Shown in pieces: positions 1 to 64,000 of a stretch of 64,000 nucleotides of DNA. The DNA is taken from positions 99,518 to 163,517 of the forward strand of contig JASBUR010000031.1 in NCBI GenBank assembly GCA_030147805.1. Reading direction: 5' to 3'. Numbering within the stretch: position 1 is the first letter of the stretch; every line of letters starts with the position of its first letter. The notes below the pieces were generated by a model. The model saw only the letters and a list, made by a program, of their open reading frames with translations. It was not told the DNA's origin and did not search any database. Both the position numbers and the translations under genes were made by a program. This stretch comes from Sphingomonadaceae bacterium. Lineage in GTDB: Bacteria; Pseudomonadota; Alphaproteobacteria; Sphingomonadales; Sphingomonadaceae.

Positions 1-1
1 G

Positions 2-1600
2 GGGCTGATCGGCACGGCGTTCCTCGCCTTCCTGCTGTTCACCTCGAACCCGTTCGAGCGGCTGTCGCCCGCCGCGCTCGACGGCAAGGAACTCAATCCG
101 CTGCTGCAGGACCCCGGCCTCGCGCTGCACCCGCCGCTGCTCTACTTCGGCTACGTCGGCTTCTCGGTGGCCTTCGCCTTCGCGGTCGCGGCGCTGATCG
201 AGGGGCGCGTCGACGCCGCCTGGGCGCGCTGGGTGCGGCCGTGGGTGCTCGCCGCCTGGACCAGCCTCACCGCCGGCATCGCGCTCGGCAGCTTCTGGGC
301 CTATTACGAGCTCGGCTGGGGCGGCTGGTGGTTCTGGGATCCGGTCGAGAACGCCTCGCTGATGCCGTGGCTGCTCGGCACCGCGCTTCTCCATTCGGCG
401 CTCGTCCTCGAGCGGCGCGGCGCGCTGATCAGCTGGACGATCCTGCTCGGCATCCTGACCTTCTCGCTCAGCCTCGTCGGCACCTTCCTCGTCCGCTCGG
501 GCATCCTGACCAGCGTCCATGCCTTTGCGGTCGACGCCGAACGCGGCGTGTTCATCCTGGCGATGATCATCGGCTTCACCGGCGCGGCGCTGGCGCTGTT
601 CGCCTGGCGCGCGCCGGCGATGAAGTCGGGGGCGATGTTCGCGCCGGTCAGCCGCGAGGCGGGGCTCACCGCCAACAATCTGTTCCTGATGGCCGCGACC
701 GCCACCGTCTTCCTCGGCACCTTCTATCCGGTGATCGTCGACGCGCTCAACGGCGACAAGATCTCGGTCGGGCCTCCCTTCTATGCGGTCACCTTCGTGC
801 CGATCGTGCTGCCGCTGCTGCTGCTGGTCAGTGTCGGGCCGATGCTGACGTGGAAGAGCGACCGGCTGCCGGCGCTGTGGCAGCGGCTGAAATGGCCGGC
901 GATCGCTTCGCTGCTGCTGTTCGCGGCCACCGTGGCGATCGCGGGCATCGGCTCGACGCTCGCCGCCTTCGGGCTCGGCCTCGGGCTGTGGCTGGTCGCC
1001 GGCGCGGTGGCGATCCTGGTGCGCCGGGCGCGCGTCGGGCAGGCGTCGGGCGACATCAGCTGGCGGCTGCTGCGCACCACGCCGCTCGCCGTCTACGGCA
1101 TGGTGCTGGCGCACGCCGGGCTCGGCTTCACCACCGCCGGCGTCAGCGCGATGAGCGCCTGGGAGACGTCGAAGGTCGTGGCCATGCAGCCGGGCGCCAC
1201 CGAGACGCTCGGCGACCTGCAGGTGACGCTCACCGGCATGCGCCTGCTGCAGGGCCCCAACTATCAGGCCGAGCAGGCGACCTTCCTGTTCCGCCGCGGC
1301 TCGCATCTGTTCGAGCTGTCGTCGGAGCGCCGCGTCTATCCGGTCAGCGGCTCGCAGACCACCGAGGCGGGCATCCATGTCGAGCTGCTGGGCAACACCT
1401 ATGTGGCGATCGGCGAACCGAGCGGCGACGGCGTCGTGGTGCGCGTCTACAATCATCCGCTCGTCGGCTGGATCTGGGCGGGGGCGCTGCTGATGTCGCT
1501 CGGCGGCGCGGTCTCGCTCGGCGATCGGCGTCTGCGCGTCGGCGTGCCGCAGCGCCGCGCGGCGGCGGCGCCCGTCGCGGCGATGGCGCCCGCCGAATGA
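2..1600 (+). CDS. ccmF: cytochrome c-type biogenesis heme lyase CcmF (5' end lies outside the window)
   Basis: Frame 2 is open from the window edge. The translation contains NPLLQDPGLALHPPLLYFGYVGF and the heme-handling WWD motif WGGWWFWDPVENASLMPWL. The protein is multi-TM and is followed by ccmG, ccmH and ccmI. Confidence 0.9.
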   Translation, partial: GLIGTAFLAFLLFTSNPFERLSPAALDGKELNPLLQDPGLALHPPLLYFGYVGFSVAFAFAVAALIEGRVDAAWARWVRPWVLAAWTSLTAGIALGSFWAYYELGWGGWWFWDPVENASLMPWLLGTALLHSALVLERRGALISWTILLGILTFSLSLVGTFLVRSGILTSVHAFAVDAERGVFILAMIIGFTGAALALFAWRAPAMKSGAMFAPVSREAGLTANNLFLMAATATVFLGTFYPVIVDALNGDKISVGPPFYAVTFVPIVLPLLLLVSVGPMLTWKSDRLPALWQRLKWPAIASLLLFAATVAIAGIGSTLAAFGLGLGLWLVAGAVAILVRRARVGQASGDISWRLLRTTPLAVYGMVLAHAGLGFTTAGVSAMSAWETSKVVAMQPGATETLGDLQVTLTGMRLLQGPNYQAEQATFLFRRGSHLFELSSERRVYPVSGSQTTEAGIHVELLGNTYVAIGEPSGDGVVVRVYNHPLVGWIWAGALLMSLGGAVSLGDRRLRVGVPQRRAAAAPVAAMAPAE

Positions 1601-2133
1601 GCCGCTGGCTGTTCCTGCTGCCGGTGATCATCTTCGCCGGCGTCGTGGCGGCGTTCGGCTACGGGCTGACGCGCGACCCGTCGAAACTGCCGTCGATGCT
1701 GATCGACCGGCCGCTGCCGGCGCTCGACCTGCCGGGACTGACCGAGGGCGCGCCGCGCCTGCAGAACGCGGCGTTCACGCGCGAGCCGGCGATGTTCAAC
1801 GTCTTCGCCTCCTGGTGCATGCCGTGCCGCGTCGAGCATCCGGTGCTGATGGACCTCGCCGCCAAGGGCGTGCCGATCTACGGGCTCAACTGGAAGGAAA
1901 AGGACGCCGCCGACGGCGCCGCGTGGATCGCCGAGTTCGGCAATCCCTATCGGGCGATCGGCAGCGACGTGTCGGGCCGCGCCGGCATCGACCTCGGCGT
2001 CACCGGCGTGCCCGAGACCTTCGTCGTCGATCGCGAGGGGCGCGTGCGCTACAAGCATATCGGGCCGATCAGCCCCGCCGACTATGAGGAGAAGATCGGG
2101 CCGCTGCTCGCCAAGCTGCGGGCCGAAGCATGA
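1597..2133 (+). CDS. ccmG: thiol:disulfide oxidoreductase CcmG/DsbE
   Basis: The ATG at 1597 overlaps the ccmF TGA (ATGA). It has an N-terminal membrane anchor (MSRWLFLLPVIIFAGVVAAF) and the thioredoxin-like active site FASWCMPC. Only the last 178 codons of track ORF 241..2133 look protein-like. Confidence 0.9.
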   Translation: MSRWLFLLPVIIFAGVVAAFGYGLTRDPSKLPSMLIDRPLPALDLPGLTEGAPRLQNAAFTREPAMFNVFASWCMPCRVEHPVLMDLAAKGVPIYGLNWKEKDAADGAAWIAEFGNPYRAIGSDVSGRAGIDLGVTGVPETFVVDREGRVRYKHIGPISPADYEEKIGPLLAKLRAEA

Positions 2134-2597
2134 GGCGGCTGCGGCTCCTGATGCTGGCGTCGCTGTTCGTCGCCGCCACCGCGGGCGCGGTGCTGCCCGA
2201 CGAGCAGCTCGCAGACCCGGCGCTCGAGGCGCGGGCGCGCGCGATCAGCAAGCAGCTGCGCTGTGTCGTCTGCCAGAACCAGTCGATCGACGATTCGGAC
2301 GCGCCGCTGGCGCGCGACCTGCGCGTCATCGTCCGCGAGCAGCTGTCGGCGGGCAAGAGCGACGAAGCGACGATGGATTTCGTCGTCGACCGCTATGGCC
2401 ATTTCGTGCTGTTGAAGCCGCCGTTCGAGCCGGCGACCTGGGCGCTGTGGCTGATGCCGCTGTTCGTGCTGCTGGCGGGCGGCATCGGCGTCGCGCGCTA
2501 TCTCGGCGGGCGGCAGCGCGCCGCGGCCGGCGGCGACGATCTCACCGCCGACGAGCGGGCGCGCGTCGATGCGCTGCTGCGCGATAGCGATCAATAA
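2130..2597 (+). CDS. ccmH: cytochrome c-type biogenesis protein CcmH
   Basis: ATGA overlap with ccmG. It has a signal peptide, the LRCVVCQNQSIDDSDAPLA (CxxC) motif and a C-terminal TM helix. Confidence 0.9.
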   Translation: MRRLRLLMLASLFVAATAGAVLPDEQLADPALEARARAISKQLRCVVCQNQSIDDSDAPLARDLRVIVREQLSAGKSDEATMDFVVDRYGHFVLLKPPFEPATWALWLMPLFVLLAGGIGVARYLGGRQRAAAGGDDLTADERARVDALLRDSDQ

Positions 2598-2610
2598 GGA
2601 TTAGCTGCCA

Positions 2611-3813
2611 ATGACCCTGTGGATCATCCTCACCGTCATGGTCGCGCTTGCCGTCGTCGGCGTGGCGATCCCGCTGGTACGCCGCTACGAAGCCGCCGCC
2701 GACGCGCGGTCGGCGACGCTGGCGGTGCTCAAGGACCAGCTCGGCGAGATCGACGGCCAGGAAAAGGCCGGCATTGCCAGCCCGGCCGAGGCCGAGGCGC
2801 TGCGCACCGAGCTGCGTCGCCGCATGCTGGCCGAGGCGCGCGAGCGCGGCGAGGTGGCGCGGCCCTATGGCGCGCAGAGCCTGGGGCGCTTCGCCTTCGC
2901 GATGGCGGCGGTCGTCGCGCTCGCCGCGACCGGACTCTACGCAATGATGGGCCGGCCCGACCTCACCGCGACGGCGACCCCTGCTGCGGCGGGCGCCGGC
3001 GCCGCGGCCGAGGGCGCCTCGGACATCGACGGGCTGATTCGCGGTCTCGAACAGAAGATGGCGGCCAATCCCGACGATCCCGAGGGCTGGCGCATGCTCG
3101 GCTGGTCCTACTTCCAGACCGGACGCTTCGCCGAATCGGCCAACGCCTATCGCCGCGCCGTGGCGATCGCCCCCAACGGACCCGGCTACCAATCGGCGTT
3201 CGGCGAGGCGCTGGTGCAGGCGGCGCAGGGATCGGTGACCCCCGAAGCGGCCACCGCCTTCGAAGCGGCGAAGGCGCTCGACCCCGCCGATGCGCGCGCG
3301 CGCTATTTCCTCGCGGTGCTCAAGGACCAGAAGGGCGACCGCGCCGCTGCGCTCGCCGACTGGATCGGGCTGCTCAACGAGGCGCCCGCCGACGCACCCT
3401 GGGCGCCCGACCTGCGCGCCTTCGTCGAGCGCATCGCCAAGGAGGACGGCATCGAGCTGGCTGGCCGGTTGAAGCCGGCCGCCGCCGCGCCGATCGCCGG
3501 GCCGATGCCGGCGCCCGCGGCCGGCGCCGCGCCGGGGCCGACCCCCGACGACGTCAAGGCGGCGATGGCGATGCCCGAGGGCGACCGCCAGGCGATGGTG
3601 CGCGGCATGGTCGACGGCCTTGCGGCGCGGCTGCAGGCGAGCCCGCGCGATGCGGACGGCTGGGTGCGCCTGATGCGCGCGCGCATGGTGCTCGGCGAAC
3701 CCGCGGCAGCGTCGGCGGCATTGAAGCAGGGCGTCGCGGCGTTCGGCGATTCGCCCGCCGAGCAGCAGAAGCTCCGTGACGCGGCGAAGTCATTGGGCGT
3801 GCCGGGAAGCTGA
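2611..3813 (+). CDS. ccmI: cytochrome c-type biogenesis protein CcmI/CycH (TPR-containing)
   Basis: N-terminal TM segments, an Ala/Pro-rich linker and TPR-like repeats (GWRMLGWSYFQTGRFAESANAYRRAV). It lies directly after ccmH. Confidence 0.75.
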   Translation: MTLWIILTVMVALAVVGVAIPLVRRYEAAADARSATLAVLKDQLGEIDGQEKAGIASPAEAEALRTELRRRMLAEARERGEVARPYGAQSLGRFAFAMAAVVALAATGLYAMMGRPDLTATATPAAAGAGAAAEGASDIDGLIRGLEQKMAANPDDPEGWRMLGWSYFQTGRFAESANAYRRAVAIAPNGPGYQSAFGEALVQAAQGSVTPEAATAFEAAKALDPADARARYFLAVLKDQKGDRAAALADWIGLLNEAPADAPWAPDLRAFVERIAKEDGIELAGRLKPAAAAPIAGPMPAPAAGAAPGPTPDDVKAAMAMPEGDRQAMVRGMVDGLAARLQASPRDADGWVRLMRARMVLGEPAAASAALKQGVAAFGDSPAEQQKLRDAAKSLGVPGS

Positions 3814-3847
3814 TAGCGGGCGCTGGCTGTCTGCGCTTCCGATTCAC

Positions 3848-3876
3848 ATCGTCATCCCCGCGAAGGCGGGAATCCG
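3848..3876. repeat. REP-like GC hairpin (family A: GTCATCCCCGCG-N-GCGGG), probable terminator between convergent ccmI and tpsB
   Basis: The sequence is cgtcatccccgcgaaggcgggaatcc. The same motif recurs at 35245, 40401, 40551 (inverted), 59832, 59986 (inverted) and, degenerate, at 63863. Confidence 0.5.
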
Positions 3877-3948
3877 TACGCTGCGCCTCTGGGAGATCGG
3901 TCCCCGCGTTCGCGCAGATGACGCTGATCGTATGGGTGAGGTTCCGGC

Positions 3949-5661
3949 CTAGAAACCGACCAGCGCGGTGACCGTGACGCGGGGGTCGCGCTGCGGCGAG
4001 GCGCCCGCGACGGTGCGCGTCGAATCGGCGAAGCGCAGGTCGACAAAGGCGCTCGAGAACAGCCCCAGCCGCGCGCCCGCGCCCCAGGACGCAACCGTCG
4101 TGCCGGTCTTGGGCGTCGTGCCATTGGCGAGCGACTGGACGCGGGCGCGATCGAGGAAGCCGTAGAGCTGGAGCGAGTTGACGCTTGGCTGCGTCGGCAG
4201 CCTGGCGTCGTAGCGGATCTCGGCGACGCCGCCGAGACCGCGGTCGCCGGCGACGATCGAGGGATCGTAGCCGCGGCCGATCGCGCCGCCGCCGAACGAG
4301 ATCTGTTCGCCCGACAGCAGGATGTCGCGCGTATACTGGCCCTGCATTGCCACCTGCGCGCTGAAGCGGCCGCCGAGCGGCTGCGTGCGCTGCGCGTTGA
4401 CGGTGACGCGGGTGAAGTCGGGCTCGAAGCCGCCGACCGACGGCAGCGCCGCGTCCGACTCCATCGAGCCGAGCCACGGCAGGCCGCGGAAGATCGCGAC
4501 CGCGGCGTTGGTCGAGCCGCCGAGCCAGCCCGCCTGCTGGAACACGAGGCCGAGCTCGGCGACGACGGTCTTGTCGAGGATGATGCGGACGTTCGCCGCC
4601 TCGGTGCGCGACCGGTTGGCCGAGATTCCCCCGTCGAGGAACAGCGAGGTCGGGCGGCTGCGGATCAGCGGATGGCGCACGCGCGCCGCCAGCGAGGTAA
4701 CGAAGCTTTCGATGTCGAGCGCGGCGACCGGCCCGCCCGGCTTGGCGAGCGCGACGAGCCCGCCGAGGCTGGCGACGGTGCCGGCGTGACCGAGCGGCTC
4801 GGCGTAGCGCAGGCTGAGCGAGCGCAGTTCCTCGAGATTGTCGCCGGCGCCCGACAGGCCGACGTCGAGCGCGCCGACGCGGCCGAACGGGCGCGTCAGC
4901 GTGGCGTTGGCGCCGACCGCCCAGGGGCCGAGCGAATCGGAGCCGGTGTTGTTGAGGCTGACGCTGTAGCTCGACGGCAGGTCGCTCACCGCCAGCGCCA
5001 GTTCCGACTGGCCGAGCTCGGCGCCCTGGCGCAGCACGCCGGCGCCCGCGATGCCGGGCAGGTCGTTGACGATGAGCAGCCGCCGCTCGAGCGCGTCGAG
5101 CGCGACCGGCTTCACGCCGACGATCGGCTGCATGAGCTTCTGCAGCCGCTCGCGCGTCGCCGCGTCGGGACTGTCGACGAACACCGCGCTGACATAGCCC
5201 TCGACGACGCGCACCGTCAGCACGCCGTCCTCGACCTGCTGCGGCGGGACGAAGACGCGCGTCAGGAAGTGGCCGTCGGCGCGGTATTTGGTCTCGAGCG
5301 CGGTCGCGGCCCGGCGCAGGTCCTCGAGCACGATCTTGCGGCCTTCGAGCGGCGCGAAGAAGGCGCGCACCTCGGCTTCGGGATAGCGCGTCGCGCCCTC
5401 GACGGCGATGCGCTGGATCTCGAACTCGATCTCGTCGACGGCGCGCGGCGTCGCGGCGCGCTCGGGCGACTGGATGCGAAGGTCGAATTCGGGCGTCTCG
5501 GGCAGCGGGTCGGGCACGCGGGCCCGCGAAATGTCCGCGGTGCTCGGGATCTGCGAGGGAACCTGCGCCAGCGCGGGAACGGCGGCGCCGGCGAGCAGCA
5601 GCAGCGTCAGCAGGCGCGCGGGGCGGCGCGCCGGGAAGGATGTCGAGGTCAAGCGGGGCAC
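3949..5661 (-). CDS. ShlB/FhaC/HecB-type two-partner-secretion outer-membrane transporter (TpsB)
   Basis: The GTG at 5661 lies 5 nt after the upstream gene's TAG. Signal peptide ARLLTLLLLAGAAVPALAQV. POTRA-like region (IAVEGATRYPEAEVRAFFAPLEGRKIVLEDLRRAATALETKYRADGHFLTRVFVPPQQVEDGVLTVRVVEGY). The C-terminal part has beta-barrel-like composition and ends in ...TALVGF. The N-terminal 176 codons of track ORF 3949..6189 overlap the cyclase gene and look like junk. Confidence 0.85.
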   Translation of the reverse strand: MPRLTSTSFPARRPARLLTLLLLAGAAVPALAQVPSQIPSTADISRARVPDPLPETPEFDLRIQSPERAATPRAVDEIEFEIQRIAVEGATRYPEAEVRAFFAPLEGRKIVLEDLRRAATALETKYRADGHFLTRVFVPPQQVEDGVLTVRVVEGYVSAVFVDSPDAATRERLQKLMQPIVGVKPVALDALERRLLIVNDLPGIAGAGVLRQGAELGQSELALAVSDLPSSYSVSLNNTGSDSLGPWAVGANATLTRPFGRVGALDVGLSGAGDNLEELRSLSLRYAEPLGHAGTVASLGGLVALAKPGGPVAALDIESFVTSLAARVRHPLIRSRPTSLFLDGGISANRSRTEAANVRIILDKTVVAELGLVFQQAGWLGGSTNAAVAIFRGLPWLGSMESDAALPSVGGFEPDFTRVTVNAQRTQPLGGRFSAQVAMQGQYTRDILLSGEQISFGGGAIGRGYDPSIVAGDRGLGGVAEIRYDARLPTQPSVNSLQLYGFLDRARVQSLANGTTPKTGTTVASWGAGARLGLFSSAFVDLRFADSTRTVAGASPQRDPRVTVTALVGF

Positions 5662-5666
5662 CTGGG

Positions 5667-7637
5667 CTATTTGTCTTCCATCACGACGAGATTGGTGACC
5701 GTGCCCTTTTCCACGCGGGCGTGGTGGAAGGCGGTGATCGGATCGTCGGGATATTGCTTGTGGAGCGCGCGCACCGCAGCGGCGGCGTCGGGCGTGCCGA
5801 GCTTCAGCAGCTCGTAGGAGGCGGCATAGGCCTTGGCGAGGTCGGACTTGGCATCGTCCTCGCTGACCGGGCAATAGAGAGTCACCGGCTCGGTCTTGCC
5901 CTTGAGCACGATGTCGCCGATCGGGCGGAAGAACAGGTTCGGGCAGCGCTTGACCACCTCGTCGGTGCAGCAGATGCGCGTGCCGAAATATTTGTTCACG
6001 CCCTCGGTGCGCGCCGCGGTGTTGACGGTGTCGCCGAGCGCGGTGAAGTCCATCCGCGAATGCGAGCCGAAGTTGCCGATGGTGGCGACGCCGCAATGCA
6101 CGCCGATGCGCGTCACGCCGATCGGCACGCCCGCCTCGTTCTGGCGCTTGCGGAAGGCCTCGGCATAGACGTCGAGCTCGAGCGCGCACTTCACGGCGCG
6201 TTCGGCGTGATCCTCCTGCGGGATCGGCGCGTTGAAGATCGACATGATCGCGTCGCCGATGAACTTGTCGATCGTGCCTTCATATTTCAGGATGATGTCG
6301 CAGGCGCCGTCGAGATATTCATTGAGCACGTCGGACAATTGCTCCGACCCGAGGATCTCCGACAGCGTCGTGAAGCCGGCGATGTCGGTGAAGATGAAGG
6401 TCGCCTCGCGGCGGGTGCCCGAGATGCTGACCGAGCTCGGGTCCTTGACGAGCTGGCTGACGACCGCGGGCGAGACGTAGCGCGAGAAGGCGCCCTGCAC
6501 GAACTCGCGCTGCTTGCGCTCGGCCTTGCCGATCAGCGCGTCCATCATCCACAGCGACACCGCCAGCGCGAGCGTCGGCGCGAGCAGCGGCACCATCGGG
6601 AGGACGCCGGCGGCATAGCCGTACATCGCGGCGACCCAATAGGCGACGACGATCGCTGCGCCCAGCCCCATGTTGAAGGCGACGCCGCGCTTGAACAGGC
6701 TGATGACGACGCCCAGCGTCGCGAACAGCAGGCTGAAGCCGATGATTTCGGCCAGCGTCGGCTTGGCGGGTTTACGGCCCTCGAGATACTGGGCGATGCC
6801 GTGCGCCTGGACGAGAATTCCCGGCATCATCGCGTCGTCGCCGTCGGCATAGACCGCGAGCGGGGTGCGGTGACGGTCGGTCATCGACACGATCGCGCCG
6901 ACCAGCACGATCTTGTCGCGGAACCAGTCGTCGGGAAGATAGGCGGCGCCCATCGCCGGGTAGATCGGGAAGGCGGGCGATTCGGCATCGGGCCGCGCAC
7001 GCCAGGCGATCTCGACCTCCTGCTTGGTGCGCACCGGCTTTCCGGCGAGCTCGAGCGCCTTGTAGACGAAGCCGAGCGGCTCGTCCTTCTTGAGTCCGCC
7101 GGTATAGATGCGCCGCACGCTGCCGTCGAACGGATCGGTCAGCAGGTTGGCCGCGGCGCGCCGCTCGGGCGGCACGAAGGCGTTCATGTAGGCGAGCTGG
7201 TCCTCGTTCACGACATTCTCTTCGAGCGTGTAGCTGACGAAGAGCGGCGTCTCGAGGTCGCGGATCACCTGCGCGAGTTTCAGATCCTTCGCCTCCTCGG
7301 TCGGCTGGTCGAGGATGACGTCGAGCCCGATGACCTTCGCCCCCTTGTTCTGCAGCGCGACGAGCAGGTCGGCGAGGAAGCCGCGGTCGACGGGCGACCG
7401 GTAGGGGAATTGCGCCAGCGTCGCCTCGTCGAGCGCGACGACGACGATGTCCTTCGACGCGGGCTGCGCCGGCTGGATCGCGACGCGCAGGTCGTTGGCG
7501 GTATTGTCGAGGCTGGTGAGAAAGCTGAGATAGCGCACCCCCGCCACCGCGAGCGCGGCGGCGACGAACGCCACCGCGACATAGGTCGCGACCTTGCCGG
7601 CGGTTCCCGACAGCAGCTTGCCCCCCGGCAGCCTCAC
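5667..7637 (-). CDS. CHASE2 sensor domain-containing class III adenylate/guanylate cyclase
   Basis: GTG start in a GTGA overlap with the upstream stop. The layout is TM1 (VATYVAVAFVAAALAVAGV), a ~300-aa extracytoplasmic CHASE2-like region (IVVVALDEATLAQFPYRSPVDRGFLADLLVALQNKGAKVIGLDVILDQP), three TM helices, then a cyclase domain (EATFIFTDIAGFTTLSE, KFIGDAIMS, FTALGDTVNTAAR). Confidence 0.9.
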   Translation of the reverse strand: MRLPGGKLLSGTAGKVATYVAVAFVAAALAVAGVRYLSFLTSLDNTANDLRVAIQPAQPASKDIVVVALDEATLAQFPYRSPVDRGFLADLLVALQNKGAKVIGLDVILDQPTEEAKDLKLAQVIRDLETPLFVSYTLEENVVNEDQLAYMNAFVPPERRAAANLLTDPFDGSVRRIYTGGLKKDEPLGFVYKALELAGKPVRTKQEVEIAWRARPDAESPAFPIYPAMGAAYLPDDWFRDKIVLVGAIVSMTDRHRTPLAVYADGDDAMMPGILVQAHGIAQYLEGRKPAKPTLAEIIGFSLLFATLGVVISLFKRGVAFNMGLGAAIVVAYWVAAMYGYAAGVLPMVPLLAPTLALAVSLWMMDALIGKAERKQREFVQGAFSRYVSPAVVSQLVKDPSSVSISGTRREATFIFTDIAGFTTLSEILGSEQLSDVLNEYLDGACDIILKYEGTIDKFIGDAIMSIFNAPIPQEDHAERAVKCALELDVYAEAFRKRQNEAGVPIGVTRIGVHCGVATIGNFGSHSRMDFTALGDTVNTAARTEGVNKYFGTRICCTDEVVKRCPNLFFRPIGDIVLKGKTEPVTLYCPVSEDDAKSDLAKAYAASYELLKLGTPDAAAAVRALHKQYPDDPITAFHHARVEKGTVTNLVVMEDK

Positions 7638-8377
7638 TGTGCGGTGCTCGCGGTCGCGGCGCTCTGCGCGGTCTGCATGCGGCCGAGCAGCGCGTCGGCC
7701 TGCGGGATGCAGCCCTTTTCGAGCATCCACGAGGCGAGCACGAGATCGTCGCCGATATCGCGCGGGATGACGTTGACGCCGACCGCAATCTCCTGGCCGT
7801 CGCTGCGCACGATGAAGGTCGTCGTGCCGTCATATTTCTGCAGCGGCGGCGCCTTGAGCTGCGTCTGTCCCGGCGCCCAGGTGAAGTCGGCGCGCCACGA
7901 GCGGTCGATCGGGTAGACGGTGAACGCCTGCGCCGCGCCGCCGTCGGGACGCCACCAGATCGGCGCGGTTCCTTCGCGCAGGCAGCGCGGACCGGGTCGG
8001 CTGATGTCGATCAGCCACGGGTCGTCGAGCTTCACGGCGCCCGCTCCGGCGCGCACCGCCCCGATCGAGCTGGCGCGCGCGTTGCGCGTGCTGATCAGCG
8101 CCGCGAGCGCCTGCCGCGGGTCGGCGGCGCCACCGCCGGCGCCGCGCGAAGCCGGCGGGCCGCTGAACGGCCCGCGCAGCGCCACGGTCTTGCCGTCGGG
8201 GCCGATCAGCGTGAGCCGCTCGCCTTCCTTCAGCGACAGCGCGGCGCTGCTCTCGACGCTCATGCCGGGCTTGAGCGATCCGGCGCGGGCGTCGATGACG
8301 ATCATCTTCGCCGCCATCGCCGTCGCCGGCGCCAGCGCCAGCGCACCTGCCATCAGCCAGTTGTTCAGCCGGATCAT
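7634..8377 (-). CDS. secreted hypothetical protein (247 aa), family not recognised
   Basis: ATGA overlap with the CHAT gene stop. Signal peptide MIRLNNWLMAGALALAPATAMAA. GC3-rich codons and protein-like composition. It is bracketed by start-stop overlaps on both sides. Confidence 0.6.
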   Translation of the reverse strand: MIRLNNWLMAGALALAPATAMAAKMIVIDARAGSLKPGMSVESSAALSLKEGERLTLIGPDGKTVALRGPFSGPPASRGAGGGAADPRQALAALISTRNARASSIGAVRAGAGAVKLDDPWLIDISRPGPRCLREGTAPIWWRPDGGAAQAFTVYPIDRSWRADFTWAPGQTQLKAPPLQKYDGTTTFIVRSDGQEIAVGVNVIPRDIGDDLVLASWMLEKGCIPQADALLGRMQTAQSAATASTAQ

Positions 8378-11374
8378 TCCGCCGCCCCCGCCGCCGCCGG
8401 CGCGGCGGTCGCCGCGCCGTCACCCATTACCACGAATGCCGCCCAGAAAAACGGGTGTGCCGTCTGCGGCTTGGCGATCATCGACAGCTGCGCGCTGCGC
8501 AGCGCGTCGGCCGAACCCGTCGCCATCTCGGGGCCGAGACTGGTGAACAGGCTCGACATCAGCTCGGCGGTCGCCGCCGAGGGCACCTGCCAATGGCTGA
8601 TCAACATGTTGCGCGCGCCGGCGTGGAAGAAGGCCTCCGACAGGCCCGACAGCGATTCGCCGCCGAAGCGCGAGCCGCCCGAGGCGGTGTTGCAGGCCGA
8701 GAGCACGACGAGATCGGCGTTGAGCGACAGGCCAGCGACTTCGCTCGCCTCGAGCAGCCCGTCCTCGGCGCGGCTCTGCGCGGCGGCGGGCGGGGTCAGC
8801 ACGAGGCCAGGCTCGCCCTGGCACTTCAGCTCGCCCGGCAGCAGGCCGTGCGTCGCCAGATAGAGCACGCGGTAGCGCGACAGTTCCTGCGCCCGCAGGT
8901 TCGATTCATTGGCGCGGTCGCCTAGGAACAGGCTGGCATCGTCGGCGCGCAGCACGCGCGCGACGTTGCGGACTTCCGACGCGGTGTCGGGCAGCGAGGC
9001 CAGCGCGGTGAGCAGCTCGGCCGGCATCGGGCCGTCGACGCGGCAATTGCCGGCAATGCGCGCGAAGGCGGTGCTCGTGGCGGCGCTGGTGGTGCCGGCC
9101 CGCACCGGCGTCGCCAGCACCGGATTGCCGAAGGCGAGCAGCGGCCGGTCAGGCGTCTTGGCGGCGCGGGTGGTGCGCAGCGTGTGGAAGGCCTGCAGCG
9201 ACGGCGAATGCGCGATCGCCGCGCGCCTCGCCAGCCAGGCGGCATCGCCGTAGCGGTCGCTCGCCGGCGCGCTGGTGACGAGCAGCGCGAACGGCAGGCT
9301 GGCGAGCGGGCCGGTCGGCACGAAGCTCAGCCGGTCGAGGCTGGCCAGCTCCGGCTCGAGATCGGCGAACAGGTCGCGATAGAGCTGGTGCGCGCGGCGC
9401 GTGTCGAACTCGTTGATCGAGCCGCCCTGGATTTCGAGCGAGCGCCGGAGCGCCGTCACCGCGTCGCGAAGCTCGGCCTCGCCGCCCGTCGCCTTGCCGA
9501 TGAAGATGCCGTCGCGGCGCACCAGCTGGACGAAGGTCGCGTTGCGGCCGATCAGGAAGGAGACGACGCCCTCGCGCTCGGCGATGCGGCTGCGCAGCTC
9601 GTCGAGCTGCATCGGCCGGCCTTCGGCCATCGCCGCATAGTCGGGGAAGCTCGCCACCAGCGTCGCGCGCAGCTCGCCGATCTTCTTGTCGGCGTCGGCG
9701 ATATCGTTCTTGAGGCCGTCCTCGACCTCGGCGCTGCGCTCGCCGTCGGGCAATGAGCCCTCGTGTGCGAGCTTGACGCGCGCGAAATCGGCGACGCGCT
9801 CCTGGTCCTGGATCTGGCGAAGCAGCGCCGCGATCTCGGGATTGGCCGCCGACAGCCGCGCCGCCGCCTGCGCGATGGTCTTGTCGACCAGCGGCGAACG
9901 GATCAGCTGGAAGGCGTCGAACGCCTCGGCGTACAGACCCTGCCGCTCCTTGGGATCGTCGAGCGTGCGGGCATAATCGACGACGGCGGCGGCGAAGGGC
10001 AGCAGGTCCTCGGTGGTCAGCGCCACCGAGTCGCGCGGCAGCGCCTTGGCCGCCTGCATGACGTCGCGAAACGCGATGATCGCCGAGCGGTGCATGCCCT
10101 CGCTCTGGTAGGCGCGGCCAAGGATGGCGCGCATGCGCAGCGTTGCGGCGCCCTCGCCCGAGATGGTGTGGCGTTCGGCGAGCGCGTTGCGCAGGTAGGT
10201 TTCGGCGGCAGACAGCCGCCCCTGCGCGACGCTGACCTGGCCGAGCGTCGACAGGATGTCGGAGCGCCAGAAGCGCGGCAGCCCCTCGGTCGAATTGACG
10301 ATCAGCAGCGCCTCGCTCGCCGCCGCATAGGCGGAGACCGGATCGTCCTGGCGCAGCGCCATCAGCGCCTGCAGGTTGAGCGCCATCGCCATCTCGCCAC
10401 GCGCCATCGTGCGCAGGCCGCCGGGCGAAGCGTTGATCGCATCGGCGCCGCCGGCACCGCCGCCGGCGACCTCGCTCCAGATCTCGGCGGCGGTACGCGC
10501 CTGCGCCAGCGCGCCGGCGAAGTCGCCGCGATTGGCGGCCTCGTAGCCGAGGTAGGTGGCGAGGCGCGCGCGGTCGGCGGGGTTCGACGAGCGCTGGATG
10601 ATCGGCTCGGCGCGGCGGAACAGCGCCGCCGCCTCGTCGGCCCGGCCCTGGTTCGACACGTTGAGCGCCAGATCCATCATGATCTCGGCGGCGGTGACGT
10701 CGTTCTCGCTGAACAGCCGCGTCTGCACGTCGAGCGCCTGGCGGAACAGGCTTTCGGACGCGGTATATTTTCCCTGGCCGTTGGCGACGCGGGCGTCGCG
10801 CAGCAGCGACTTCAGCTGGTCGATGTCGCCGGCGCTCGCCAGCACCACCGGCTCGCCCCACAGCGCCTGCAGCTGCGCGACGAGCTGCGGCCGCGAGCCT
10901 TCGACCGGCTGGCCGACCGCGGTGGCGAGCACGGGGAACATCGAGGCGGCGCCTTCGGCGACGGTCAGCACGCCATTGGCCTCGCGCGCCAGCACCAGCG
11001 TCGGCCAGCCGCCGCTGCGCGCGCGGCACGGCAGCGCCAGCGTCTCGCCGATCCAGCCCGGGCTTGCAGTCGAGCCGGCCGCGCGCCAGCTGCCCCGGGC
11101 GGCTGGCGTCGAGCGCCGCGAGCAGCGCCGCCTGGCGGGCGTCGCCGGCGGGCAGGCCGGGGGTCTTCGCATAGGCGATCGCGCCGCTGACCTTGCCGTT
11201 GCAGACGATGCGTTTCTCGATCGGAAGCCCCGACACGGCGGCGACATCGTCGCGATCGCGCGCGATGCAGGTCTCATCGGCGAGGCTGGCCGCGAGCGGG
11301 CTTTCCTGCGCCGACACGGCGCTCGCGGCGACCGTCGCGGCGAACAGCAGGGCGGTAGCGGCGACTCTTACCAT
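8374..11374 (-). CDS. secreted TPR-repeat CHAT-domain (caspase-like) protease; apparent single-base frameshift near 11050-11075
   Basis: The N-terminus with its signal peptide (MVRVAATALLFAATVAASAVSAQE..., ATG 11374) is in the frame of ORF 9149..11374. The rest is in the frame of ORF 8374..11277. The middle has TPR-like repeats. The C-terminal CHAT domain carries a His/Cys dyad context (RVLYLATHGLL ... DLVVLSACNTASG). The span is 3001 nt, which is 3n+1. Confidence 0.8.
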
Positions 11375-14300
11375 TGCGACGGGTTCCCGCTGCCCGAGAA
11401 GGCCTGATCGGCGCCGGGCACCTCGGTGGAGCGCGGCGGCGTCGGCAGCTCGACGTTTACGCCGGGCACGACGACGCTGGTGTTGGCGAGCTGACGCTTC
11501 TCCTGCGTCGGCTCTTCCTGCTCCTCCGACTCGGCCTCGGCGAGCACGGGGTCGCCCTGGTCGGCGGCGTCGCTCGGCGTCGGCGGCGGCGTATCGCCCA
11601 CCGGGCTCGGCGGCGTGGCCTCGACGGGCGGACCCGGCGGCGGTGGGGGCGGCGGCGTGCTGTTGCCACCCGTTGCCGACGGCGGGCTGGCCGGCGGCGG
11701 CGCTGGCGGCGGTGGCGGTGGCGGTGGCGGGGGCGGGGGCGGCGGCGCTGGCGGCGTGGGAGTGCCGCCCGAACCGCCACCCTGCGGTGCCTGTCCGCCG
11801 GTCGAGCCGCCGCCGCCGCCCCCGCCACCGCCCGTCGGCGCGCCCGCGGGGGGCGCCGTCGGTGTCGGCGTGGGCGTGGGGGTCGGCGTCGGCGTCGGCG
11901 TCGTGCGGATCGAACTGGTGGCCTGCTGGACGACGCTGTTCGTCACCTGCTGCACCGGCTGCTGCTGTGCCGGCGGGATCGGCGTCGATGGCGTGACGGT
12001 GAGCGCGGTCGCATTGCCCGGGGCCTGCACGAAGACGTAATTGGCAGCGGCGAGCCCGCCGCCGTTGATCGCATAGCTGCCCGCCGTGCTCGCGACCGTT
12101 GCCGGGCTGTCGAAGGCGAGCGTGCCGGTCGTGGCGCCGGCCTGTGTCTCGCCGGCGACGAAGCCCGCCACCGATCCGGTGAATGCCGGGTTGGCCTCGC
12201 CGACCGCCCGCGTCGCGCTGTCGGCGGTGTAGGTGAGCGTCGCCGGGGTGATCGTCCCGATCGCGCCGCTCGCGCTGACCGGCAGCACATAATTGGCGAG
12301 GCTGGTGCCGGCGTTAGCGGTGAAGGCGGCGGGGGCGAGCGCGGCAGTGACCGTCAGCCCGCTGCCGACGCCCGGCGAAGCGAAGCTGCCGGTGCCGGCG
12401 CCGAGCGCCGCGCCTTCGCCGGCGACGAAGCCGCCGATGGCGTAGTTGGCGCCCGCCAGCGTGGCGGTCACGGTCGCATCATAGATTTTCTGCACGCTGC
12501 CGGTAAGCGCCGCGGTCAGCGCCCTCGGCATGATCGTCGCGGTGCCGGCGGCCGGTACGGCGAGCGAGTAATTCCCCGCGTCGGCGCCGGTCAGCGCCGT
12601 GCCGGTGGCCGTGACGGCGCGTGTCCCCGCGTCCTTCGCGGCGAAGGTGAAGCTGGTGCCGGACGCGGCGACCGAATCGCCTGCGACGATTCCGGCGAGC
12701 GAAAGCGTGCCCGTCGCGGCGGTGCTGCCGTCATAGACCTTGTCGCCGGCGACGACGCTGGCCTGCAGCGCCCTGGCGCTGATGTCGGCGCTGCCCGCCG
12801 CCGTCGAGGCGAGCATATAGTTGCCGGCGTCGGTGCCGGTCAGCGCGACGCCGCTGGCGGTGACCGCCTTGCCGATGCCGACATTCTTGTCGGCGAAGGC
12901 GAGCGCGCCGGTCGCGGCGACGTTGTCGCCGGCGACGGTGCCGGCGAGCGTCACCTGTCCCTGCGCCGCCACCGTGCCGTCATAGACCTTGCTCGACGCG
13001 ACGACGGTGCCGCTGATCTGCCGGGCCGCGATGTCGGCGGTGCCGGCGCTCGTCGACGCCAGCATATAGTTGCCGGCGTCGGTGCCGGTCAGCGCGACGC
13101 CGCTGGCGGTGACCGCCTTGCCGATGCCGACGTTCTTGTCGGCGAAGGCGAGCGCGCCGCTCGCGGCGACCTGGTCGCCGGCGATGGTGCCGGCGAGCGC
13201 CACCTGCCCCTGCGCGACCGTCGTGCCGTCGTAGACCTTGCCGCTCGCGACGACGGTGCCGCTGATCGCGCGGGCCGAAATGCTGGCGCTGCCGACCGCG
13301 GGGCCCGACAGCATGTAGTTGCCGGCGTCGCTGCCGCCGAGCGCGATGCCGTTGGCGGTGACGGTCTTGTTGAGGCCGGCGTTCTTGTCGGCAAAGCTCA
13401 GCGTCGCGCCCTGCGTGCTGACTTGGTCGCCGGCGACGACGCCGGCGAGGCTGACGCCGCCGGTGGCGGCGGTGGTGCCGTCGTAGACCTTATGGTCGGC
13501 ATTGACCGCGACCTGCAGCGCCTTCGCGGTGATCGTGCCGACGGCGCCCGACAGCGAGGCGGCCGACAGTTCGTAGTTGGCGGCTTTCGCGCCGGCCAGC
13601 GTGAGGCCGGTCGCGGTGACGAGCTTGCCCTGTCCGACGTTCTTGCTGTCGTAGCTGGCGCTGGCGGCCACGGCGGCGAGCTGGTCGCCGTTGACCAGTC
13701 CGGTGAGCGCCAGGGCGCCGCCGACCGCAGCGTTGGTGCTGCCGTCGTAGATCCTGGTCACCGGTCCGGCGAAATTGGCGGCGATCACCCGTCGCGCGAC
13801 GGTGAGCGTGCTGTCGACGAGCTGTAGCGTATAGCCGGTCGGCGCCGAAAGATTGCCGAGGCCGAGCGTCAGCGCATAGCTGCCGGCATCGGCGGCGACG
13901 CCCGACCCGGCCGAAGCGAGCGTCGGCGCGCCGAGCAGCTGATCCTGGGTGAACACGTTGCCGAAGGCGGCGGCGTCGACGAGGCCGCCGACGCTATAGT
14001 CGCTGCCGAGCGCCGGCGCATTGAGGTTGATCGCGTCGCCGTAGGTCTTGCTCTTGGCGGTGGCGGTGAGCGTGGCCGTCGGCGCCTGACCGAAGGCGTA
14101 GCGGTTGCCGCTGGCACCGCCGCCGGGCAGCGCCGCGAAGCCGCTGGCGGCGAGGCTGGTGAAGGACTGGCCCCAGATCGCGCTCTGGTTGCTGAGCAGG
14201 CCGCCGAAGCTGTTCGCCGCCGGCGCCGACGAATAGACCAGCCACTGGCCATTGTTGGCGGTGCTCAGCGCGCTGGCGCCCGCTTCGTTGACGAAGCTGC

Positions 14301-17300
14301 CGTTGCTGATCAGTTCGGCGCGCGCCCCGTCGACGAGATAGTCGAAACCATTGGCGAGCGTGATGCGATCGCCGGCGATGACGCGGATGGTCGCGTTGGC
14401 CTCGCTGGTGGCCTGGCCGCGGAGAATGACGCTGCCGCCCACCCCGCTCGACTCGAAGACCGTCAGCGTCGGCTCGGGTGGCGGGCAGGGCCCTTCGCAT
14501 TCCGACAGCGAGAGGCTCTGCTCTGTCTCGGTGACGTCGACGTCGATCGTCCCGGCCCTGTCGCTGCCGAAGACGCGCGTCGGCGCGAAGATATTCTCGA
14601 GCTCGAAGCTCGTGAGCGCGAGCCCGGTGCCGCGCGGCGAGGTCCCGCCGAGGAAAATGTTCCGGCCAGCGGTCCGCGGCGCCACCGCGATCGAGTCCTC
14701 CGCGAACACGGCGCCGAACAGGTCGAGGTCGTCGGCATCGAAGCTGAGGTTGCCACCGGCGACGGTGAAGCTGGTCTCCCCTTCGTCGACCGTGATCGAG
14801 GTGGCGCCGAAGATCGCATCGCCGGACGCCAGGTCGATCCCGCCGAGGTAGCCATAGCCCTCGCCCATCGGATGCGGGCCGCCGACGGTGATGCCACTCG
14901 AAGCGCCGAGCAGGGCGGAGAAGGCGCCGCCCTGAGTGCGCAACAATCCGGTGACTTCGAGCGTGGTGCCGCTCCCGCCGATGATGTCGAGGTTGCCGCC
15001 GCCGGTATCGATGTCGCCGGCGAGGTACATCTCGCCGCCGAGGAACCCTTCGCCGGTGTCGATGCCGTTACCGACCGCGGCGACGAAGGCGCCGCCGTTG
15101 GTGAAGATCGATCCGCCGACGTCGAGCACGGCACCGTCGCCGCCGGTCAGCGAGACATCCCCGGAATAGGCGTCGATCAGTGCACTGGTCTGCAGCTGGC
15201 CGTGGTTGCCGACGTTGACGGTCAGCCCGCCGTTGGTCGCCGTCTGCACGCTGCCGCTGGCGATGAACCCCTCGAGCATCACCGCGCCTTCCAGCGCATT
15301 GATCGCGATGCCGTTGGTGGTCAGGCTGCCGCCGATCGTGACCGTGCTTTGCAGGTCGGCGTTGATGAGCAGGCTGCCACCGATGTCGTTGAGGCCGGTG
15401 AGATTGATGTCGGCGCCGGGGCCGCCATCGATCCGGAAATCGCCCCCCAGCGTGTGGAAATCGCCGCCGTCGCCGCCGCTGCTCAGCGAGGCGCCGAAGC
15501 CGAGCGACACCTGGATCGCGCCGCTGACGGTTTCGAAGGTGCCGAGGTTGCTGATTTCCGAAAAGATGTTGGCCTGCGCATTGCCGCTGCCGACCGACAG
15601 AGCGATTGCGCCATCCTCGGTCGTCACGGTGCCATATTCGTTGCGCAGGTAGGCGCCGTCGCCGATCGCCAGGTTGATCGTGCCGAGACCCTGCGTACGC
15701 GTCTGGCTTTCTGAGCGGAGCGTCAGATTGCCCTCGAGACCGAGCGTGATGGCGATGTTGCCGCCCAGGCTGTCGAAACTCGCGTCGATGATGCCGTTGT
15801 TGGTCAAGTTGTGATAGTCGCCGCCGACAAAGCTGATCGCCCCGCCGCCCGAGAAGATCTCGCCGTCATTCTCCATCCCCATCGCGTTGGGAGAAATGCC
15901 GTCATATTCGCTTTCGACGAGCACATTGCCGCCGTCCGTCTCGATACTGAAGGCGTTGTAGATGAAGTCGCCGGGCGTGTTGCCGTTGAGGTCGCCGCCG
16001 ACGATCAGGCTGAGGTCGCCGCCATTGGTGGTCAGCCGGTAGGGCATTTCGGGCGCCGCCTGCAGGTCGATCATATGGCCGGCCTTGACGACGAGGTTCA
16101 GCCGTCCCGGCAGCATGGCGTCGGTGGTGATCCTCTCGGCGATGGTGACTTTGGTTTCGCTGACCAGCTCGAGCGTCGAATCGCGGAAGCCGCCGGTGTC
16201 GATCTCGCCGGCCACGGTGAGGCCGAAGCCTACGCTGCCGCCGCCGCTCAGCGCTTCGCGGAGGGCGACGTCGGTGGCGCCATAGAGCGGGCCGTTGTCG
16301 CCGCCGACGCTGCTGTTGAGCGCCCCGGCCAGCACGCGGCCGTCGATGAAGAAATCGGACGACACGCCGCCGGCCCACAGCGGGCTGGTCGGCGTCGACG
16401 TTCCCCCGATGATCATGTTGCGCCCGGCGCCGACCCAGCTGCCGTTGGCGCCGCCCGCCGCGTAGCCGCCGAGATCGATGCCGCTCAGCACGCTGTCGAT
16501 GTCCTCGACATTCGCCGCACCGGTCACCTGCAGCCGATAGCCGACGGTTTCGAGCCGGCCGCCGTTGCCGCCGCGTGCCGAGATGCCGCCGTCGATGTAG
16601 ATGCCCGGCGTGGCGCCCTGGTCGCCTTCCATCACGGCCGCCACCGTGCGCACGACGATGGTGCCGCCGGTGCTTCCCGGCGACAGGTCGGCGGCCGAGG
16701 CGCGCAGTGAGGTGTCGTGGCCGATCCAGATCTCGCGGGCGAGCGGCTGGCTGCCGACCGCCGGGGCGCCGGCGAGGCCGCCACCGAGGAGGATGGTGCC
16801 GCCCTGAACGTTGCCCGATGCCGAGATTCGCGTGTCGTAGCGCTTGTCGACCACCAGTTCGGGATTCTCGTTCGGAATGAAGGTGTGATCGCCTTCGGTC
16901 TCGATGCGCTCGGCGGCGATGCGCACGCTGCCGCCGGTGCCGCCGCCGCCGCCGTTGGCGGCGGGCGTCACCGAATTGGCGACGATCGTGCCGCTCGGGT
17001 TGAGCTTGAAATAGGGGGTGACGACCTCGACGGTGCCGCCGGTGCCGCTGGCGCCGCCCATGTTGCTCGAATTGCTGCTCGCCTGAACGTCGATGAAACC
17101 CGAGGTTTCGATCGTCGGGTCGCTGCCGACCGGTCCGCCGGCGGTGGTCAGGAATATCTGGCCGCCCTGCCGCCCCGTGCCGCCGAAGGCGCGCGCCTGG
17201 ATTTCGACGATCGGCTGATTGGTGGCGTCGAAGTTGCTGGCCTCGACGTTGCCGATCTCGATCCGGTTGGCGAGCGGCGCGGCGGCATAGTCGGTGCCGG

Positions 17301-18525
17301 CGAGGCCCCTGCCGATGCTGATGACGCCGCCATTGGCGAGCGCACCCGTCGACAACGCGCCGGCGGTTGCGCTGGCGAGCAGCTTGGCGCGCGCCGTGGT
17401 GCCGATCACGATCTCGTCGCCGAGCACGGTGATGCTGCCCGGCGCGGCGTTGATGTTGCTGTTGACGTTGATGACGCCGCCGATCAGCGCTCCCTGGTTG
17501 ATCTGGTCCTGCTGGGTGCCGTTGATGCGTACGATGCCGTTGGCGCCACCGTCGATCGTGACGGCGCCCGCGACGTCGGTGCCGCTGCTCGCGCTCAGGT
17601 CGATCACGCCGCCGACGACGCGCGCGGTCACGGCGTTGATGTTGCCGCCCATGTTGACGACCGACTCGACGATGTTCGACGCCGCGCGCGCCGACATCAG
17701 CACGCGGCCGCCGCGCGCCTGCAGGTTGCCGACATTGTTGACGAGGGGCACGAAGTTCGACTGCCCGTCCTCGGAACGCGTGTTGTACTCGCCGCCGACA
17801 GCGAAAGTGATCAGCTTGTCGCCATCGAGTGCCAGCGCGAAGACGGGGACGCCCGCGAGTACGACCGATCCGAGGTCCGCAAAGATGTTGCCCATTTGAT
17901 TGTTGGCGCCATTGCGCACTTCGTGGCCGGCCAGAATCGCATAACCACTGCCTACGTTGATCATCCCCTCGTTGATGACCGCCGCGAAGCCGTAACCGCT
18001 GGGGTCGACCGCGGCATCATCGCTGAAGCTGAAATTCTCCGCGAGGAAGTTCTGCTCGGCGATCGTGTGCGTCGTGGCGAGGAAGCCGCGCGCGTTGATG
18101 CTGCCGTTGGGGCCGATCGCGACGCCGTTTCGGTTGAGCAGCCACACCTGCCCGTTGGCGACGATGTTGCCGTCGATCGCCGACGGCGTGCTGCCGGTGA
18201 CGCGATTGAGGATGATCGCAGATTCATTCGGCTGGGCGAAAGTGAGCGTCTGGCCCGCGCCGACGGAAAAGCCGCTCCAGTCGATGACGCTGCGCTGGTT
18301 GGTCTGGGTGATCGTCTGGGTCGTGCCGTTCGTCGTGCCGAAACTGATGTCGGAGGAATTGGCAACGACGGCGCCCGGCAGCTGCTGTGCCGCGGCCGGT
18401 GCGCCCGCCAGCGCGACGAGGCTCGCCGCCCCGAGTGCGGTGCCCGATAGCCAGGCGTTGCGGCGCCGGCGCGCGACGCGCGGTTCGACGGTCAGCTTCA
18501 CGATGCTAGGATGAGATGCGTTCAT
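11368..18525 (-). CDS. giant two-partner-secretion exoprotein (TpsA, filamentous-hemagglutinin-like adhesin), 2385 aa
   Basis: The N-terminal signal region is followed by a TPS/haemagglutination-activity domain (QTITQTNQRSVIDWSGFSVGAGQTLTF, AIILNRVTGSTPSAIDGNIVANGQVWLLNRNGVAIG). Then come ~1200 aa of Gly/Asn/Ser/Thr/Ile-rich beta-helix-like sequence, about nine YDG/MBG-type repeats (KVYDGTTAA...DAGNY) and a PT/Gly/Pro low-complexity tail. Confidence 0.9.
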   Translation of the reverse strand: MNASHPSIVKLTVEPRVARRRRNAWLSGTALGAASLVALAGAPAAAQQLPGAVVANSSDISFGTTNGTTQTITQTNQRSVIDWSGFSVGAGQTLTFAQPNESAIILNRVTGSTPSAIDGNIVANGQVWLLNRNGVAIGPNGSINARGFLATTHTIAEQNFLAENFSFSDDAAVDPSGYGFAAVINEGMINVGSGYAILAGHEVRNGANNQMGNIFADLGSVVLAGVPVFALALDGDKLITFAVGGEYNTRSEDGQSNFVPLVNNVGNLQARGGRVLMSARAASNIVESVVNMGGNINAVTARVVGGVIDLSASSGTDVAGAVTIDGGANGIVRINGTQQDQINQGALIGGVINVNSNINAAPGSITVLGDEIVIGTTARAKLLASATAGALSTGALANGGVISIGRGLAGTDYAAAPLANRIEIGNVEASNFDATNQPIVEIQARAFGGTGRQGGQIFLTTAGGPVGSDPTIETSGFIDVQASSNSSNMGGASGTGGTVEVVTPYFKLNPSGTIVANSVTPAANGGGGGTGGSVRIAAERIETEGDHTFIPNENPELVVDKRYDTRISASGNVQGGTILLGGGLAGAPAVGSQPLAREIWIGHDTSLRASAADLSPGSTGGTIVVRTVAAVMEGDQGATPGIYIDGGISARGGNGGRLETVGYRLQVTGAANVEDIDSVLSGIDLGGYAAGGANGSWVGAGRNMIIGGTSTPTSPLWAGGVSSDFFIDGRVLAGALNSSVGGDNGPLYGATDVALREALSGGGSVGFGLTVAGEIDTGGFRDSTLELVSETKVTIAERITTDAMLPGRLNLVVKAGHMIDLQAAPEMPYRLTTNGGDLSLIVGGDLNGNTPGDFIYNAFSIETDGGNVLVESEYDGISPNAMGMENDGEIFSGGGAISFVGGDYHNLTNNGIIDASFDSLGGNIAITLGLEGNLTLRSESQTRTQGLGTINLAIGDGAYLRNEYGTVTTEDGAIALSVGSGNAQANIFSEISNLGTFETVSGAIQVSLGFGASLSSGGDGGDFHTLGGDFRIDGGPGADINLTGLNDIGGSLLINADLQSTVTIGGSLTTNGIAINALEGAVMLEGFIASGSVQTATNGGLTVNVGNHGQLQTSALIDAYSGDVSLTGGDGAVLDVGGSIFTNGGAFVAAVGNGIDTGEGFLGGEMYLAGDIDTGGGNLDIIGGSGTTLEVTGLLRTQGGAFSALLGASSGITVGGPHPMGEGYGYLGGIDLASGDAIFGATSITVDEGETSFTVAGGNLSFDADDLDLFGAVFAEDSIAVAPRTAGRNIFLGGTSPRGTGLALTSFELENIFAPTRVFGSDRAGTIDVDVTETEQSLSLSECEGPCPPPEPTLTVFESSGVGGSVILRGQATSEANATIRVIAGDRITLANGFDYLVDGARAELISNGSFVNEAGASALSTANNGQWLVYSSAPAANSFGGLLSNQSAIWGQSFTSLAASGFAALPGGGASGNRYAFGQAPTATLTATAKSKTYGDAINLNAPALGSDYSVGGLVDAAAFGNVFTQDQLLGAPTLASAGSGVAADAGSYALTLGLGNLSAPTGYTLQLVDSTLTVARRVIAANFAGPVTRIYDGSTNAAVGGALALTGLVNGDQLAAVAASASYDSKNVGQGKLVTATGLTLAGAKAANYELSAASLSGAVGTITAKALQVAVNADHKVYDGTTAATGGVSLAGVVAGDQVSTQGATLSFADKNAGLNKTVTANGIALGGSDAGNYMLSGPAVGSASISARAISGTVVASGKVYDGTTVAQGQVALAGTIAGDQVAASGALAFADKNVGIGKAVTASGVALTGTDAGNYMLASTSAGTADIAARQISGTVVASSKVYDGTVAAQGQVTLAGTVAGDNVAATGALAFADKNVGIGKAVTASGVALTGTDAGNYMLASTAAGSADISARALQASVVAGDKVYDGSTAATGTLSLAGIVAGDSVAASGTSFTFAAKDAGTRAVTATGTALTGADAGNYSLAVPAAGTATIMPRALTAALTGSVQKIYDATVTATLAGANYAIGGFVAGEGAALGAGTGSFASPGVGSGLTVTAALAPAAFTANAGTSLANYVLPVSASGAIGTITPATLTYTADSATRAVGEANPAFTGSVAGFVAGETQAGATTGTLAFDSPATVASTAGSYAINGGGLAAANYVFVQAPGNATALTVTPSTPIPPAQQQPVQQVTNSVVQQATSSIRTTPTPTPTPTPTPTPTAPPAGAPTGGGGGGGGGSTGGQAPQGGGSGGTPTPPAPPPPPPPPPPPPPPAPPPASPPSATGGNSTPPPPPPPGPPVEATPPSPVGDTPPPTPSDAADQGDPVLAEAESEEQEEPTQEKRQLANTSVVVPGVNVELPTPPRSTEVPGADQAFSGSGNPSQW
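11570..11910 (-). repeat. low-complexity coding tract in the TpsA tail: (PT)n, Gly8, Pro14 and Pro7 runs built from GGC/GGT/GGG and GCC triplet repeats
   Basis: The translation reads TTPTPTPTPTPTPTAPPAGAPTGGGGGGGGSTGG...PPAPPPPPPPPPPPPPPAPPPASPP...TPPPPPPPGPP. On the plus strand this appears as ggcggcggtggcggtggcggtggcgggggcgggggcggcggc at about 11692-11760. Confidence 0.85.
12000..14100 (-). repeat. array of ~83-aa YDG/MBG-type repeats inside the TpsA gene, including two near-identical 249-nt tandem units at about 12790-13290
   Basis: The unit ...KVYDG(T/S)TAA.G.V.LAG.VAGD.V...FADKN.G..K.VTA.G.AL.G.DAGNY.L... recurs. Plus-strand 12841-12900 and 13090-13149 differ at 1 of 60 positions. Confidence 0.8.
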
Positions 18526-18944
18526 ATCGCCGGGCCACTCAGCTTCACTGGAGGTTACACCGGGCTACGCGGCATCCTTGCTCGCTCCGCACGCGCCACG
18601 ACGCGAGCCGCCGGCCCGCGAACGCTCACGATCGGAGAGAGCAGCGGCGGTCCAAATCCCCACCGTTCGCCAACTGCCCAACAACCCCCCAGCTACGGCA
18701 GTATAGTGAATCCGGATGCGCGGCAATGCGCTTCTTAACAAGCGGTTAATGGGATTGCGATTTGCGGCGGCTTGCTGTCGCAATGTCGAAGTAAGCGGCA
18801 AGTCGTTTGCGAAGCGCAACAAACGAGATGATCGTAATGAAGGCGAATCGATCTGTCATATTTGTCGATGGTTCAAATGCATATCATGAAATCATCAACC
18901 GGCATCCGACGGGAGTTTGCACCGCACTGGCCTGCCGAGGAAAA
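18526..18944 (-). promoter_or_regulatory. long intergenic leader/promoter region upstream of the TpsA gene, with a locally lower-GC island and a TTAAC-N5-GTTAA palindrome
   Basis: This is 419 nt with no credible ORF. An AT-richer stretch lies at about 18820-18900 (atgatcgtaatgaaggcgaatcgatctgtcatatttgtcgatggttcaaatgcatatcatgaaatcatc). An inverted repeat (ttaacaagcggttaa) lies at 18735-18749. I could not place convincing -35/-10 boxes. Confidence 0.35.
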
Positions 18945-19313
18945 TCATACCATCCAGCGCGACATTACCTTGTTCGCTTCGACGCCGGCGGCGCGATAGC
19001 GCTCGATGATCGGCGTATCGAGTTGCAAAGGCTCGTCGAATCGCATGCCGAAGCGCCGATCGCCCTGCCAGCGGATCTCGCCGGCGAAGCGCCGGCCCTC
19101 GATCCACACCGTGACCGGCGTCGCGACGCGGAGTGCGACATCGGCCGACGCCATGAGGCCGCCCGCCGACAGGTTGCCGATCTCGATCGGGTACCGGACG
19201 CCATCGAGTTCGAGCTCGGCGGCGACCGCCACCGCCTCGCGCGGCTCGGCGCGCCGCCGGTCGGCGGTGACGTCGGGCGACGCGATGAGGCGGTCAAGCA
19301 ACGTGACGAACAT
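18945..19313 (-). CDS. PilZ domain protein (putative c-di-GMP receptor)
   Basis: 122 aa with both PilZ signature motifs: RRRAEPRE (RxxxR) and EIGNLSAGG (D/NxSxxG). It is on the same strand as the TpsA gene and directly upstream of it. Confidence 0.8.
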   Translation of the reverse strand: MFVTLLDRLIASPDVTADRRRAEPREAVAVAAELELDGVRYPIEIGNLSAGGLMASADVALRVATPVTVWIEGRRFAGEIRWQGDRRFGMRFDEPLQLDTPIIERYRAAGVEANKVMSRWMV

Positions 19314-19445
19314 GGCGCGAGGCTAGCAGAGGCGGCGTTAGCGCCGCGTTAGCGGGCGCGGTTAACGCGCCGCTATCGACTCGGCGCCGAACGCGGCGCA
19401 TCATCGGCGCGCGAACCGGGACGGCCGAGCGAGGGGGAGGCTGCG

Positions 19446-19628
19446 ATGGCGAGTTGTCCGACCTGCCACGCCGCCGGCGGCAACTGGCGGCACTGTCTCG
19501 GCTGCGGCGCCTATTGGTGCCTCAACTGCCGGCTGCGCGCCGATCGCGCCGCGGCAGCGCATTGCCCCAGCTGCCGGCACGCGCGGACCGAGGACCGCGG
19601 CCCCGAGTCGGTGCCGCCCTCGACCTGA
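19446..19628 (+). CDS. small Cys-rich (4 x CxxC) zinc-ribbon-like protein, 60 aa
   Basis: A strong Shine-Dalgarno sequence (gagggggagg) lies 6 nt before the ATG. Codons are GC3-rich. The CxxC motifs are CPTC, CLGC, CLNC and CPSC. It is transcribed divergently from the PilZ gene. Confidence 0.5.
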   Translation: MASCPTCHAAGGNWRHCLGCGAYWCLNCRLRADRAAAAHCPSCRHARTEDRGPESVPPST

Positions 19629-19889
19629 GTCGGAACCGCTCCGCCCCCAGCGCATTGTTGCCGCAGGTATGTTGCGTTGAGTGAGGCAAGTCATGGCGCC
19701 TGCAGCCAAGCGAATCCTTTTCCGAACCGCCCGCCGAATCCATGGCGGGCGCCTCGAAGGCCAGCGCGCCGAGGTTTATTACGGCCGCCCCGTGAAGGAC
19801 TGGCCGCCGTCCTGGATGCTCTAGCGCTTTGACGCGCGGCCGCGGCAGGCGATAAGGGGCGCTCCCGTTCCGCCAGCAAGGCAGCAGTC

Positions 19890-20852
19890 ATGGCCGATGC
19901 CGCTCCCCCGGGTGCTTCAGGCGCCGCGATCCAGCCCGTTCCGATGCCGCTCGCGGCGCGCGACCCCGGCCGATTCGCGCAGGCGCTCGGCGACTCGTTC
20001 CGCCGCACCGGCTTCGCCGTCGTCGCCGACCACGGCATCGACCAGGCGCTGATCGATCGCGCGGTCGACGCCACCAAGGCGTTCTTCGCGCTCCCCGAGG
20101 CGGTCAAGCGCGCCTATCATGTGCCGGGCTCGGGCGGCGCGCGCGGCTATACCCCGTTCGGGGTCGAGACCGCCAAGGATGCCACGGTCCACGATCTGAA
20201 GGAATTCTGGCACGTCGGCCGCGAGCTCCCCGCTGGCCATGCCTATCGCCGCTACATGCCCGACAATCTGTGGCCCGCCGAGATCGTGGGCTTCCGCCCG
20301 CAGGTGCAGGCGCTCTACGACGGGCTCGACGCGATGGGGGCGACGCTGCTGCGCGCCATCGCGCGCTACCTGGGGCTCGACGCGCGGTTCTTCGACGACA
20401 AGGTGCGGCTCGGCAATTCGGTGCTGCGGCTGCTGCATTATCCGCCGGTGCCGGCCGATGCGCCGGGCGTGCGTGCAGGGGCGCATGAGGACATCAACGT
20501 CATCACGCTGCTGCTCGGCGCCGAGGAGGCGGGGCTCGAGGTGAAGACGCGCGATGGCCAATGGCTGCCGATCACGCCGCCGCAAGGGGCGCTGGTCGTC
20601 AACGTCGGCGACATGCTGCAACGGCTGACCAATCATGCGCTGCCGTCGACCTCGCACCGCGTCGTCAACCCGGCGCCCGAGCGGCGCGGCTTCGCGCGCT
20701 ATTCGACGCCGTTCTTCCTGCATTTCGAGCCGGAATATCGCATCGAGACCTTGCCGGGCTGCGTGAGCGCGGAGGCGCCCGACCGCTATCCCGAGCCGAT
20801 CACGGCAGACGAATTCCTCCAGCAGCGGCTGCGCGAGATCAAGCTGATCTGA
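19890..20852 (+). CDS. 2-oxoglutarate/Fe(II)-dependent oxygenase (isopenicillin N synthase-like family)
   Basis: Contains LLHYPPVP, GAHEDINVITLL and STSHRVVNP (HxD...H facial-triad context). The start is uncertain (ATG 19890 or 19941). Confidence 0.85.
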   Translation: MADAAPPGASGAAIQPVPMPLAARDPGRFAQALGDSFRRTGFAVVADHGIDQALIDRAVDATKAFFALPEAVKRAYHVPGSGGARGYTPFGVETAKDATVHDLKEFWHVGRELPAGHAYRRYMPDNLWPAEIVGFRPQVQALYDGLDAMGATLLRAIARYLGLDARFFDDKVRLGNSVLRLLHYPPVPADAPGVRAGAHEDINVITLLLGAEEAGLEVKTRDGQWLPITPPQGALVVNVGDMLQRLTNHALPSTSHRVVNPAPERRGFARYSTPFFLHFEPEYRIETLPGCVSAEAPDRYPEPITADEFLQQRLREIKLI

Positions 20853-20867
20853 GGCGCCATTTGAAGG

Positions 20868-20897
20868 CCGTCATCCTGACTTGCGTCAGGATGACGT
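20868..20897. terminator. perfect hairpin GTCATCCTGAC-ttgc-GTCAGGATGAC between convergent genes (REP family C)
   Basis: An 11-bp perfect stem is seen directly. There is no clear U-tract. Related copies lie at 43921-43943 and 43974-44000. Confidence 0.5.
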
Positions 20898-20922
20898 GCG
20901 CTCTCTGGAGGGAGGACGATGC

Positions 20923-21240
20923 TCAGTCGTCCTCGAGCGTACAGCCATAGTCGGTCTCGAACCTGGCCGACCTTGCCGCGATCAGCGGCACGGTCGCGGT
21001 GATGCGCTTCCGTGCCGGATCCTCGCTGAGCCGAACCATCTCCATCCCCGGCTCGAAATCGGTGCGGCAACTGTCGAGGCTGCGCCGCCCGAGGTAGCGG
21101 CAGGCGCAAACGGTGCGCGCGCCATAGCCGACGGCGACCTCGGCCTGCTGGCCGATCGGGCTCGCGCGCAGCGCGAACAGAATCGCCGCGCCGGCCGCCA
21201 CGGCGAGCGCGCCGATCGCCACCCAACGGCTTGCCTTCAT
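20923..21240 (-). CDS. hypothetical membrane-anchored/secreted protein (105 aa)
   Basis: N-terminal hydrophobic segment (WVAIGALAVAAGAAILFAL), four Cys residues and GC3-rich codons. I recognise no family. Confidence 0.5.
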   Translation of the reverse strand: MKASRWVAIGALAVAAGAAILFALRASPIGQQAEVAVGYGARTVCACRYLGRRSLDSCRTDFEPGMEMVRLSEDPARKRITATVPLIAARSARFETDYGCTLEDD

Positions 21241-21284
21241 GCGGCCCCTCCCTAACCTGCCCCAATGGCGCTAGAGGTGACGCG

Positions 21285-22361
21285 ATGAGGGGGCTTCGGG
21301 CAAGCATGATTTTGGCGGTCGCCGCGGCGCTGCTGGGCGCGGCGGCGGCGGCGCCGTCGGCACCGCCCGGCGCGCGCGCGGCTGCCGATGCCTTCTTCAC
21401 GCGCGCCGACCTCGCCGATACGCGCGCGCTGATCGTGCTGCGCGACGGCGTGCCCGTCATCGAGCGCTACGCCCCCGACTATGGCGCCGGCAACCGCTTC
21501 ATCTCCTGGTCGATGGCCAAGTCGCTGACTTCGACGCTGGTCGGCCAGCTGGTCGCCGACGGCAGGCTGCAGCTCGACGCGCCGGCGCCGGTGCCGGCCT
21601 GGCATCGCACCGCCGGCGATCCGCGTGCGCGGATCACGCTGCGCCAGCTGCTGCACATGTCGTCGGGGCTCGCGCATGTCGAGGGCGGCGAGCGGCTGCA
21701 GGATGCCGACACGGTGCGCATCCTGTTCACCGACCGCGCCGCCGACGCGGCGGCGGCGTCGGTCGCGCAGCCGCTCGAGGCGGCGCCGGGCGCCAACTAT
21801 GAATATTCGACCGCGACGAGCGTCATCCTGGCCGACATCGTCCAGCGGACGATCGCGCCCGCCGCGAAGACGCCGCAGGCGCGCCGTGCGGCGATGCGCG
21901 ACCACATGCAACGGCGTCTGATCCGCCCCGCGGGGATGACGAGCCTGGTCTGCGAGTTCGACGCGGCGGGAACGATGCTCGGCGGCTCGCTGTGCCATGC
22001 GACGGCGCGCGACTGGGCGCGGTTCGGGCAGATGTATCTCGATGGCGGCCGCGTCGACGGCCGGCAGGTGGTGCCGACCGGCTGGATCGGCTTCGTGCGC
22101 ACGCCCGCCGCCACCGACGGCGGCTATGGCGGCCATTTCTGGCTCAATCGGCCACGCCCAAGCGGCAGCGACGCGGCGCTGTTTCCCGCGATGGGGCCCG
22201 CCGACGCCTATGCGGCGATCGGGCATCTCGGCCAATATGTCGTGATCGTGCCGTCGAAGCGGCTGGTGGTGGTGCGGCTCGGCAAGACGCAGGACGAGGC
22301 GCTGGCGCCGGTGCGCGCGGCGGTGGGGCGGCTGGTCAACAGCTTCCCGACGCCGCCATGA
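21285..22361 (+). CDS. serine hydrolase (beta-lactamase/PBP-like family)
   Basis: ATG at 21285 preceded by agaggtga. It has a signal peptide and the SxxK motif in [11 protein letters not shown], and resembles class C beta-lactamase-like esterases over its length. Confidence 0.8.
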
Positions 22362-22837
22362 GCGATCCGCGCATCATCGACGTCAAGCTCGACGAACGGA
22401 CGATCATCTGGCGCAGCGCCGACGTCGAGCAGGAGCGGCGCGTCGCGATCTTCGACCTGCTCGAAGGCAATCATTTCGCGCCGGTCGGCCCCTATGAAGA
22501 CGGCTATGCCGGCCCGTACAAACTGGCGATGCGCGTCGAGGAGGGCCGGCTGGCGATCGATATCGCCGCCGCGGACGACCGCAATCTCGAGACTTTCGTG
22601 CTGGCGCTGTCGCCGTTCCGGCGGGTGGTGCGCGACTATTTCGCGATCTGCGACAGCTATTACAAGGCGATCCGCAACGCCTCGCCGAGCCAGATCGAGA
22701 CGATCGACATGGCGCGGCGCGGCATCCACAACGAAGCCGCCGAAACGCTGCAGGAGCGGCTCGCCGCCAAGGTCGAGGTGGATTTCGATACCGCGCGGCG
22801 GCTATTCACGCTGATCTGCGTCCTGCACATCCGATAG
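22358..22837 (+). CDS. UPF0262 family protein
   Basis: ATGA overlap with the previous gene. The sequence ([40 protein letters not shown]) is typical of the conserved alphaproteobacterial UPF0262 family. The assignment is from memory only. Confidence 0.7.
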
Positions 22838-22847
22838 GGAGACTTTC

Positions 22848-23402
22848 GTGGCCGTCATGTCCGACCGCTGGATCCGCGAGCGCGCGCTCGCCGACGGCAT
22901 GATCGAGCCGTTCGAGGACGGCCAGCGCCGCGCCGGCTGCATCTCCTACGGCCTGTCGTCCTATGGCTATGACGCGCGCGTCGCCGACGAGTTCAAGATC
23001 TTCACCAACGTCGATTCGCAGATCGTCGACCCGAAGGATTTCTCGCCCCGGAGCTTCGTCGACCGCAAGACCGACGTCTGCATCATCCCGCCCAACAGCT
23101 TCGCGCTGGCGCGGACGGTCGAATATTTCCGCGTGCCGCGCGACGTGCTGGTCATCTGCCTCGGCAAGTCGACCTATGCGCGCTGCGGCATCATCGTGAA
23201 CGTGACGCCGCTCGAGCCGGGGTGGGAAGGCCATGTCACGCTGGAGTTTTCGAACACCACGCCGCTGCCCGCGAAAATCTACGCCAACGAAGGCGCCTGC
23301 CAGTTCCTGTTCCTCGAGGGCAACGAGCCCTGCGAGGTCAGCTATGCCGACCGCGCGGGCAAATATATGGGCCAGCAGGGCGTGACCTTGCCGCGGCTGT
23401 AG
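22848..23402 (+). CDS. dcd: dCTP deaminase
   Basis: Contains [50 protein letters not shown] and [10 protein letters not shown]. Confidence 0.95.
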
Positions 23403-23422
23403 CGCCGCCCTAATCACAGGCG

Positions 23423-24698
<1,276 letters not shown>

Positions 24699-24706
<8 letters not shown>

Positions 24707-25100
24707 GACGCTCCGCCTGATCGGCCAGGAGGCCGACGACGTGCCGGTCATCTCGGCGCTGATGCAGGACGCCGCGGTGCGCGTCGACGACATCGCCTTC
24801 GACGCGCGCGCGCACCGCTTCGCGCTCGTCGCCAACCGCTACCGCTGGGAGGCCGACGTGCCGTCGCGCACGCGGTGCGCGCTGCGCTTCGACGGGGTGA
24901 TCGGCGCGCAGCGCAAGGGTTGGCCGGCCGACGGTGCCGCGGTGCTCGCGCTGCTGGCGATCCGCGCCGACGCGGGCGGCGTGACGCTCGACTTCTCGGG
25001 CGGCGCCTCGGTCCGGCTGGTGACCGAGTGCATCGACCTGGTGCTCGAGGATCTGACCGGTCCGTGGGGTGCCCGCGCCGTCCCGCGGCACGACGCCTGA
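24699..25100 (+). CDS. DUF2948-like conserved hypothetical protein
   Basis: The ATG at 24699 lies just before the murA stop. The sequence ([35 protein letters not shown]) resembles the family found after murA in alphaproteobacteria. The assignment is from memory only. Confidence 0.6.
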
Positions 25101-25104
25101 CGCC

Positions 25105-26892
25105 ATGGCGAGCGCCTCCGAACTGCAGGCGCTGTTCGCCCGCGCCAACGCGGCGTTCGCGCGCGGCGAGCTCGAGACCGCACGCGAGGCGGCGCAGGCG
25201 CTGATCGCGCAGGCGCCGCGCGTGCCGCAGGTGCGCCACCTGCTGGCGCTGGTCGAGAAGAAGCGCGGCGACGCCGCCGCGGCGCGCACGCAGTTCGCCG
25301 CCGCGATCGAGTTCGGCCCCAACGACCCGCAGGTCCACAACAATTACGCCAATTTGCTTTCCGACCTCGGCGAGAACGCGCTGGCGCTCGACCATTATCG
25401 CCGCGCCGTCGCGCTGAAGCCCGACTTCGCCGACGCGCTGGTCAACCTGGCGATGGTTGCCGAGGCCGAAGAGCGGTTCGTCGAGGCACGCTCGGCGCTG
25501 CGCGCCGCCACCTATCATCAGCCCGGTCTCGCCAAGGCCTGGCAGATGCTCGGGCTGCTCGATCGCGGCGAGGGTGACCTCGACGCGGCGGCGACGGCGC
25601 TCGACCGGGCGGTGGCGCTGGCACCCGACGACCGCAAGGCGGCGCTCGGTCGCGCGCAGGTCGAGGCCGAGCGCGGCGGCGACGCGGCGCCGTTCTTCGA
25701 CCGCGCCGAGGCGCTGTCGCCCGGCGATCTCGACCTGTTCATCGCGCGCAACGCCGCCGATGCGGGCGATCCGCACGGCGCCGAAGCGCGGCTCGCCGCG
25801 AAGGTGGCGGCGAATCCGGAGTGGCTGGGCGGGCATATGTCGCTCGCGCAGATCCGCGGCCAGCTCGGCACCACGCCGCCCGAGGCGAGCTTCGACGCGG
25901 CGCTCGCAGCGAACCCGCGCGCCCGCGCCATCTGGTTCGCGCTGATCGGCCTGTACAACCGCGCCGAGCGGCACGGCGAGGCGCTCCACACGATCGCGCG
26001 GGCACGCGCGGCGCTCGGCGGCGATGTCGACGCCGCCTTCGTGCTCGATCAGCTCGAGGCGATCGCCGCCGACGAGGCGGGCGAGCGCGAGCGCGCGGCG
26101 CAGCTGTTCGCGCGACTGCCCGAAAGCGACGACTTCGCGCTGCAGATCGCGCGGGTGCGCCACGCGCTGCGCCGCGGGGCGCCCGACGAGGCCGCCGCCA
26201 TCGCCCAGCCGTTGACCGCCGGCGGCAGTGCGCTGGCCTGGGCCTATCTCGGCACCGCCTGGCGGCTCACCGGCGATCCGCGCCACGATTGGCTGGCGGG
26301 CGACGAGCGGCTGGTACAGACGCTCGACATCGCCGAGGCGATGCCGCCGCTCGAGCAGCTCGCGGCGCGGCTCCGCGAGCTGCACGTGATGCGCGCGCAC
26401 CCGCTCGACCAGTCGCTGCGCGGCGGCACGCAGACCGACGGCGACATTTTGGTGCGAAGCGAGCCGCTGATGCGCCAGGTGCGGCAGGCGCTCGGCGACG
26501 CGATCGACCGCTACGTCTCGCTGCTGCCGCCCCCCGATCCGGCGCATCCGACGCTGAAGGAGCCGCGCAATGGCGCGCGCATCGTCGGCGGCTGGTCGGT
26601 GCGGCTGACCAGCCAGGGGTTCCACGTCAGCCATGTCCACCCGCGCGGCTGGCTCAGCTCGGCCTTCTACGTCTCGCTGCCGCCGGGGGTCGGCGACGAC
26701 ACGCACGACGGCTGGCTGTCGCTCGGGGTCCCCCCGGCCGAACTGAAGCTCGGGCTGCCGCCGCTGCGGCTGATCCGTCCGCAGCCCGGGCGGCTGGCGC
26801 TGTTTCCGTCGATGATGTGGCACGGCACGCTGCCGTTCGCCGACGGCGAGCGGCTGACCATCGCCTTCGACGTCGCCCCGCGGCGCGGCTAG
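25105..26892 (+). CDS. TPR-repeat protein with C-terminal putative 2OG-Fe(II) oxygenase-like domain
   Basis: N-terminal TPR repeats (PNDPQVHNNYANLLSDLGENALALDHYRRAVALKPDFADALVNLAM). The C-terminal region contains GFHVSHVHPRGWLSSAFYVSLP and LFPSMMWHGTLPF. Confidence 0.7.
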   Translation: MASASELQALFARANAAFARGELETAREAAQALIAQAPRVPQVRHLLALVEKKRGDAAAARTQFAAAIEFGPNDPQVHNNYANLLSDLGENALALDHYRRAVALKPDFADALVNLAMVAEAEERFVEARSALRAATYHQPGLAKAWQMLGLLDRGEGDLDAAATALDRAVALAPDDRKAALGRAQVEAERGGDAAPFFDRAEALSPGDLDLFIARNAADAGDPHGAEARLAAKVAANPEWLGGHMSLAQIRGQLGTTPPEASFDAALAANPRARAIWFALIGLYNRAERHGEALHTIARARAALGGDVDAAFVLDQLEAIAADEAGERERAAQLFARLPESDDFALQIARVRHALRRGAPDEAAAIAQPLTAGGSALAWAYLGTAWRLTGDPRHDWLAGDERLVQTLDIAEAMPPLEQLAARLRELHVMRAHPLDQSLRGGTQTDGDILVRSEPLMRQVRQALGDAIDRYVSLLPPPDPAHPTLKEPRNGARIVGGWSVRLTSQGFHVSHVHPRGWLSSAFYVSLPPGVGDDTHDGWLSLGVPPAELKLGLPPLRLIRPQPGRLALFPSMMWHGTLPFADGERLTIAFDVAPRRG

Positions 26893-26999
26893 CCACCGAT
26901 TCGACCGACGGCGCGTCGCCTTCCACCAACGCCCGTCCCCGGCCTTGTATCGGGCCCGCCGGCGCGTAAGCTGCGGCGAAACAAGGCTGGGCCGAAAAG

Positions 27000-27935
27000 A
27001 TGATGCCGACTTGGGGACGAGGGCTCGCGCTGGCCGCGATGCTTGTTGCGGCGCCGGCGCTGGCCGAGGTGCCGCAGCTGCCGACCGGCGAGCTGACCGC
27101 CACCAACGAAATGGTGCTCAACACCGCGCAGGACCGGCTGACGCGGATGACGGTCGAGGTCTATGTCAACGGCCAGGGCCCCTTCGCCTTCGCGATCGAC
27201 ACCGGGGCCGACCGGACGGTGATCTCCGAAAGCCTCGCCAAGCGGCTGGGGCTGGTGGGCGACCGGCAGGCGCAGCTGCACGGCATCGCCGGCGTCGATT
27301 CGGTGCAGACGACGCGGCTGGCGAGCCTGCGCGTCGGCGCGAAGCAGATCGCCGACATCCGCGCCCCGATCCTTCCCGACGCCGCGCTCGGCGCCGCCGG
27401 GCTGCTCGGCATCGATGCGGTGGCGGGCCAGCGCGTGACGATGGATTTCGTCGACAAGCAGATGACGGTACGCCCGACCGCCTACCGCGAGCGCAGCGAC
27501 CGCGATCCCGACACCATCACCATCACCGCCAAGCGCCGCTTCGGCCAGCTGGTGCTGGTCAACGCCTCGGTCAACGGCCAGCGCGTCTATGCGATCATCG
27601 ATTCGGGATCGCAGGTGACGATCGGCAACCCCAAGCTGCGCCGGATGATGGCGCGGCGCGAGACCGGCGACGAGGTGTCGACCGAATTGATCAGCGTCAC
27701 CGGCCGGCGCATCTCCGCCGACTATGGCATGCTGCCGCGGATGAAGATCGGCGACGTGATGATGGGCGACATCCCGATCGTCTATGCCGACGCGCATCCG
27801 TTCAAGCGCTATCGGCTGACCAACAAGCCGGCGCTGCTCATCGGCGTCGACATCCTGCGCGCCTTCGAACGCGTCTCGCTCGACTTCGACACCAAGAAGG
27901 TGCGCTTCCAGCTCAAGTCGGAGACGATTTCCTGA
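27000..27935 (+). CDS. secreted retropepsin-like aspartic protease with two D(T/S)G lobes
   Basis: Signal peptide (LALAAMLVAAPALAEV). FAIDTGADRTVIS lies at about nt 27198 and AIIDSGSQVTIG at about nt 27600. Confidence 0.7.
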   Translation: MMPTWGRGLALAAMLVAAPALAEVPQLPTGELTATNEMVLNTAQDRLTRMTVEVYVNGQGPFAFAIDTGADRTVISESLAKRLGLVGDRQAQLHGIAGVDSVQTTRLASLRVGAKQIADIRAPILPDAALGAAGLLGIDAVAGQRVTMDFVDKQMTVRPTAYRERSDRDPDTITITAKRRFGQLVLVNASVNGQRVYAIIDSGSQVTIGNPKLRRMMARRETGDEVSTELISVTGRRISADYGMLPRMKIGDVMMGDIPIVYADAHPFKRYRLTNKPALLIGVDILRAFERVSLDFDTKKVRFQLKSETIS

Positions 27936-29406
27936 ACAGCACGCGGTCGTCGGGGCGGAAGCCCCACGTCCACATGATCGCGCCGAACGTCAGGATGATC
28001 ATCGGAATGCCGACCGCGATCTGCCAGAAGTCGGGCAGCGTGCGCGCCAGCAGGCCGATCGCCGCGGCGCCGGCGGCGGCGGGCAGCAGCGCCCAGCGCA
28101 GCCCCGCGACCGGCGCGCCGAGCTCCTTCGACAGCAGTCGCGACTTGAGGATCGAGCCGAGCGTCAGCGCCAGCGCCAGTCCCAGCGCCGCGCCGAGGCC
28201 GCCCTGGTCGCGCGCCAGCAGGATCGGCACCAGCGCCAGCGTGATCAGCGCCTGCGCCGCGATGGTGACCGACGAGAGGATGAGATTGCGGTGGGGGTTG
28301 GTGTAGACGAGCGCCGCCTCGGACACCGCCGCGGTCGCGGCCAGCACCTCGACGAAGAGCAGCAGCCCGAGCACCGTCTCGCCGCCGCCGAACTCGCTGC
28401 CGACGAGGTTGAGCACCGCCTCGCCGGGAAGGCCCAGCGCCAGCGCGACGCAGAGCTGCGCGGCGATGATCCAGAAGCCGACCTGGCGGACATGCCCCGC
28501 CATCGCCGCGCGGTCGCCGGCGACGAGGCTGGTCGACAGCAGCGGGCCAAGCACCGGATCGAAGCTGGTCTTCAATTTCTGCGGCAGCGACGCGACCTGC
28601 TGCGCGACATAGTAGATGCCCATCACGCTCGGCGTCGCGAAGATGCCGAGGATGAACAGGTCGAGCCGCCGCGTGCCCCATTCGATCGCGTCGGCGCCGG
28701 CGAGCGAGATGTTGGCGCGCGCCAGCTGGAACAGCCGCTCGGGATGCGGCGTCCAGCCGTGCGGCAGCCCGAACTCGCGGATGCAGGGGCCGAGCGACGC
28801 GGCGAGCGCCGCGACCATCGACGCGGCATAGGCGATGATCAGCCCGTCGCGCTTGAACGCCGTGAAGGCGAGCGCGGTGGCGACGATCGTCAGCACCCAG
28901 GGCTCGATGATCGAGCGGGCGCGCACCTGCGGGCCGATGCGATGATTGTAGGCGAGCGCAGCGAGGCTGATGTCCGAGCCGACGATCGCCAGCGCGATCG
29001 CCGGAAAGGCCTCGTCGAGGCCGGTGACGAAGCTGTTCGGGAACACCAGCCGCGGGAAGTTGGCGAGCAGCGCCGCGCCGAGCGCCGCCACCGCCCAGCC
29101 GAGGACGAGCGCGTCCCAGATCACGTGCGAATGCGGCCGGTCGGTCTTGGCGAGCGCGATGGCGAGGCCGCGCTTGAGCCCGAGCGTCGCCAGCTGCGCG
29201 GTCAGCTCGACGACGAGCACCGCATAGGCGAAGCGGCCGAGCGTGGCGGCGCCGTAGAGCTGCCCCGCCATGATCAGGAAGGGCAGCCGCGCGCCCAGCC
29301 GCAGCAGGAAGCCGAAAAAGTTCAGCCGTCCGCCACGCGCCAGCGCGGCGATCGGGTCAGTGGCTGCTGGGGGAGGGGTCGCTGCCATGGCGCAAGGCCA
29401 CGGCAT
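27913..29406 (-). CDS. polysaccharide/oligosaccharide flippase-family (MOP superfamily) membrane protein
   Basis: A ~12-TM hydrophobic protein with N-terminus GRLNFFGFLLRLGARLPFLIMAGQLYGAATLGRF, typical of Wzx-like LPS/EPS biosynthesis proteins. Its 3' end overlaps the convergent protease gene by 23 nt. Confidence 0.6.
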   Translation of the reverse strand: MPWPCAMAATPPPAATDPIAALARGGRLNFFGFLLRLGARLPFLIMAGQLYGAATLGRFAYAVLVVELTAQLATLGLKRGLAIALAKTDRPHSHVIWDALVLGWAVAALGAALLANFPRLVFPNSFVTGLDEAFPAIALAIVGSDISLAALAYNHRIGPQVRARSIIEPWVLTIVATALAFTAFKRDGLIIAYAASMVAALAASLGPCIREFGLPHGWTPHPERLFQLARANISLAGADAIEWGTRRLDLFILGIFATPSVMGIYYVAQQVASLPQKLKTSFDPVLGPLLSTSLVAGDRAAMAGHVRQVGFWIIAAQLCVALALGLPGEAVLNLVGSEFGGGETVLGLLLFVEVLAATAAVSEAALVYTNPHRNLILSSVTIAAQALITLALVPILLARDQGGLGAALGLALALTLGSILKSRLLSKELGAPVAGLRWALLPAAAGAAAIGLLARTLPDFWQIAVGIPMIILTFGAIMWTWGFRPDDRVLFRKSSPT

Positions 29407-29448
29407 CTACACCATCGAACCCGCCGGCGGGAAGCGCCGATCTCGGGC

Positions 29449-29706
29449 CTAGATCACCCACTCGAGCGCGTCGGGGGCGGTGATCCCACCGGCGCGGGCG
29501 CGGCGGCGGTGCGCGATCATGCGATCATGGAGCCCGGTGATCGCCACGCTGCCGGTGCGCACGAACAGCCCGGGCACGACGGCGTGGACGACGAGCGCCA
29601 GCCCGGTGACGAGCATCGTCGCCGCGAAGCCCAACGCCACCATGAAATGCTGGGCATAGCTTTCGCCGACGCTTTCCGGGTGATCGACGAACATCTGTCG
29701 CAACAT
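29449..29706 (-). CDS. small membrane protein (85 aa), hypothetical
   Basis: Protein-like composition and one or two hydrophobic helices (FMVALGFAATMLVTGLALVVHAVVPGLF). Confidence 0.45.
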   Translation of the reverse strand: MLRQMFVDHPESVGESYAQHFMVALGFAATMLVTGLALVVHAVVPGLFVRTGSVAITGLHDRMIAHRRRARAGGITAPDALEWVI

Positions 29707-29786
29707 TTCGGGCTCCTCCTCTGCGCCGACGATTATAGCTGCCCGATCGAGAGAATCATTGCTTTCCTTGCCAGGAAAACGCCAAA

Positions 29787-30287
29787 ATGGAGAACGGCCA
29801 TTCCTTTGAAAGGCGATTTTTGACCAGATCGGTCTCGCTCGACGCCACCGACCGCCGAATCCTCGCCGCGCTCCAGCGCGACGCGACGCTGTCGGTGAGC
29901 GGCCTGTCGGAGCTGGTCGGCCTGTCGCCGACCCCGTGCTGGAAGCGCGTCAAGCGGCTCGAGGAAAGCGGCGTGATCACCGGCCGCGTGGCGCTCGTCG
30001 ACCGCGACGCCGTCGGCGTCGGCGTCACCGTCTTCGTATCGATCCGCACCGCCGCGCACGAAGAAGGCTGGTTCGACGCTTTCGCCGCGGGCGTGCGGCG
30101 GATCCCCGAGATCGTCGAATTCTACCGGATGGCGGGCGACGTCGACTATCTGCTCAAGGTGGTCTGCGCCGATATCGCCGACTATGATCGCATCTACAAA
30201 CAGCTGATCCGCGTCGCCAAGCTGCACGACGTCAGCTCGTCGTTCGCGATGGAGCAGATCAAATATACGACCGAGGTGCCGCTATGA
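29787..30287 (+). CDS. Lrp/AsnC family transcriptional regulator
   Basis: HTH region (LDATDRRILAALQRDATLSVSGLSELVGLSPTPCWKRVKRLEESGVI) followed by an AsnC-type effector domain. Confidence 0.9.
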   Translation: MENGHSFERRFLTRSVSLDATDRRILAALQRDATLSVSGLSELVGLSPTPCWKRVKRLEESGVITGRVALVDRDAVGVGVTVFVSIRTAAHEEGWFDAFAAGVRRIPEIVEFYRMAGDVDYLLKVVCADIADYDRIYKQLIRVAKLHDVSSSFAMEQIKYTTEVPL

Positions 30288-30988
30288 GGGCCTGGCTGCC
30301 CTGGCTGCTGCTCGCCGCCGCACTGCTGGCGCTCGCCGTCACGCTCTGGCGCCCCGACGCGGTCGCGTGGCGCCTCGGGCTGGGCGACCAGCTGGCGGAA
30401 CGGCAGAACCGGCTCTGGCAGGGCCGGCTGCGCGCCCATTATCGCCGGCTCGACGGCAGCACGCCGGCGGGCGCGGTGGTGTTTCTCGGCGCCAGCAGCG
30501 TTCAAGGGCTCAACGCGTCGGCGGTGCGGTCGTGCACCGCCAGCTTCGGCATCGGCGGCGAGAGCGCGGCGCAGCTCGCCGCGCGCGTCGGCGACTATCG
30601 CGCGCTCGACCGCGCCGGCGCGGTCGTGGTCATGACCGGGCTCAACGACGTGCTGCGCGGCGACGGCGCGACGGTCGGCGCCAGCGTCGCGCGGCTGCTG
30701 GCGGCGCTGCCGGCGGGGACGCCGGTGCTGCTGTCGTCGACCGCGCGGATCGCCGATCCGGCGCGCGCCGCGGCGGTCGACCGCGCCAACGCCGCCATGC
30801 GCGCCGCCTGTCGCCGCCACGCCGCGTGCCGCTTCGTCGACCTGCAGGCGGCGATGACCGATCCGGCGGCGCTCCTCGAACCCGACGGCATCCACCTCAG
30901 CCCGGCGGGCTATGCGCTGTGGGCGCGGCTGCTGCGCGCCGCGCTCGACGACGCGGGCGTGCCCGACCGCGCCTGCGCGACCGGCTGA
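30284..30988 (+). CDS. SGNH/GDSL-like hydrolase
   Basis: ATGA overlap with the Lrp gene. It has a signal/anchor segment, block I VVFLGASSVQG, block III MTGLNDV and block V DGIHLSPAGY. Confidence 0.7.
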   Translation: MRAWLPWLLLAAALLALAVTLWRPDAVAWRLGLGDQLAERQNRLWQGRLRAHYRRLDGSTPAGAVVFLGASSVQGLNASAVRSCTASFGIGGESAAQLAARVGDYRALDRAGAVVVMTGLNDVLRGDGATVGASVARLLAALPAGTPVLLSSTARIADPARAAAVDRANAAMRAACRRHAACRFVDLQAAMTDPAALLEPDGIHLSPAGYALWARLLRAALDDAGVPDRACATG

Positions 30989-30989
30989 G

Positions 30990-32330
30990 CTATTCGGCGA
31001 CGCGGCGCTCGGCGAGCGCCGCCTGCAGCCGCGCGTGCGCCGCTTCGTCGTGCGGCCAGCGCGCGATGATGACCGACGCGGTCGACATCAGCGCGATCGG
31101 GGCCAGCACGAAGATCAGCGTCATGCCGAAGATCGCGTCCGCGCTGTTGACCGCGGTCGGCGCCGGATCGAAGCCGATCAGCCCGAGGATCGGGTAGATG
31201 ATCGCCACCGGCGCGGCGTGCGCGATCTTGAGCGTCGTCGTCAGCACCGCCTGCAGCAGACCGTTGCGGTCGAGCCCGGTCTCGAGCCGGTCGGCATCGG
31301 CGACGTCGGCGAGCATCGCGCGCAGCAGGAACAGCGCCGCGGTATAGGGAATGCCGGCGAGCGCCATGCCGATCATCGCATCGCCGACGCCGTCGGCGGG
31401 CAGCAGCGCCAGCGCGCCGTGCGTGGTGCAGTAGACGAGGCCGGCGAGCGCGGCGGTGCGATGCTTGCCCAGGCGCGTGGCGATCCGCATCCACAGCGGC
31501 GCCGCGGCAAAGCCGGCGACGAAATACACCAGCAGCAGCAGGCTGGCCTCGCTCGCCGAAAAGCCGAGCCGATGCTCGAAATAGAAGATGAACATCGCGC
31601 CGGTGATGCCCGGCGCCAGCCCGGCGAGCATGTCGACGACGAGCAGCCGCCGCATCAAGGGGTTGCGTGCCAGCGACTTGAAGTCGGCCCAGCGCACCTC
31701 GGTGCGCGTCGCGAGACGCGGCCGTTCGGGCACCATCGCGGCGAGGGCGACGGCGGTGAGCGGCACCAGCAGGATGACGAACCAGCCCATCGCCTGGATG
31801 CCCGGTCCGGCCGCCTGCGCGCCGGTGGCGCGCCCGACGAGCCAGGGCAGCATCAGCACGAGGATCATCCCGAACACGCCCGTCGCCTGGTGCCAGCCAA
31901 AGACGCGCGATCGCTGGTGATAGTCGGCGGTGAGCGTCGCGCCCCAGCCGAGCTGCGCCACCATCATGATCGAATAGCCGACATACATGAACATCAGCTG
32001 CGCGAAGGCGAGATAGGGCGAGATGCCCGGCTCGGCCATGAACACCAGCCAGGCGCCCACCATGGTGATCGCCGCGCCGGCGACCAGCCACGGCCGGTAG
32101 CGACCCCAGCGGCTGTCGGTGCCGTCCATCAGATGGCCGAGCAGCGGATCGAGCGGCAGGTCGATCAGCCGGACGAGGAAGAAGATCAGCCCGACGACCG
32201 CGAGGTCGAGCCCGAGCCCGCCGGCATAATAGGGCGGCAGGTAGACGATCAGCGGCAGCCCGATCGCCGCCAGCGGCATGTTCGGGCCCGCGAAGGCGGC
32301 GAGGGTCGAACGCTTGAGCTTCACCAACAT
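30990..32330 (-). CDS. MFS transporter, glycoside-pentoside-hexuronide (GPH)-like
   Basis: 12-TM pattern. The N-terminus (FAGPNMPLAAIGLPLIVYLPPYYA...VRLIDLPLDPLLGHLMDGTDSRWGRYRPW) is typical of GPH/MelB-like carriers. Confidence 0.8.
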   Translation of the reverse strand: MLVKLKRSTLAAFAGPNMPLAAIGLPLIVYLPPYYAGGLGLDLAVVGLIFFLVRLIDLPLDPLLGHLMDGTDSRWGRYRPWLVAGAAITMVGAWLVFMAEPGISPYLAFAQLMFMYVGYSIMMVAQLGWGATLTADYHQRSRVFGWHQATGVFGMILVLMLPWLVGRATGAQAAGPGIQAMGWFVILLVPLTAVALAAMVPERPRLATRTEVRWADFKSLARNPLMRRLLVVDMLAGLAPGITGAMFIFYFEHRLGFSASEASLLLLVYFVAGFAAAPLWMRIATRLGKHRTAALAGLVYCTTHGALALLPADGVGDAMIGMALAGIPYTAALFLLRAMLADVADADRLETGLDRNGLLQAVLTTTLKIAHAAPVAIIYPILGLIGFDPAPTAVNSADAIFGMTLIFVLAPIALMSTASVIIARWPHDEAAHARLQAALAERRVAE

Positions 32331-32484
32331 CCTTCCGGCGGCGGCGCGATCATGCCCGAGCCGGCGCGGCGCGCAAGCGGGGCTTGCGAAACCTAGCGCT
32401 TTCGCCGGTCGTGGAACCGTACGAAGCCTTGCCCGGCCGGGGGTGGCGTCCTATGCCGGTGCCACACCCACCGGGAGTCCCGAC

Positions 32485-34326
32485 ATGACCGCACGCCTTC
32501 TGCTCGCCGCCTCGCTTGCCGCGCTCACCGCCGCCTGCACCGCGGCCGATACCGGCCCGGCGACCGCCGCCGTCGCGGCGCCCCCCGCCGCCGTCGCGGC
32601 GCCGCAGGCCGATCACGCCGCGCAGCTGAAGACGCTGTTCGCCGAAAGCGACGAGGCCAATCTCCAGCGCAATCCGATCTCGGCGCTGTTTCGCGGCGAC
32701 CTGCGCTACGCCGACCGCTTCGGCGACTATATCAGCGACGATTATTTCGCCGCCGAGATCGCGGCGTCGCAGGCCGACCTCGCGCGGCTGAACGCCATCC
32801 CGCGCGCCGCGCTGTCGGCGCAGGACCAGGTCGCCTACGACGTGTTCAAATGGCAGACCGAGCTCGGGCTGCGCGGCATGAGCCCCGAGATCATGGCGCT
32901 GACGGTGGTCCGCCCGATCGACCATTTCTTCGGCTTCCACACCTTCTTCCCCGACATCAGCTCGGGCGAGGGCGCGGCGCCGTTCAAGACGCTCGCCGAC
33001 TATGAGAACAACCTCAAGCGCATCGACGGCTATGTCACCATCCTCGACCGCTCGATCGGGCGTTTCCGCGAGGGCATGGCGAGCGGCGTCGTCCAGCCGC
33101 GGCTGGTCGTCGACAACGTCATCGGCCAGCTCGACACGCAGATCGGCATGGGCGTCGCCGACAGCGTGTTCATGGGGCCGCTGAAGAAATTCCCCGCCGA
33201 GATCTCGGCCGCCGATCAGGCGCGGCTGCGCAGCGACTATGCCGCGGCGGTCAAGGACAAGATCCTCCCCGCCTATGTGCGCCTCCGCGACTTCCTCAAG
33301 AAGGAGTATCGCCCGGCGGCGCGCGAGGGCGTCGGGCTGGCGCACATGAAGGGCGGCGATACGCTCTACACCTTCCTCATCGAACAGAACACGACGCTGC
33401 CGCTGACCGCCGACGAGGTCCACGCCACCGGCCTGCGCGAGGTCGAGCGCATCAAGGGCGAGATGGAGAAGGTGAAGACGCAGGTCGGCTACAAGGGGAC
33501 GCTGCCGCAGTTCTTCGAGCATCTGCGCACCGACCCCAAGTTCAAGGTCGCGACCAAGCAGGAGCTGACCGACGGCTATTATGCGATCGGCAAGAAGGTC
33601 GACCTGCGCATCGGCGAGCTGTTCTCGACGATCCCCAAGTCGCCGCTCGAAATCCGGCCGGTGCCGGCCTATCGCGAGAAGAACGACGCCGGCGGCTCGT
33701 ACCAGCAGGGCACCCCCGACGGCTCGCGGCCGGGCGTCTTCTACTTCAACACCTACGACCTGCCGTCGCGCACGACGCCGGGCATGGAGACGCTCTATCT
33801 CCACGAGGGGTCGCCGGGGCATCATTTCCAGATCAGCCTCGCGCAGGAGAATGAGGCGCTGCCGAGCTTCATGCGCTTCGGCGGCAACACCGCCTTCGTC
33901 GAGGGCTGGGCGCTCTATGCCGAGACGCTGGGGCCGCGGATCGGCATGCTTACCGATCCCTACCAATATTTCGGTCACCTCAACGACCAGATGCTGCGCG
34001 CGATGCGGCTGGTCGTCGACACCGGGCTCCATTCGAAGAAATGGACCCGCGACCAGGCGATCAAATATATGCTCGACAATTCGTCGATGAGCCGCACCGA
34101 CGCGGTCTCCGAGGTCGAACGCTACATCGCCATCCCCGGGCAGGCGCTCGCCTATATGACCGGACGGCTGAAGATCCAGGAGCTGCGCGACCGCGCCGAG
34201 CGCGAGCTTGGCCCCAAGTTCGACATCCGCGAGTTCCACGCGCAGGTGCTGATGACCGGCGCGCTGCCGCTCGCGGTGCTCGAGGCGAAGATCGACCGCT
34301 GGATCGCCGAGAAGAAGGCGGGGTAG
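32485..34326 (+). CDS. DUF885-family lipoprotein (putative metallopeptidase-like), paralogue 1
   Basis: Lipobox LAALTAAC. The C-terminal conserved region contains YLHEGSPGHHFQISLAQE and MRLVVDTGLHSKKWTRDQAIKYM. It is a paralogue of 56715..58538. Confidence 0.8.
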   Translation: MTARLLLAASLAALTAACTAADTGPATAAVAAPPAAVAAPQADHAAQLKTLFAESDEANLQRNPISALFRGDLRYADRFGDYISDDYFAAEIAASQADLARLNAIPRAALSAQDQVAYDVFKWQTELGLRGMSPEIMALTVVRPIDHFFGFHTFFPDISSGEGAAPFKTLADYENNLKRIDGYVTILDRSIGRFREGMASGVVQPRLVVDNVIGQLDTQIGMGVADSVFMGPLKKFPAEISAADQARLRSDYAAAVKDKILPAYVRLRDFLKKEYRPAAREGVGLAHMKGGDTLYTFLIEQNTTLPLTADEVHATGLREVERIKGEMEKVKTQVGYKGTLPQFFEHLRTDPKFKVATKQELTDGYYAIGKKVDLRIGELFSTIPKSPLEIRPVPAYREKNDAGGSYQQGTPDGSRPGVFYFNTYDLPSRTTPGMETLYLHEGSPGHHFQISLAQENEALPSFMRFGGNTAFVEGWALYAETLGPRIGMLTDPYQYFGHLNDQMLRAMRLVVDTGLHSKKWTRDQAIKYMLDNSSMSRTDAVSEVERYIAIPGQALAYMTGRLKIQELRDRAERELGPKFDIREFHAQVLMTGALPLAVLEAKIDRWIAEKKAG

Positions 34327-34360
34327 CGGGGCGGCGGCTCGCTTTCGCCGCCCCCCCCAG

Positions 34361-34444
34361 CGCTCATGCTGAGCTTGTCGAAGCAGGATTGGCGCGCCGA
34401 GGCGTCTCGGCTTGCTCGCCCTTCGACAAGCTCAGGGTGAGCGC
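34361..34444. repeat. MITE/REP-like palindromic element, family B (arms GCTCATGCTGAGCTTGTCGAAGCAGG / CCCTTCGACAAGCTCAGGGTGAGC)
   Basis: An ~84-nt element with imperfect terminal inverted repeats. Other copies lie at 35298-35381, 40452-40533, 59877-59960 and 63706-63830. Confidence 0.75.
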
Positions 34445-34467
34445 AGGGAGCGTGGCCGGATCGAACG

Positions 34468-35226
34468 CTACATCAGCGTCCCGAACGGCTGCAGGCGCTT
34501 GGCCAGCGCGCGGGCGCCGGCGACGTCCTTCTTCTGCAGCAGCGGCAGCACCTGCTCGGCGTGGCGCTTGAGCAGCGCCTCGAACGCGTCGGCGGGCGTG
34601 GCGCGCGTCGCCTGCGCCAGCAGCGCCTGGGCGCGCGTGGCGTTGCCGGCATCGAGCGACAGCAGGGTGAAGGCATAATAGGTCGGCACCACCGCGCCGG
34701 CGCCGGGCTTGGTGAGCGCGGTGTCGAACGCCTTGATCGCCTCGCTCTTCTTCGCACCGAGCGCCGCACCGGCGAGGAAGCCGCCGAGCGTCGCCACCGC
34801 CTCGCCGTGCCAGCCGCCGAGCGCTGCCCAGGCGAGCGCGTCCTGGGGCATCGCGGTACGCGCGTCGTCCATCCATTTGCGCGCCGCCTTGCCCTTGCCC
34901 TGCGAGCGTTCGAGCTTGGCGACATAGCCGAGCGCGATGCCCTTCTGCAGGATCGCGGGGCCCCAGCCGGGCTTCTGCGCCAGCGCCGCGTCGGCGCGCG
35001 CCGCGGCCTCGTCGCAGAGCGCGACGGCACGCGCCTTGTCGGCGGTGCGGAAGGCGGCGAGCGCAAGCAGCGCGCGCGCGGCCGCCACCTGCGCCTCGGG
35101 CGTGGCCTCCTTCGCACCGGCCTGCGCGGCCTCGGCAAATTTGCCGTCGCGGAACAGGGTAGCGGTGTCGGCGAAGGCGGGGGCGCTCACCGAAAGAAGC
35201 GCTGCGGCGATGGCGAATGTCTTCAT
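34468..35226 (-). CDS. secreted Ala-rich helical (TPR-like) hypothetical protein
   Basis: ATG at 35226. Signal peptide MKTFAIAAALLSVSAPAFA. The upstream part of track ORF 34468..35352 runs into a repeat element. Confidence 0.55.
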   Translation of the reverse strand: MKTFAIAAALLSVSAPAFADTATLFRDGKFAEAAQAGAKEATPEAQVAAARALLALAAFRTADKARAVALCDEAAARADAALAQKPGWGPAILQKGIALGYVAKLERSQGKGKAARKWMDDARTAMPQDALAWAALGGWHGEAVATLGGFLAGAALGAKKSEAIKAFDTALTKPGAGAVVPTYYAFTLLSLDAGNATRAQALLAQATRATPADAFEALLKRHAEQVLPLLQKKDVAGARALAKRLQPFGTLM

Positions 35227-35244
35227 GCGGCCCGGCGCTCCCTC

Positions 35245-35381
35245 ATCGTCATCCCCGCGCAGGCGGGGACCCACTTTCGACCAAGCCCGACCCAACGCGC
35301 TCACCCTGAGCTTGTCGAAGGGCGAGCTCGCCCCACCGTTCCAGCGCGCCAACCCTGCTTCGACAAGCTCAGCATGAGCGC
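35245..35381. repeat. composite REP element (family A hairpin plus family B element, inverted orientation)
   Basis: The sequence is tcgtcatccccgcgcaggcggggaccc, followed by gctcaccctgagcttgtcgaaggg...cctgcttcgacaagctcagcatgagc. Confidence 0.75.
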
Positions 35382-35456
35382 TTGTGGCGTGCAGGCGTGC
35401 GTCGCTACCTTCGCCGGGATGACGAGGGAGATAGGGTGGTTGTTCCGCTTACCGCG

Positions 35457-37037
35457 TCAATGCCTAACCGCGCCCAGTGCCTCGGCGATCAGCTTGCGCG
35501 TGTTGCCGATGCCGTAGAGCGCGATGAACGAGCCCATGCGCGGGCCCTGGCTCGAGCCGAGCAGCGTCTCATACACCGCCTTGAACCAGTCGCGCAGCGA
35601 AGCGAAGCCCTCGATCTTGCCGGCCTCGTAGACCTCGAACTGGATCGCCTCGGCGTCAGCGTCGGCGGGAAGCGCCGCCAGCCGCGCGTCGAGGTCGGCG
35701 AGCGCGGTCGCCTCGACGTCGGTCGGCGCCCGCCGCGCCAAGGTCGGCGCGATGAAGTCGCGCTGATAGGCGATCGCATAGGTGACCAGCCGGTCGAGCT
35801 CGGGATGCGTCGCCGGCGAGGCGCCGGGCACATAGCGGCTGATGAAGCCCCAGATGATGTCGCGGTCGTCCGACGAGGCGACGACGACGAGGTTCAGCAG
35901 CAGCGCGAAGTTGATCGGCAGCTCGACCTGCGGCGGCGCGCCCGTGTGGATGTGGAACACCGGGTTGCCGAGCTGCTGCTCGGGCGGCTGCTCGGGGAAG
36001 TTGGCGAGGAACTGATAATATTCGTCGACCGACTTCGGGATGACGTCGAACGACAGCTTCTTCGCCTTGCGCGGCTCGCGATAGATGTAGAAGGCGAGGC
36101 TTTCGGGCGAGGCGTAGGTCAGCCATTCCTCGATGGTGAGGCCGTTGCCGCGCGACTTCGAGATCTTCTCGCCGTTGGCGTCGAGGAACAGCTCGTAGTT
36201 GAAACCCTCGGGCGGCTTGCCGCCGAGGATGCGCACGATTCGTGACGACAAGGTCACCGAATCGATCAGGTCCTTGCCCGCCATCTCATAATCGATGCCG
36301 AGCGCCATCCAGCGCATCGCCCAGTCGACCTTCCACTGGCACTTCACCGCGCCGCCGGTGACTTTCACCGTCATCGTCTCGCCGTCGTTGGGGTCGACGT
36401 AGCTGACGGTGCCGGCGGCCGGGTCGCGCGCGGTGAGCGGCACCTGCAGCACGATGCCGGTCTTGGGGCAGACGGGCAGGAAGGGCGCGTAGGTGGCGCG
36501 GCGCTCGGGCCCGAGCGTCGGCAGGATGACGTCGATCACCGCGTCGTAGTTGGCGAGGATCGACAGCAGCGTCGCGTCGAAGCGGCCCGCGGCGTAGCAG
36601 TCGGTCGCCGACAAGAATTCGTAATCGAAGCCGAAGCGGTCGAGGAAATCGCGCAGCATCGCATTATTGTGGTGCGCGAAGCTTTCGAACTTGCCGAACG
36701 GATCGGGAATGCGCGTCAGCGGCTTGCCGAGGTTGGCGCGCAGCATGTCGCCGCCCGGCAGATTGTCGGGGACCTTCCGGAGCCCGTCCATGTCGTCGGA
36801 AAAGGCGATCAGCCGCGTCGGCGCGCCGCCGGTGAGCAGCTCGTAGGCGCGGCGGACATAGGTGGTGCGCGCCACCTCCTGGAAGGTGCCGATGTGCGGC
36901 AGCCCCGACGGGCCATAGCCGGTCTCGAAAATCGCCGGCCGCCCCTCGACGCCGCGGGCGACGAGCTTGCGCGCTTCCTCGAACGGCCAGGCCTTGCTGG
37001 TCTGCGCGGCGGCGCGTAGTTCGTCGATGTTTCTCAT
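35457..37037 (-). CDS. lysK: lysine--tRNA ligase, class I
   Basis: Contains [16 protein letters not shown] (HIGH-type motif), [11 protein letters not shown] (KMSKS-type motif) and [15 protein letters not shown]. Length is 526 aa. Confidence 0.92.
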
Positions 37038-37079
37038 TCGTTCTTTCCGGCTGCGTCCGCCGGGTTATAGTCGCGGAAC

Positions 37080-39785
37080 ATGGCCGATCAACCATCCTAT
37101 CCGGCGCTCGTCGCCAGCCACGCGGGCATCTGGCTGGCGGAAGCCGGCGGCGAGGTGCGCCGCATCGGTCGCGGCGACGCGATCCGCCGCGCCGCCGACA
37201 CCCCGCTGATCCTGCTCAACGCACCGCTGACCGCGACGCGGCTCGGCTATCCCGAGCTGTCGGGGATGGACCTGCTCGAACTGTTCGCCTTCGTCCATCC
37301 GGCGCGCTTCGCGGTGCCGACCGCGCCGGGACTGGCGGCGGCGTTGGGGATCGCGGCGCCCGGCGGCCCGGAGGCCGAGGCCCGCTTCCTCCAGCAGGCG
37401 GCGGCGTGCCTGCTGGCGACGCTCGAGCGCCCCGACTGGGCCGAACGGCCGGGCGCCTATGTGGCGGCGGTCGCGTTGAGCCGGCTGCGCTGGTCGTGGG
37501 GCAGCGAGGTGGCGGCACGCGTCGCGCGGCCCGACAAGCCCGAGCGGCTGCTGTTCCAGGCGCTGCCCAAATGGGAAGAATCGGCGCCGCGTCCCAAGCC
37601 GCGTGACGTTTCGGTCGGCCACGCGGCGATCGATTCGCGACTCGACGCGCTGCTGGGCGCGCATTCGGAGGAGCGGCCCGGGCAGCGTGCCTATGCGCGG
37701 GCGGCGGCGCATGCCTTCCAGCCGCGCCGCGCCGCCGGCGCCCCCAACGTCGCGCTGGCCGAGGCCGGCACCGGCATCGGCAAGACGCTCGGCTATCTGG
37801 CGCCGGCGTCGCTGTGGGCCGAGGCCGCCGACGCGCCGGTGTGGCTGTCGACCTACACCAAGGCGTTGCAGCGCCAGCTCGATGCCGAGACGGCGCGGCT
37901 CTACCCCGATCCCGAGGTCAAGCGGCGGCGCGCGGTGGTGCGCAAGGGGCGCGAGAATTATCTCTGCCTGCTCAACCTCGAGGATGCGCTGCAGGGCGGC
38001 TTCATGGGGCGCGCGGCGATGTTCGCGCAGCTGGCGTCGCGCTGGGCGGCGTTCACGCGCGACGGCGACATGATCGGCGGCGACTTCCCCGGCTGGCTGC
38101 CGACCTTGTTCCAGCGTTCGGCGCTGTCCTCGCTCACCGATCGGCGCGGCGAATGCGTCTATGCCGGCTGCCCGCATTACCGCCGCTGCTTCATCGAGCG
38201 CGCCAGTCGCGCCTCGGCGAACGCCGACCTCGTCATCGCCAACCATGCGCTGGTGATGGTCAACGCGGTGCGCGGCCGCGCCGAGGGCAGCGCCGCGACG
38301 CGGATCGTGTTCGACGAGGGGCATCATCTGTTCGATGCCGCCGATTCGACCTTCGCGCTGGCGCTGACCGGCGCCGAGGCGATCGAGCTCCGGCGCTGGA
38401 TCATCGGCCCCGAGCGCGGCTCGCGCGGGCGCCGCCGCGGCCTCTCGGCGCGGCTGTCCGACCTGCTCGCCTATGACGACGAGGGCGCCGCCGCGCTCGA
38501 GGCGGCGGTCGAGGCCGCGCGCGACCTGCCCGCCGACGGCTGGCTGTCGCGGCTCGCCGACGGCCTCGCGCAGGGGCCGCTCGAGGCGCTGCTGGCGGCG
38601 GTGCGCGCGCATGTGTTCGCGCGCGCCGAGGCCGCCGACAGCGGCTATGGGCTCGAGACCGAGGTGGCGAACGTGCTGCCGCAGGTCGTCGATGCCGCCG
38701 ACGCCGCGAGCCAGGCGATCGACCGGCTGGTGAAGCCCTTCGCCAAGCTCGAGGCGCGGCTGGCGGCGCTGCTCGAGGAGGCGCCCGACTGGCTCGACGT
38801 CGCGGCGCGCGCGCGCGTCGAGGGCGCGGCGGCGGGCCTGCGGCTTCGGCAGGCGATGCTCGCCGGCTGGCTCGGCGTGCTGGCGCGGCTGGGCGGCCCG
38901 GCGGACCCCGACTTCATCGACTGGTTCGCGGTCGACCGCGTCGACGGCTCGGAGCGCGGCGTCGGTATCCACCGCCACTGGCTCGACCCGACCAGGCCGC
39001 TCGCCAAGGCGGTGCTCGAGCCGGCGCATGGCGTGCTCGTCACCTCGGCGACCTTGCGATCGCGCGGCAGCGCGCTCGCCGACAACTGGCGCGATACCGA
39101 GCTGCGCACCGGCGCGACGCACCTGGCGCTGCCGCCCGAGCGCTTCGCCGCCGACAGCCCGTTCGACTATGCCAACCAGGCGCGCGTGCTCGTCGTCACC
39201 GACGTCAAGCGCGGCGACATCCCGGCGCTCGCCGGCGCCTACCGCTCGCTGATCGAGGCGGCGGGCGGCGGCACGCTCGGGCTGTTCACCGCGATCTCGC
39301 GGCTGCGCGCCGTCCATGCCCGCATCGCCGATCCGCTCGCCCACGAGGGGCTGCCGCTCTACGCGCAGCATGTCGACCCGATCGACACCGGCACGCTCGT
39401 CGACATCTTCCGCGCCGATCCGCATGCGTCCTTGCTCGGCACCGACGCGCTGCGCGACGGCGTCGACGTGCCGGGGCAGTCGCTGCGGCTGGTGGTGATG
39501 GAGGGCGTGCCCTGGCCGCGGCCGACGGTGCTGCACGCGGCGCGCCGCGCGGCGTTCGGCGGCGCCGCCTATGACGATCTCGTCACCATGGGGCGGCTGG
39601 CGCAGGCCTTCGGGCGGCTGATCCGCCGCGCCACCGACCGCGGCGTCTTCGTGCTGCTCGGCCCCGCGGTGCCGTCGCGGCTGCTCGCCGCCTTTCCGCC
39701 GGGCGTCGCCGTCGAGCGCGTCGGGCTGGCGCAGGCGGTGGCCACGGTTCGTGAACTGTTGACGACAGCGCGCGTCGACGCCTGA
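37080..39785 (+). CDS. ATP-dependent DNA helicase, DinG/Rad3-like with putative Fe-S cluster
   Basis: Walker A context (AEAGTGIGKTLGYL), DEGHHL box, Cys cluster (NYLCLLNLE ... GECVYAGCPHYRRC) and a C-terminal helicase domain (LFTAISRL...LLGTDALRDGVDVPG). Confidence 0.8.
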   Translation: MADQPSYPALVASHAGIWLAEAGGEVRRIGRGDAIRRAADTPLILLNAPLTATRLGYPELSGMDLLELFAFVHPARFAVPTAPGLAAALGIAAPGGPEAEARFLQQAAACLLATLERPDWAERPGAYVAAVALSRLRWSWGSEVAARVARPDKPERLLFQALPKWEESAPRPKPRDVSVGHAAIDSRLDALLGAHSEERPGQRAYARAAAHAFQPRRAAGAPNVALAEAGTGIGKTLGYLAPASLWAEAADAPVWLSTYTKALQRQLDAETARLYPDPEVKRRRAVVRKGRENYLCLLNLEDALQGGFMGRAAMFAQLASRWAAFTRDGDMIGGDFPGWLPTLFQRSALSSLTDRRGECVYAGCPHYRRCFIERASRASANADLVIANHALVMVNAVRGRAEGSAATRIVFDEGHHLFDAADSTFALALTGAEAIELRRWIIGPERGSRGRRRGLSARLSDLLAYDDEGAAALEAAVEAARDLPADGWLSRLADGLAQGPLEALLAAVRAHVFARAEAADSGYGLETEVANVLPQVVDAADAASQAIDRLVKPFAKLEARLAALLEEAPDWLDVAARARVEGAAAGLRLRQAMLAGWLGVLARLGGPADPDFIDWFAVDRVDGSERGVGIHRHWLDPTRPLAKAVLEPAHGVLVTSATLRSRGSALADNWRDTELRTGATHLALPPERFAADSPFDYANQARVLVVTDVKRGDIPALAGAYRSLIEAAGGGTLGLFTAISRLRAVHARIADPLAHEGLPLYAQHVDPIDTGTLVDIFRADPHASLLGTDALRDGVDVPGQSLRLVVMEGVPWPRPTVLHAARRAAFGGAAYDDLVTMGRLAQAFGRLIRRATDRGVFVLLGPAVPSRLLAAFPPGVAVERVGLAQAVATVRELLTTARVDA

Positions 39786-39851
39786 TCGGCGCTTGTCGGG
39801 CGGCGGGGTTGGCGGCTATCGAGGGCGCGGTCCGCTACGCTTGGGGAGCGA

Positions 39852-40391
39852 ATGAAGACGCTGACGCTGCTGCGCCACGCCAAGTCGGGCTGGGACGATC
39901 CGGTCGAACGCGATTTCGACCGGCCGCTGAACGGGCGCGGCCGCCGCGCCGCGCACCGCATGGGCCGCTATCTGCGCGACGAGGCACTGGCCTTCGACCA
40001 GGTGGTCGCCTCGCCGGCGCTGCGCGTCCAGCAGACGATCACCGGCGTCGAGGACGGCTACGGCCGGCCGCTGTCGCCGCTGTTCGACCGCCGCATCTAC
40101 ATGGCGTCGGCGTCGACCCTGCTCGACGTCGTCCACGGGCTCGACGACGCGCGCGCCACCGCGCTGCTGGTCGGGCACAATCCGGGCCTCGAGGACCTGG
40201 TGCTGATGCTGGTGCCGCAGGGCGAGGCCGGGCTTCGCGACGAGGTCGAGATCAAATATCCGACCGCGACGCTCGCCGAGATGCGCTTCGACGTCGACCG
40301 CTGGGCCGACATCGACGAGCGTAGCGGCACGCTGGTGCGGCTGATGCGGCCGCGCGAGCTCGATCCGAGCCTGGGACCGGACGAGGGGTAG
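39852..40391 (+). CDS. histidine phosphatase family protein (SixA-like)
   Basis: Contains MKTLTLLRHAKSGW (RHG/RHA catalytic motif) and LLVGHNPGLEDL. Confidence 0.8.
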   Translation: MKTLTLLRHAKSGWDDPVERDFDRPLNGRGRRAAHRMGRYLRDEALAFDQVVASPALRVQQTITGVEDGYGRPLSPLFDRRIYMASASTLLDVVHGLDDARATALLVGHNPGLEDLVLMLVPQGEAGLRDEVEIKYPTATLAEMRFDVDRWADIDERSGTLVRLMRPRELDPSLGPDEG

Positions 40392-40400
40392 AACCAAGAA

Positions 40401-40578
40401 TCGTCATCCCCGCGCAGGCGGGGTCCTACTCTCGAACAGCTCGACCGCTGGCGCTCACCCAGAGCCTGTCGAAGGGCGAGCTTGCCGAGGAGTTCGCGCG
40501 CCATTCCTGCTTCGACAAGCTCAGCATGAGCGCTCGGGGTGTGGAGGAGTGGGTCCCCGCCTGCGCGGGGATGACGAC
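40401..40578. repeat. full composite REP/MITE element: family A hairpin - family B element - inverted family A hairpin
   Basis: tcgtcatccccgcgcaggcggggtcc at 40401-40427, the B element at 40452-40533, and gggtccccgcctgcgcggggatgacga at 40551-40578. Confidence 0.8.
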
Positions 40579-40590
40579 TATGAATAGTGC

Positions 40591-42210
40591 CTACTTCCCC
40601 GCCGGCGCCTTCGGCTGATCCTTGGCGAAGATGTTGCCGAAGAAGCTGCCTTCGTACCAGCGCGGCGCCTGCGGGGCGTCGGCGATCTCGCGGGCGATCA
40701 GATAGTTGATCCGCGCGAACTTGGCGCCGGCGTTCCAGTCGAACCTGACCTTCAGGTCGTCGCTGACCTGATGGTAGTGATTGGCCTCGAAATCCTCGTT
40801 CGCCGCCTTGCCGGCGCCGCCGTAGCCGGTGACGAGGAACACCGAGGGCACGCCCTGCTTGACGAACATATAATGGTCCGAGCGGGTGAAGACGCCCTGT
40901 TCGGGGATCGGGTCGGGCGACAGCGTCACCTTGTCGAGCCCGGCGGCGCGCGCCACGATCGGGCCGAGCGTCGAATGTTCGGCGCCGAAGGCGATGACGT
41001 CGGTGAAGTCGTAGGTCAGCACCGGCATGTCGAGGTTGACGACCGCGACGACCTTGCCGTCCTTCACCACCGGATGACGCGCCAGATAGTCGGCGCCGAG
41101 CAAGCCATCCTCCTCGGCGGTCACCGCCGCGAACAGGATCGAGCGCTTCGGACGAGTCGGCGACGTCGCCATCGCACGCGCCACCTCGAGCATCGTCGCG
41201 ATGCCCGCGGCATTGTCCATCGCGCCATTGTAGATCTTGTCGTCGCCGTCGAGCGTCGGGTCGACGCCGTCATGGTCGAGATGGCCCATCAGCAGGACAT
41301 ATTCATCCTTCAGCGCCGGGTCGGACCCGGGCAGCATCGCAACGACATTGGGGCTGTGGACGATCGACTTGCGGCTGTTGCGCTCGATCTTCACCGTCGG
41401 CTTCAGCGCGAAGCCCTTCGGCCGCCCGCCCGTCTTCTCCGCCTCGGCGAGCACGCTCTTCAGCGACCGCGGCGCGCCGGCGAACAGCGCTTCCTGCGCC
41501 GGGCCGTGAAGCCCGGCACCGGTGCGGATGCCCGGGGTCTCGACGAACGCCTTGCCGTCGCTTTCGACCCAGGTGTAGCCGGGGGCGTCGGCATAGGCGG
41601 CGCGACGCTTCCACGGGAAGGCCTTGAGCGAGGTCGGCGTCAGGACGCTGACGGTGCCGATCGCGCCCCTGGCTTCGGCGAATTTCGCCTTCTCGCCGGC
41701 GAGGTGCGCGCCGATGTCGCTCGGCATGCCCTTGGGAAAGCCGCTGAGGATGGCGACGAACTTCCCCTTCACGTCGAGGCCGCGATAGTCGTCGATGCCG
41801 CGGCTCGGATCGACCATGCCGAAGCCGACGAAGACGACGGGCGCCTCGACCGCCTGCTCCGCCTCGCGCGAACTGGGGCCGAACAGCACGTCGACGCCGT
41901 TCTCGAAGCGCCGGCCGCCGATCGTCACCGCGCCGCCGGTGTCGGCGAGGGTCGATTTCTGCAGCGGCACCTGCTGGTACCAGCCGCCGTCGGCGCCGGC
42001 GGGGGTCAGCCCGAGCGCCTCGTAGCGGGTGGCGACATATTTGGCGGCGAGGTCGTAGCCGCGCGTCCCGGCATCGCGTCCCTCGAGCAGATCGTCGGCG
42101 AGAAAGTCGACATGCGCCTTGACGCGTGCGGGCGAGAAATCGGGCGCGCCCTGCGAAAAGCCCGGAACGGCGATCAGCGCGGCCAGGGCCGCACCGGTGA
42201 CGAAGCGCAT
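40591..42210 (-). CDS. M28 family metallopeptidase with PA domain
   Basis: It has a signal peptide. The zinc-ligand context reads LLMGHLDHDG, GAMDNAAGIA, TAEEDGLLGA, NLDM and SDHYMF. Confidence 0.8.
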   Translation of the reverse strand: MRFVTGAALAALIAVPGFSQGAPDFSPARVKAHVDFLADDLLEGRDAGTRGYDLAAKYVATRYEALGLTPAGADGGWYQQVPLQKSTLADTGGAVTIGGRRFENGVDVLFGPSSREAEQAVEAPVVFVGFGMVDPSRGIDDYRGLDVKGKFVAILSGFPKGMPSDIGAHLAGEKAKFAEARGAIGTVSVLTPTSLKAFPWKRRAAYADAPGYTWVESDGKAFVETPGIRTGAGLHGPAQEALFAGAPRSLKSVLAEAEKTGGRPKGFALKPTVKIERNSRKSIVHSPNVVAMLPGSDPALKDEYVLLMGHLDHDGVDPTLDGDDKIYNGAMDNAAGIATMLEVARAMATSPTRPKRSILFAAVTAEEDGLLGADYLARHPVVKDGKVVAVVNLDMPVLTYDFTDVIAFGAEHSTLGPIVARAAGLDKVTLSPDPIPEQGVFTRSDHYMFVKQGVPSVFLVTGYGGAGKAANEDFEANHYHQVSDDLKVRFDWNAGAKFARINYLIAREIADAPQAPRWYEGSFFGNIFAKDQPKAPAGK

Positions 42211-42318
42211 GATGATCCCCCTCGAAAATCGAGCCGCCTGTCTAGGGAGCGCCCCCGCCGCCGTCCATGGCCGGCTGACCGGCGCGCGGCATTTCTCGAC
42301 GAACGACAGCCGGCCGCG

Positions 42319-42567
42319 TCAGGCGTCGTCGCGTTCGCGGGCCTTCTTCGCCGCCTTCTTCGCCGCCTTGCGGTCGCGCTCCTGCTGCTTGCGCAGCTCG
42401 CGGCCGGCGTTGAGGTCGGCCTCGTCCTGGCTGGTGGTCATCAGGTCGACCGCGCCGCTCGCCGCCTTCACCGGCAGGGTGACGACGTCGACCGCGGCGT
42501 CGGCCACCGACGCGACGACGCAGCCGGGCAGCGCCAGCGCCAGCAGAAGCGGCAGGATGATGCGCAT
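42319..42567 (-). CDS. small lipoprotein with Lys/Arg/Glu-rich tail (82 aa)
   Basis: Lipobox LALALPGC. GC3-rich codons. Confidence 0.55.
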   Translation of the reverse strand: MRIILPLLLALALPGCVVASVADAAVDVVTLPVKAASGAVDLMTTSQDEADLNAGRELRKQQERDRKAAKKAAKKARERDDA

Positions 42568-42649
42568 GGAGCCCCCTTCAAACCTCGATATAATCGGCGC
42601 ATGCTGCGGCTTCGTGGCTGAATGATGGCTGACCGGGGGGAGACGCCAG

Positions 42650-43906
42650 TTGACCGAACGTCATGTGACGCTCGATGCGGTGCGCGGATTCGCGGTTCTC
42701 GGCATCCTGGTCATGAACATCGTCGGCATGGGCCTGCCGAGCTACGCCTATATGGATCCCGGCTATGCCGGCGGCGACGGCGGCGCCAACCTCGCCGCCT
42801 GGGCGGTCGCCCATGTACTCGTCGACGGCAAGATGCGCGCGCTGTTCACGCTGATGTTCGGCGCGAGCCTGCTGCTGATTGCCGACGCCGCCGAAGGCCG
42901 GACGCCGGGGCCGGCCGGCACGCATTATCGCCGGATGGCGTGGCTGCTGGTCTTCGGCATGATCCACGCCTGGGCGATCTGGTATGGCGACATCCTCGTG
43001 ACCTATGCGCTCGCCGGCAGCGTTGCCTTCCTGCTGCGCCACCAGCCGCCGCGCCGGCTGATCGGCATCGGGCTGGTCATCCTCGGGCTGCTGGTCGCCT
43101 GGGGGCTGATGGGGCATTTCCACTTCGCGCAGCTGCGCGCGATGGCCGAGACACCGGGCGCCGCCGCCGAGGTGGTGAAGGCATGGCAGACCGAATCGGC
43201 GATGCTGGCGCCGCCGCCGTCGGAGGCGCAGGCCGAGATCGCCGGCTATCGCGGCGGCTTCGCCGACGTCTTCGCGACGCGCGCGAAGATGGTGATCTTC
43301 TTCCAGACCTTCCTCATCCCCACCAACTTCATGTGGGAGGCGCTCGGCTTCATGTGCGTGGGCATGGCGCTGTTCCGGCTGGGCTTCTTCACCGGCGCCT
43401 GGGACATCCGCATCTATGCGCGGCTCGGCGCGGTGCTGATCCCGGTCGGAATCGTGTTCGGCACGCCGCTCGCCGGCAAGCTGTGGATGGTGCGCTGGGA
43501 TCCGGTGACGACGCTTGCCACCGATGCGCTGGCGATCCCGGTGCATCTGATCATGGCGATCGGCTATGCGAGCGCGGTGATCGCCATCGTCAAATCGGGG
43601 GCGCTGAAAGGCGCGGTCGCGCGGCTGGCAGCGGCGGGACGGATGGCGTTCAGCAACTATCTCGGCGCGTCGCTGATCACCACGACGCTGTTCTACGGCT
43701 ATGGCTTGGGACTGTTCGGCCGCTTCGAGCGGTTCGAGCTTTACGGCGTGGTGCTGGCGGTGTGGGTGCTGCAGCTGGCAATCAGCAAGCCGTGGCTCGA
43801 GCGTTTCCATTACGGCCCGTTCGAATGGGCCTGGCGCTCGCTGGTGAAGTGGCAGCCGCAGCCGATGCGGCGGATTTCGGCGCCCCGCCCCACGGCCTCA
43901 TCCTGA
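42650..43906 (+). CDS. DUF418-family (YeiB-like) membrane protein
   Basis: Contains LDAVRGFAVLGILVMNI and a C-terminal FHYGPFEWAWRSL motif. Multi-TM. Confidence 0.75.
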   Translation: MTERHVTLDAVRGFAVLGILVMNIVGMGLPSYAYMDPGYAGGDGGANLAAWAVAHVLVDGKMRALFTLMFGASLLLIADAAEGRTPGPAGTHYRRMAWLLVFGMIHAWAIWYGDILVTYALAGSVAFLLRHQPPRRLIGIGLVILGLLVAWGLMGHFHFAQLRAMAETPGAAAEVVKAWQTESAMLAPPPSEAQAEIAGYRGGFADVFATRAKMVIFFQTFLIPTNFMWEALGFMCVGMALFRLGFFTGAWDIRIYARLGAVLIPVGIVFGTPLAGKLWMVRWDPVTTLATDALAIPVHLIMAIGYASAVIAIVKSGALKGAVARLAAAGRMAFSNYLGASLITTTLFYGYGLGLFGRFERFELYGVVLAVWVLQLAISKPWLERFHYGPFEWAWRSLVKWQPQPMRRISAPRPTASS

Positions 43907-43920
43907 CCTCTCCACCCGCC

Positions 43921-44000
43921 GTCATCCTGACGAAAGTCAGGATCTCGTCGAGGGTAGCCGCTCATCACGAGAAATCCTGACGTTCGTCAGGATGACGTGT
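43921..44000. repeat. two REP family C hairpins (GTCATCCTGAC...GTCAGGAT; TCCTGAC-gttc-GTCAGGATGAC) between convergent genes
   Basis: Seen directly. The same core occurs at 20868-20897. Confidence 0.6.
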
Positions 44001-44046
44001 CGTTTTGAGAGGCAAACTCGCGCGAAGGTTCACTTCGCGCGACACC

Positions 44047-44400
44047 CTAAACCATGAAGCTTTCGCCGCAGCCGCAGGTGCCCTTGGCGTTGGGATTCTC
44101 GAACACGAAGCCGGCGGTGAAATCATCCTCGCGCCAGTCCATGCGCGAGCCGATCAGGTAGAGCAGCGAGCCGCCGTCGACGAACAAGGTGCCGCCGGGG
44201 GTCTCGATGCGCTCGTCGCCGGGCTTCGGCTCGGGGACATAGTCGAGGCTGTACGACAGCCCCGAGCAGCCCTTGCGCGGCGTCGACAGCCGCACGCCCG
44301 CCGTGCCCTCGGGCGCCTTGGCCATCAGGCTGCGGATGCGCTCGACGGCGCCGTCGGTGAGGTTGAGCGCGGCGGGGCGCGGACGCGTGATCGTCGCCAT
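44047..44400 (-). CDS. sufA: Fe-S cluster insertion/carrier protein (IscA/SufA/HesB family)
   Basis: ATGA overlap with the upstream gene. Contains GCSGLSY and the C-terminal CGCGESF motif. Confidence 0.9.
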   Translation of the reverse strand: MATITRPRPAALNLTDGAVERIRSLMAKAPEGTAGVRLSTPRKGCSGLSYSLDYVPEPKPGDERIETPGGTLFVDGGSLLYLIGSRMDWREDDFTAGFVFENPNAKGTCGCGESFMV

Positions 44401-44846
44401 CAGAGCATCCCCAGCTCGAGCTTGGCCTCGTCGGACATCTTCGCCGGGTCCCACGGCGGATCCCAGACGAGGTTGACTTCGGCCGAGCCGACGCCGGGCA
44501 CCGCGCCGACGCGCATCTCGATCTCGCCGGGCATCGATTCGGCGACCGGGCAGTGCGGCGTGGTCAGCGTCATCGTGACGATGACATGGCCCTCGTCGAT
44601 GTCGACGCCGTAGATCAGCCCGAGGTCGTAGATGTTGACCGGAATCTCGGGGTCGAAGATCTCGCGCAGCGCCTGGATGACGTTTTCGTAGAGATCGCCA
44701 CCCGGCTCGGCCGGCGCCGCGGCGGCGGCGGGCTTGCGCAGGAAGCCGTCGAGATAATCGGGGGTGCGGCCGATCGCCGGTGCCTTGGGCACCGCGGGGG
44801 GCTCGTCGATGATCTCGACGTCGAACTTGCGGGGTCCCTCGTTCAT
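44400..44846 (-). CDS. sufT: SUF system Fe-S assembly protein (DUF59/SufT-like)
   Basis: Contains DPEIPVNIYDLGLIY and TLTTPHCPVAE. ATGA overlaps on both sides. Confidence 0.85.
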   Translation of the reverse strand: MNEGPRKFDVEIIDEPPAVPKAPAIGRTPDYLDGFLRKPAAAAAPAEPGGDLYENVIQALREIFDPEIPVNIYDLGLIYGVDIDEGHVIVTMTLTTPHCPVAESMPGEIEMRVGAVPGVGSAEVNLVWDPPWDPAKMSDEAKLELGML

Positions 44847-46057
44847 CCGAAGATCCTGACTATTTTCTCGATGCCGGCGGCGAGCCGGCCGACGTCCTCG
44901 TCGATGTTGTAGATGCCGAAGCTCGCGCGTGCCGTCGCCGGGACCCCCAGCGTCTCCATCAGCGGCTGCGCGCAATGATGGCCGGCGCGGATCGCGATCC
45001 CCGCCTCGTCCAATATGGTGCCGATGTCGTGCGGATGCACCCCGTCCATCGCGAACGACACGATTCCCGCCGAATCCTCGGGGCCGAACAGCCGGATCGA
45101 ATTGAAGCTGCGCAGCATGTCGCGCGCCGCGCGCCCCAGCGCCTCCTCGTGACGCGCGATGCGCTCGAGCCCGATCGATTCGACATAGTCGATGGCGGCG
45201 GCGAGCCCGAGCGCGCCGACGATGTGCGGCGTTCCCGCCTCGAAGCGCGCTGGCGGCGGCGCATAGGTGGTGCGCGCGAAGCTCACCGTCTCGATCATCG
45301 CGCCGCCGCCATGCCAGGGCGGCATGTCGGCGAGGACGTCGCCGTACGCCCACAGCACGCCGATGCCGGTCGGGCCGTAGAGCTTGTGCCCCGAGAAGGT
45401 GTAGAAGTCGCAGCCGAGCGCCTGCACGTCGACGGCGAGCCGCGGCGCCGCCTGGCAACCGTCGACCAGCAGCTTCGCGCCGACGGCATGCGCGGCCTTG
45501 GCGACGCGCGCGACGTCGGCGATGCTGCCGAGCACGTTCGAGACATGCGCGATCGACACGAGCCTGGTCCGCGGCGTCAGCAGCGCCTCGAGCGCGTCGA
45601 GGTCGATGCGGTGATCCTCGGTCAGCGGCGCGACGTCGATCTCGATGCCGGCGCGGTCGCGCAGCAGCTGCCACGGCACGATGTTGGAGTGGTGTTCGAG
45701 CGCCGAGATGAGGATGCGATCGCCCGGCTGCAGCCGCCGGCCCCAGCTCTGCGCGACGAGGTTGATCGCCTCGGTGGCGCCGCGCACGAAGACGATCTCG
45801 TCGGGCGACGCGGCCCCGATGAAGCGCGCCACGCGCTCGCGCGCGGCCTCATAGGCCTCGGTCATCGAGGCCGAGCGCGCATAGACGCCGCGGTGGACGG
45901 TCGCATAGTCGGTCGCATAGGCGCGGGTGATCGCGTCGATCACGACCTGCGGCTTCTGCGCGGTGGCGGCCGAATCGAGATAGCTCCAGCCCTTGATCGC
46001 CGGAAAATCGCCGCGGCGGTCGAAGGTCGCGGGCAGGATGGCGGCGGGGGCGTTCAT
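44843..46057 (-). CDS. sufS: cysteine desulfurase SufS
   Basis: Contains YLDSAATAQKP, SGHKLYGPTGIGVL (PLP Lys), RAGHHCAQP (active-site Cys) and the ALEHHSN context. ATGA overlap with sufD. Confidence 0.93.
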   Translation of the reverse strand: MNAPAAILPATFDRRGDFPAIKGWSYLDSAATAQKPQVVIDAITRAYATDYATVHRGVYARSASMTEAYEAARERVARFIGAASPDEIVFVRGATEAINLVAQSWGRRLQPGDRILISALEHHSNIVPWQLLRDRAGIEIDVAPLTEDHRIDLDALEALLTPRTRLVSIAHVSNVLGSIADVARVAKAAHAVGAKLLVDGCQAAPRLAVDVQALGCDFYTFSGHKLYGPTGIGVLWAYGDVLADMPPWHGGGAMIETVSFARTTYAPPPARFEAGTPHIVGALGLAAAIDYVESIGLERIARHEEALGRAARDMLRSFNSIRLFGPEDSAGIVSFAMDGVHPHDIGTILDEAGIAIRAGHHCAQPLMETLGVPATARASFGIYNIDEDVGRLAAGIEKIVRIFG

Positions 46058-47165
46058 GCCGCCCCCCGCAGCCAGCCGACCGCGTCGGCGGTGACCGCGG
46101 CGCGGACCAGCTCCTCGCCGACCGTCGCGAGTGCGTCGCTGATAAAGCTCTCGGTGAGCAGCGCGCGCGCCTCGGCGGGCGGCACGCCGCGGCTGGCGAG
46201 GTAGAAGAGCGCGTCCTTCGACAGCTCGCCGACGGTCGCGCCGTGCGCGCACTTGACGTCGTCGGCGAAGATCTCGAGCTCGGGCTTGGAATTGACCGTC
46301 GCGGTGCGCGTCATCAGCAGCGCCTTCACCGATTGTTCGGCGTCGGTCTGCTGCGCCGGCCGCGCCACCTCGATCTTGCCGGCGAACGACAGCGTCGACT
46401 GGTCGTCGGCGACCGAGCGCCAGGTCTGGCGGCTCGACCCGCCCGGCGCATCATGGGTGATACGGTTGACGACGTCGTAGGTCTGGCGTTCGCGGCCGAG
46501 CAGGATGCCGTCGAGGCTGGCGAAGGCGCCGGCGCCGTGCAGCCGCGCCTGGCTCTCGATGCGGACATTCTCGGCATGCGCGAGCAGGCTGGTCGACATG
46601 TAGCTCGCGCCCTGGCCGACGCCGGCGTGCAGCGTCTCGGTATGGACGCCGCCCGCGCCGAGCCGGCGGACGGTCCGCATCAGCCGCGCGCCGGTCGCCA
46701 GATCGACGTCGACCGCGACGTTGGTCCAGCTGTCGGGCGCGCCGACATAGGTCTCGACGATCGACGCCTGCGCGTCGACGGCGAGGCTCAGCCGGTGGTG
46801 GAGATGCGCCGGCCCGCCGGTCGCGACATGGACGAGCTGGATCGGGCCACGGGTAGCATGCTCGGCGCCGAGCCGCAGCGTCGCGCCGACCGCGCCGCGC
46901 GTCAGCCGCGACAGCACATGCGCCTCGTCGCCGCCCGAGGTCTCGATCGTCAGCTGCTGCGGGTCGCTGCCCGCGGCGCAGTAGCGGCCGTCGACGAACA
47001 GCAGCACCGGCCCGGCGACGCCGTCGATCAGCCAGCCGCGGGGGTCGGGCGCCGCGTCGTTGGCGTGGCCGGCCAGCGCCGCGTCGATCGCCGACAGGTC
47101 GGTCCAGCGCCATTGTTCGTGGCGCCGGCCGGGCAGGCCGATGGCGTCAAGGCTGAGCGGCTGGC

Positions 47166-47169
<4 letters not shown>
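46054..47169 (-). CDS. sufD: Fe-S cluster assembly protein SufD
   Basis: GTGA overlap with sufC. C-terminal region contains PELEIFADDVKCAHGATVGELSKDALFYLASRG. Confidence 0.85.
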
Positions 47170-47905
<736 letters not shown>

Positions 47906-47909
<4 letters not shown>

Positions 47910-48301
47910 TCGGCCTTCTGGCTGGGGAGCGCGCGGCTCACATAGGCGGCGATCGCATCGCTGCGGATCTGCGGCTCCAATTGCTGGATCGACGCCTCGG
48001 CGACCATCGCGGTCCGCTCGGGGGTGAAGCTGGGGTTGCCGAGCGCGTGGAATTTCTCGATCGCGGTGGCGAGCGCCTCGCGCCGCGGCGCGCAGTCGCG
48101 CACCACCTGCGCCACGACCAGCCCGGGCGACTCGCCGAGCGGCGCCGCCTCGGCGCCCTTCACGACGCAATCGGCATAGGCGAGCGTCTCGGCGTCGACG
48201 CGCTTGCGCGCCTCGGGCCCCGCGACCGGGGCGCGCGGCGGCGGCTCGCAGGCGGCGAGCGCGAACAGCGCGATGAGCGGGAGCGTGCGCACGATCATCA
48301 T
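47906..48301 (-). CDS. small lipoprotein embedded between sufB and sufC (131 aa)
   Basis: ATGA overlaps with the sufB stop and the sufC start. Lipobox LFALAAC. Protein-like composition. Confidence 0.55.
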
Positions 48302-49767
48302 CCGACCGATCCTTCCAGGCTGATGCCGAGAAGCTTCTGCGCCTCGACGGCGAATTCCATCGGCAGCTGCTGCAGCACCTCGCGGCAGAAGCCGTTGACG
48401 ATCAGCGCGACCGCCTCCTCGGCGTTGAGGCCACGCGACATGGCGTAGAACAGCTGGTCTTCGCTGATCTTCGAGGTCGTCGCCTCATGCTCGATCTGCG
48501 CCGACGGATTGCGCACCTCGATATAAGGCACGGTGTGCGCGCCGCAGTCGGACGAGAGCAGCAGCGAATCGCATTGCGTATGGTTGCGCACGCCTTCGGC
48601 GGTCGGGCCGACGCGCACCAGCCCGCGATAGGTGTTGTTCGAGCGGCCGGTCGAGATGCCCTTCGAGACGATCGTCGAGCGGCTGTTCCTGCCGAGGTGG
48701 ATCATCTTGGTGCCGGTATCGGCCTGCTGGCGGTTGTTGGTGACCGCCACCGAATAGAATTCGCCGACCGATTCCTCGCCCGACAGCACGCAGGACGGAT
48801 ATTTCCAGGTGATGGCGCTGCCGGTTTCGACCTGCGTCCAGCTCACCTTGCTGCGCTTGCCGGCGCACAGCGCGCGCTTGGTGACGAAATTATAGATGCC
48901 GCCCTTGCCCTCGGCGTCGCCCGGGTACCAGTTCTGCACCGTCGAATATTTGATCTCGGCATCGTCGTGCGCGACCAGCTCGACCACCGCGGCATGCAGC
49001 TGGTTCTCGTCGCGCATCGGCGCGGTGCAGCCCTCAAGATAGGAGACGTAGCTGCCCTCGTCGGCGATGATCAGCGTGCGCTCGAACTGGCCGGTGTTGG
49101 CGGCGTTGATGCGGAAATAGGTCGACAACTCCATCGGGCAGCGCACGCCCTTGGGAACGTAGACGAAGGTGCCGTCGGAGAAGACCGCGGCGTTCAAACA
49201 GGCGAAGTAATTGTCGCGCGGCGGCACCACCATGCCGAGATATTTCTTCACCAGCTCGGGATATTCGCGCACCGCTTCGGAGATCGACAGGAAGATCACC
49301 CCGGCGCGCAGCAGCTCCTCGCGGAAGGTGGTGGCGACCGAGACGCTGTCGAACACCGCGTCGACGGCGATCTTGCGCGCGCCCTCGACGCCGGCGAGCA
49401 CCTTCTGCTCCTCGATCGGGATGCCGAGCTTCTCGTAGGTGCGACGGATTTCGGGGTCGAGCTCGTCCAGCGACTGCAGCGTCGGCTTGGCCTTGGGCGC
49501 CGCATAATAATAGGCGTCCTGATAGTCGATCGGCGCGATCTGCAGCTTCGCCCAGTCGGGACTCTCCAGCTTGAGCCACTGGCGGAACGCCTTCAGCCGC
49601 CAGTCGAGCATCCACTCAGGTTCGTTCTTCTTGGCCGAAATGAACCTGACGACGTCCTCGTTGAGCCCCTTGGGCGCGAAGTCGGACTCGATGTCGGAGC
49701 TGAAGCCCCATTTATAGGTTCCGGTGGCCTCGTCGACCGCGGCGAGCGCTTCCTGGTTGCGGGCCAT
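48298..49767 (-). CDS. sufB: Fe-S cluster assembly scaffold SufB
   Basis: ATG at 49767 ([11 protein letters not shown]...). Contains [32 protein letters not shown] and [15 protein letters not shown]. Confidence 0.95.
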
Positions 49768-49771
49768 ATGC

Positions 49772-50206
49772 TTACGCCTCTTCCAACACGGGAACGGTCT
49801 CGACGCCGGCAAGCTCGGCCAGCGTGACCGCATTCAGCGCCTCGCGCACGGTGCGCGTGACGATGCTCAGATGCGGCTTCACCGCGCAGCCGCCCGAAAT
49901 CGCGCAATCGCTCGTCGTCGCGTCATGCGCGCACGAGGTCAGTGCGATCGGCCCGTCGATCGCTTCGACGATATCGGCGAGGCTGATGTCGCTGGCGGCG
50001 CGCGCCAGCCCGAAGCCGCCGGCGACGCCGCGCGACGAGTCGAGCAGCCCGGCCTTGGCGAGGCTCCCCATCAGCTTGGCGACCGTCGGCACCGGCAGCC
50101 CGGTGGTCGCCGCCACGCTCCCCGCCGACAGCCGCTGATCGCACGCCTTCGCCGCCGCGGTCATCACCACGACGGCATAGTCGGCAAGGTTGGTCAGGCG
50201 GATCAT
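49772..50206 (-). CDS. Rrf2/IscR-family transcriptional regulator (suf operon regulator)
   Basis: Contains [15 protein letters not shown] (Rrf2 N-terminus), an HTH and a Cys-x8-Cys-x5-Cys-x4-His cluster ([22 protein letters not shown]). It lies 4 nt upstream of sufB. Confidence 0.88.
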
Positions 50207-50406
50207 GCAATACCGGATGAAATTGGTCGGGTTTGATCTAGGGTCGCGCGGGCAGAAGTCAACCGCGGCAATGCCGTCTCCCCGCCGGGGGCGGGTGGGG
50301 TGAGGGGCCGAGCGAAGCGAGCTGCCGGCGCCGGCACTTGCCTGAGGCGGTCGATTTGCCCTTAGATGCCACCGGCCGAGAAAGCCAGCCGCGTGGGGGT
50401 CGCGTC

Positions 50407-51720
50407 ATGTCAGCAGCAGAGGAGCGAGCGGCTCCCGACGTCGGCGCGGCGGTGCGTGCCGCCGAAAGCCGGTCGGCGGCCGTGCTCAGCATCGTCGGAA
50501 TGGCGATCATGGGCGTCGTGCTGTTCTTCATCCAGACGGTGTTCGACCCGATCGTCCGCCCGGCGTGGCGGCTCGACGCGTGGATGATCTACATGCTCGC
50601 CGTCGTCGGCTTCTGGGCGGCGGCGATGCTGGGCTTCCTGCTCCGCCGGCCCGACGACGCCGAGATGGCGCGGCTCTGGAGCCCGATCGGCCGCGCGGCA
50701 CAGACCGGGCTCAACATCGGCATCGCGCTCTGCCCCTGGGTGCTGCTGCCCGCCGCCGACCCGGCGCTGCGTTCGCTGATGATCGTGCTGCTCGTCTGGT
50801 TCGTCGCCACCGAGGTCATGACCAGCAGCCAGGCGACCGCGGTCCCGGTGTGGGAAGTGGTGATGCTGATGGGGTCGACGATCGCCTTCGTGCTGTGGAG
50901 CGGCCAGCCCTATGCCGGCGTGCTCGCCTTCTTCCTGGCGATGATCGGGCTGACGATGCTCGGGCTCAGGAGCCTGGTGCGCCAGACGGCGGTCCGCGCC
51001 ATCGAGGCGAAGATCCTCAGCGAACGCGCCGCGGCGATCACCCGCGCCGAGCGCGACGCCAAGACCCGCTTCATCGCCGCGGCGTCGCACGACCTGCAGC
51101 AGCCGATCCAGGCTGCCAGCCTGTTCTTCGAGCAGGCGCTGGCGGGCGAGCCGGCGGCGTCCGAACGCGCGACGGCGATCGCCGGCGCGCGCGCGGCGTT
51201 CGCGTCGACGCAGGCGCTGATCGGCGACATGCTCGACCATCTGCGGCTCGAGGCCGGCGCGACGGCGGCGCGCGCCGAGCGCGTCGCGCTGGGGCCGCTG
51301 ATCGCCGCGGTGGCGACCGAGCAGGCGCCGGCGGCGCGCGCCGCCGGGCTGCGGATCATCGCGATGCCGTCGCGCCTCGCCGCCACCGCCGACCCGCAGC
51401 TGCTGCGCCGCGCGCTCGGCAACCTCGTCGCCAACGCGGTGCGCCACGCCGGCGGCGAGCGCATCCTGATCGGCGCGCGCGGCGCTGGCGCCACCGTCAC
51501 GCTCTGGGTGATCGACGACGGCGTCGGCATCGCCGCCGCCGATGCCGCGGTGCTGTTCGACGATTATGCGCAGGGGCGAAGCCCCGGTGGCCATCGCGGC
51601 GGCTTCGGGCTCGGGCTGGCATCGGCGCGCCGCTCGCTCGCGCTGATGGGCGGCGCGGCGGCGCATCATCCCCGGTGGGAGTCGGGCGCGGCCTTCTCGC
51701 TGACGCTGCCGCGCGGCTAG
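50407..51720 (+). CDS. membrane sensor histidine kinase (no adjacent response regulator)
   Basis: About 6 N-terminal TM helices, the H-box FIAAASHDLQQPIQ, and HATPase motifs NLVANAVRH, DDGVGI and GGFGLGLA. The start is uncertain (ATG 50407 or upstream). Confidence 0.8.
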   Translation: MSAAEERAAPDVGAAVRAAESRSAAVLSIVGMAIMGVVLFFIQTVFDPIVRPAWRLDAWMIYMLAVVGFWAAAMLGFLLRRPDDAEMARLWSPIGRAAQTGLNIGIALCPWVLLPAADPALRSLMIVLLVWFVATEVMTSSQATAVPVWEVVMLMGSTIAFVLWSGQPYAGVLAFFLAMIGLTMLGLRSLVRQTAVRAIEAKILSERAAAITRAERDAKTRFIAAASHDLQQPIQAASLFFEQALAGEPAASERATAIAGARAAFASTQALIGDMLDHLRLEAGATAARAERVALGPLIAAVATEQAPAARAAGLRIIAMPSRLAATADPQLLRRALGNLVANAVRHAGGERILIGARGAGATVTLWVIDDGVGIAAADAAVLFDDYAQGRSPGGHRGGFGLGLASARRSLALMGGAAAHHPRWESGAAFSLTLPRG

Positions 51721-52073
51721 TCGGCGTATTTCACGATCATCATCGTCGTCGCGATCTGGTCGCCGTCATCGGGCAGCTGGCTCATCACCAGCACGCCATC
51801 GCCGCCGCGCGTCCGGATCTGCCGCGCGACGCTCGCGCTGCCGACGGCATTGCCGCTGAACCGCCCGCTGCCGCGGCGGTCGGTGAGGATGCCGAGGACG
51901 CGGTAGCGGCGCGGCGTCTGGCCCGCGGACCAGAAATCGATGCCGTCCTTGGTGAGCGGGGTACCGCCGGTGCCGGTGTAGACGATGTGCGCGTTGACGT
52001 CCTCCGGCGCCGGCGCTGCGGCGACGGCGGGGATTGCGGCGAGCGCGAGGGCTGCTAGCAGGAGCGGGCGCAT
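51717..52073 (-). CDS. small secreted hypothetical protein (118 aa)
   Basis: ATG at 52073. Signal peptide MRPLLLAALALAAIPAVAAAPA. It shares a palindromic CTAG stop with the convergent kinase gene. Confidence 0.5.
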   Translation of the reverse strand: MRPLLLAALALAAIPAVAAAPAPEDVNAHIVYTGTGGTPLTKDGIDFWSAGQTPRRYRVLGILTDRRGSGRFSGNAVGSASVARQIRTRGGDGVLVMSQLPDDGDQIATTMMIVKYAD

Positions 52074-52175
52074 GGCGTGCCCATCCTGTGGCGGCGCCCC
52101 TCGCTTCGTCAACCGCAGGGAGCCGCTCGGGCTCCGCGGGGTTGAGGACAGCATCAACGAGACAAAGGAACGACG

Positions 52176-52439
52176 ATGGCCGGCAACGCAAGCGAGGCGG
52201 AGTTCGAAAAGCGGGTCGAGGTGCTGAGCGGCGACCTCGTCGAAGTGGTTCGCACGCACCTCGTCCGCGGCGTCCCCGTCGATGCGGTACTCGAGGCGCT
52301 CGCCGCGGTGCTCGGCACCACGATCGCCGGCACGTCCAGCAGCGTCGACGAGCTCGAGCGCAGCCTCGAGATCGCGGCGCTGCGCGTCCAGCAGAGCAGC
52401 GACGACGCCTTCGTGCAGGGCGCGTCGGCGGCGCGCTAG
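52176..52439 (+). CDS. small acidic hypothetical protein (87 aa)
   Basis: aaggaa lies 7 nt before the ATG. GC3-rich codons and non-junk composition. I recognise no family. Confidence 0.4.
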   Translation: MAGNASEAEFEKRVEVLSGDLVEVVRTHLVRGVPVDAVLEALAAVLGTTIAGTSSSVDELERSLEIAALRVQQSSDDAFVQGASAAR

Positions 52440-52500
52440 CGCCGGCGCCGCGCGCGTTCGTGCATTTGCAGTTCAGCCCGCAGCGGCTACTGCTCGCACC

Positions 52501-54387
52501 ATGCGAACGCTTCTCCTTGCCGCGCTGCTCGCCGGCGCCTCGCCGCTCATGGCTCAGACCGCCGCTGCGCCTGCCGCCGCGCCCGCCCCGATCCTGACCA
52601 CGCCCGAGGCGAAGGACGTCTGGACCTACGCCGCCCCCGAAGTCGCGCGGGTGACGCATGTCGATCTCGACCTTGCGGTCGATTTCGCCACGCAGACGCT
52701 CGGCGGCACCGCGACGCTCGATCTGCTCGCGGCGCCGGGGGCGACGGAGATCGTCCTCGACGTCGACGATCTCGACATCGCCTCGATCACCGACGGCGCC
52801 GGCAGGCCGCTCGCCTGGAAGGTCGGCGCCGACGATCCCGAGCTCGGCGCGCCGCTGACGGTGCAGCTCGGCGGCGCGAAGCGGCTCGTCATCGCCTATC
52901 GGACGAAGCCCGGCGCCTCGGCGCTGCAGTGGCTGCCGCCCGAGATGACCGCGGGCAAGAAGCAGCCCTACCTGTTCAGCCAGGGCCAGCCGATCAACAA
53001 CCGCAGCTGGATCCCGACGCAGGACAGCCCCGGCATTCGCCAGACCTGGGCGGCGACGCTGACCGTGCCGGGCGACCTCGTCGCGGTGATGAGCGCCGAG
53101 AAGCTGAGCGGCGACAAGGGCGAGAAGCTGGCGGACGGCCGCCGCCGCTTCGCCTTCAGGATGGACAAGGCGGTCCCGCCCTATCTCATCGCCTTCGCGG
53201 TCGGCGATCTGAAGTTCCGCTCGCTCGGCCCGCGGTCCGGGGTGTGGACCGAGGCGTCGATGCTCGACGCGGCGGCGCGCGAGTTCGCCGACGTCGAGAA
53301 GATGATCGATGCGGCGTCGGCACTCTACGGCCGCTATCGCTGGGGCCGCTACGACATGCTCGTCCTGCCGCCGGCCTTTCCCTATGGCGGCATGGAAAAT
53401 CCGATGTTGACCTTCCTGACGCCGACGATCCTTACCGGCGACCGCTCGAACACCGACGTCGTCGCGCACGAGCTGGCGCACAGCTGGTCGGGCAATCTCG
53501 TCACCAACGCCACCTGGTCCGACTCGTGGCTCAACGAGGGCTTCACCACCTATTTCGAGAACCGGATCATGGAGGCGCTCTACGGCAAGGAGCGCGCCGC
53601 GATGTACGCCGATCTCGACTGGGACGGCATGATCCGCGACATCGCCGCCAACGGCGGCCCGACCGGCGCGGCGACGCGCCTCCACGGCGACCCCGGCGCC
53701 ACCGCCGGCCAGCTCGATTATTTCAAGGGCTCCAATTTCCTGCGGATGATCGAAACGACGGTCGGCCGCGACCGCTGGGACGCCTATCTCAAATCCTATT
53801 TCGACCGCTATGCCTTCCAGCCGCAGACCACTGCCGGCTTCCTCGCCGATCTGCGCGCCCATCTGCTCAACGGCGACAGCGCGCTCGAACTCAAGCTGCA
53901 GCTCGACCGCTGGGCCTATGCCGCGGGGCTGCCCGACAATGCGGTGCGGGTGACGAGCGAGACGCTCGCGGCGATCGACCAGACGCTGGCGGCGTTCAAC
54001 GCCGGCGGGCCCGCGAAGGCGGTCGACACCAGCGGCTGGAGCACGCAGCAATGGCTGCGCTTCCTGCGCGGCATCGAGCGACAGCAGACGCCGGCGCGGC
54101 TGAAGGAGCTCGACGCCGCGCTCGGGCTCTCGGCGTCATCGAACGCCTATGTCCGCTCGGCCTGGCTCGAACTCGCCATCGCCAACCGCTACGAGCCGGC
54201 GCTGCCGGCGCTGCGCCAGTTCGCCGGCGCGGTCGGTCGCGGGCTGCTGATCCGGCCGCTCTACACCGGGCTCATGAAGCAGGGAGAGTGGGGGGCGCCG
54301 ATCGCCCGCGACCTGTTCGAGAAATCGCGCGCCACCTACCATCCGTCGACGGCGGCAGGGATCGAGAAAATCCTGAAGGGCGAGTGA
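52501..54387 (+). CDS. M1 family zinc aminopeptidase (leukotriene A4 hydrolase-like)
   Basis: It has a signal peptide, GGMENPMLTF (GxMEN), VVAHELAHSWSGN (HExxH) and WLNEGFTTY. Confidence 0.9.
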   Translation: MRTLLLAALLAGASPLMAQTAAAPAAAPAPILTTPEAKDVWTYAAPEVARVTHVDLDLAVDFATQTLGGTATLDLLAAPGATEIVLDVDDLDIASITDGAGRPLAWKVGADDPELGAPLTVQLGGAKRLVIAYRTKPGASALQWLPPEMTAGKKQPYLFSQGQPINNRSWIPTQDSPGIRQTWAATLTVPGDLVAVMSAEKLSGDKGEKLADGRRRFAFRMDKAVPPYLIAFAVGDLKFRSLGPRSGVWTEASMLDAAAREFADVEKMIDAASALYGRYRWGRYDMLVLPPAFPYGGMENPMLTFLTPTILTGDRSNTDVVAHELAHSWSGNLVTNATWSDSWLNEGFTTYFENRIMEALYGKERAAMYADLDWDGMIRDIAANGGPTGAATRLHGDPGATAGQLDYFKGSNFLRMIETTVGRDRWDAYLKSYFDRYAFQPQTTAGFLADLRAHLLNGDSALELKLQLDRWAYAAGLPDNAVRVTSETLAAIDQTLAAFNAGGPAKAVDTSGWSTQQWLRFLRGIERQQTPARLKELDAALGLSASSNAYVRSAWLELAIANRYEPALPALRQFAGAVGRGLLIRPLYTGLMKQGEWGAPIARDLFEKSRATYHPSTAAGIEKILKGE

Positions 54388-54575
54388 AGCCCTCTCCCCG
54401 CTGGGGAGAGGCGTGGGTGAGGGGGGCGGGCACGCAACGCGGCCTCACCTGGGCGCAGCGCCGCGCCTCACCCCGCTCGGCTGGTGACGCTCGACGCATT
54501 TCCTGTTGCGTGCACGGGCGCCGCGTAGACTCGCGCCGCCATGAACAGCGCGCCATCCTGGCAACGGTCAGTCCC

Positions 54576-54609
54576 CGGCCGGTCGGCAGGCACCCCTGCC
54601 GACCGGCCG
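54576..54609. terminator. perfect 15-bp GC-rich hairpin immediately 3' of the RTX gene stop; candidate bidirectional terminator
   Basis: The sequence is cggccggtcggcagg-cacc-cctgccgaccggccg. It lies between convergent genes. There is no U-tract. Confidence 0.5.
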
Positions 54610-54614
54610 AGGTC

Positions 54615-56432
54615 TCACAGCACGAAGTCGGTGGCGCGCAGGTCGGGCAGCTCGCCGTCGAGCCGAAGCTCGAAGTCGGCGATGCGGTCGCCGTTCAGGT
54701 CGCCCTGAACCAGCGTGTAATGGCCCGAGGTCGCGTCGACTTCCTGCGCGCGCAGCTGGCCATCGACGCCGGTGAACGCCTGCGCGCCGACGAAAGTGAA
54801 CGCCTGGTTGCCGGCGCGGTCGGCGACGGCGTCGATTCCCGACAGGTCGATCTTGTCCGACCCCGGCGCGAAGTCGAGGATGACGTCGCCAGTGGCGCCC
54901 TTGCCGATATGCGCGGCGCTGTTCCAGTCGAACATGTCGGCGCCGGCGCCGCCGACCAGCGTGTCGGTACCGCCTTCGCCCTGCAGGATGTCGTTGCCGG
55001 TGCCGCCCTCCAGCCGGTCGTTGCCGTCGCCGCCATAGAGCCGGTCGTTGCCGCCCATTCCCCGCAGGAGATTGTCGCCCGCATTGCCGGTGAGGCCGTT
55101 GTAGTCGCCGTTGCCGGTGCCGCCGATGTCGGTGGCGCCGATCAGCTCGAGATGCTCGACATATTGCGTCAGCGTGTAGGAAACCGTGCTCTTGACGGTG
55201 TCGATGCCCTGCCAGGCATATTCCGCGATCAGGTCGCGCGAATCATCGACCAGATAGATGTCGTTGCCGGTGCCGCCGAGCATGGTGTCGGCGCCGGTGC
55301 CGCCGTCGAGCAGGTCGTTGCCCGCTCCGCCGCTGAGCCGGTCGTCGCCCGCCAGCCCCTTGAGCGTGTCCCAGCCGCCGAGGCCGTCGAGCGCGTCGGC
55401 GCCGCTGGTGCCGGTGAGGGCATCGTTGCCGCCGGTGGCGGCCGGGCCGCTCGGCTCGGGCGTTGGCGTCGGGGTTGGGGTTGGCGTCGGCGTCGGTTCG
55501 GGGGTCGGCGTGCCCTTCCACGGCGAGGAGATATCGATCGCCGGACGCGAGCCGAGGAAGTCGGTGCCGCTGACCGTCGCCGGGCCCGTGGCCATCTGCC
55601 CCGCCGTCAGCCCCCAGACGTCGGTGTCGACGAGCTTCGCCGCAACCGAGGTGCGGTTGACCAGCAGCCGCACGTTCGCCGAGGCATGATCGTCGATGAC
55701 GACATTGTCGACCATCTCGAGCGCGGTGCCGGCGAGCAATTTGCCCTCGGCGCCGAAGCTGACGATCGCCACGTTGGGCGATCTGGCGTTCTGCTGGATG
55801 ACGTTGCCCTGCAGCAGCGCATTCCCGCCATTGGGCAGATCGATGTTGTAGCTCGAGATGCCGCTGGTGCCGTCGACGATGCGGTTGTCGATCAGCGTCG
55901 TGTTGGCCGCGCGACTCTTCACATGATGGCCGTTGTTGGCGTCGTGGAAATAGGAATCCTCGACGGTCAGCGACTCGATATGGTTGACGTAGAGGCCGTG
56001 CGTATAGCCGGTGCCGCCGCCGTTGAACGCGAACTCCGAGTTGCGGATGACGATGGTGCCGTCGGCGTCGCCGTTCGACAGCAGCCCCATCTGGTTGTGA
56101 TGGAAATAGCTGTTCTCGACGACGAGGTCGCCGCTCTCGTAGCGGATGCCGGCGCCGTTGGCGCTCGATACCTTGGCGCCCGAGAATTCGAGGTTGCGGA
56201 CGGTCACGTCGGCACTGGTGACCATGATCGCCTTGCCGTTCGCGGGCGCGACGGTGGCGATGAACTTCGCCATGCCGCCGACGCCCTCGATGGTGAGGTC
56301 CTTGGCGATGGTGGTGAAGTCGTTGGTGTAGGTCCCCGCCTGGACCTGGATGGTGTCGCCGTCGCTGGCGGCCGCGACCGCTTTGGACAGGCTGCTATAT
56401 TGCCGGCTCGCGCCAACCGTCAGAATCGCCAT
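54615..56432 (-). CDS. secreted right-handed beta-helix protein with PT linker and RTX (hemolysin-type Ca-binding) repeats; probable T1SS substrate
   Basis: There is no signal peptide. The N-terminal parallel beta-helix-like repeats read VRNLEFSG..., VENSYFHHNQMGLL, IRNSEFAFNGG, VEDSYFHDANNGHHVKS and LIDNRIVDG. A linker (PTPEPTPTPTPTPTPTPEP) follows, then GGxGxD nonapeptides (GGAGNDLLDGGTGADTMLGGTGNDIY; GGNDRLYGGDGNDRLEGGTGNDILQGEGGTDTLVGGAGAD). Confidence 0.85.
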   Translation of the reverse strand: MAILTVGASRQYSSLSKAVAAASDGDTIQVQAGTYTNDFTTIAKDLTIEGVGGMAKFIATVAPANGKAIMVTSADVTVRNLEFSGAKVSSANGAGIRYESGDLVVENSYFHHNQMGLLSNGDADGTIVIRNSEFAFNGGGTGYTHGLYVNHIESLTVEDSYFHDANNGHHVKSRAANTTLIDNRIVDGTSGISSYNIDLPNGGNALLQGNVIQQNARSPNVAIVSFGAEGKLLAGTALEMVDNVVIDDHASANVRLLVNRTSVAAKLVDTDVWGLTAGQMATGPATVSGTDFLGSRPAIDISSPWKGTPTPEPTPTPTPTPTPTPEPSGPAATGGNDALTGTSGADALDGLGGWDTLKGLAGDDRLSGGAGNDLLDGGTGADTMLGGTGNDIYLVDDSRDLIAEYAWQGIDTVKSTVSYTLTQYVEHLELIGATDIGGTGNGDYNGLTGNAGDNLLRGMGGNDRLYGGDGNDRLEGGTGNDILQGEGGTDTLVGGAGADMFDWNSAAHIGKGATGDVILDFAPGSDKIDLSGIDAVADRAGNQAFTFVGAQAFTGVDGQLRAQEVDATSGHYTLVQGDLNGDRIADFELRLDGELPDLRATDFVL

Positions 56433-56714
56433 GAATTAACTCCCCGCTACACAACAGGCCCGCACCGGAAGACTGCCCGGCGCGGACGTTTCGGGACTCG
56501 CGGGCCCTCGGCCGCACGCGGTCATCCGGGTTTACGATTCGATCCCCGGAAGGCCCCCCTTGCGATCATCTACACGCCGATGACCGCGAACCCCGATCCG
56601 GGCCGTAGCGGGCTGCCGCGCGGAGCGTGAGCGCCAAGCTGCGAGCGGTGGCTGGCGCGCGCCGGATTGCAGGCGGGGTGGCCCCTCTCCCCGGCGGGGA
56701 GAGGGTTCGCCAGC

Positions 56715-58538
56715 TCACTCGCCCTTGATCCAGGCGTCGACATTCTCCTCGAGGATGTCGAGCGGCACCGGGCCCGAGAGCAGCACGGCGTCGTGGAAGC
56801 CGCCCATGGTGAAACGGTCGCCCATCGCCGCCTGCGCCTTGTCGCGCAGCTCGCTGATCTTGAGCCGGCCGACCATATAGGCGGTCGCCTGCCCCGGGTT
56901 GACGATGTAGCGCTCGATCGCCTTGACGATGCCGCCGGGCGCGTCGGCGCTGTTGTCGGCGACGTACTGGATCGCCTGTTCGCGCGTCCATTTCTTGTGG
57001 TGGAGGCCGGTGTCGACGACGAGGCGGATGGCGCGGTGGAGTTCGAGCTGCAGCCGGCCGAAGTCGCGGTACGGGTCGGTGTAGAAGCCCATGTCCTTGC
57101 CGAGCTTCTCGGTATAGAGGCCCCAGCCCTCGCTATAGGCGGTGAAGCCGCCGAAGCGGCGGAACGGCGGCACGTCCTTCAATTCGGTCTGGATGGTGCG
57201 CTGGAGGTGATGGCCGGGGACGCCCTCATGATAGGCGAGCGCCTCGATCTCGGTCGTCGGCATGTCGGCCATGTCGTAGAGGTTGACGTAATAGGTGCCG
57301 GGGCGCGAGCCGTCGGGCGCCGGCCGCTGGTAGAAGGCCTTGCCCGCCGATTTCTCGCGGAACGGCTCGACCGCCTTCACCGTCAGCTTGGCCTGCGGCA
57401 GCGTGTCGAAATATTGCGGCAGCTTGGCGTACATCGCCGCCATCACCTTGTCGGTCTCGGCGAGATAGGCGGCCTTGCCCTCGGGGGTGTTGGGGAAATA
57501 GAATTTCTTCGAGGTGCGCATCTCCTCGAAGAAGGCCTGGAGGTCGCCGGTGAAGCCGACGCGCTTCATGATGCCGCGCACCTCGTCATGGATGCGCGCC
57601 ACCTGCGCGAGGCCCAGCTCATGGACCTGGTCGGGGGTCATGTCGGTGGTGGTGTAATAGCCGAGCCGCTCGGCATAATAATCGGCGCCGTCGGCGAAGC
57701 GGTGGACGCCGTCGACGGTGCCGGCCTCGGCCTCCTGCTTCCGCATCAGCGCGATCAGCCGCTCATAGGCGGGCTTGACCGAGGTCAGCAGCGCCTGCCG
57801 GCCGTCGGCGATCAGCGCGTCCTTTTCGGCCTGCGGAATGTCGAGCTTGCCGACCTTCGCCTTCAGATCGGCGTAGAGCGCCGAATCGGCGCCCGGTCCG
57901 TAGGGCGCGCCGCTGATGACGTTGCGTGCGTCGGAGATGACATAGGGGAAGACCCATTTCGGCGGCAGCACCGCATCGGGCGCCTGCGCCTCGGCCATCA
58001 CCTGGTCGAGCACCGGGCCGAGGCCCTCGAGCCGCTTCACATAGGCTTCGGCATCGGCCCTGGTCTCGACGCGGTGGATGTTGATGAGGAAGGCGGGCGC
58101 ATCGCTCTGCGCGCCGTTCATCTGGTCGAAGACATAGCCGAGCTTGCGGTACTTGAAGGCCGCGTTCGAGCGCTCGACCTCCTTTTCGAACAGGCGGTAG
58201 GAGAGCCGCGCCTGCGGCGACAGGTCGGCGGTGGCGAATTTGGCGCGCATCTCGGCGAGCGCGGCGTTCGCCGCCTGGTTGCGGCGCACCGCCTCGGCAT
58301 CCGATTCATCGTCCCATTTGTCATAGTCGGTCTTGATGCCGCGGTACGACTGCGCGACCGGCGAGCGCGCGAGCTGCGCCTGGTCATAGGCCTCGAAGAA
58401 TCCGTTGAGCGCGGCGGACGCGTCCCATGCCGGGGCAGGCGCGGCGGCGGGCGACACGGCGGGCGCCTGCGCGATCGGGGTCGTGGTGCAGGCGGAAAGC
58501 GTCAAGGCGGTCGCGGCGAGCAGCAGGATGCGGGTCAT
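56715..58538 (-). CDS. DUF885-family lipoprotein, paralogue 2
   Basis: ATG at 58538. Lipobox ALTLSAC. Contains YHEGVPGHHLQRTIQTE and IRLVVDTGLHHKKWTREQAIQYV. Confidence 0.8.
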   Translation of the reverse strand: MTRILLLAATALTLSACTTTPIAQAPAVSPAAAPAPAWDASAALNGFFEAYDQAQLARSPVAQSYRGIKTDYDKWDDESDAEAVRRNQAANAALAEMRAKFATADLSPQARLSYRLFEKEVERSNAAFKYRKLGYVFDQMNGAQSDAPAFLINIHRVETRADAEAYVKRLEGLGPVLDQVMAEAQAPDAVLPPKWVFPYVISDARNVISGAPYGPGADSALYADLKAKVGKLDIPQAEKDALIADGRQALLTSVKPAYERLIALMRKQEAEAGTVDGVHRFADGADYYAERLGYYTTTDMTPDQVHELGLAQVARIHDEVRGIMKRVGFTGDLQAFFEEMRTSKKFYFPNTPEGKAAYLAETDKVMAAMYAKLPQYFDTLPQAKLTVKAVEPFREKSAGKAFYQRPAPDGSRPGTYYVNLYDMADMPTTEIEALAYHEGVPGHHLQRTIQTELKDVPPFRRFGGFTAYSEGWGLYTEKLGKDMGFYTDPYRDFGRLQLELHRAIRLVVDTGLHHKKWTREQAIQYVADNSADAPGGIVKAIERYIVNPGQATAYMVGRLKISELRDKAQAAMGDRFTMGGFHDAVLLSGPVPLDILEENVDAWIKGE

Positions 58539-58604
58539 GGGGTCTCCGGGGGCAAGGAATGGCCGAACGCTAGCGGGGCGGAGGCGGTAAGTCACCCCGC
58601 CGGG

Positions 58605-58720
58605 CGCGATCCTCCCCTGCAAGGGGAGGGGGACCGCCCCAGGCGGTGGAGGGGTACCAGCGCCGAGACCCCTCCACCCTGCTGCGCAGGGTCCCCCTCC
58701 CCGTCCCGGGGAGGATCAGC
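58605..58720. repeat. GC-rich palindromic REP-like element (family D: CCTCCCC-N-GGGGAGG hairpins)
   Basis: The sequence is tcctcccctgcaaggggaggg ... ccccctccccgtcccggggagga. Related hairpins lie at 54388-54410 (cctctccccgctggggagagg) and 56683-56706 (ccctctccccggcggggagaggg). Confidence 0.45.
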
Positions 58721-58762
58721 AGCGTCTTTGACCCGCCCTCCGCGCCCCGCCATAAGCGGCGC

Positions 58763-59794
58763 ATGCTCGCCTATGCGCTCGCCCGCCCGCTGCTGTTCGC
58801 GCTCGATCCCGAGACGGCGCACGGCCTCACCATCCGCGCGCTGAAGCTCGGGCTGCTGCCGCCCGCGCCCGCCGACGATCCGATCCTCGCCACGAGCTTC
58901 GCCGGGCTGGCGCTGCCCAACCCGATCGGCCTCGCCGCGGGCTTCGACAAGAATGCCGAGGTGCCCGACGCGATGCTGCGGCTGGGCTTCGGCTTCGTCG
59001 AGGCGGGGACGGTCACGCCGCTGGCGCAGCCGGGCAACCCGCGGCCGCGGATGTTCCGGCTGGTCGAGGACCGCGCGGTGATCAACCGGCTCGGCTTCAA
59101 CAACGCGGGCCTCGACGCCTATGCGGCGCGGCTGCGCGCCCGCGCCGGACGGCCGGGGATCGTCGGCGGCAACGTCGGCGCCAACAAGGACGCGACCGAC
59201 CGCATTGCCGACTATGTCCGCGGCATCGCGGCGGTGCGCGACCATGTCGGCTACATCACCGTCAACATCTCCTCGCCCAACACGCCGGGGCTGCGCGCGC
59301 TGCAGTCGCGCGACGCGCTGGCCGAGCTGGTCGGCAGGTCGATGGAAGCGCGCGGCGCCGGCGGCGTGCCGCTGTTCGTCAAGGTCGCGCCCGACCTGAC
59401 GCCCGAGGACGTCGCCGACATCGCCGAGGTGTGCGGCGCCGGCGGGGCCGACGGGCTCATCGTGTCGAACACCACCATCACCCGCGAGGGGCTGCGCAGC
59501 CGCCACGCCGGCGAGACCGGCGGGCTGTCGGGGGCGCCGCTGCTGGCACGATCCACCGCGGTGCTGCGCGCCTTCCGCCAGGCGACGCCGCTGCCGCTGA
59601 TCGGCGTCGGCGGCGTGGCGAGCGGCGCCGACGCCTATGCCAAGATCCGCGCCGGCGCCGGCGCGGTGCAGCTCTATACCGGGCTGGTCTATGGCGGGCC
59701 GGGGCTGGTCGCGAAGATCAAGCGCGAGCTGGCGGCGCTGCTGCGACGCGACGGGTTTGCGAGCGTGGCCGATGCGGTCGGCGTCGACGCTTGA
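58763..59794 (+). CDS. pyrD: dihydroorotate dehydrogenase (quinone), class 2
   Basis: Contains MLAYALARPLLFALDPETAHGL, GFGFVEAGTVTPLAQPGNPRPRMFRL, NISSPNTPGLR and GVGGVASGADAYAKIRAGA. Confidence 0.95.
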   Translation: MLAYALARPLLFALDPETAHGLTIRALKLGLLPPAPADDPILATSFAGLALPNPIGLAAGFDKNAEVPDAMLRLGFGFVEAGTVTPLAQPGNPRPRMFRLVEDRAVINRLGFNNAGLDAYAARLRARAGRPGIVGGNVGANKDATDRIADYVRGIAAVRDHVGYITVNISSPNTPGLRALQSRDALAELVGRSMEARGAGGVPLFVKVAPDLTPEDVADIAEVCGAGGADGLIVSNTTITREGLRSRHAGETGGLSGAPLLARSTAVLRAFRQATPLPLIGVGGVASGADAYAKIRAGAGAVQLYTGLVYGGPGLVAKIKRELAALLRRDGFASVADAVGVDA

Positions 59795-59831
59795 GAAGCG
59801 TGCTGCGCCAAGGTCTTTCTTCCTCCCAATA

Positions 59832-60012
59832 TCGTCATCCCCGCGCAGGCGAGGACCCGCCAAGCCACAGCCCCAAGCGCTCATGCTGAGCTTGTCGAAG
59901 CAGGATTGGCGCGCTGAGACGGTGAGGCAAGCTCGCCCTTCGACGAGCTCAGGGTGAGCGCGGAGGGCAGGGCTTGGTCGGGAGTGGGTCCCCGCCTTCG
60001 CGGGGATGACGA
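59832..60012. repeat. full composite REP/MITE element (A hairpin - B element - inverted A hairpin)
   Basis: The architecture matches 40401-40578, with the B element in the opposite orientation. Confidence 0.8.
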
Positions 60013-60108
60013 TGTCGAGAAAGGCGCGGCGAGGTTGAAGATGCCGCTTCAGGGTTGGCGAGGCTCCCGCCCCGCGCCTATGGTGCCGCAACTGTCGAGG
60101 GGAAGTGC

Positions 60109-61839
60109 GTGAGGATCGTGACGCGTCTGCTGCCGTTGCTGCTGCTGGCAGCCTGCACCGCCACTACTGTCGCCAAGGGACCGGCCACCGCGCCGGCGGC
60201 GTCGACCAGCGCGGCGGTCTCCGCCGCCGATCCGCGCGCCGCCGAGGCGGGGCGGCAGATTCTCGCGAAGGGCGGCTCGGCGGTCGATGCCGCCGCTGCG
60301 GTCATGCTCGCGCTGACCGTCGTCGAACCGCAGTCGTCGGGGATCGGCGGCGGCAGCTTCATCGTCTATCACGACGCGAAGACCGGGCTGTCGACCTACG
60401 ACGGCCGCGAGGAAGCGCCGGCCTCGGCATCGCCGACCTGGTTCCTCGACGCGGCGGGCCAGCCGCCGGCCTCGTTCAACGCGGCGCGCGCCGGCGGGCG
60501 CAGCGTCGGTGTGCCGGGCAACCTCGCCAACATCGCCGCGGCGCACAAGGTGCACGGCAAGCTGCCGTGGGCGGCGCTGTTCGAGCCGGCGATCCGCCTC
60601 GCGCGCGACGGATTCGCGGTGACGCCGCGCTTCCTCGGCGTGCTCGAAAGCTACAACAGCTTCCTGGCGGAGTCGCCCGCGGCGCGTGCGCTCTATTATC
60701 AGGCCGACGGCAGCCCCAAGCCGCTCGGCACGATCATCACCAATCCCGAGCTGGCGCGCTTCCTCGAAACGGTGGCGGCGAACGGTCCCGACCATCTCTA
60801 CCGCGGCGCCGGCGGCGAGCGGCTGGTCGCCGCGGTGCGGTCGAGCCCGCGCAGCCAGTCGACGATGACCGCGGCCGATCTCGCCGCCTATGAAGCGCGG
60901 CCGCGCGCGCCGGTGTGCGGGACCTACCGCGTCTACAAGATCTGTGGGATGGCGCCGCCGTCATCGGGCGGGCCGGGCGTCTATGCGATCCTCAAGCAGC
61001 TCGAACGTTTCGACCTGCCGTCGAAGAAGCCCGACGACGCGACGACCTGGCATCTGATCGCCGAATCGATGCGGCTCGCCTATGCCGACCGCGCCAAGTG
61101 GATCGCCGACCCCGACCATACGCCGGTGCCGACCGCCGGGCTGATGAGCGACGCCTATCTCGTCGAGCGCTCGGCGCTGATCGCCGCCGACAAGCGGATG
61201 GCAAAGGCCGAGGCCGGCACGCCGCCGGGCGCGATGGCCATCGCGGCGGCACCCGACACCGAGGTGGCGGGCACCTCGAGCTTCTCGGTCGCCGATGCGG
61301 CGGGCAACGTCGTGGCGATGACCTCGACGATCGAGGCGCCGTTTGGCTCGGGCGTGCTCGTCGACGGCTATGTGCTCAACAACGAGCTGACCGACTTCAA
61401 CCTCGTCCCCGACGTCGACGGCGTGCCGACCGCCAATCGCGTTGAGGGCGGCAAGCGGCCGCGCAGCTCGATGGCGCCGATGATCGCCTATGACGCCGCC
61501 GGCAAGCCGGTGCTGTCGATCGGCGCCGCCGGTGGCACCACCATCCTCGCACAGGTAGCGAAGGCGATGATCGGCGTGCTCGACTGGAAGATGAGCGTGC
61601 AGGAGGCGATCGCCATGCCGCAGCTCGTCGCGATCGGCGACCTGGTGCGGATCGAGAAGGGCACCCGCCTCGAGGCGCTCGTACCGGCGCTCGAGGCGAT
61701 GGGGCACAAGGTCCAGGCGACGGCGCTGCCGCTCAAGGCGAACGGCGTCGAATGGACGGCGCAGGGCTGGCGCGGCGGTGCCGACCCGCGCTCCGAAGGC
61801 GAATCGCTCGCCTTCGGGCAGGCGGTACTCAATCCCTGA
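60109..61839 (+). CDS. ggt: gamma-glutamyltransferase (lipoprotein)
   Basis: GTG at 60109, 5 nt after gagggga. Lipobox LLLAAC. Autoprocessing Thr context (VAGTSSFSVADAAGNVVAMTSTIE) and GGTTIL. An alternative upstream start lies at 60055. Confidence 0.9.
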   Translation: MRIVTRLLPLLLLAACTATTVAKGPATAPAASTSAAVSAADPRAAEAGRQILAKGGSAVDAAAAVMLALTVVEPQSSGIGGGSFIVYHDAKTGLSTYDGREEAPASASPTWFLDAAGQPPASFNAARAGGRSVGVPGNLANIAAAHKVHGKLPWAALFEPAIRLARDGFAVTPRFLGVLESYNSFLAESPAARALYYQADGSPKPLGTIITNPELARFLETVAANGPDHLYRGAGGERLVAAVRSSPRSQSTMTAADLAAYEARPRAPVCGTYRVYKICGMAPPSSGGPGVYAILKQLERFDLPSKKPDDATTWHLIAESMRLAYADRAKWIADPDHTPVPTAGLMSDAYLVERSALIAADKRMAKAEAGTPPGAMAIAAAPDTEVAGTSSFSVADAAGNVVAMTSTIEAPFGSGVLVDGYVLNNELTDFNLVPDVDGVPTANRVEGGKRPRSSMAPMIAYDAAGKPVLSIGAAGGTTILAQVAKAMIGVLDWKMSVQEAIAMPQLVAIGDLVRIEKGTRLEALVPALEAMGHKVQATALPLKANGVEWTAQGWRGGADPRSEGESLAFGQAVLNP

Positions 61840-61876
61840 CTCAACGAAGCGGGGGAGCCTTGGGGGGAGCAAGGGC

Positions 61877-63676
61877 ATGAACACAGCGGCGACGTGGCCG
61901 AACCTGGTCACGATGTTCTTCGACCAGGCGGAGCGGCGCGGCGACGCGCCCTTCCTGTGGCGCAAGACCGAGGGGCAGTGGCGGTCGACCTCGTGGCGCG
62001 AGGCGGCCGCGCAGGTCGCGAGCCTCGCCGCGTCGCTGAAGGCGCTCGGCATCCTGCCCGGCGACCGCGTCGTGCTGGTGTCGGAAAACCGCCCCGAATG
62101 GTGCATCGCCGACCTCGGCATCATGGCGGCGGGCGCGATCACCGTGCCGACCTACGTCACCAACACCGAACGCGACCATGTCCACATCCTCGAGAACAGC
62201 GGCGCGCGCGCGGCGATCGTCTCGACCGCGAAGCTGGCCAAGACGCTGCTGCCCGCGGTCTACCGGTCGAACAGCTGCACGACCGTGATCGGCATCGAAC
62301 CGCTGCGTATCGGCCAGTCGTCGTCGGCGCAGCTCCACGACTGGCCGAAGCTGCTCGCTGCGAATCCCGGCGACGTCGCCGCGACGCGTGCGGCCGCGGC
62401 CCGCATCAAGCGGTCCGATCTCGCCTGCCTGATCTACACCTCGGGCACCGGCGGCGCGCCGCGCGGCGTGAAGCAGCATCATGGCGCGATCCTGCTCAAC
62501 TGCGAGGGCTGCCTCGACATCATCGAGAACGACTTCACCAAGGACGAGCCCGAGACCTTCCTGTCGTTCCTGCCGACGAGCCATGCCTATGAGCACAGCG
62601 CCGGCCAGTATCTGCCGATCGCGCTCGGCGGCGAGATCTATTATGCCGAAAGCCTCGAGAAGCTTGCCGCCAACATCGAGGAAACCCACCCGACGATCAT
62701 GGTGGTGGTGCCGCGGCTGTTCGAGGTGCTGCGCCAGCGCATGGCGAAGACCATCGAGAAGCAGGGCGGGCTGGCGGCGAAGCTGCTCGACCAGGCGCTG
62801 CGGCTGGGGCGCAAGAAATATGACAACGGCCACCGGCTGGCGCTGTGGGACCGGCCGCTCGACCTGCTGCTCGAGCGCACCATCCGCAGGAAGGTCGCGA
62901 CGCGCTTCGGCGGCCGGCTGAAGGCGATGGTCGCCGGCGGCGCGCCGCTCAATCCCGAGGTCGGCATCTTCTTCTACTCGCTCGGCGTCACCTTGCTGCA
63001 GGGCTATGGCCAGACCGAATCGGGGCCGGTGATCTCGTGCAACCGGCCGAGCGCCAACATCAAGATGCACAGCGTCGGCCGCCCCTTGAAAGGCGTCGAG
63101 GTGCGCATCGCCGACGACGGCGAGATCTGCGTGCGCGGCGAGCTGGTCATGCACGGCTATTGGCAGAATGACGAGGAGTCGGCGCGCGTCCTCAAGGACG
63201 GCTGGCTGCACACCGGCGACATCGGCCACATCGACGAGGACGGCCATATCGTCATCACCGACCGCAAGAAGGACATCATCGTCAACGACAAGGGCGACAA
63301 TGTCGCGCCGCAGCGCGTCGAGGGCATGCTGACGCTGCAGCCCGAGATATTGCAGGCGATGGTGCACGGCGACCGGCGGCCGCACCTCGTCGGGCTCGTC
63401 GTCCCCGACCCCGAATGGGCGGGCGAATGGGCGGCGGCCAACGGCCGCGACGCCGACATGGCGGCGCTGTGCGCCGACCCGGCCTTCCATCGCGCGGTGA
63501 TGGCGGCGGTCGACCGCGTCAACACGCAGCTGTCGGTGATCGAAAAGGTCCGCCGCATCACGCTCGCCGACGCGGCGTTCAGCGTCGAGAACGAGATGAT
63601 GACGCCATCGCTCAAGATCCGGCGGCATGTGATTCGGCAGGCCTATGGCGCGAAGCTGGACGCGCTGTACGGGTAA
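61877..63676 (+). CDS. long-chain fatty acid--CoA ligase (AMP-dependent synthetase)
   Basis: AMP-binding motif LIYTSGTGGAPRGV, plus GYGQTESGP, TGDIG..DEDGHIVITDRKKD and PSLKIRR. Confidence 0.88.
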   Translation: MNTAATWPNLVTMFFDQAERRGDAPFLWRKTEGQWRSTSWREAAAQVASLAASLKALGILPGDRVVLVSENRPEWCIADLGIMAAGAITVPTYVTNTERDHVHILENSGARAAIVSTAKLAKTLLPAVYRSNSCTTVIGIEPLRIGQSSSAQLHDWPKLLAANPGDVAATRAAAARIKRSDLACLIYTSGTGGAPRGVKQHHGAILLNCEGCLDIIENDFTKDEPETFLSFLPTSHAYEHSAGQYLPIALGGEIYYAESLEKLAANIEETHPTIMVVVPRLFEVLRQRMAKTIEKQGGLAAKLLDQALRLGRKKYDNGHRLALWDRPLDLLLERTIRRKVATRFGGRLKAMVAGGAPLNPEVGIFFYSLGVTLLQGYGQTESGPVISCNRPSANIKMHSVGRPLKGVEVRIADDGEICVRGELVMHGYWQNDEESARVLKDGWLHTGDIGHIDEDGHIVITDRKKDIIVNDKGDNVAPQRVEGMLTLQPEILQAMVHGDRRPHLVGLVVPDPEWAGEWAAANGRDADMAALCADPAFHRAVMAAVDRVNTQLSVIEKVRRITLADAAFSVENEMMTPSLKIRRHVIRQAYGAKLDALYG

Positions 63677-63705
63677 CGCCGCGGGGATCCGCTTCCGCGC
63701 ACCCC

Positions 63706-63878
63706 TCAGCGCACATGCTGAGCTCGTCCAAGCAGGATGGGCGCGCTGGGACGTTCGGGCAGGCTCGCCCTTCGGCCGGGTCCCACGAAAAAATTACTGT
63801 CGTGGGTGCCCGACTTGCTCAGGGTGAGCGCCCGGGTTGGGCCTGGCCCGACCCGTGCCCTGCCTTCGCGGGGATGGC
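63706..63878. repeat. degenerate family B REP element carrying a nested ~40-nt hairpin insertion, followed by a degenerate family A arm
   Basis: The sequence is gcacatgctgagctcgtccaagcagg...cccttcgg[ccgggtcccacgaaaaaattactgtcgtgggtgcccga]cttgctcagggtgagcg, with ccttcgcggggatggc at about 63863. Confidence 0.6.
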
Positions 63879-63945
63879 CGATTGGGAAAAGCCCGGCGTT
63901 GGTGCATAGGCGGAACCGTGCCGTCCCGGAGAGCTTGATCCCCGC

Positions 63946-64000
63946 ATGAGTTCCAGCCCGACCCGCGCCGGCCCGCGCGACCTGACCCAGGGGCCGATCG
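63946..64000 (+). CDS. 5' end of a possible MATE-family efflux transporter gene (continues beyond the window)
   Basis: The ATG at 63946 gives MSSSPTRAGPRDLTQGPI, which resembles the conserved N-terminus of MATE transporters. Only 18 codons are visible. Confidence 0.3.
   Translation, partial: MSSSPTRAGPRDLTQGPI

Follow-up and report, generated by a model that had tools for sequence, protein, structure and literature searches.

A conserved gene cassette that may join two-partner secretion to a periplasmic caspase-like protease and a CHASE2 adenylate cyclase

Two described systems, the processing of the FhaB prodomain and the NsrA-CyaK pair of Sinorhizobium meliloti, are the closest precedents for the locus considered here. 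FhaB of Bordetella is a TpsA protein with an N-terminal TPS (two-partner secretion) domain, exported by the Omp85-type TpsB protein FhaC, and near its C-terminus a proline-rich region precedes a conserved stretch of ~80–100 residues. Its prodomain, with the proline-rich region and the extreme C-terminus, is retained in the periplasm, where resident proteases cut it, and DegP and CtpA govern maturation and release (PMC8263021). In the NsrA-CyaK (and CyaD1/D2) system of S. meliloti, an inner-membrane CHASE2 class III cyclase depends on an adjacently encoded outer-membrane β-barrel protein, and NsrA is required for CyaK signalling (PMC7529298, PMC13001267). In Campylobacterota, a CHASE2 cyclase is grouped with an outer-membrane FecR protein, a TPR protein and a phosphodiesterase (PMC9239204). 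As read straight from pSymB DNA (L087), NsrA is one protein of 1219 aa composed of FecR, TPR and barrel regions, with the TPR repeats in its periplasmic part, and its gene overlaps cyaK by stop and start codons.

A similar logic is found in the LapD-LapG-LapA system, whose giant adhesin is held at a pore of the outer membrane and cleaved by a cysteine protease in the periplasm, with a protein of the inner membrane linking the event to a cyclic nucleotide. CHASE2 itself is a widespread sensor domain that, to our knowledge, has neither a defined ligand nor a solved structure. Proteases that combine TPR repeats with a CHAT domain are exemplified by Csx29 of type III-E CRISPR systems. Moreover, fusions of metacaspase and CHASE2 domains are present in cyanobacteria, as a single polypeptide in Trichodesmium (PMC2853523, PMC3501461). 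Csx29-type proteases and the fusion proteases are cytoplasmic, and the caspase domain of the fusions is the predicted cytoplasmic output.

The window, a stretch of 64,000 nucleotides from a Sphingomonadaceae bacterium (contig JASBUR010000031.1), holds five consecutive minus-strand genes, whose coordinates are collected in Table 1. They encode a TpsA exoprotein, a TPR-CHAT protease, a 247-aa exported protein of an unnamed family (hereafter X), a CHASE2 cyclase and a TpsB transporter. The run of genes had been proposed in a first-pass annotation of the sequence, and it is borne out by the open reading frames, as are all domain calls by HMM search (TPS, TPR-CHAT, CHASE2, Guanylate_cyc, POTRA_2 and ShlB). 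The export signals and topology also agree with that proposal, the CHAT protein, X and TpsB having signal-peptide-like N-termini and the cyclase having one plus three hydrophobic segments around CHASE2. When the four junctions were read from the sequence, three were as described, namely an ATGA overlap between CHAT and X, a GTGA overlap between X and the cyclase, and a 5-nt gap before tpsB. The supposed 1-nt gap between tpsA and the CHAT gene was wrong and is a 7-nt overlap, ATGGTAA (ATG 11374-11372, TAA 11370-11368). Within the block, scans for promoters and terminators gave only chance-level results, and a weak promoter-like site lies ~300 nt upstream of tpsA. No RNA elements or tRNAs, and no CRP-like or other cAMP receptor gene, were found in the window.

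Table 1. Positions of the five-gene block and its features in the window
Feature	Position (nt)	Strand	Basis
Five-gene block	3949-18525	minus	ORF list, Pfam
Weak promoter-like site upstream of tpsA	18831..18859	minus	consensus match only
tpsA, 2385-aa secreted exoprotein	11368..18525	minus	ORF, Pfam, TIGR01901
TPS secretion domain of TpsA, aa 63-317	17575..18339	minus	PF05860 1.1e-25, TIGR01901 3.9e-22
Pro/Gly-rich linker of TpsA, aa 2208-2305, 44% Pro	11611..11904	minus	translation
80-aa C-terminal tail of TpsA	11371..11610	minus	conservation across loci
TPR-CHAT protease gene, interrupted	8374..11374	minus	two frames; TPR_12, CHAT 8.9e-61
2-nt deletion (frameshift) in CHAT gene	11058..11059	minus	alignments with L001, L095
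CHAT domain	8419..9399	minus	PF12770 8.9e-61
Catalytic His in LATHG	8848-8850	minus	motif
Catalytic Cys in LSACNT	8692-8694	minus	motif
X, 247-aa exported protein, unnamed family	7634..8377	minus	ORF, alignment, AF2 model
CHASE2-gated class III adenylate cyclase, 656 aa	5667..7637	minus	Pfam CHASE2 1.2e-33, Guanylate_cyc 4.9e-18
Periplasmic CHASE2 domain (predicted)	6732-7559	minus	Pfam
Cyclase catalytic domain	5880-6407	minus	Pfam
tpsB, Omp85-type transporter	3949..5661	minus	POTRA_2 4.7e-19, ShlB 8.2e-27
L6 GRGY motif of TpsB (IGRGYD, aa 462)	4267-4278	minus	translation

Both secretion proteins have the hallmarks of type Vb systems. The N-terminus of TpsA, a long signal peptide, has basic and hydrophobic stretches, and the protein continues through the TPS domain, a β-helix region, YDG/MBG repeats (six YDG and two MBG_2 matches in Pfam) and a proline-rich linker to a conserved tail. 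TpsB consists of a signal peptide, POTRA_2 and a ShlB barrel that bears the L6 (V/I)RG(Y/F) motif, and it matches CdiB (6wim) over its full length at 4e-14; it is predicted to be the secretion pore for TpsA. The two genes are not adjacent in the window, where three genes and 5.7 kb lie between them, and tpsA directly follows tpsB in 18 relatives.

The cyclase has the architecture of a CHASE2 receptor cyclase, with hydrophobic segments at aa 12-43 (TM1) and 293-370 (three TM after CHASE2). All six class III catalytic residues are present, that is, the two metal Asp, the substrate Lys and Asp/Thr, the transition-state Asn and the Arg, and the motifs FTDIAGFT, IDKFIGDAIM and MDFTALGDTVNTAAR align with CyaB (3r5g) and CyaC (1wc0). 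Because the catalytic set is complete and its Lys/Thr pair is the same as that of CyaB and CyaC, cAMP is the likely product. An identical 656-aa protein is on NCBI record. The AF2 model of the CHASE2 domain (pLDDT 92, pTM 0.90) has no relative in the PDB, and a caspase-like or other known fold was rejected, the best PDB match having E 0.04 and TM <= 0.24. Two short proteins with both CHASE2 and CHAT Pfam matches (P0383, P0386) were rejected as proof of homology between the domains; the matches fall on separate halves, and the proteins are seemingly chimeric or truncated.

X, of 25 kDa, is built from a signal peptide, a small β domain, a helix, an Ig-like sandwich and C-terminal helices, and has two invariant Cys; its invariant residues include W121, R131, C132, W141/W142 and D158-F165. 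It has no match in Pfam, NCBIfam or PADLOC, and a Foldseek comparison of its AF2 model (pLDDT 82) with the PDB gave no fold match, only generic Ig/fn3-like matches at E > 1e-3. Its relatives form 897 clusters at 50% identity. The idea that X is a FecR-like domain, equivalent to an unfused NsrA N-terminus, was rejected, as none of 35 family members had a FecR match even at E <= 10, and hhalign found no similarity to NsrA residues 1-413 (probability 0.2%). X and the TpsA tail, which has no Pfam match either, are thereby defined as two sequence families outside Pfam and NCBIfam.

The protease is laid out as a signal peptide, a Cys-containing N-domain, TPRs and CHAT. Among 81 relatives, the dyad motifs are conserved for His in 80 and for Cys in 81, which argues for real proteolysis. 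In the window, the gene at 11374-8374 is not the single ORF that had been claimed, because 2 nt are missing: of its 3001 nt, the signal peptide and first ~105 codons (from 11374) are in one frame, and TPR and CHAT are in another (ORF 11277-8374). The coding sequence is intact in L001, a 92–94% relative, and in L095, an independent assembly 99.93% identical over 5656 nt (999 and 1000 aa), and in all but a few of the other loci the CHAT gene gives a continuous tblastn match. Since the ORF is uninterrupted at this very site in L001 and L095, a programmed frameshift was rejected. The deletion may reflect an error of sequencing or a recently arisen loss-of-function allele. It is possible, though we rather doubt it, that the module is decaying in this strain, with a real deletion, a protease that is no longer exported and translational coupling to X lost. 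The deletion is indeed present in the window sequence, but the near-identical L095 has the gene intact, the four other genes are undamaged, the CHAT frame past the deletion has no further lesions, and a mistake in assembly or consensus calling is no less likely than a real deletion; GCCCGCCGGCTGG at 11058/11059 in the reads of the source genome would contradict a real deletion.

The arrangement is not a matter of chance, for a neighbourhood survey found the order CHAT-X-cyclase-TpsB in 80 of 80 related genome loci long enough for judgement. Around 47 of these loci are labelled Alphaproteobacteria, nearly all Sphingomonadales, and ~26 Betaproteobacteria, mostly Burkholderiales; the set of genes recurs in ~100 bacterial species. 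Of the 59 loci in which this could be determined, 57 have TpsA flanking the core, upstream in 39 and downstream in 18, and its retention while its position shifts argues for a functional link. The earlier view of the five genes as a functional unit rather than an accidental neighbourhood is thus supported by these comparisons, with the correction that the conserved core is CHAT-X-cyclase-TpsB and that tpsA may stand on either side. The spacing is -4 nt between CHAT and X in 49 of 81 loci and between X and the cyclase in 54 of 77, counts that are biased to short distances by choosing the start closest to the upstream stop. The 7-nt overlap of tpsA and CHAT is also present in L084. Two cassettes have no TpsA in their flanks (L005/L020 and L048), and one has no cyclase (L064). 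In 14 loci, drawn from three lineages, the cassette has as its neighbour a cNMP-binding oxidoreductase, a protein of ~815 aa with Pyr_redox, two cNMP_binding domains and 4Fe-4S.

More distant relatives of X (~30% identity) lie next to a CHASE2 cyclase, a caspase-fold protease or both where TPS genes are absent, and X is linked with both in shuffled orders in L090/L091, L094, L096, L097, L088 and L093. Because these relatives keep the triad in the absence of TPS genes, protease, X and CHASE2 cyclase are taken as the older core, and TPS is therefore dispensable for the basic function of the triad. cNMP-binding genes lie close by in L094 and L096.

The tail of TpsA has the pattern PSPV..PPTPxDxADxGDxxLA ... 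FSGSGNPSQW-COOH and contains the motifs DxxDxxD and FSxxGN; in 39 genome loci it forms the very end of the protein encoded upstream of CHAT. It is kept across Alphaproteobacteria and Betaproteobacteria, and those segments of the remaining TpsA that tblastn aligned share only ~32–49% identity beyond the closest relatives (61% for L001/L002). A degenerate DNA pattern scan of metagenome contigs located 63 true tails, of which 43 are directly followed by CHAT; with the count limited to the 57 tails that have >=250 nt of downstream sequence, CHAT lies within ~350 nt in 43. Most of the tails without CHAT next to them have <550 nt left or resemble the downstream arrangement. Judged by these distributions, the tail is specific to the cargo of this cassette, which it almost always adjoins. 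It fits the first-pass proposal that periplasmic parts read or process the TPS cargo, by a mechanism that may be sensing, processing or gating. It may just as well be an element that acts outside the cell or in secretion.

With its proline-rich region and, after that, a conserved extreme C-terminus, TpsA has the layout of FhaB, and the TPS-domain cargo and Omp85-type transporter are likewise common to both. The putative periplasmic part is much shorter here (~180 aa, against ~1200 in FhaB), a dedicated TPR-CHAT protease is encoded in the operon instead of the reliance on DegP and CtpA, and the CHASE2 cyclase and X are additions. NsrA-CyaK has no CHAT protease, X or TpsA cargo. The Campylobacterota cluster is not reported to have CHAT, X or TPS genes (PMC9239204). 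With respect to the Lap system, the protein families differ throughout (T1SS versus TPS, LapG versus CHAT, a c-di-GMP receptor versus a cAMP synthase), and the signal runs inside-out in Lap and probably outside-in here. Unlike Csx29 and the Trichodesmium fusion, the protease of the module has a signal peptide and is predicted to sit on the CHASE2 side of the membrane. A literature search found no paper describing a TPS-CHAT-X-CHASE2 module, in keeping with the first-pass annotation; a point to be corrected is that an outer-membrane protein acting on a CHASE2 cyclase has been characterised in NsrA-CyaK (PMC7529298, PMC13001267).

The explanation that we prefer, and to which we would give about an even chance, is a conserved envelope module in which a TPS pair, the TpsB pore and the giant adhesin-like TpsA, is joined to a periplasmic signalling triad of TPR-CHAT caspase-like protease, X and inner-membrane CHASE2 adenylate cyclase. 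TpsB would thread TpsA by its N-terminal TPS domain, and the proline-rich linker and 80-residue tail would stay in the periplasm as the FhaB prodomain does. The TPR part would bind the tail, and CHAT would cut either the tail or X. Co-produced with both neighbours via overlapping stop and start codons, X would be the partner or ligand of CHASE2, and cytoplasmic cAMP would come to reflect whether the adhesin is in transit, anchored, pulled or released; the same CHAT cut may mature or release TpsA. The analysis itself shows the gene content, domains, catalytic residues and export signals, the conserved order and coupling, and the cassette-specific tail; that the tail is retained in the periplasm, which protein cleaves which, in what direction the signal runs and that cAMP is made are the parts of this scheme that we infer. 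Counting against it are the TPS-free triads of distant relatives, the cassettes without TpsA or without the cyclase, the other possible roles of the tail, and, in the window, the broken protease ORF and the absence of a cAMP receptor gene. A more specific version, which we regard as doubtful, is a contact or secretion sensor in which the free TpsA tail activates the periplasmic TPR-caspase, and this in turn cuts X, the protein ligand of CHASE2, to switch cAMP synthesis on. The linked oxidoreductase, predicted to bind cyclic nucleotides and an Fe-S cluster, is a possible receiver.

It has also to be considered that the locus is an outside-in receptor of the NsrA-CyaK kind, in which TpsB and a TpsA antenna catch an external cue and pass it through TPR-CHAT and X to CHASE2 and cAMP, with the protease serving as a scaffold or adaptor and TpsA left unprocessed. 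The dependence of CyaK on NsrA, the FecR and TPR regions of NsrA, the overlap of its stop codon with the cyaK start and the Campylobacterota grouping all speak for such a receptor, as does L096, in which FecR, TPR, CHAT and CHASE2 genes are held together. We nevertheless think it unlikely, because NsrA has no POTRA or ShlB match and no similarity to the TpsB of the module, which was thus rejected as a relative of the NsrA barrel; X resembles neither NsrA nor FecR; the dyad conservation points to an active protease; and conservation in the cargo falls on the extreme C-terminus rather than on any surface-exposed region.

The third candidate is an autonomous envelope sensor, in which the triad responds to, for example, periplasmic protein damage or an unknown ligand, and affects the co-operonic TPS adhesin only by transcriptional control through cAMP, the two being physically uncoupled. 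The TPS-free triads of distant lineages and the few cassettes without an adjacent TpsA are in its favour. Co-regulation alone, however, fails to explain a cassette-specific cargo tail in both Alpha- and Betaproteobacteria, and the fixed place of TpsB 3' of the triad in every locus and the tpsA/CHAT overlap here and in L084 also count against such a sensor, which we hold to be improbable.

An anti-phage or conflict system (cf. Pycsar, CBASS and gasdermin-type systems), with the cyclase giving the nucleotide signal and the CHAT protease as effector, is very improbable and was rejected on the PADLOC results: CHAT and caspase-like proteases do occur in defence systems, and PycC models of PADLOC match the cyclase domain (best 2e-30), but what they match is just the class III cyclase fold common to both, PADLOC found nothing else in the five proteins but a weak TPR match and no effector model match, the protease and X have signal peptides and are therefore across the membrane from the nucleotide, not in one compartment with it as the nucleotide-activated effectors of Pycsar and CBASS are, the cyclase is controlled by a sensor domain in the periplasm, and the five genes are flanked by cytochrome c maturation genes, not by a defence island.

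If the more specific version, the contact or secretion sensor activated by the TpsA tail, is true, it would provide the first defined input of CHASE2, the first periplasmic signalling role of a caspase-like protease from bacteria, and a way for a type V adhesin to inform the cytoplasm that it has engaged a surface. For type V secretion, the module would mean that TPS can be wired to a second messenger via a dedicated periplasmic protease, and the idea of the C-terminus as a regulatory device, known from FhaB, would be extended. The module gives CHASE2 testable candidate partners in the strictly co-encoded X, the caspase-like protease and the conserved adhesin tail peptide. Cultured carriers of the cassette, usable for genetics, are Sphingoaurantiacus capsulatus KCTC 42644, Sphingomonas humi JCM 16603, Sandarakinorhabdus limnophila DSM 17366, Chakrabartia godavariana PRB40 and Rhizorhabdus argentea DSM 100912.

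The five genes at 3949-18525, in a region of ~70% G+C, lie in a row on the minus strand, and the arrangement is real and far beyond chance once two details of the first-pass annotation are corrected. The domains it had named for the proteins were all upheld by HMM searches (table), and the closest solved structure to TpsB is CdiB (6wim; 4e-14, full length). The small exported protein encoded between the protease and cyclase genes, here called X, has no match in Pfam, NCBIfam or PADLOC. The cytochrome c maturation (ccm) genes convergent with tpsB flank one side of the block, and a 2OG-Fe oxygenase gene past tpsA forms the other border. Inside the block, promoter-like and terminator-like matches occur only at chance level, and the window contains no Rfam families or tRNAs. 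Genes for ccm proteins also neighbour the cassette at two loci of other genomes (L003 and L007) and in the group of L060.

Features of the window and of the cNMP-binding oxidoreductase gene found beside related cassettes
Feature	Position	Strand	Content
ccmF (partial), ccmG/Redoxin, ccmH, ccmI (TPR)	167-3813	+	cytochrome c maturation genes, convergent with tpsB
TpsB transporter	5661-3949	-	POTRA_2/ShlB; L6 GRGY motif
CHASE2 + class III cyclase protein	7637-5667	-	profile HMM matches
X (247 aa)	8377-7634	-	no domain match
TPR-CHAT protein	11374-8374	-	TPR_12; CHAT 8.9e-61
TpsA (2385 aa)	18525-11368	-	TPS domain 1.1e-25, TIGR01901 3.9e-22, six YDG + two MBG_2 repeats
TpsA linker	aa 2208-2305	-	44% Pro
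TpsA tail	aa 2306-2385	-	80 residues
~815-aa oxidoreductase gene	L026 7922-10363; L060 3230-5680; L007 18852-20708; 11 further loci		candidate cAMP receiver

Three of the four junctions read from the sequence are as first described (an ATGA overlap, a GTGA overlap and a 5-nt gap), whereas the supposed 1-nt gap between tpsA and the CHAT gene is actually a 7-nt overlap (ATGGTAA). Nor is the CHAT gene the single ORF that had been drawn: its span of 3001 nt is read in two frames, with the signal peptide and about the first 105 codons in one and the TPR and CHAT parts in another. Alignment with a 92-94% identical relative, L001, places the loss of 2 nt between 11059 and 11058 (GCCCG--GGCTGG versus GCCCGCCGGCTGG), and this gap at 11058-11059 separates the signal peptide and N-terminal domain from the TPR-CHAT part. 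In an independent assembly, L095, which encodes an identical X and matches the window at 99.93% identity across 5656 nt (two mismatches and the 2-nt gap), the CHAT gene is uninterrupted, at 1000 aa. Because this near-identical assembly has an intact gene, the lesion, judged from the sequences, either is an error in the assembly or arose by very recent mutation. A programmed frameshift is ruled out by the same intact gene. Long wrong-frame shadow ORFs, present at 9149-11374 (minus strand) and in many other places in the window, are artefacts of the 70% G+C; examples are one of 741 aa running on after the frameshift and one of 758 aa on the plus strand (5640-7916).

Close relatives of X are many, none of them named, with 53-60% identity between Sphingomonadales and Burkholderiales. 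In a survey of one genome per species, X was present in 102 species and 80 loci were retrieved; by record labels, a few of which are implausible for MAGs, ~47 of these are Alphaproteobacteria (almost all Sphingomonadales) and ~26 Betaproteobacteria (mostly Burkholderiales). The order CHAT, X, CHASE2 cyclase, TpsB is kept on one strand in all loci whose length allows a judgement, and the expected conservation of the neighbourhood in related genomes is thereby borne out. A 4-nt start/stop overlap is possible at 49/81 CHAT/X and 54/77 X/cyclase junctions, counts that are biased to short distances by taking the start nearest the upstream stop. The position of tpsA is variable, being upstream of CHAT, as in the window, in 39 cases and immediately after tpsB in 18, with no tpsA in the flanks of two cassettes (L005/L020 and L048). 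Departures from the common order include a tandem duplication of X at three loci (L012, L024 and L027), the loss of the cyclase at L064 (775-3226), where X is directly followed by TpsB, and the insertion of a coiled-coil protein and a soluble cyclase between CHAT and X in a Burkholderiales MAG (L084, 6911-9966); by eye from its translation, the inserted cyclase resembles GAF-GAF-PAS plus class III. At L024 (9053-10699), the CHAT stop codon is overlapped by the first X copy of the pair. Beyond the region that follows tpsB, L005 encodes two Gly/Ala/Ser/Pro-rich paralogues (426 and 429 aa; 15796-18481), the former, which alone was scanned, being without a Pfam match; they are possible alternative cargo where an adjacent TpsA is absent.

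The TpsA cargo proteins are ~930 to 2400 aa long, and their aligned segments are ~32-49% identical to the window's TpsA outside its closest relatives (L001/L002, 61%). All of them end in the same 80-residue tail, invariably at the extreme C-terminus behind a proline-rich linker, with the consensus PSPV..(K)PPTPxDxADxGDxxLA ... PPR..PG.D.(R)FS.(S)GN..(W)-COOH and no Pfam coverage. A degenerate DNA pattern for PPTPxDxADxGD, run over metagenome sequence, returned 79 stretches, 63 of which are full-length tails by HMM. Downstream sequence of 250 nt or more was available for 57 of these tails, and in 43 cases a CHAT gene comes next, within ~350 nt; the other 14 comprise seven with less than 550 nt left, two weak matches, three with a TPS-domain match, which may be tandem tpsA genes or cases of the downstream arrangement, and two unexplained. 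The downstream-type TpsA of L011 likewise carries part of the tail. The tail is therefore a marker of cargo belonging to this cassette, a feature additional to those of the first-pass annotation. At L029, two tail-encoding gene ends on opposite strands (433, plus; 1141, minus) lie ~0.7 kb apart upstream of CHAT, where two cargo genes may converge.

The wider X family numbers 897 relatives, counted as 50%-identity clusters. Sampled distant members, at ~28-37% identity, have a CHASE2 cyclase, a caspase-fold protease or both as neighbours, in varied orders and without TPS genes: CHAT-X-cyclase (L090/L091), cyclase-X-CHAT (L097), cyclase-X (L093), a Peptidase_C14 protein and cNMP-binding genes with X-cyclase (L094), FecR, TPR, CHAT, cNMP_binding, cyclase-X and Peptidase_C14 (L096), and two X genes beside Peptidase_C14 (L089). 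Another of the sampled members, on a Niveispirillum plasmid (L088), lies in the order TpsA-like, CHAT, X, cyclase. Because distant X genes keep these neighbours without TPS genes, the TPS pair looks like a later addition to a triad of protease, X and CHASE2 cyclase. Two proteins of ~222 aa (P0383 and P0386), consisting of the first 100 CHASE2 positions and then the last 50 of CHAT, are probably products of truncated or chimeric genes.

Signal-peptide-like N-termini are found on the CHAT protein, X and TpsB. Two cysteines are invariant in X, and four occur in the N-terminal domain of the window's CHAT protein; both observations fit an oxidising compartment. In the cyclase, one hydrophobic segment precedes CHASE2 and three follow it, and therefore CHASE2 is predicted to be periplasmic and the catalytic domain cytoplasmic. 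The latter retains 6/6 class III catalytic residues, the substrate pair among them being Lys/Thr, and these align with the adenylate cyclases CyaB (P. aeruginosa) and CyaC (Spirulina). The CHAT protein keeps its His and Cys motifs in 80-81 of 81 relatives. The model of X (pLDDT 82) combines a small beta domain and a helix with an Ig-like sandwich and C-terminal helices, and has no significant match in PDB; for the confident CHASE2 model (pLDDT 92, pTM 0.90), no PDB relative was found.

The module is assembled from known kinds of parts, with two partial precedents. In FhaB of Bordetella, whose linker-plus-tail layout resembles that of TpsA, the C-terminal prodomain stays periplasmic, and stepwise cutting by DegP and CtpA is controlled by a proline-rich region and the 98-residue extreme C-terminus (PMC8263021). 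In S. meliloti, signalling by the CHASE2 cyclase CyaK needs the outer-membrane protein NsrA (PMC7529298, PMC13001267). On pSymB, the nsrA stop overlaps the cyaK start, and NsrA (1219 aa) has FecR and TPR matches, no POTRA or ShlB match and no similarity to the window's TpsB; X resembles neither FecR nor NsrA. Campylobacterota have a cluster in which a CHASE2 cyclase is joined by a FecR outer-membrane protein together with a TPR protein and a phosphodiesterase (PMC9239204). In cyanobacterial metacaspase-CHASE2 fusions, unlike here, the protease is predicted to be cytoplasmic (PMC2853523, PMC3501461). The module appears undescribed, as neither it nor its parts together were found in literature on CHASE2 with CHAT/caspase, two-partner secretion/hemagglutinin or ShlB/FhaC.

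In the mechanism proposed here, TpsA would be exported via TpsB while its linker and tail stay behind in the periplasm, and the tail would be recognised by the TPR region of the protease. C-terminal peptides are often bound by TPR domains. The CHAT domain would next cleave the tail or X, and X and CHASE2 would convert this event into cAMP; the same cleavage may also mature or release the adhesin. The Lap system follows a similar logic of cutting with different proteins and a signalling direction that is probably opposite. Of the earlier interpretation, a periplasmic protease and partner that sense or process the cargo or an envelope cue and report through cAMP, or else gate secretion, the gene unit and the link to cargo gained support, and the mechanism is one that we infer. 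The general claim, a module that keeps watch on or controls its own TPS cargo and signals through cAMP, seems to us evenly balanced, and the specific order of events, from tail reading through the CHAT cut and X/CHASE2 to cAMP, is rather unlikely to hold as drawn. Such a module gives CHASE2 testable partners and would let a type V adhesin signal to the cytoplasm in a new way.

No cNMP-binding genes occur inside the window. By synteny with Sphingoaurantiacus capsulatus, a gene for an ~815-aa protein would lie just beyond its left edge; this gene flanks the cassette in 14 loci from three lineages, in three different relative positions. The protein is an FAD/NAD(P) oxidoreductase (Pyr_redox) with two cNMP_binding domains and a 4Fe-4S ferredoxin domain, and is a candidate cAMP receiver. 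Its gene is accompanied by ccm genes, multihaem cytochromes (Cytochrome_C554/C7, MtrC-like) and cytochrome b561, and the finding suggests a possible connection with electron transfer, extracellular or periplasmic.
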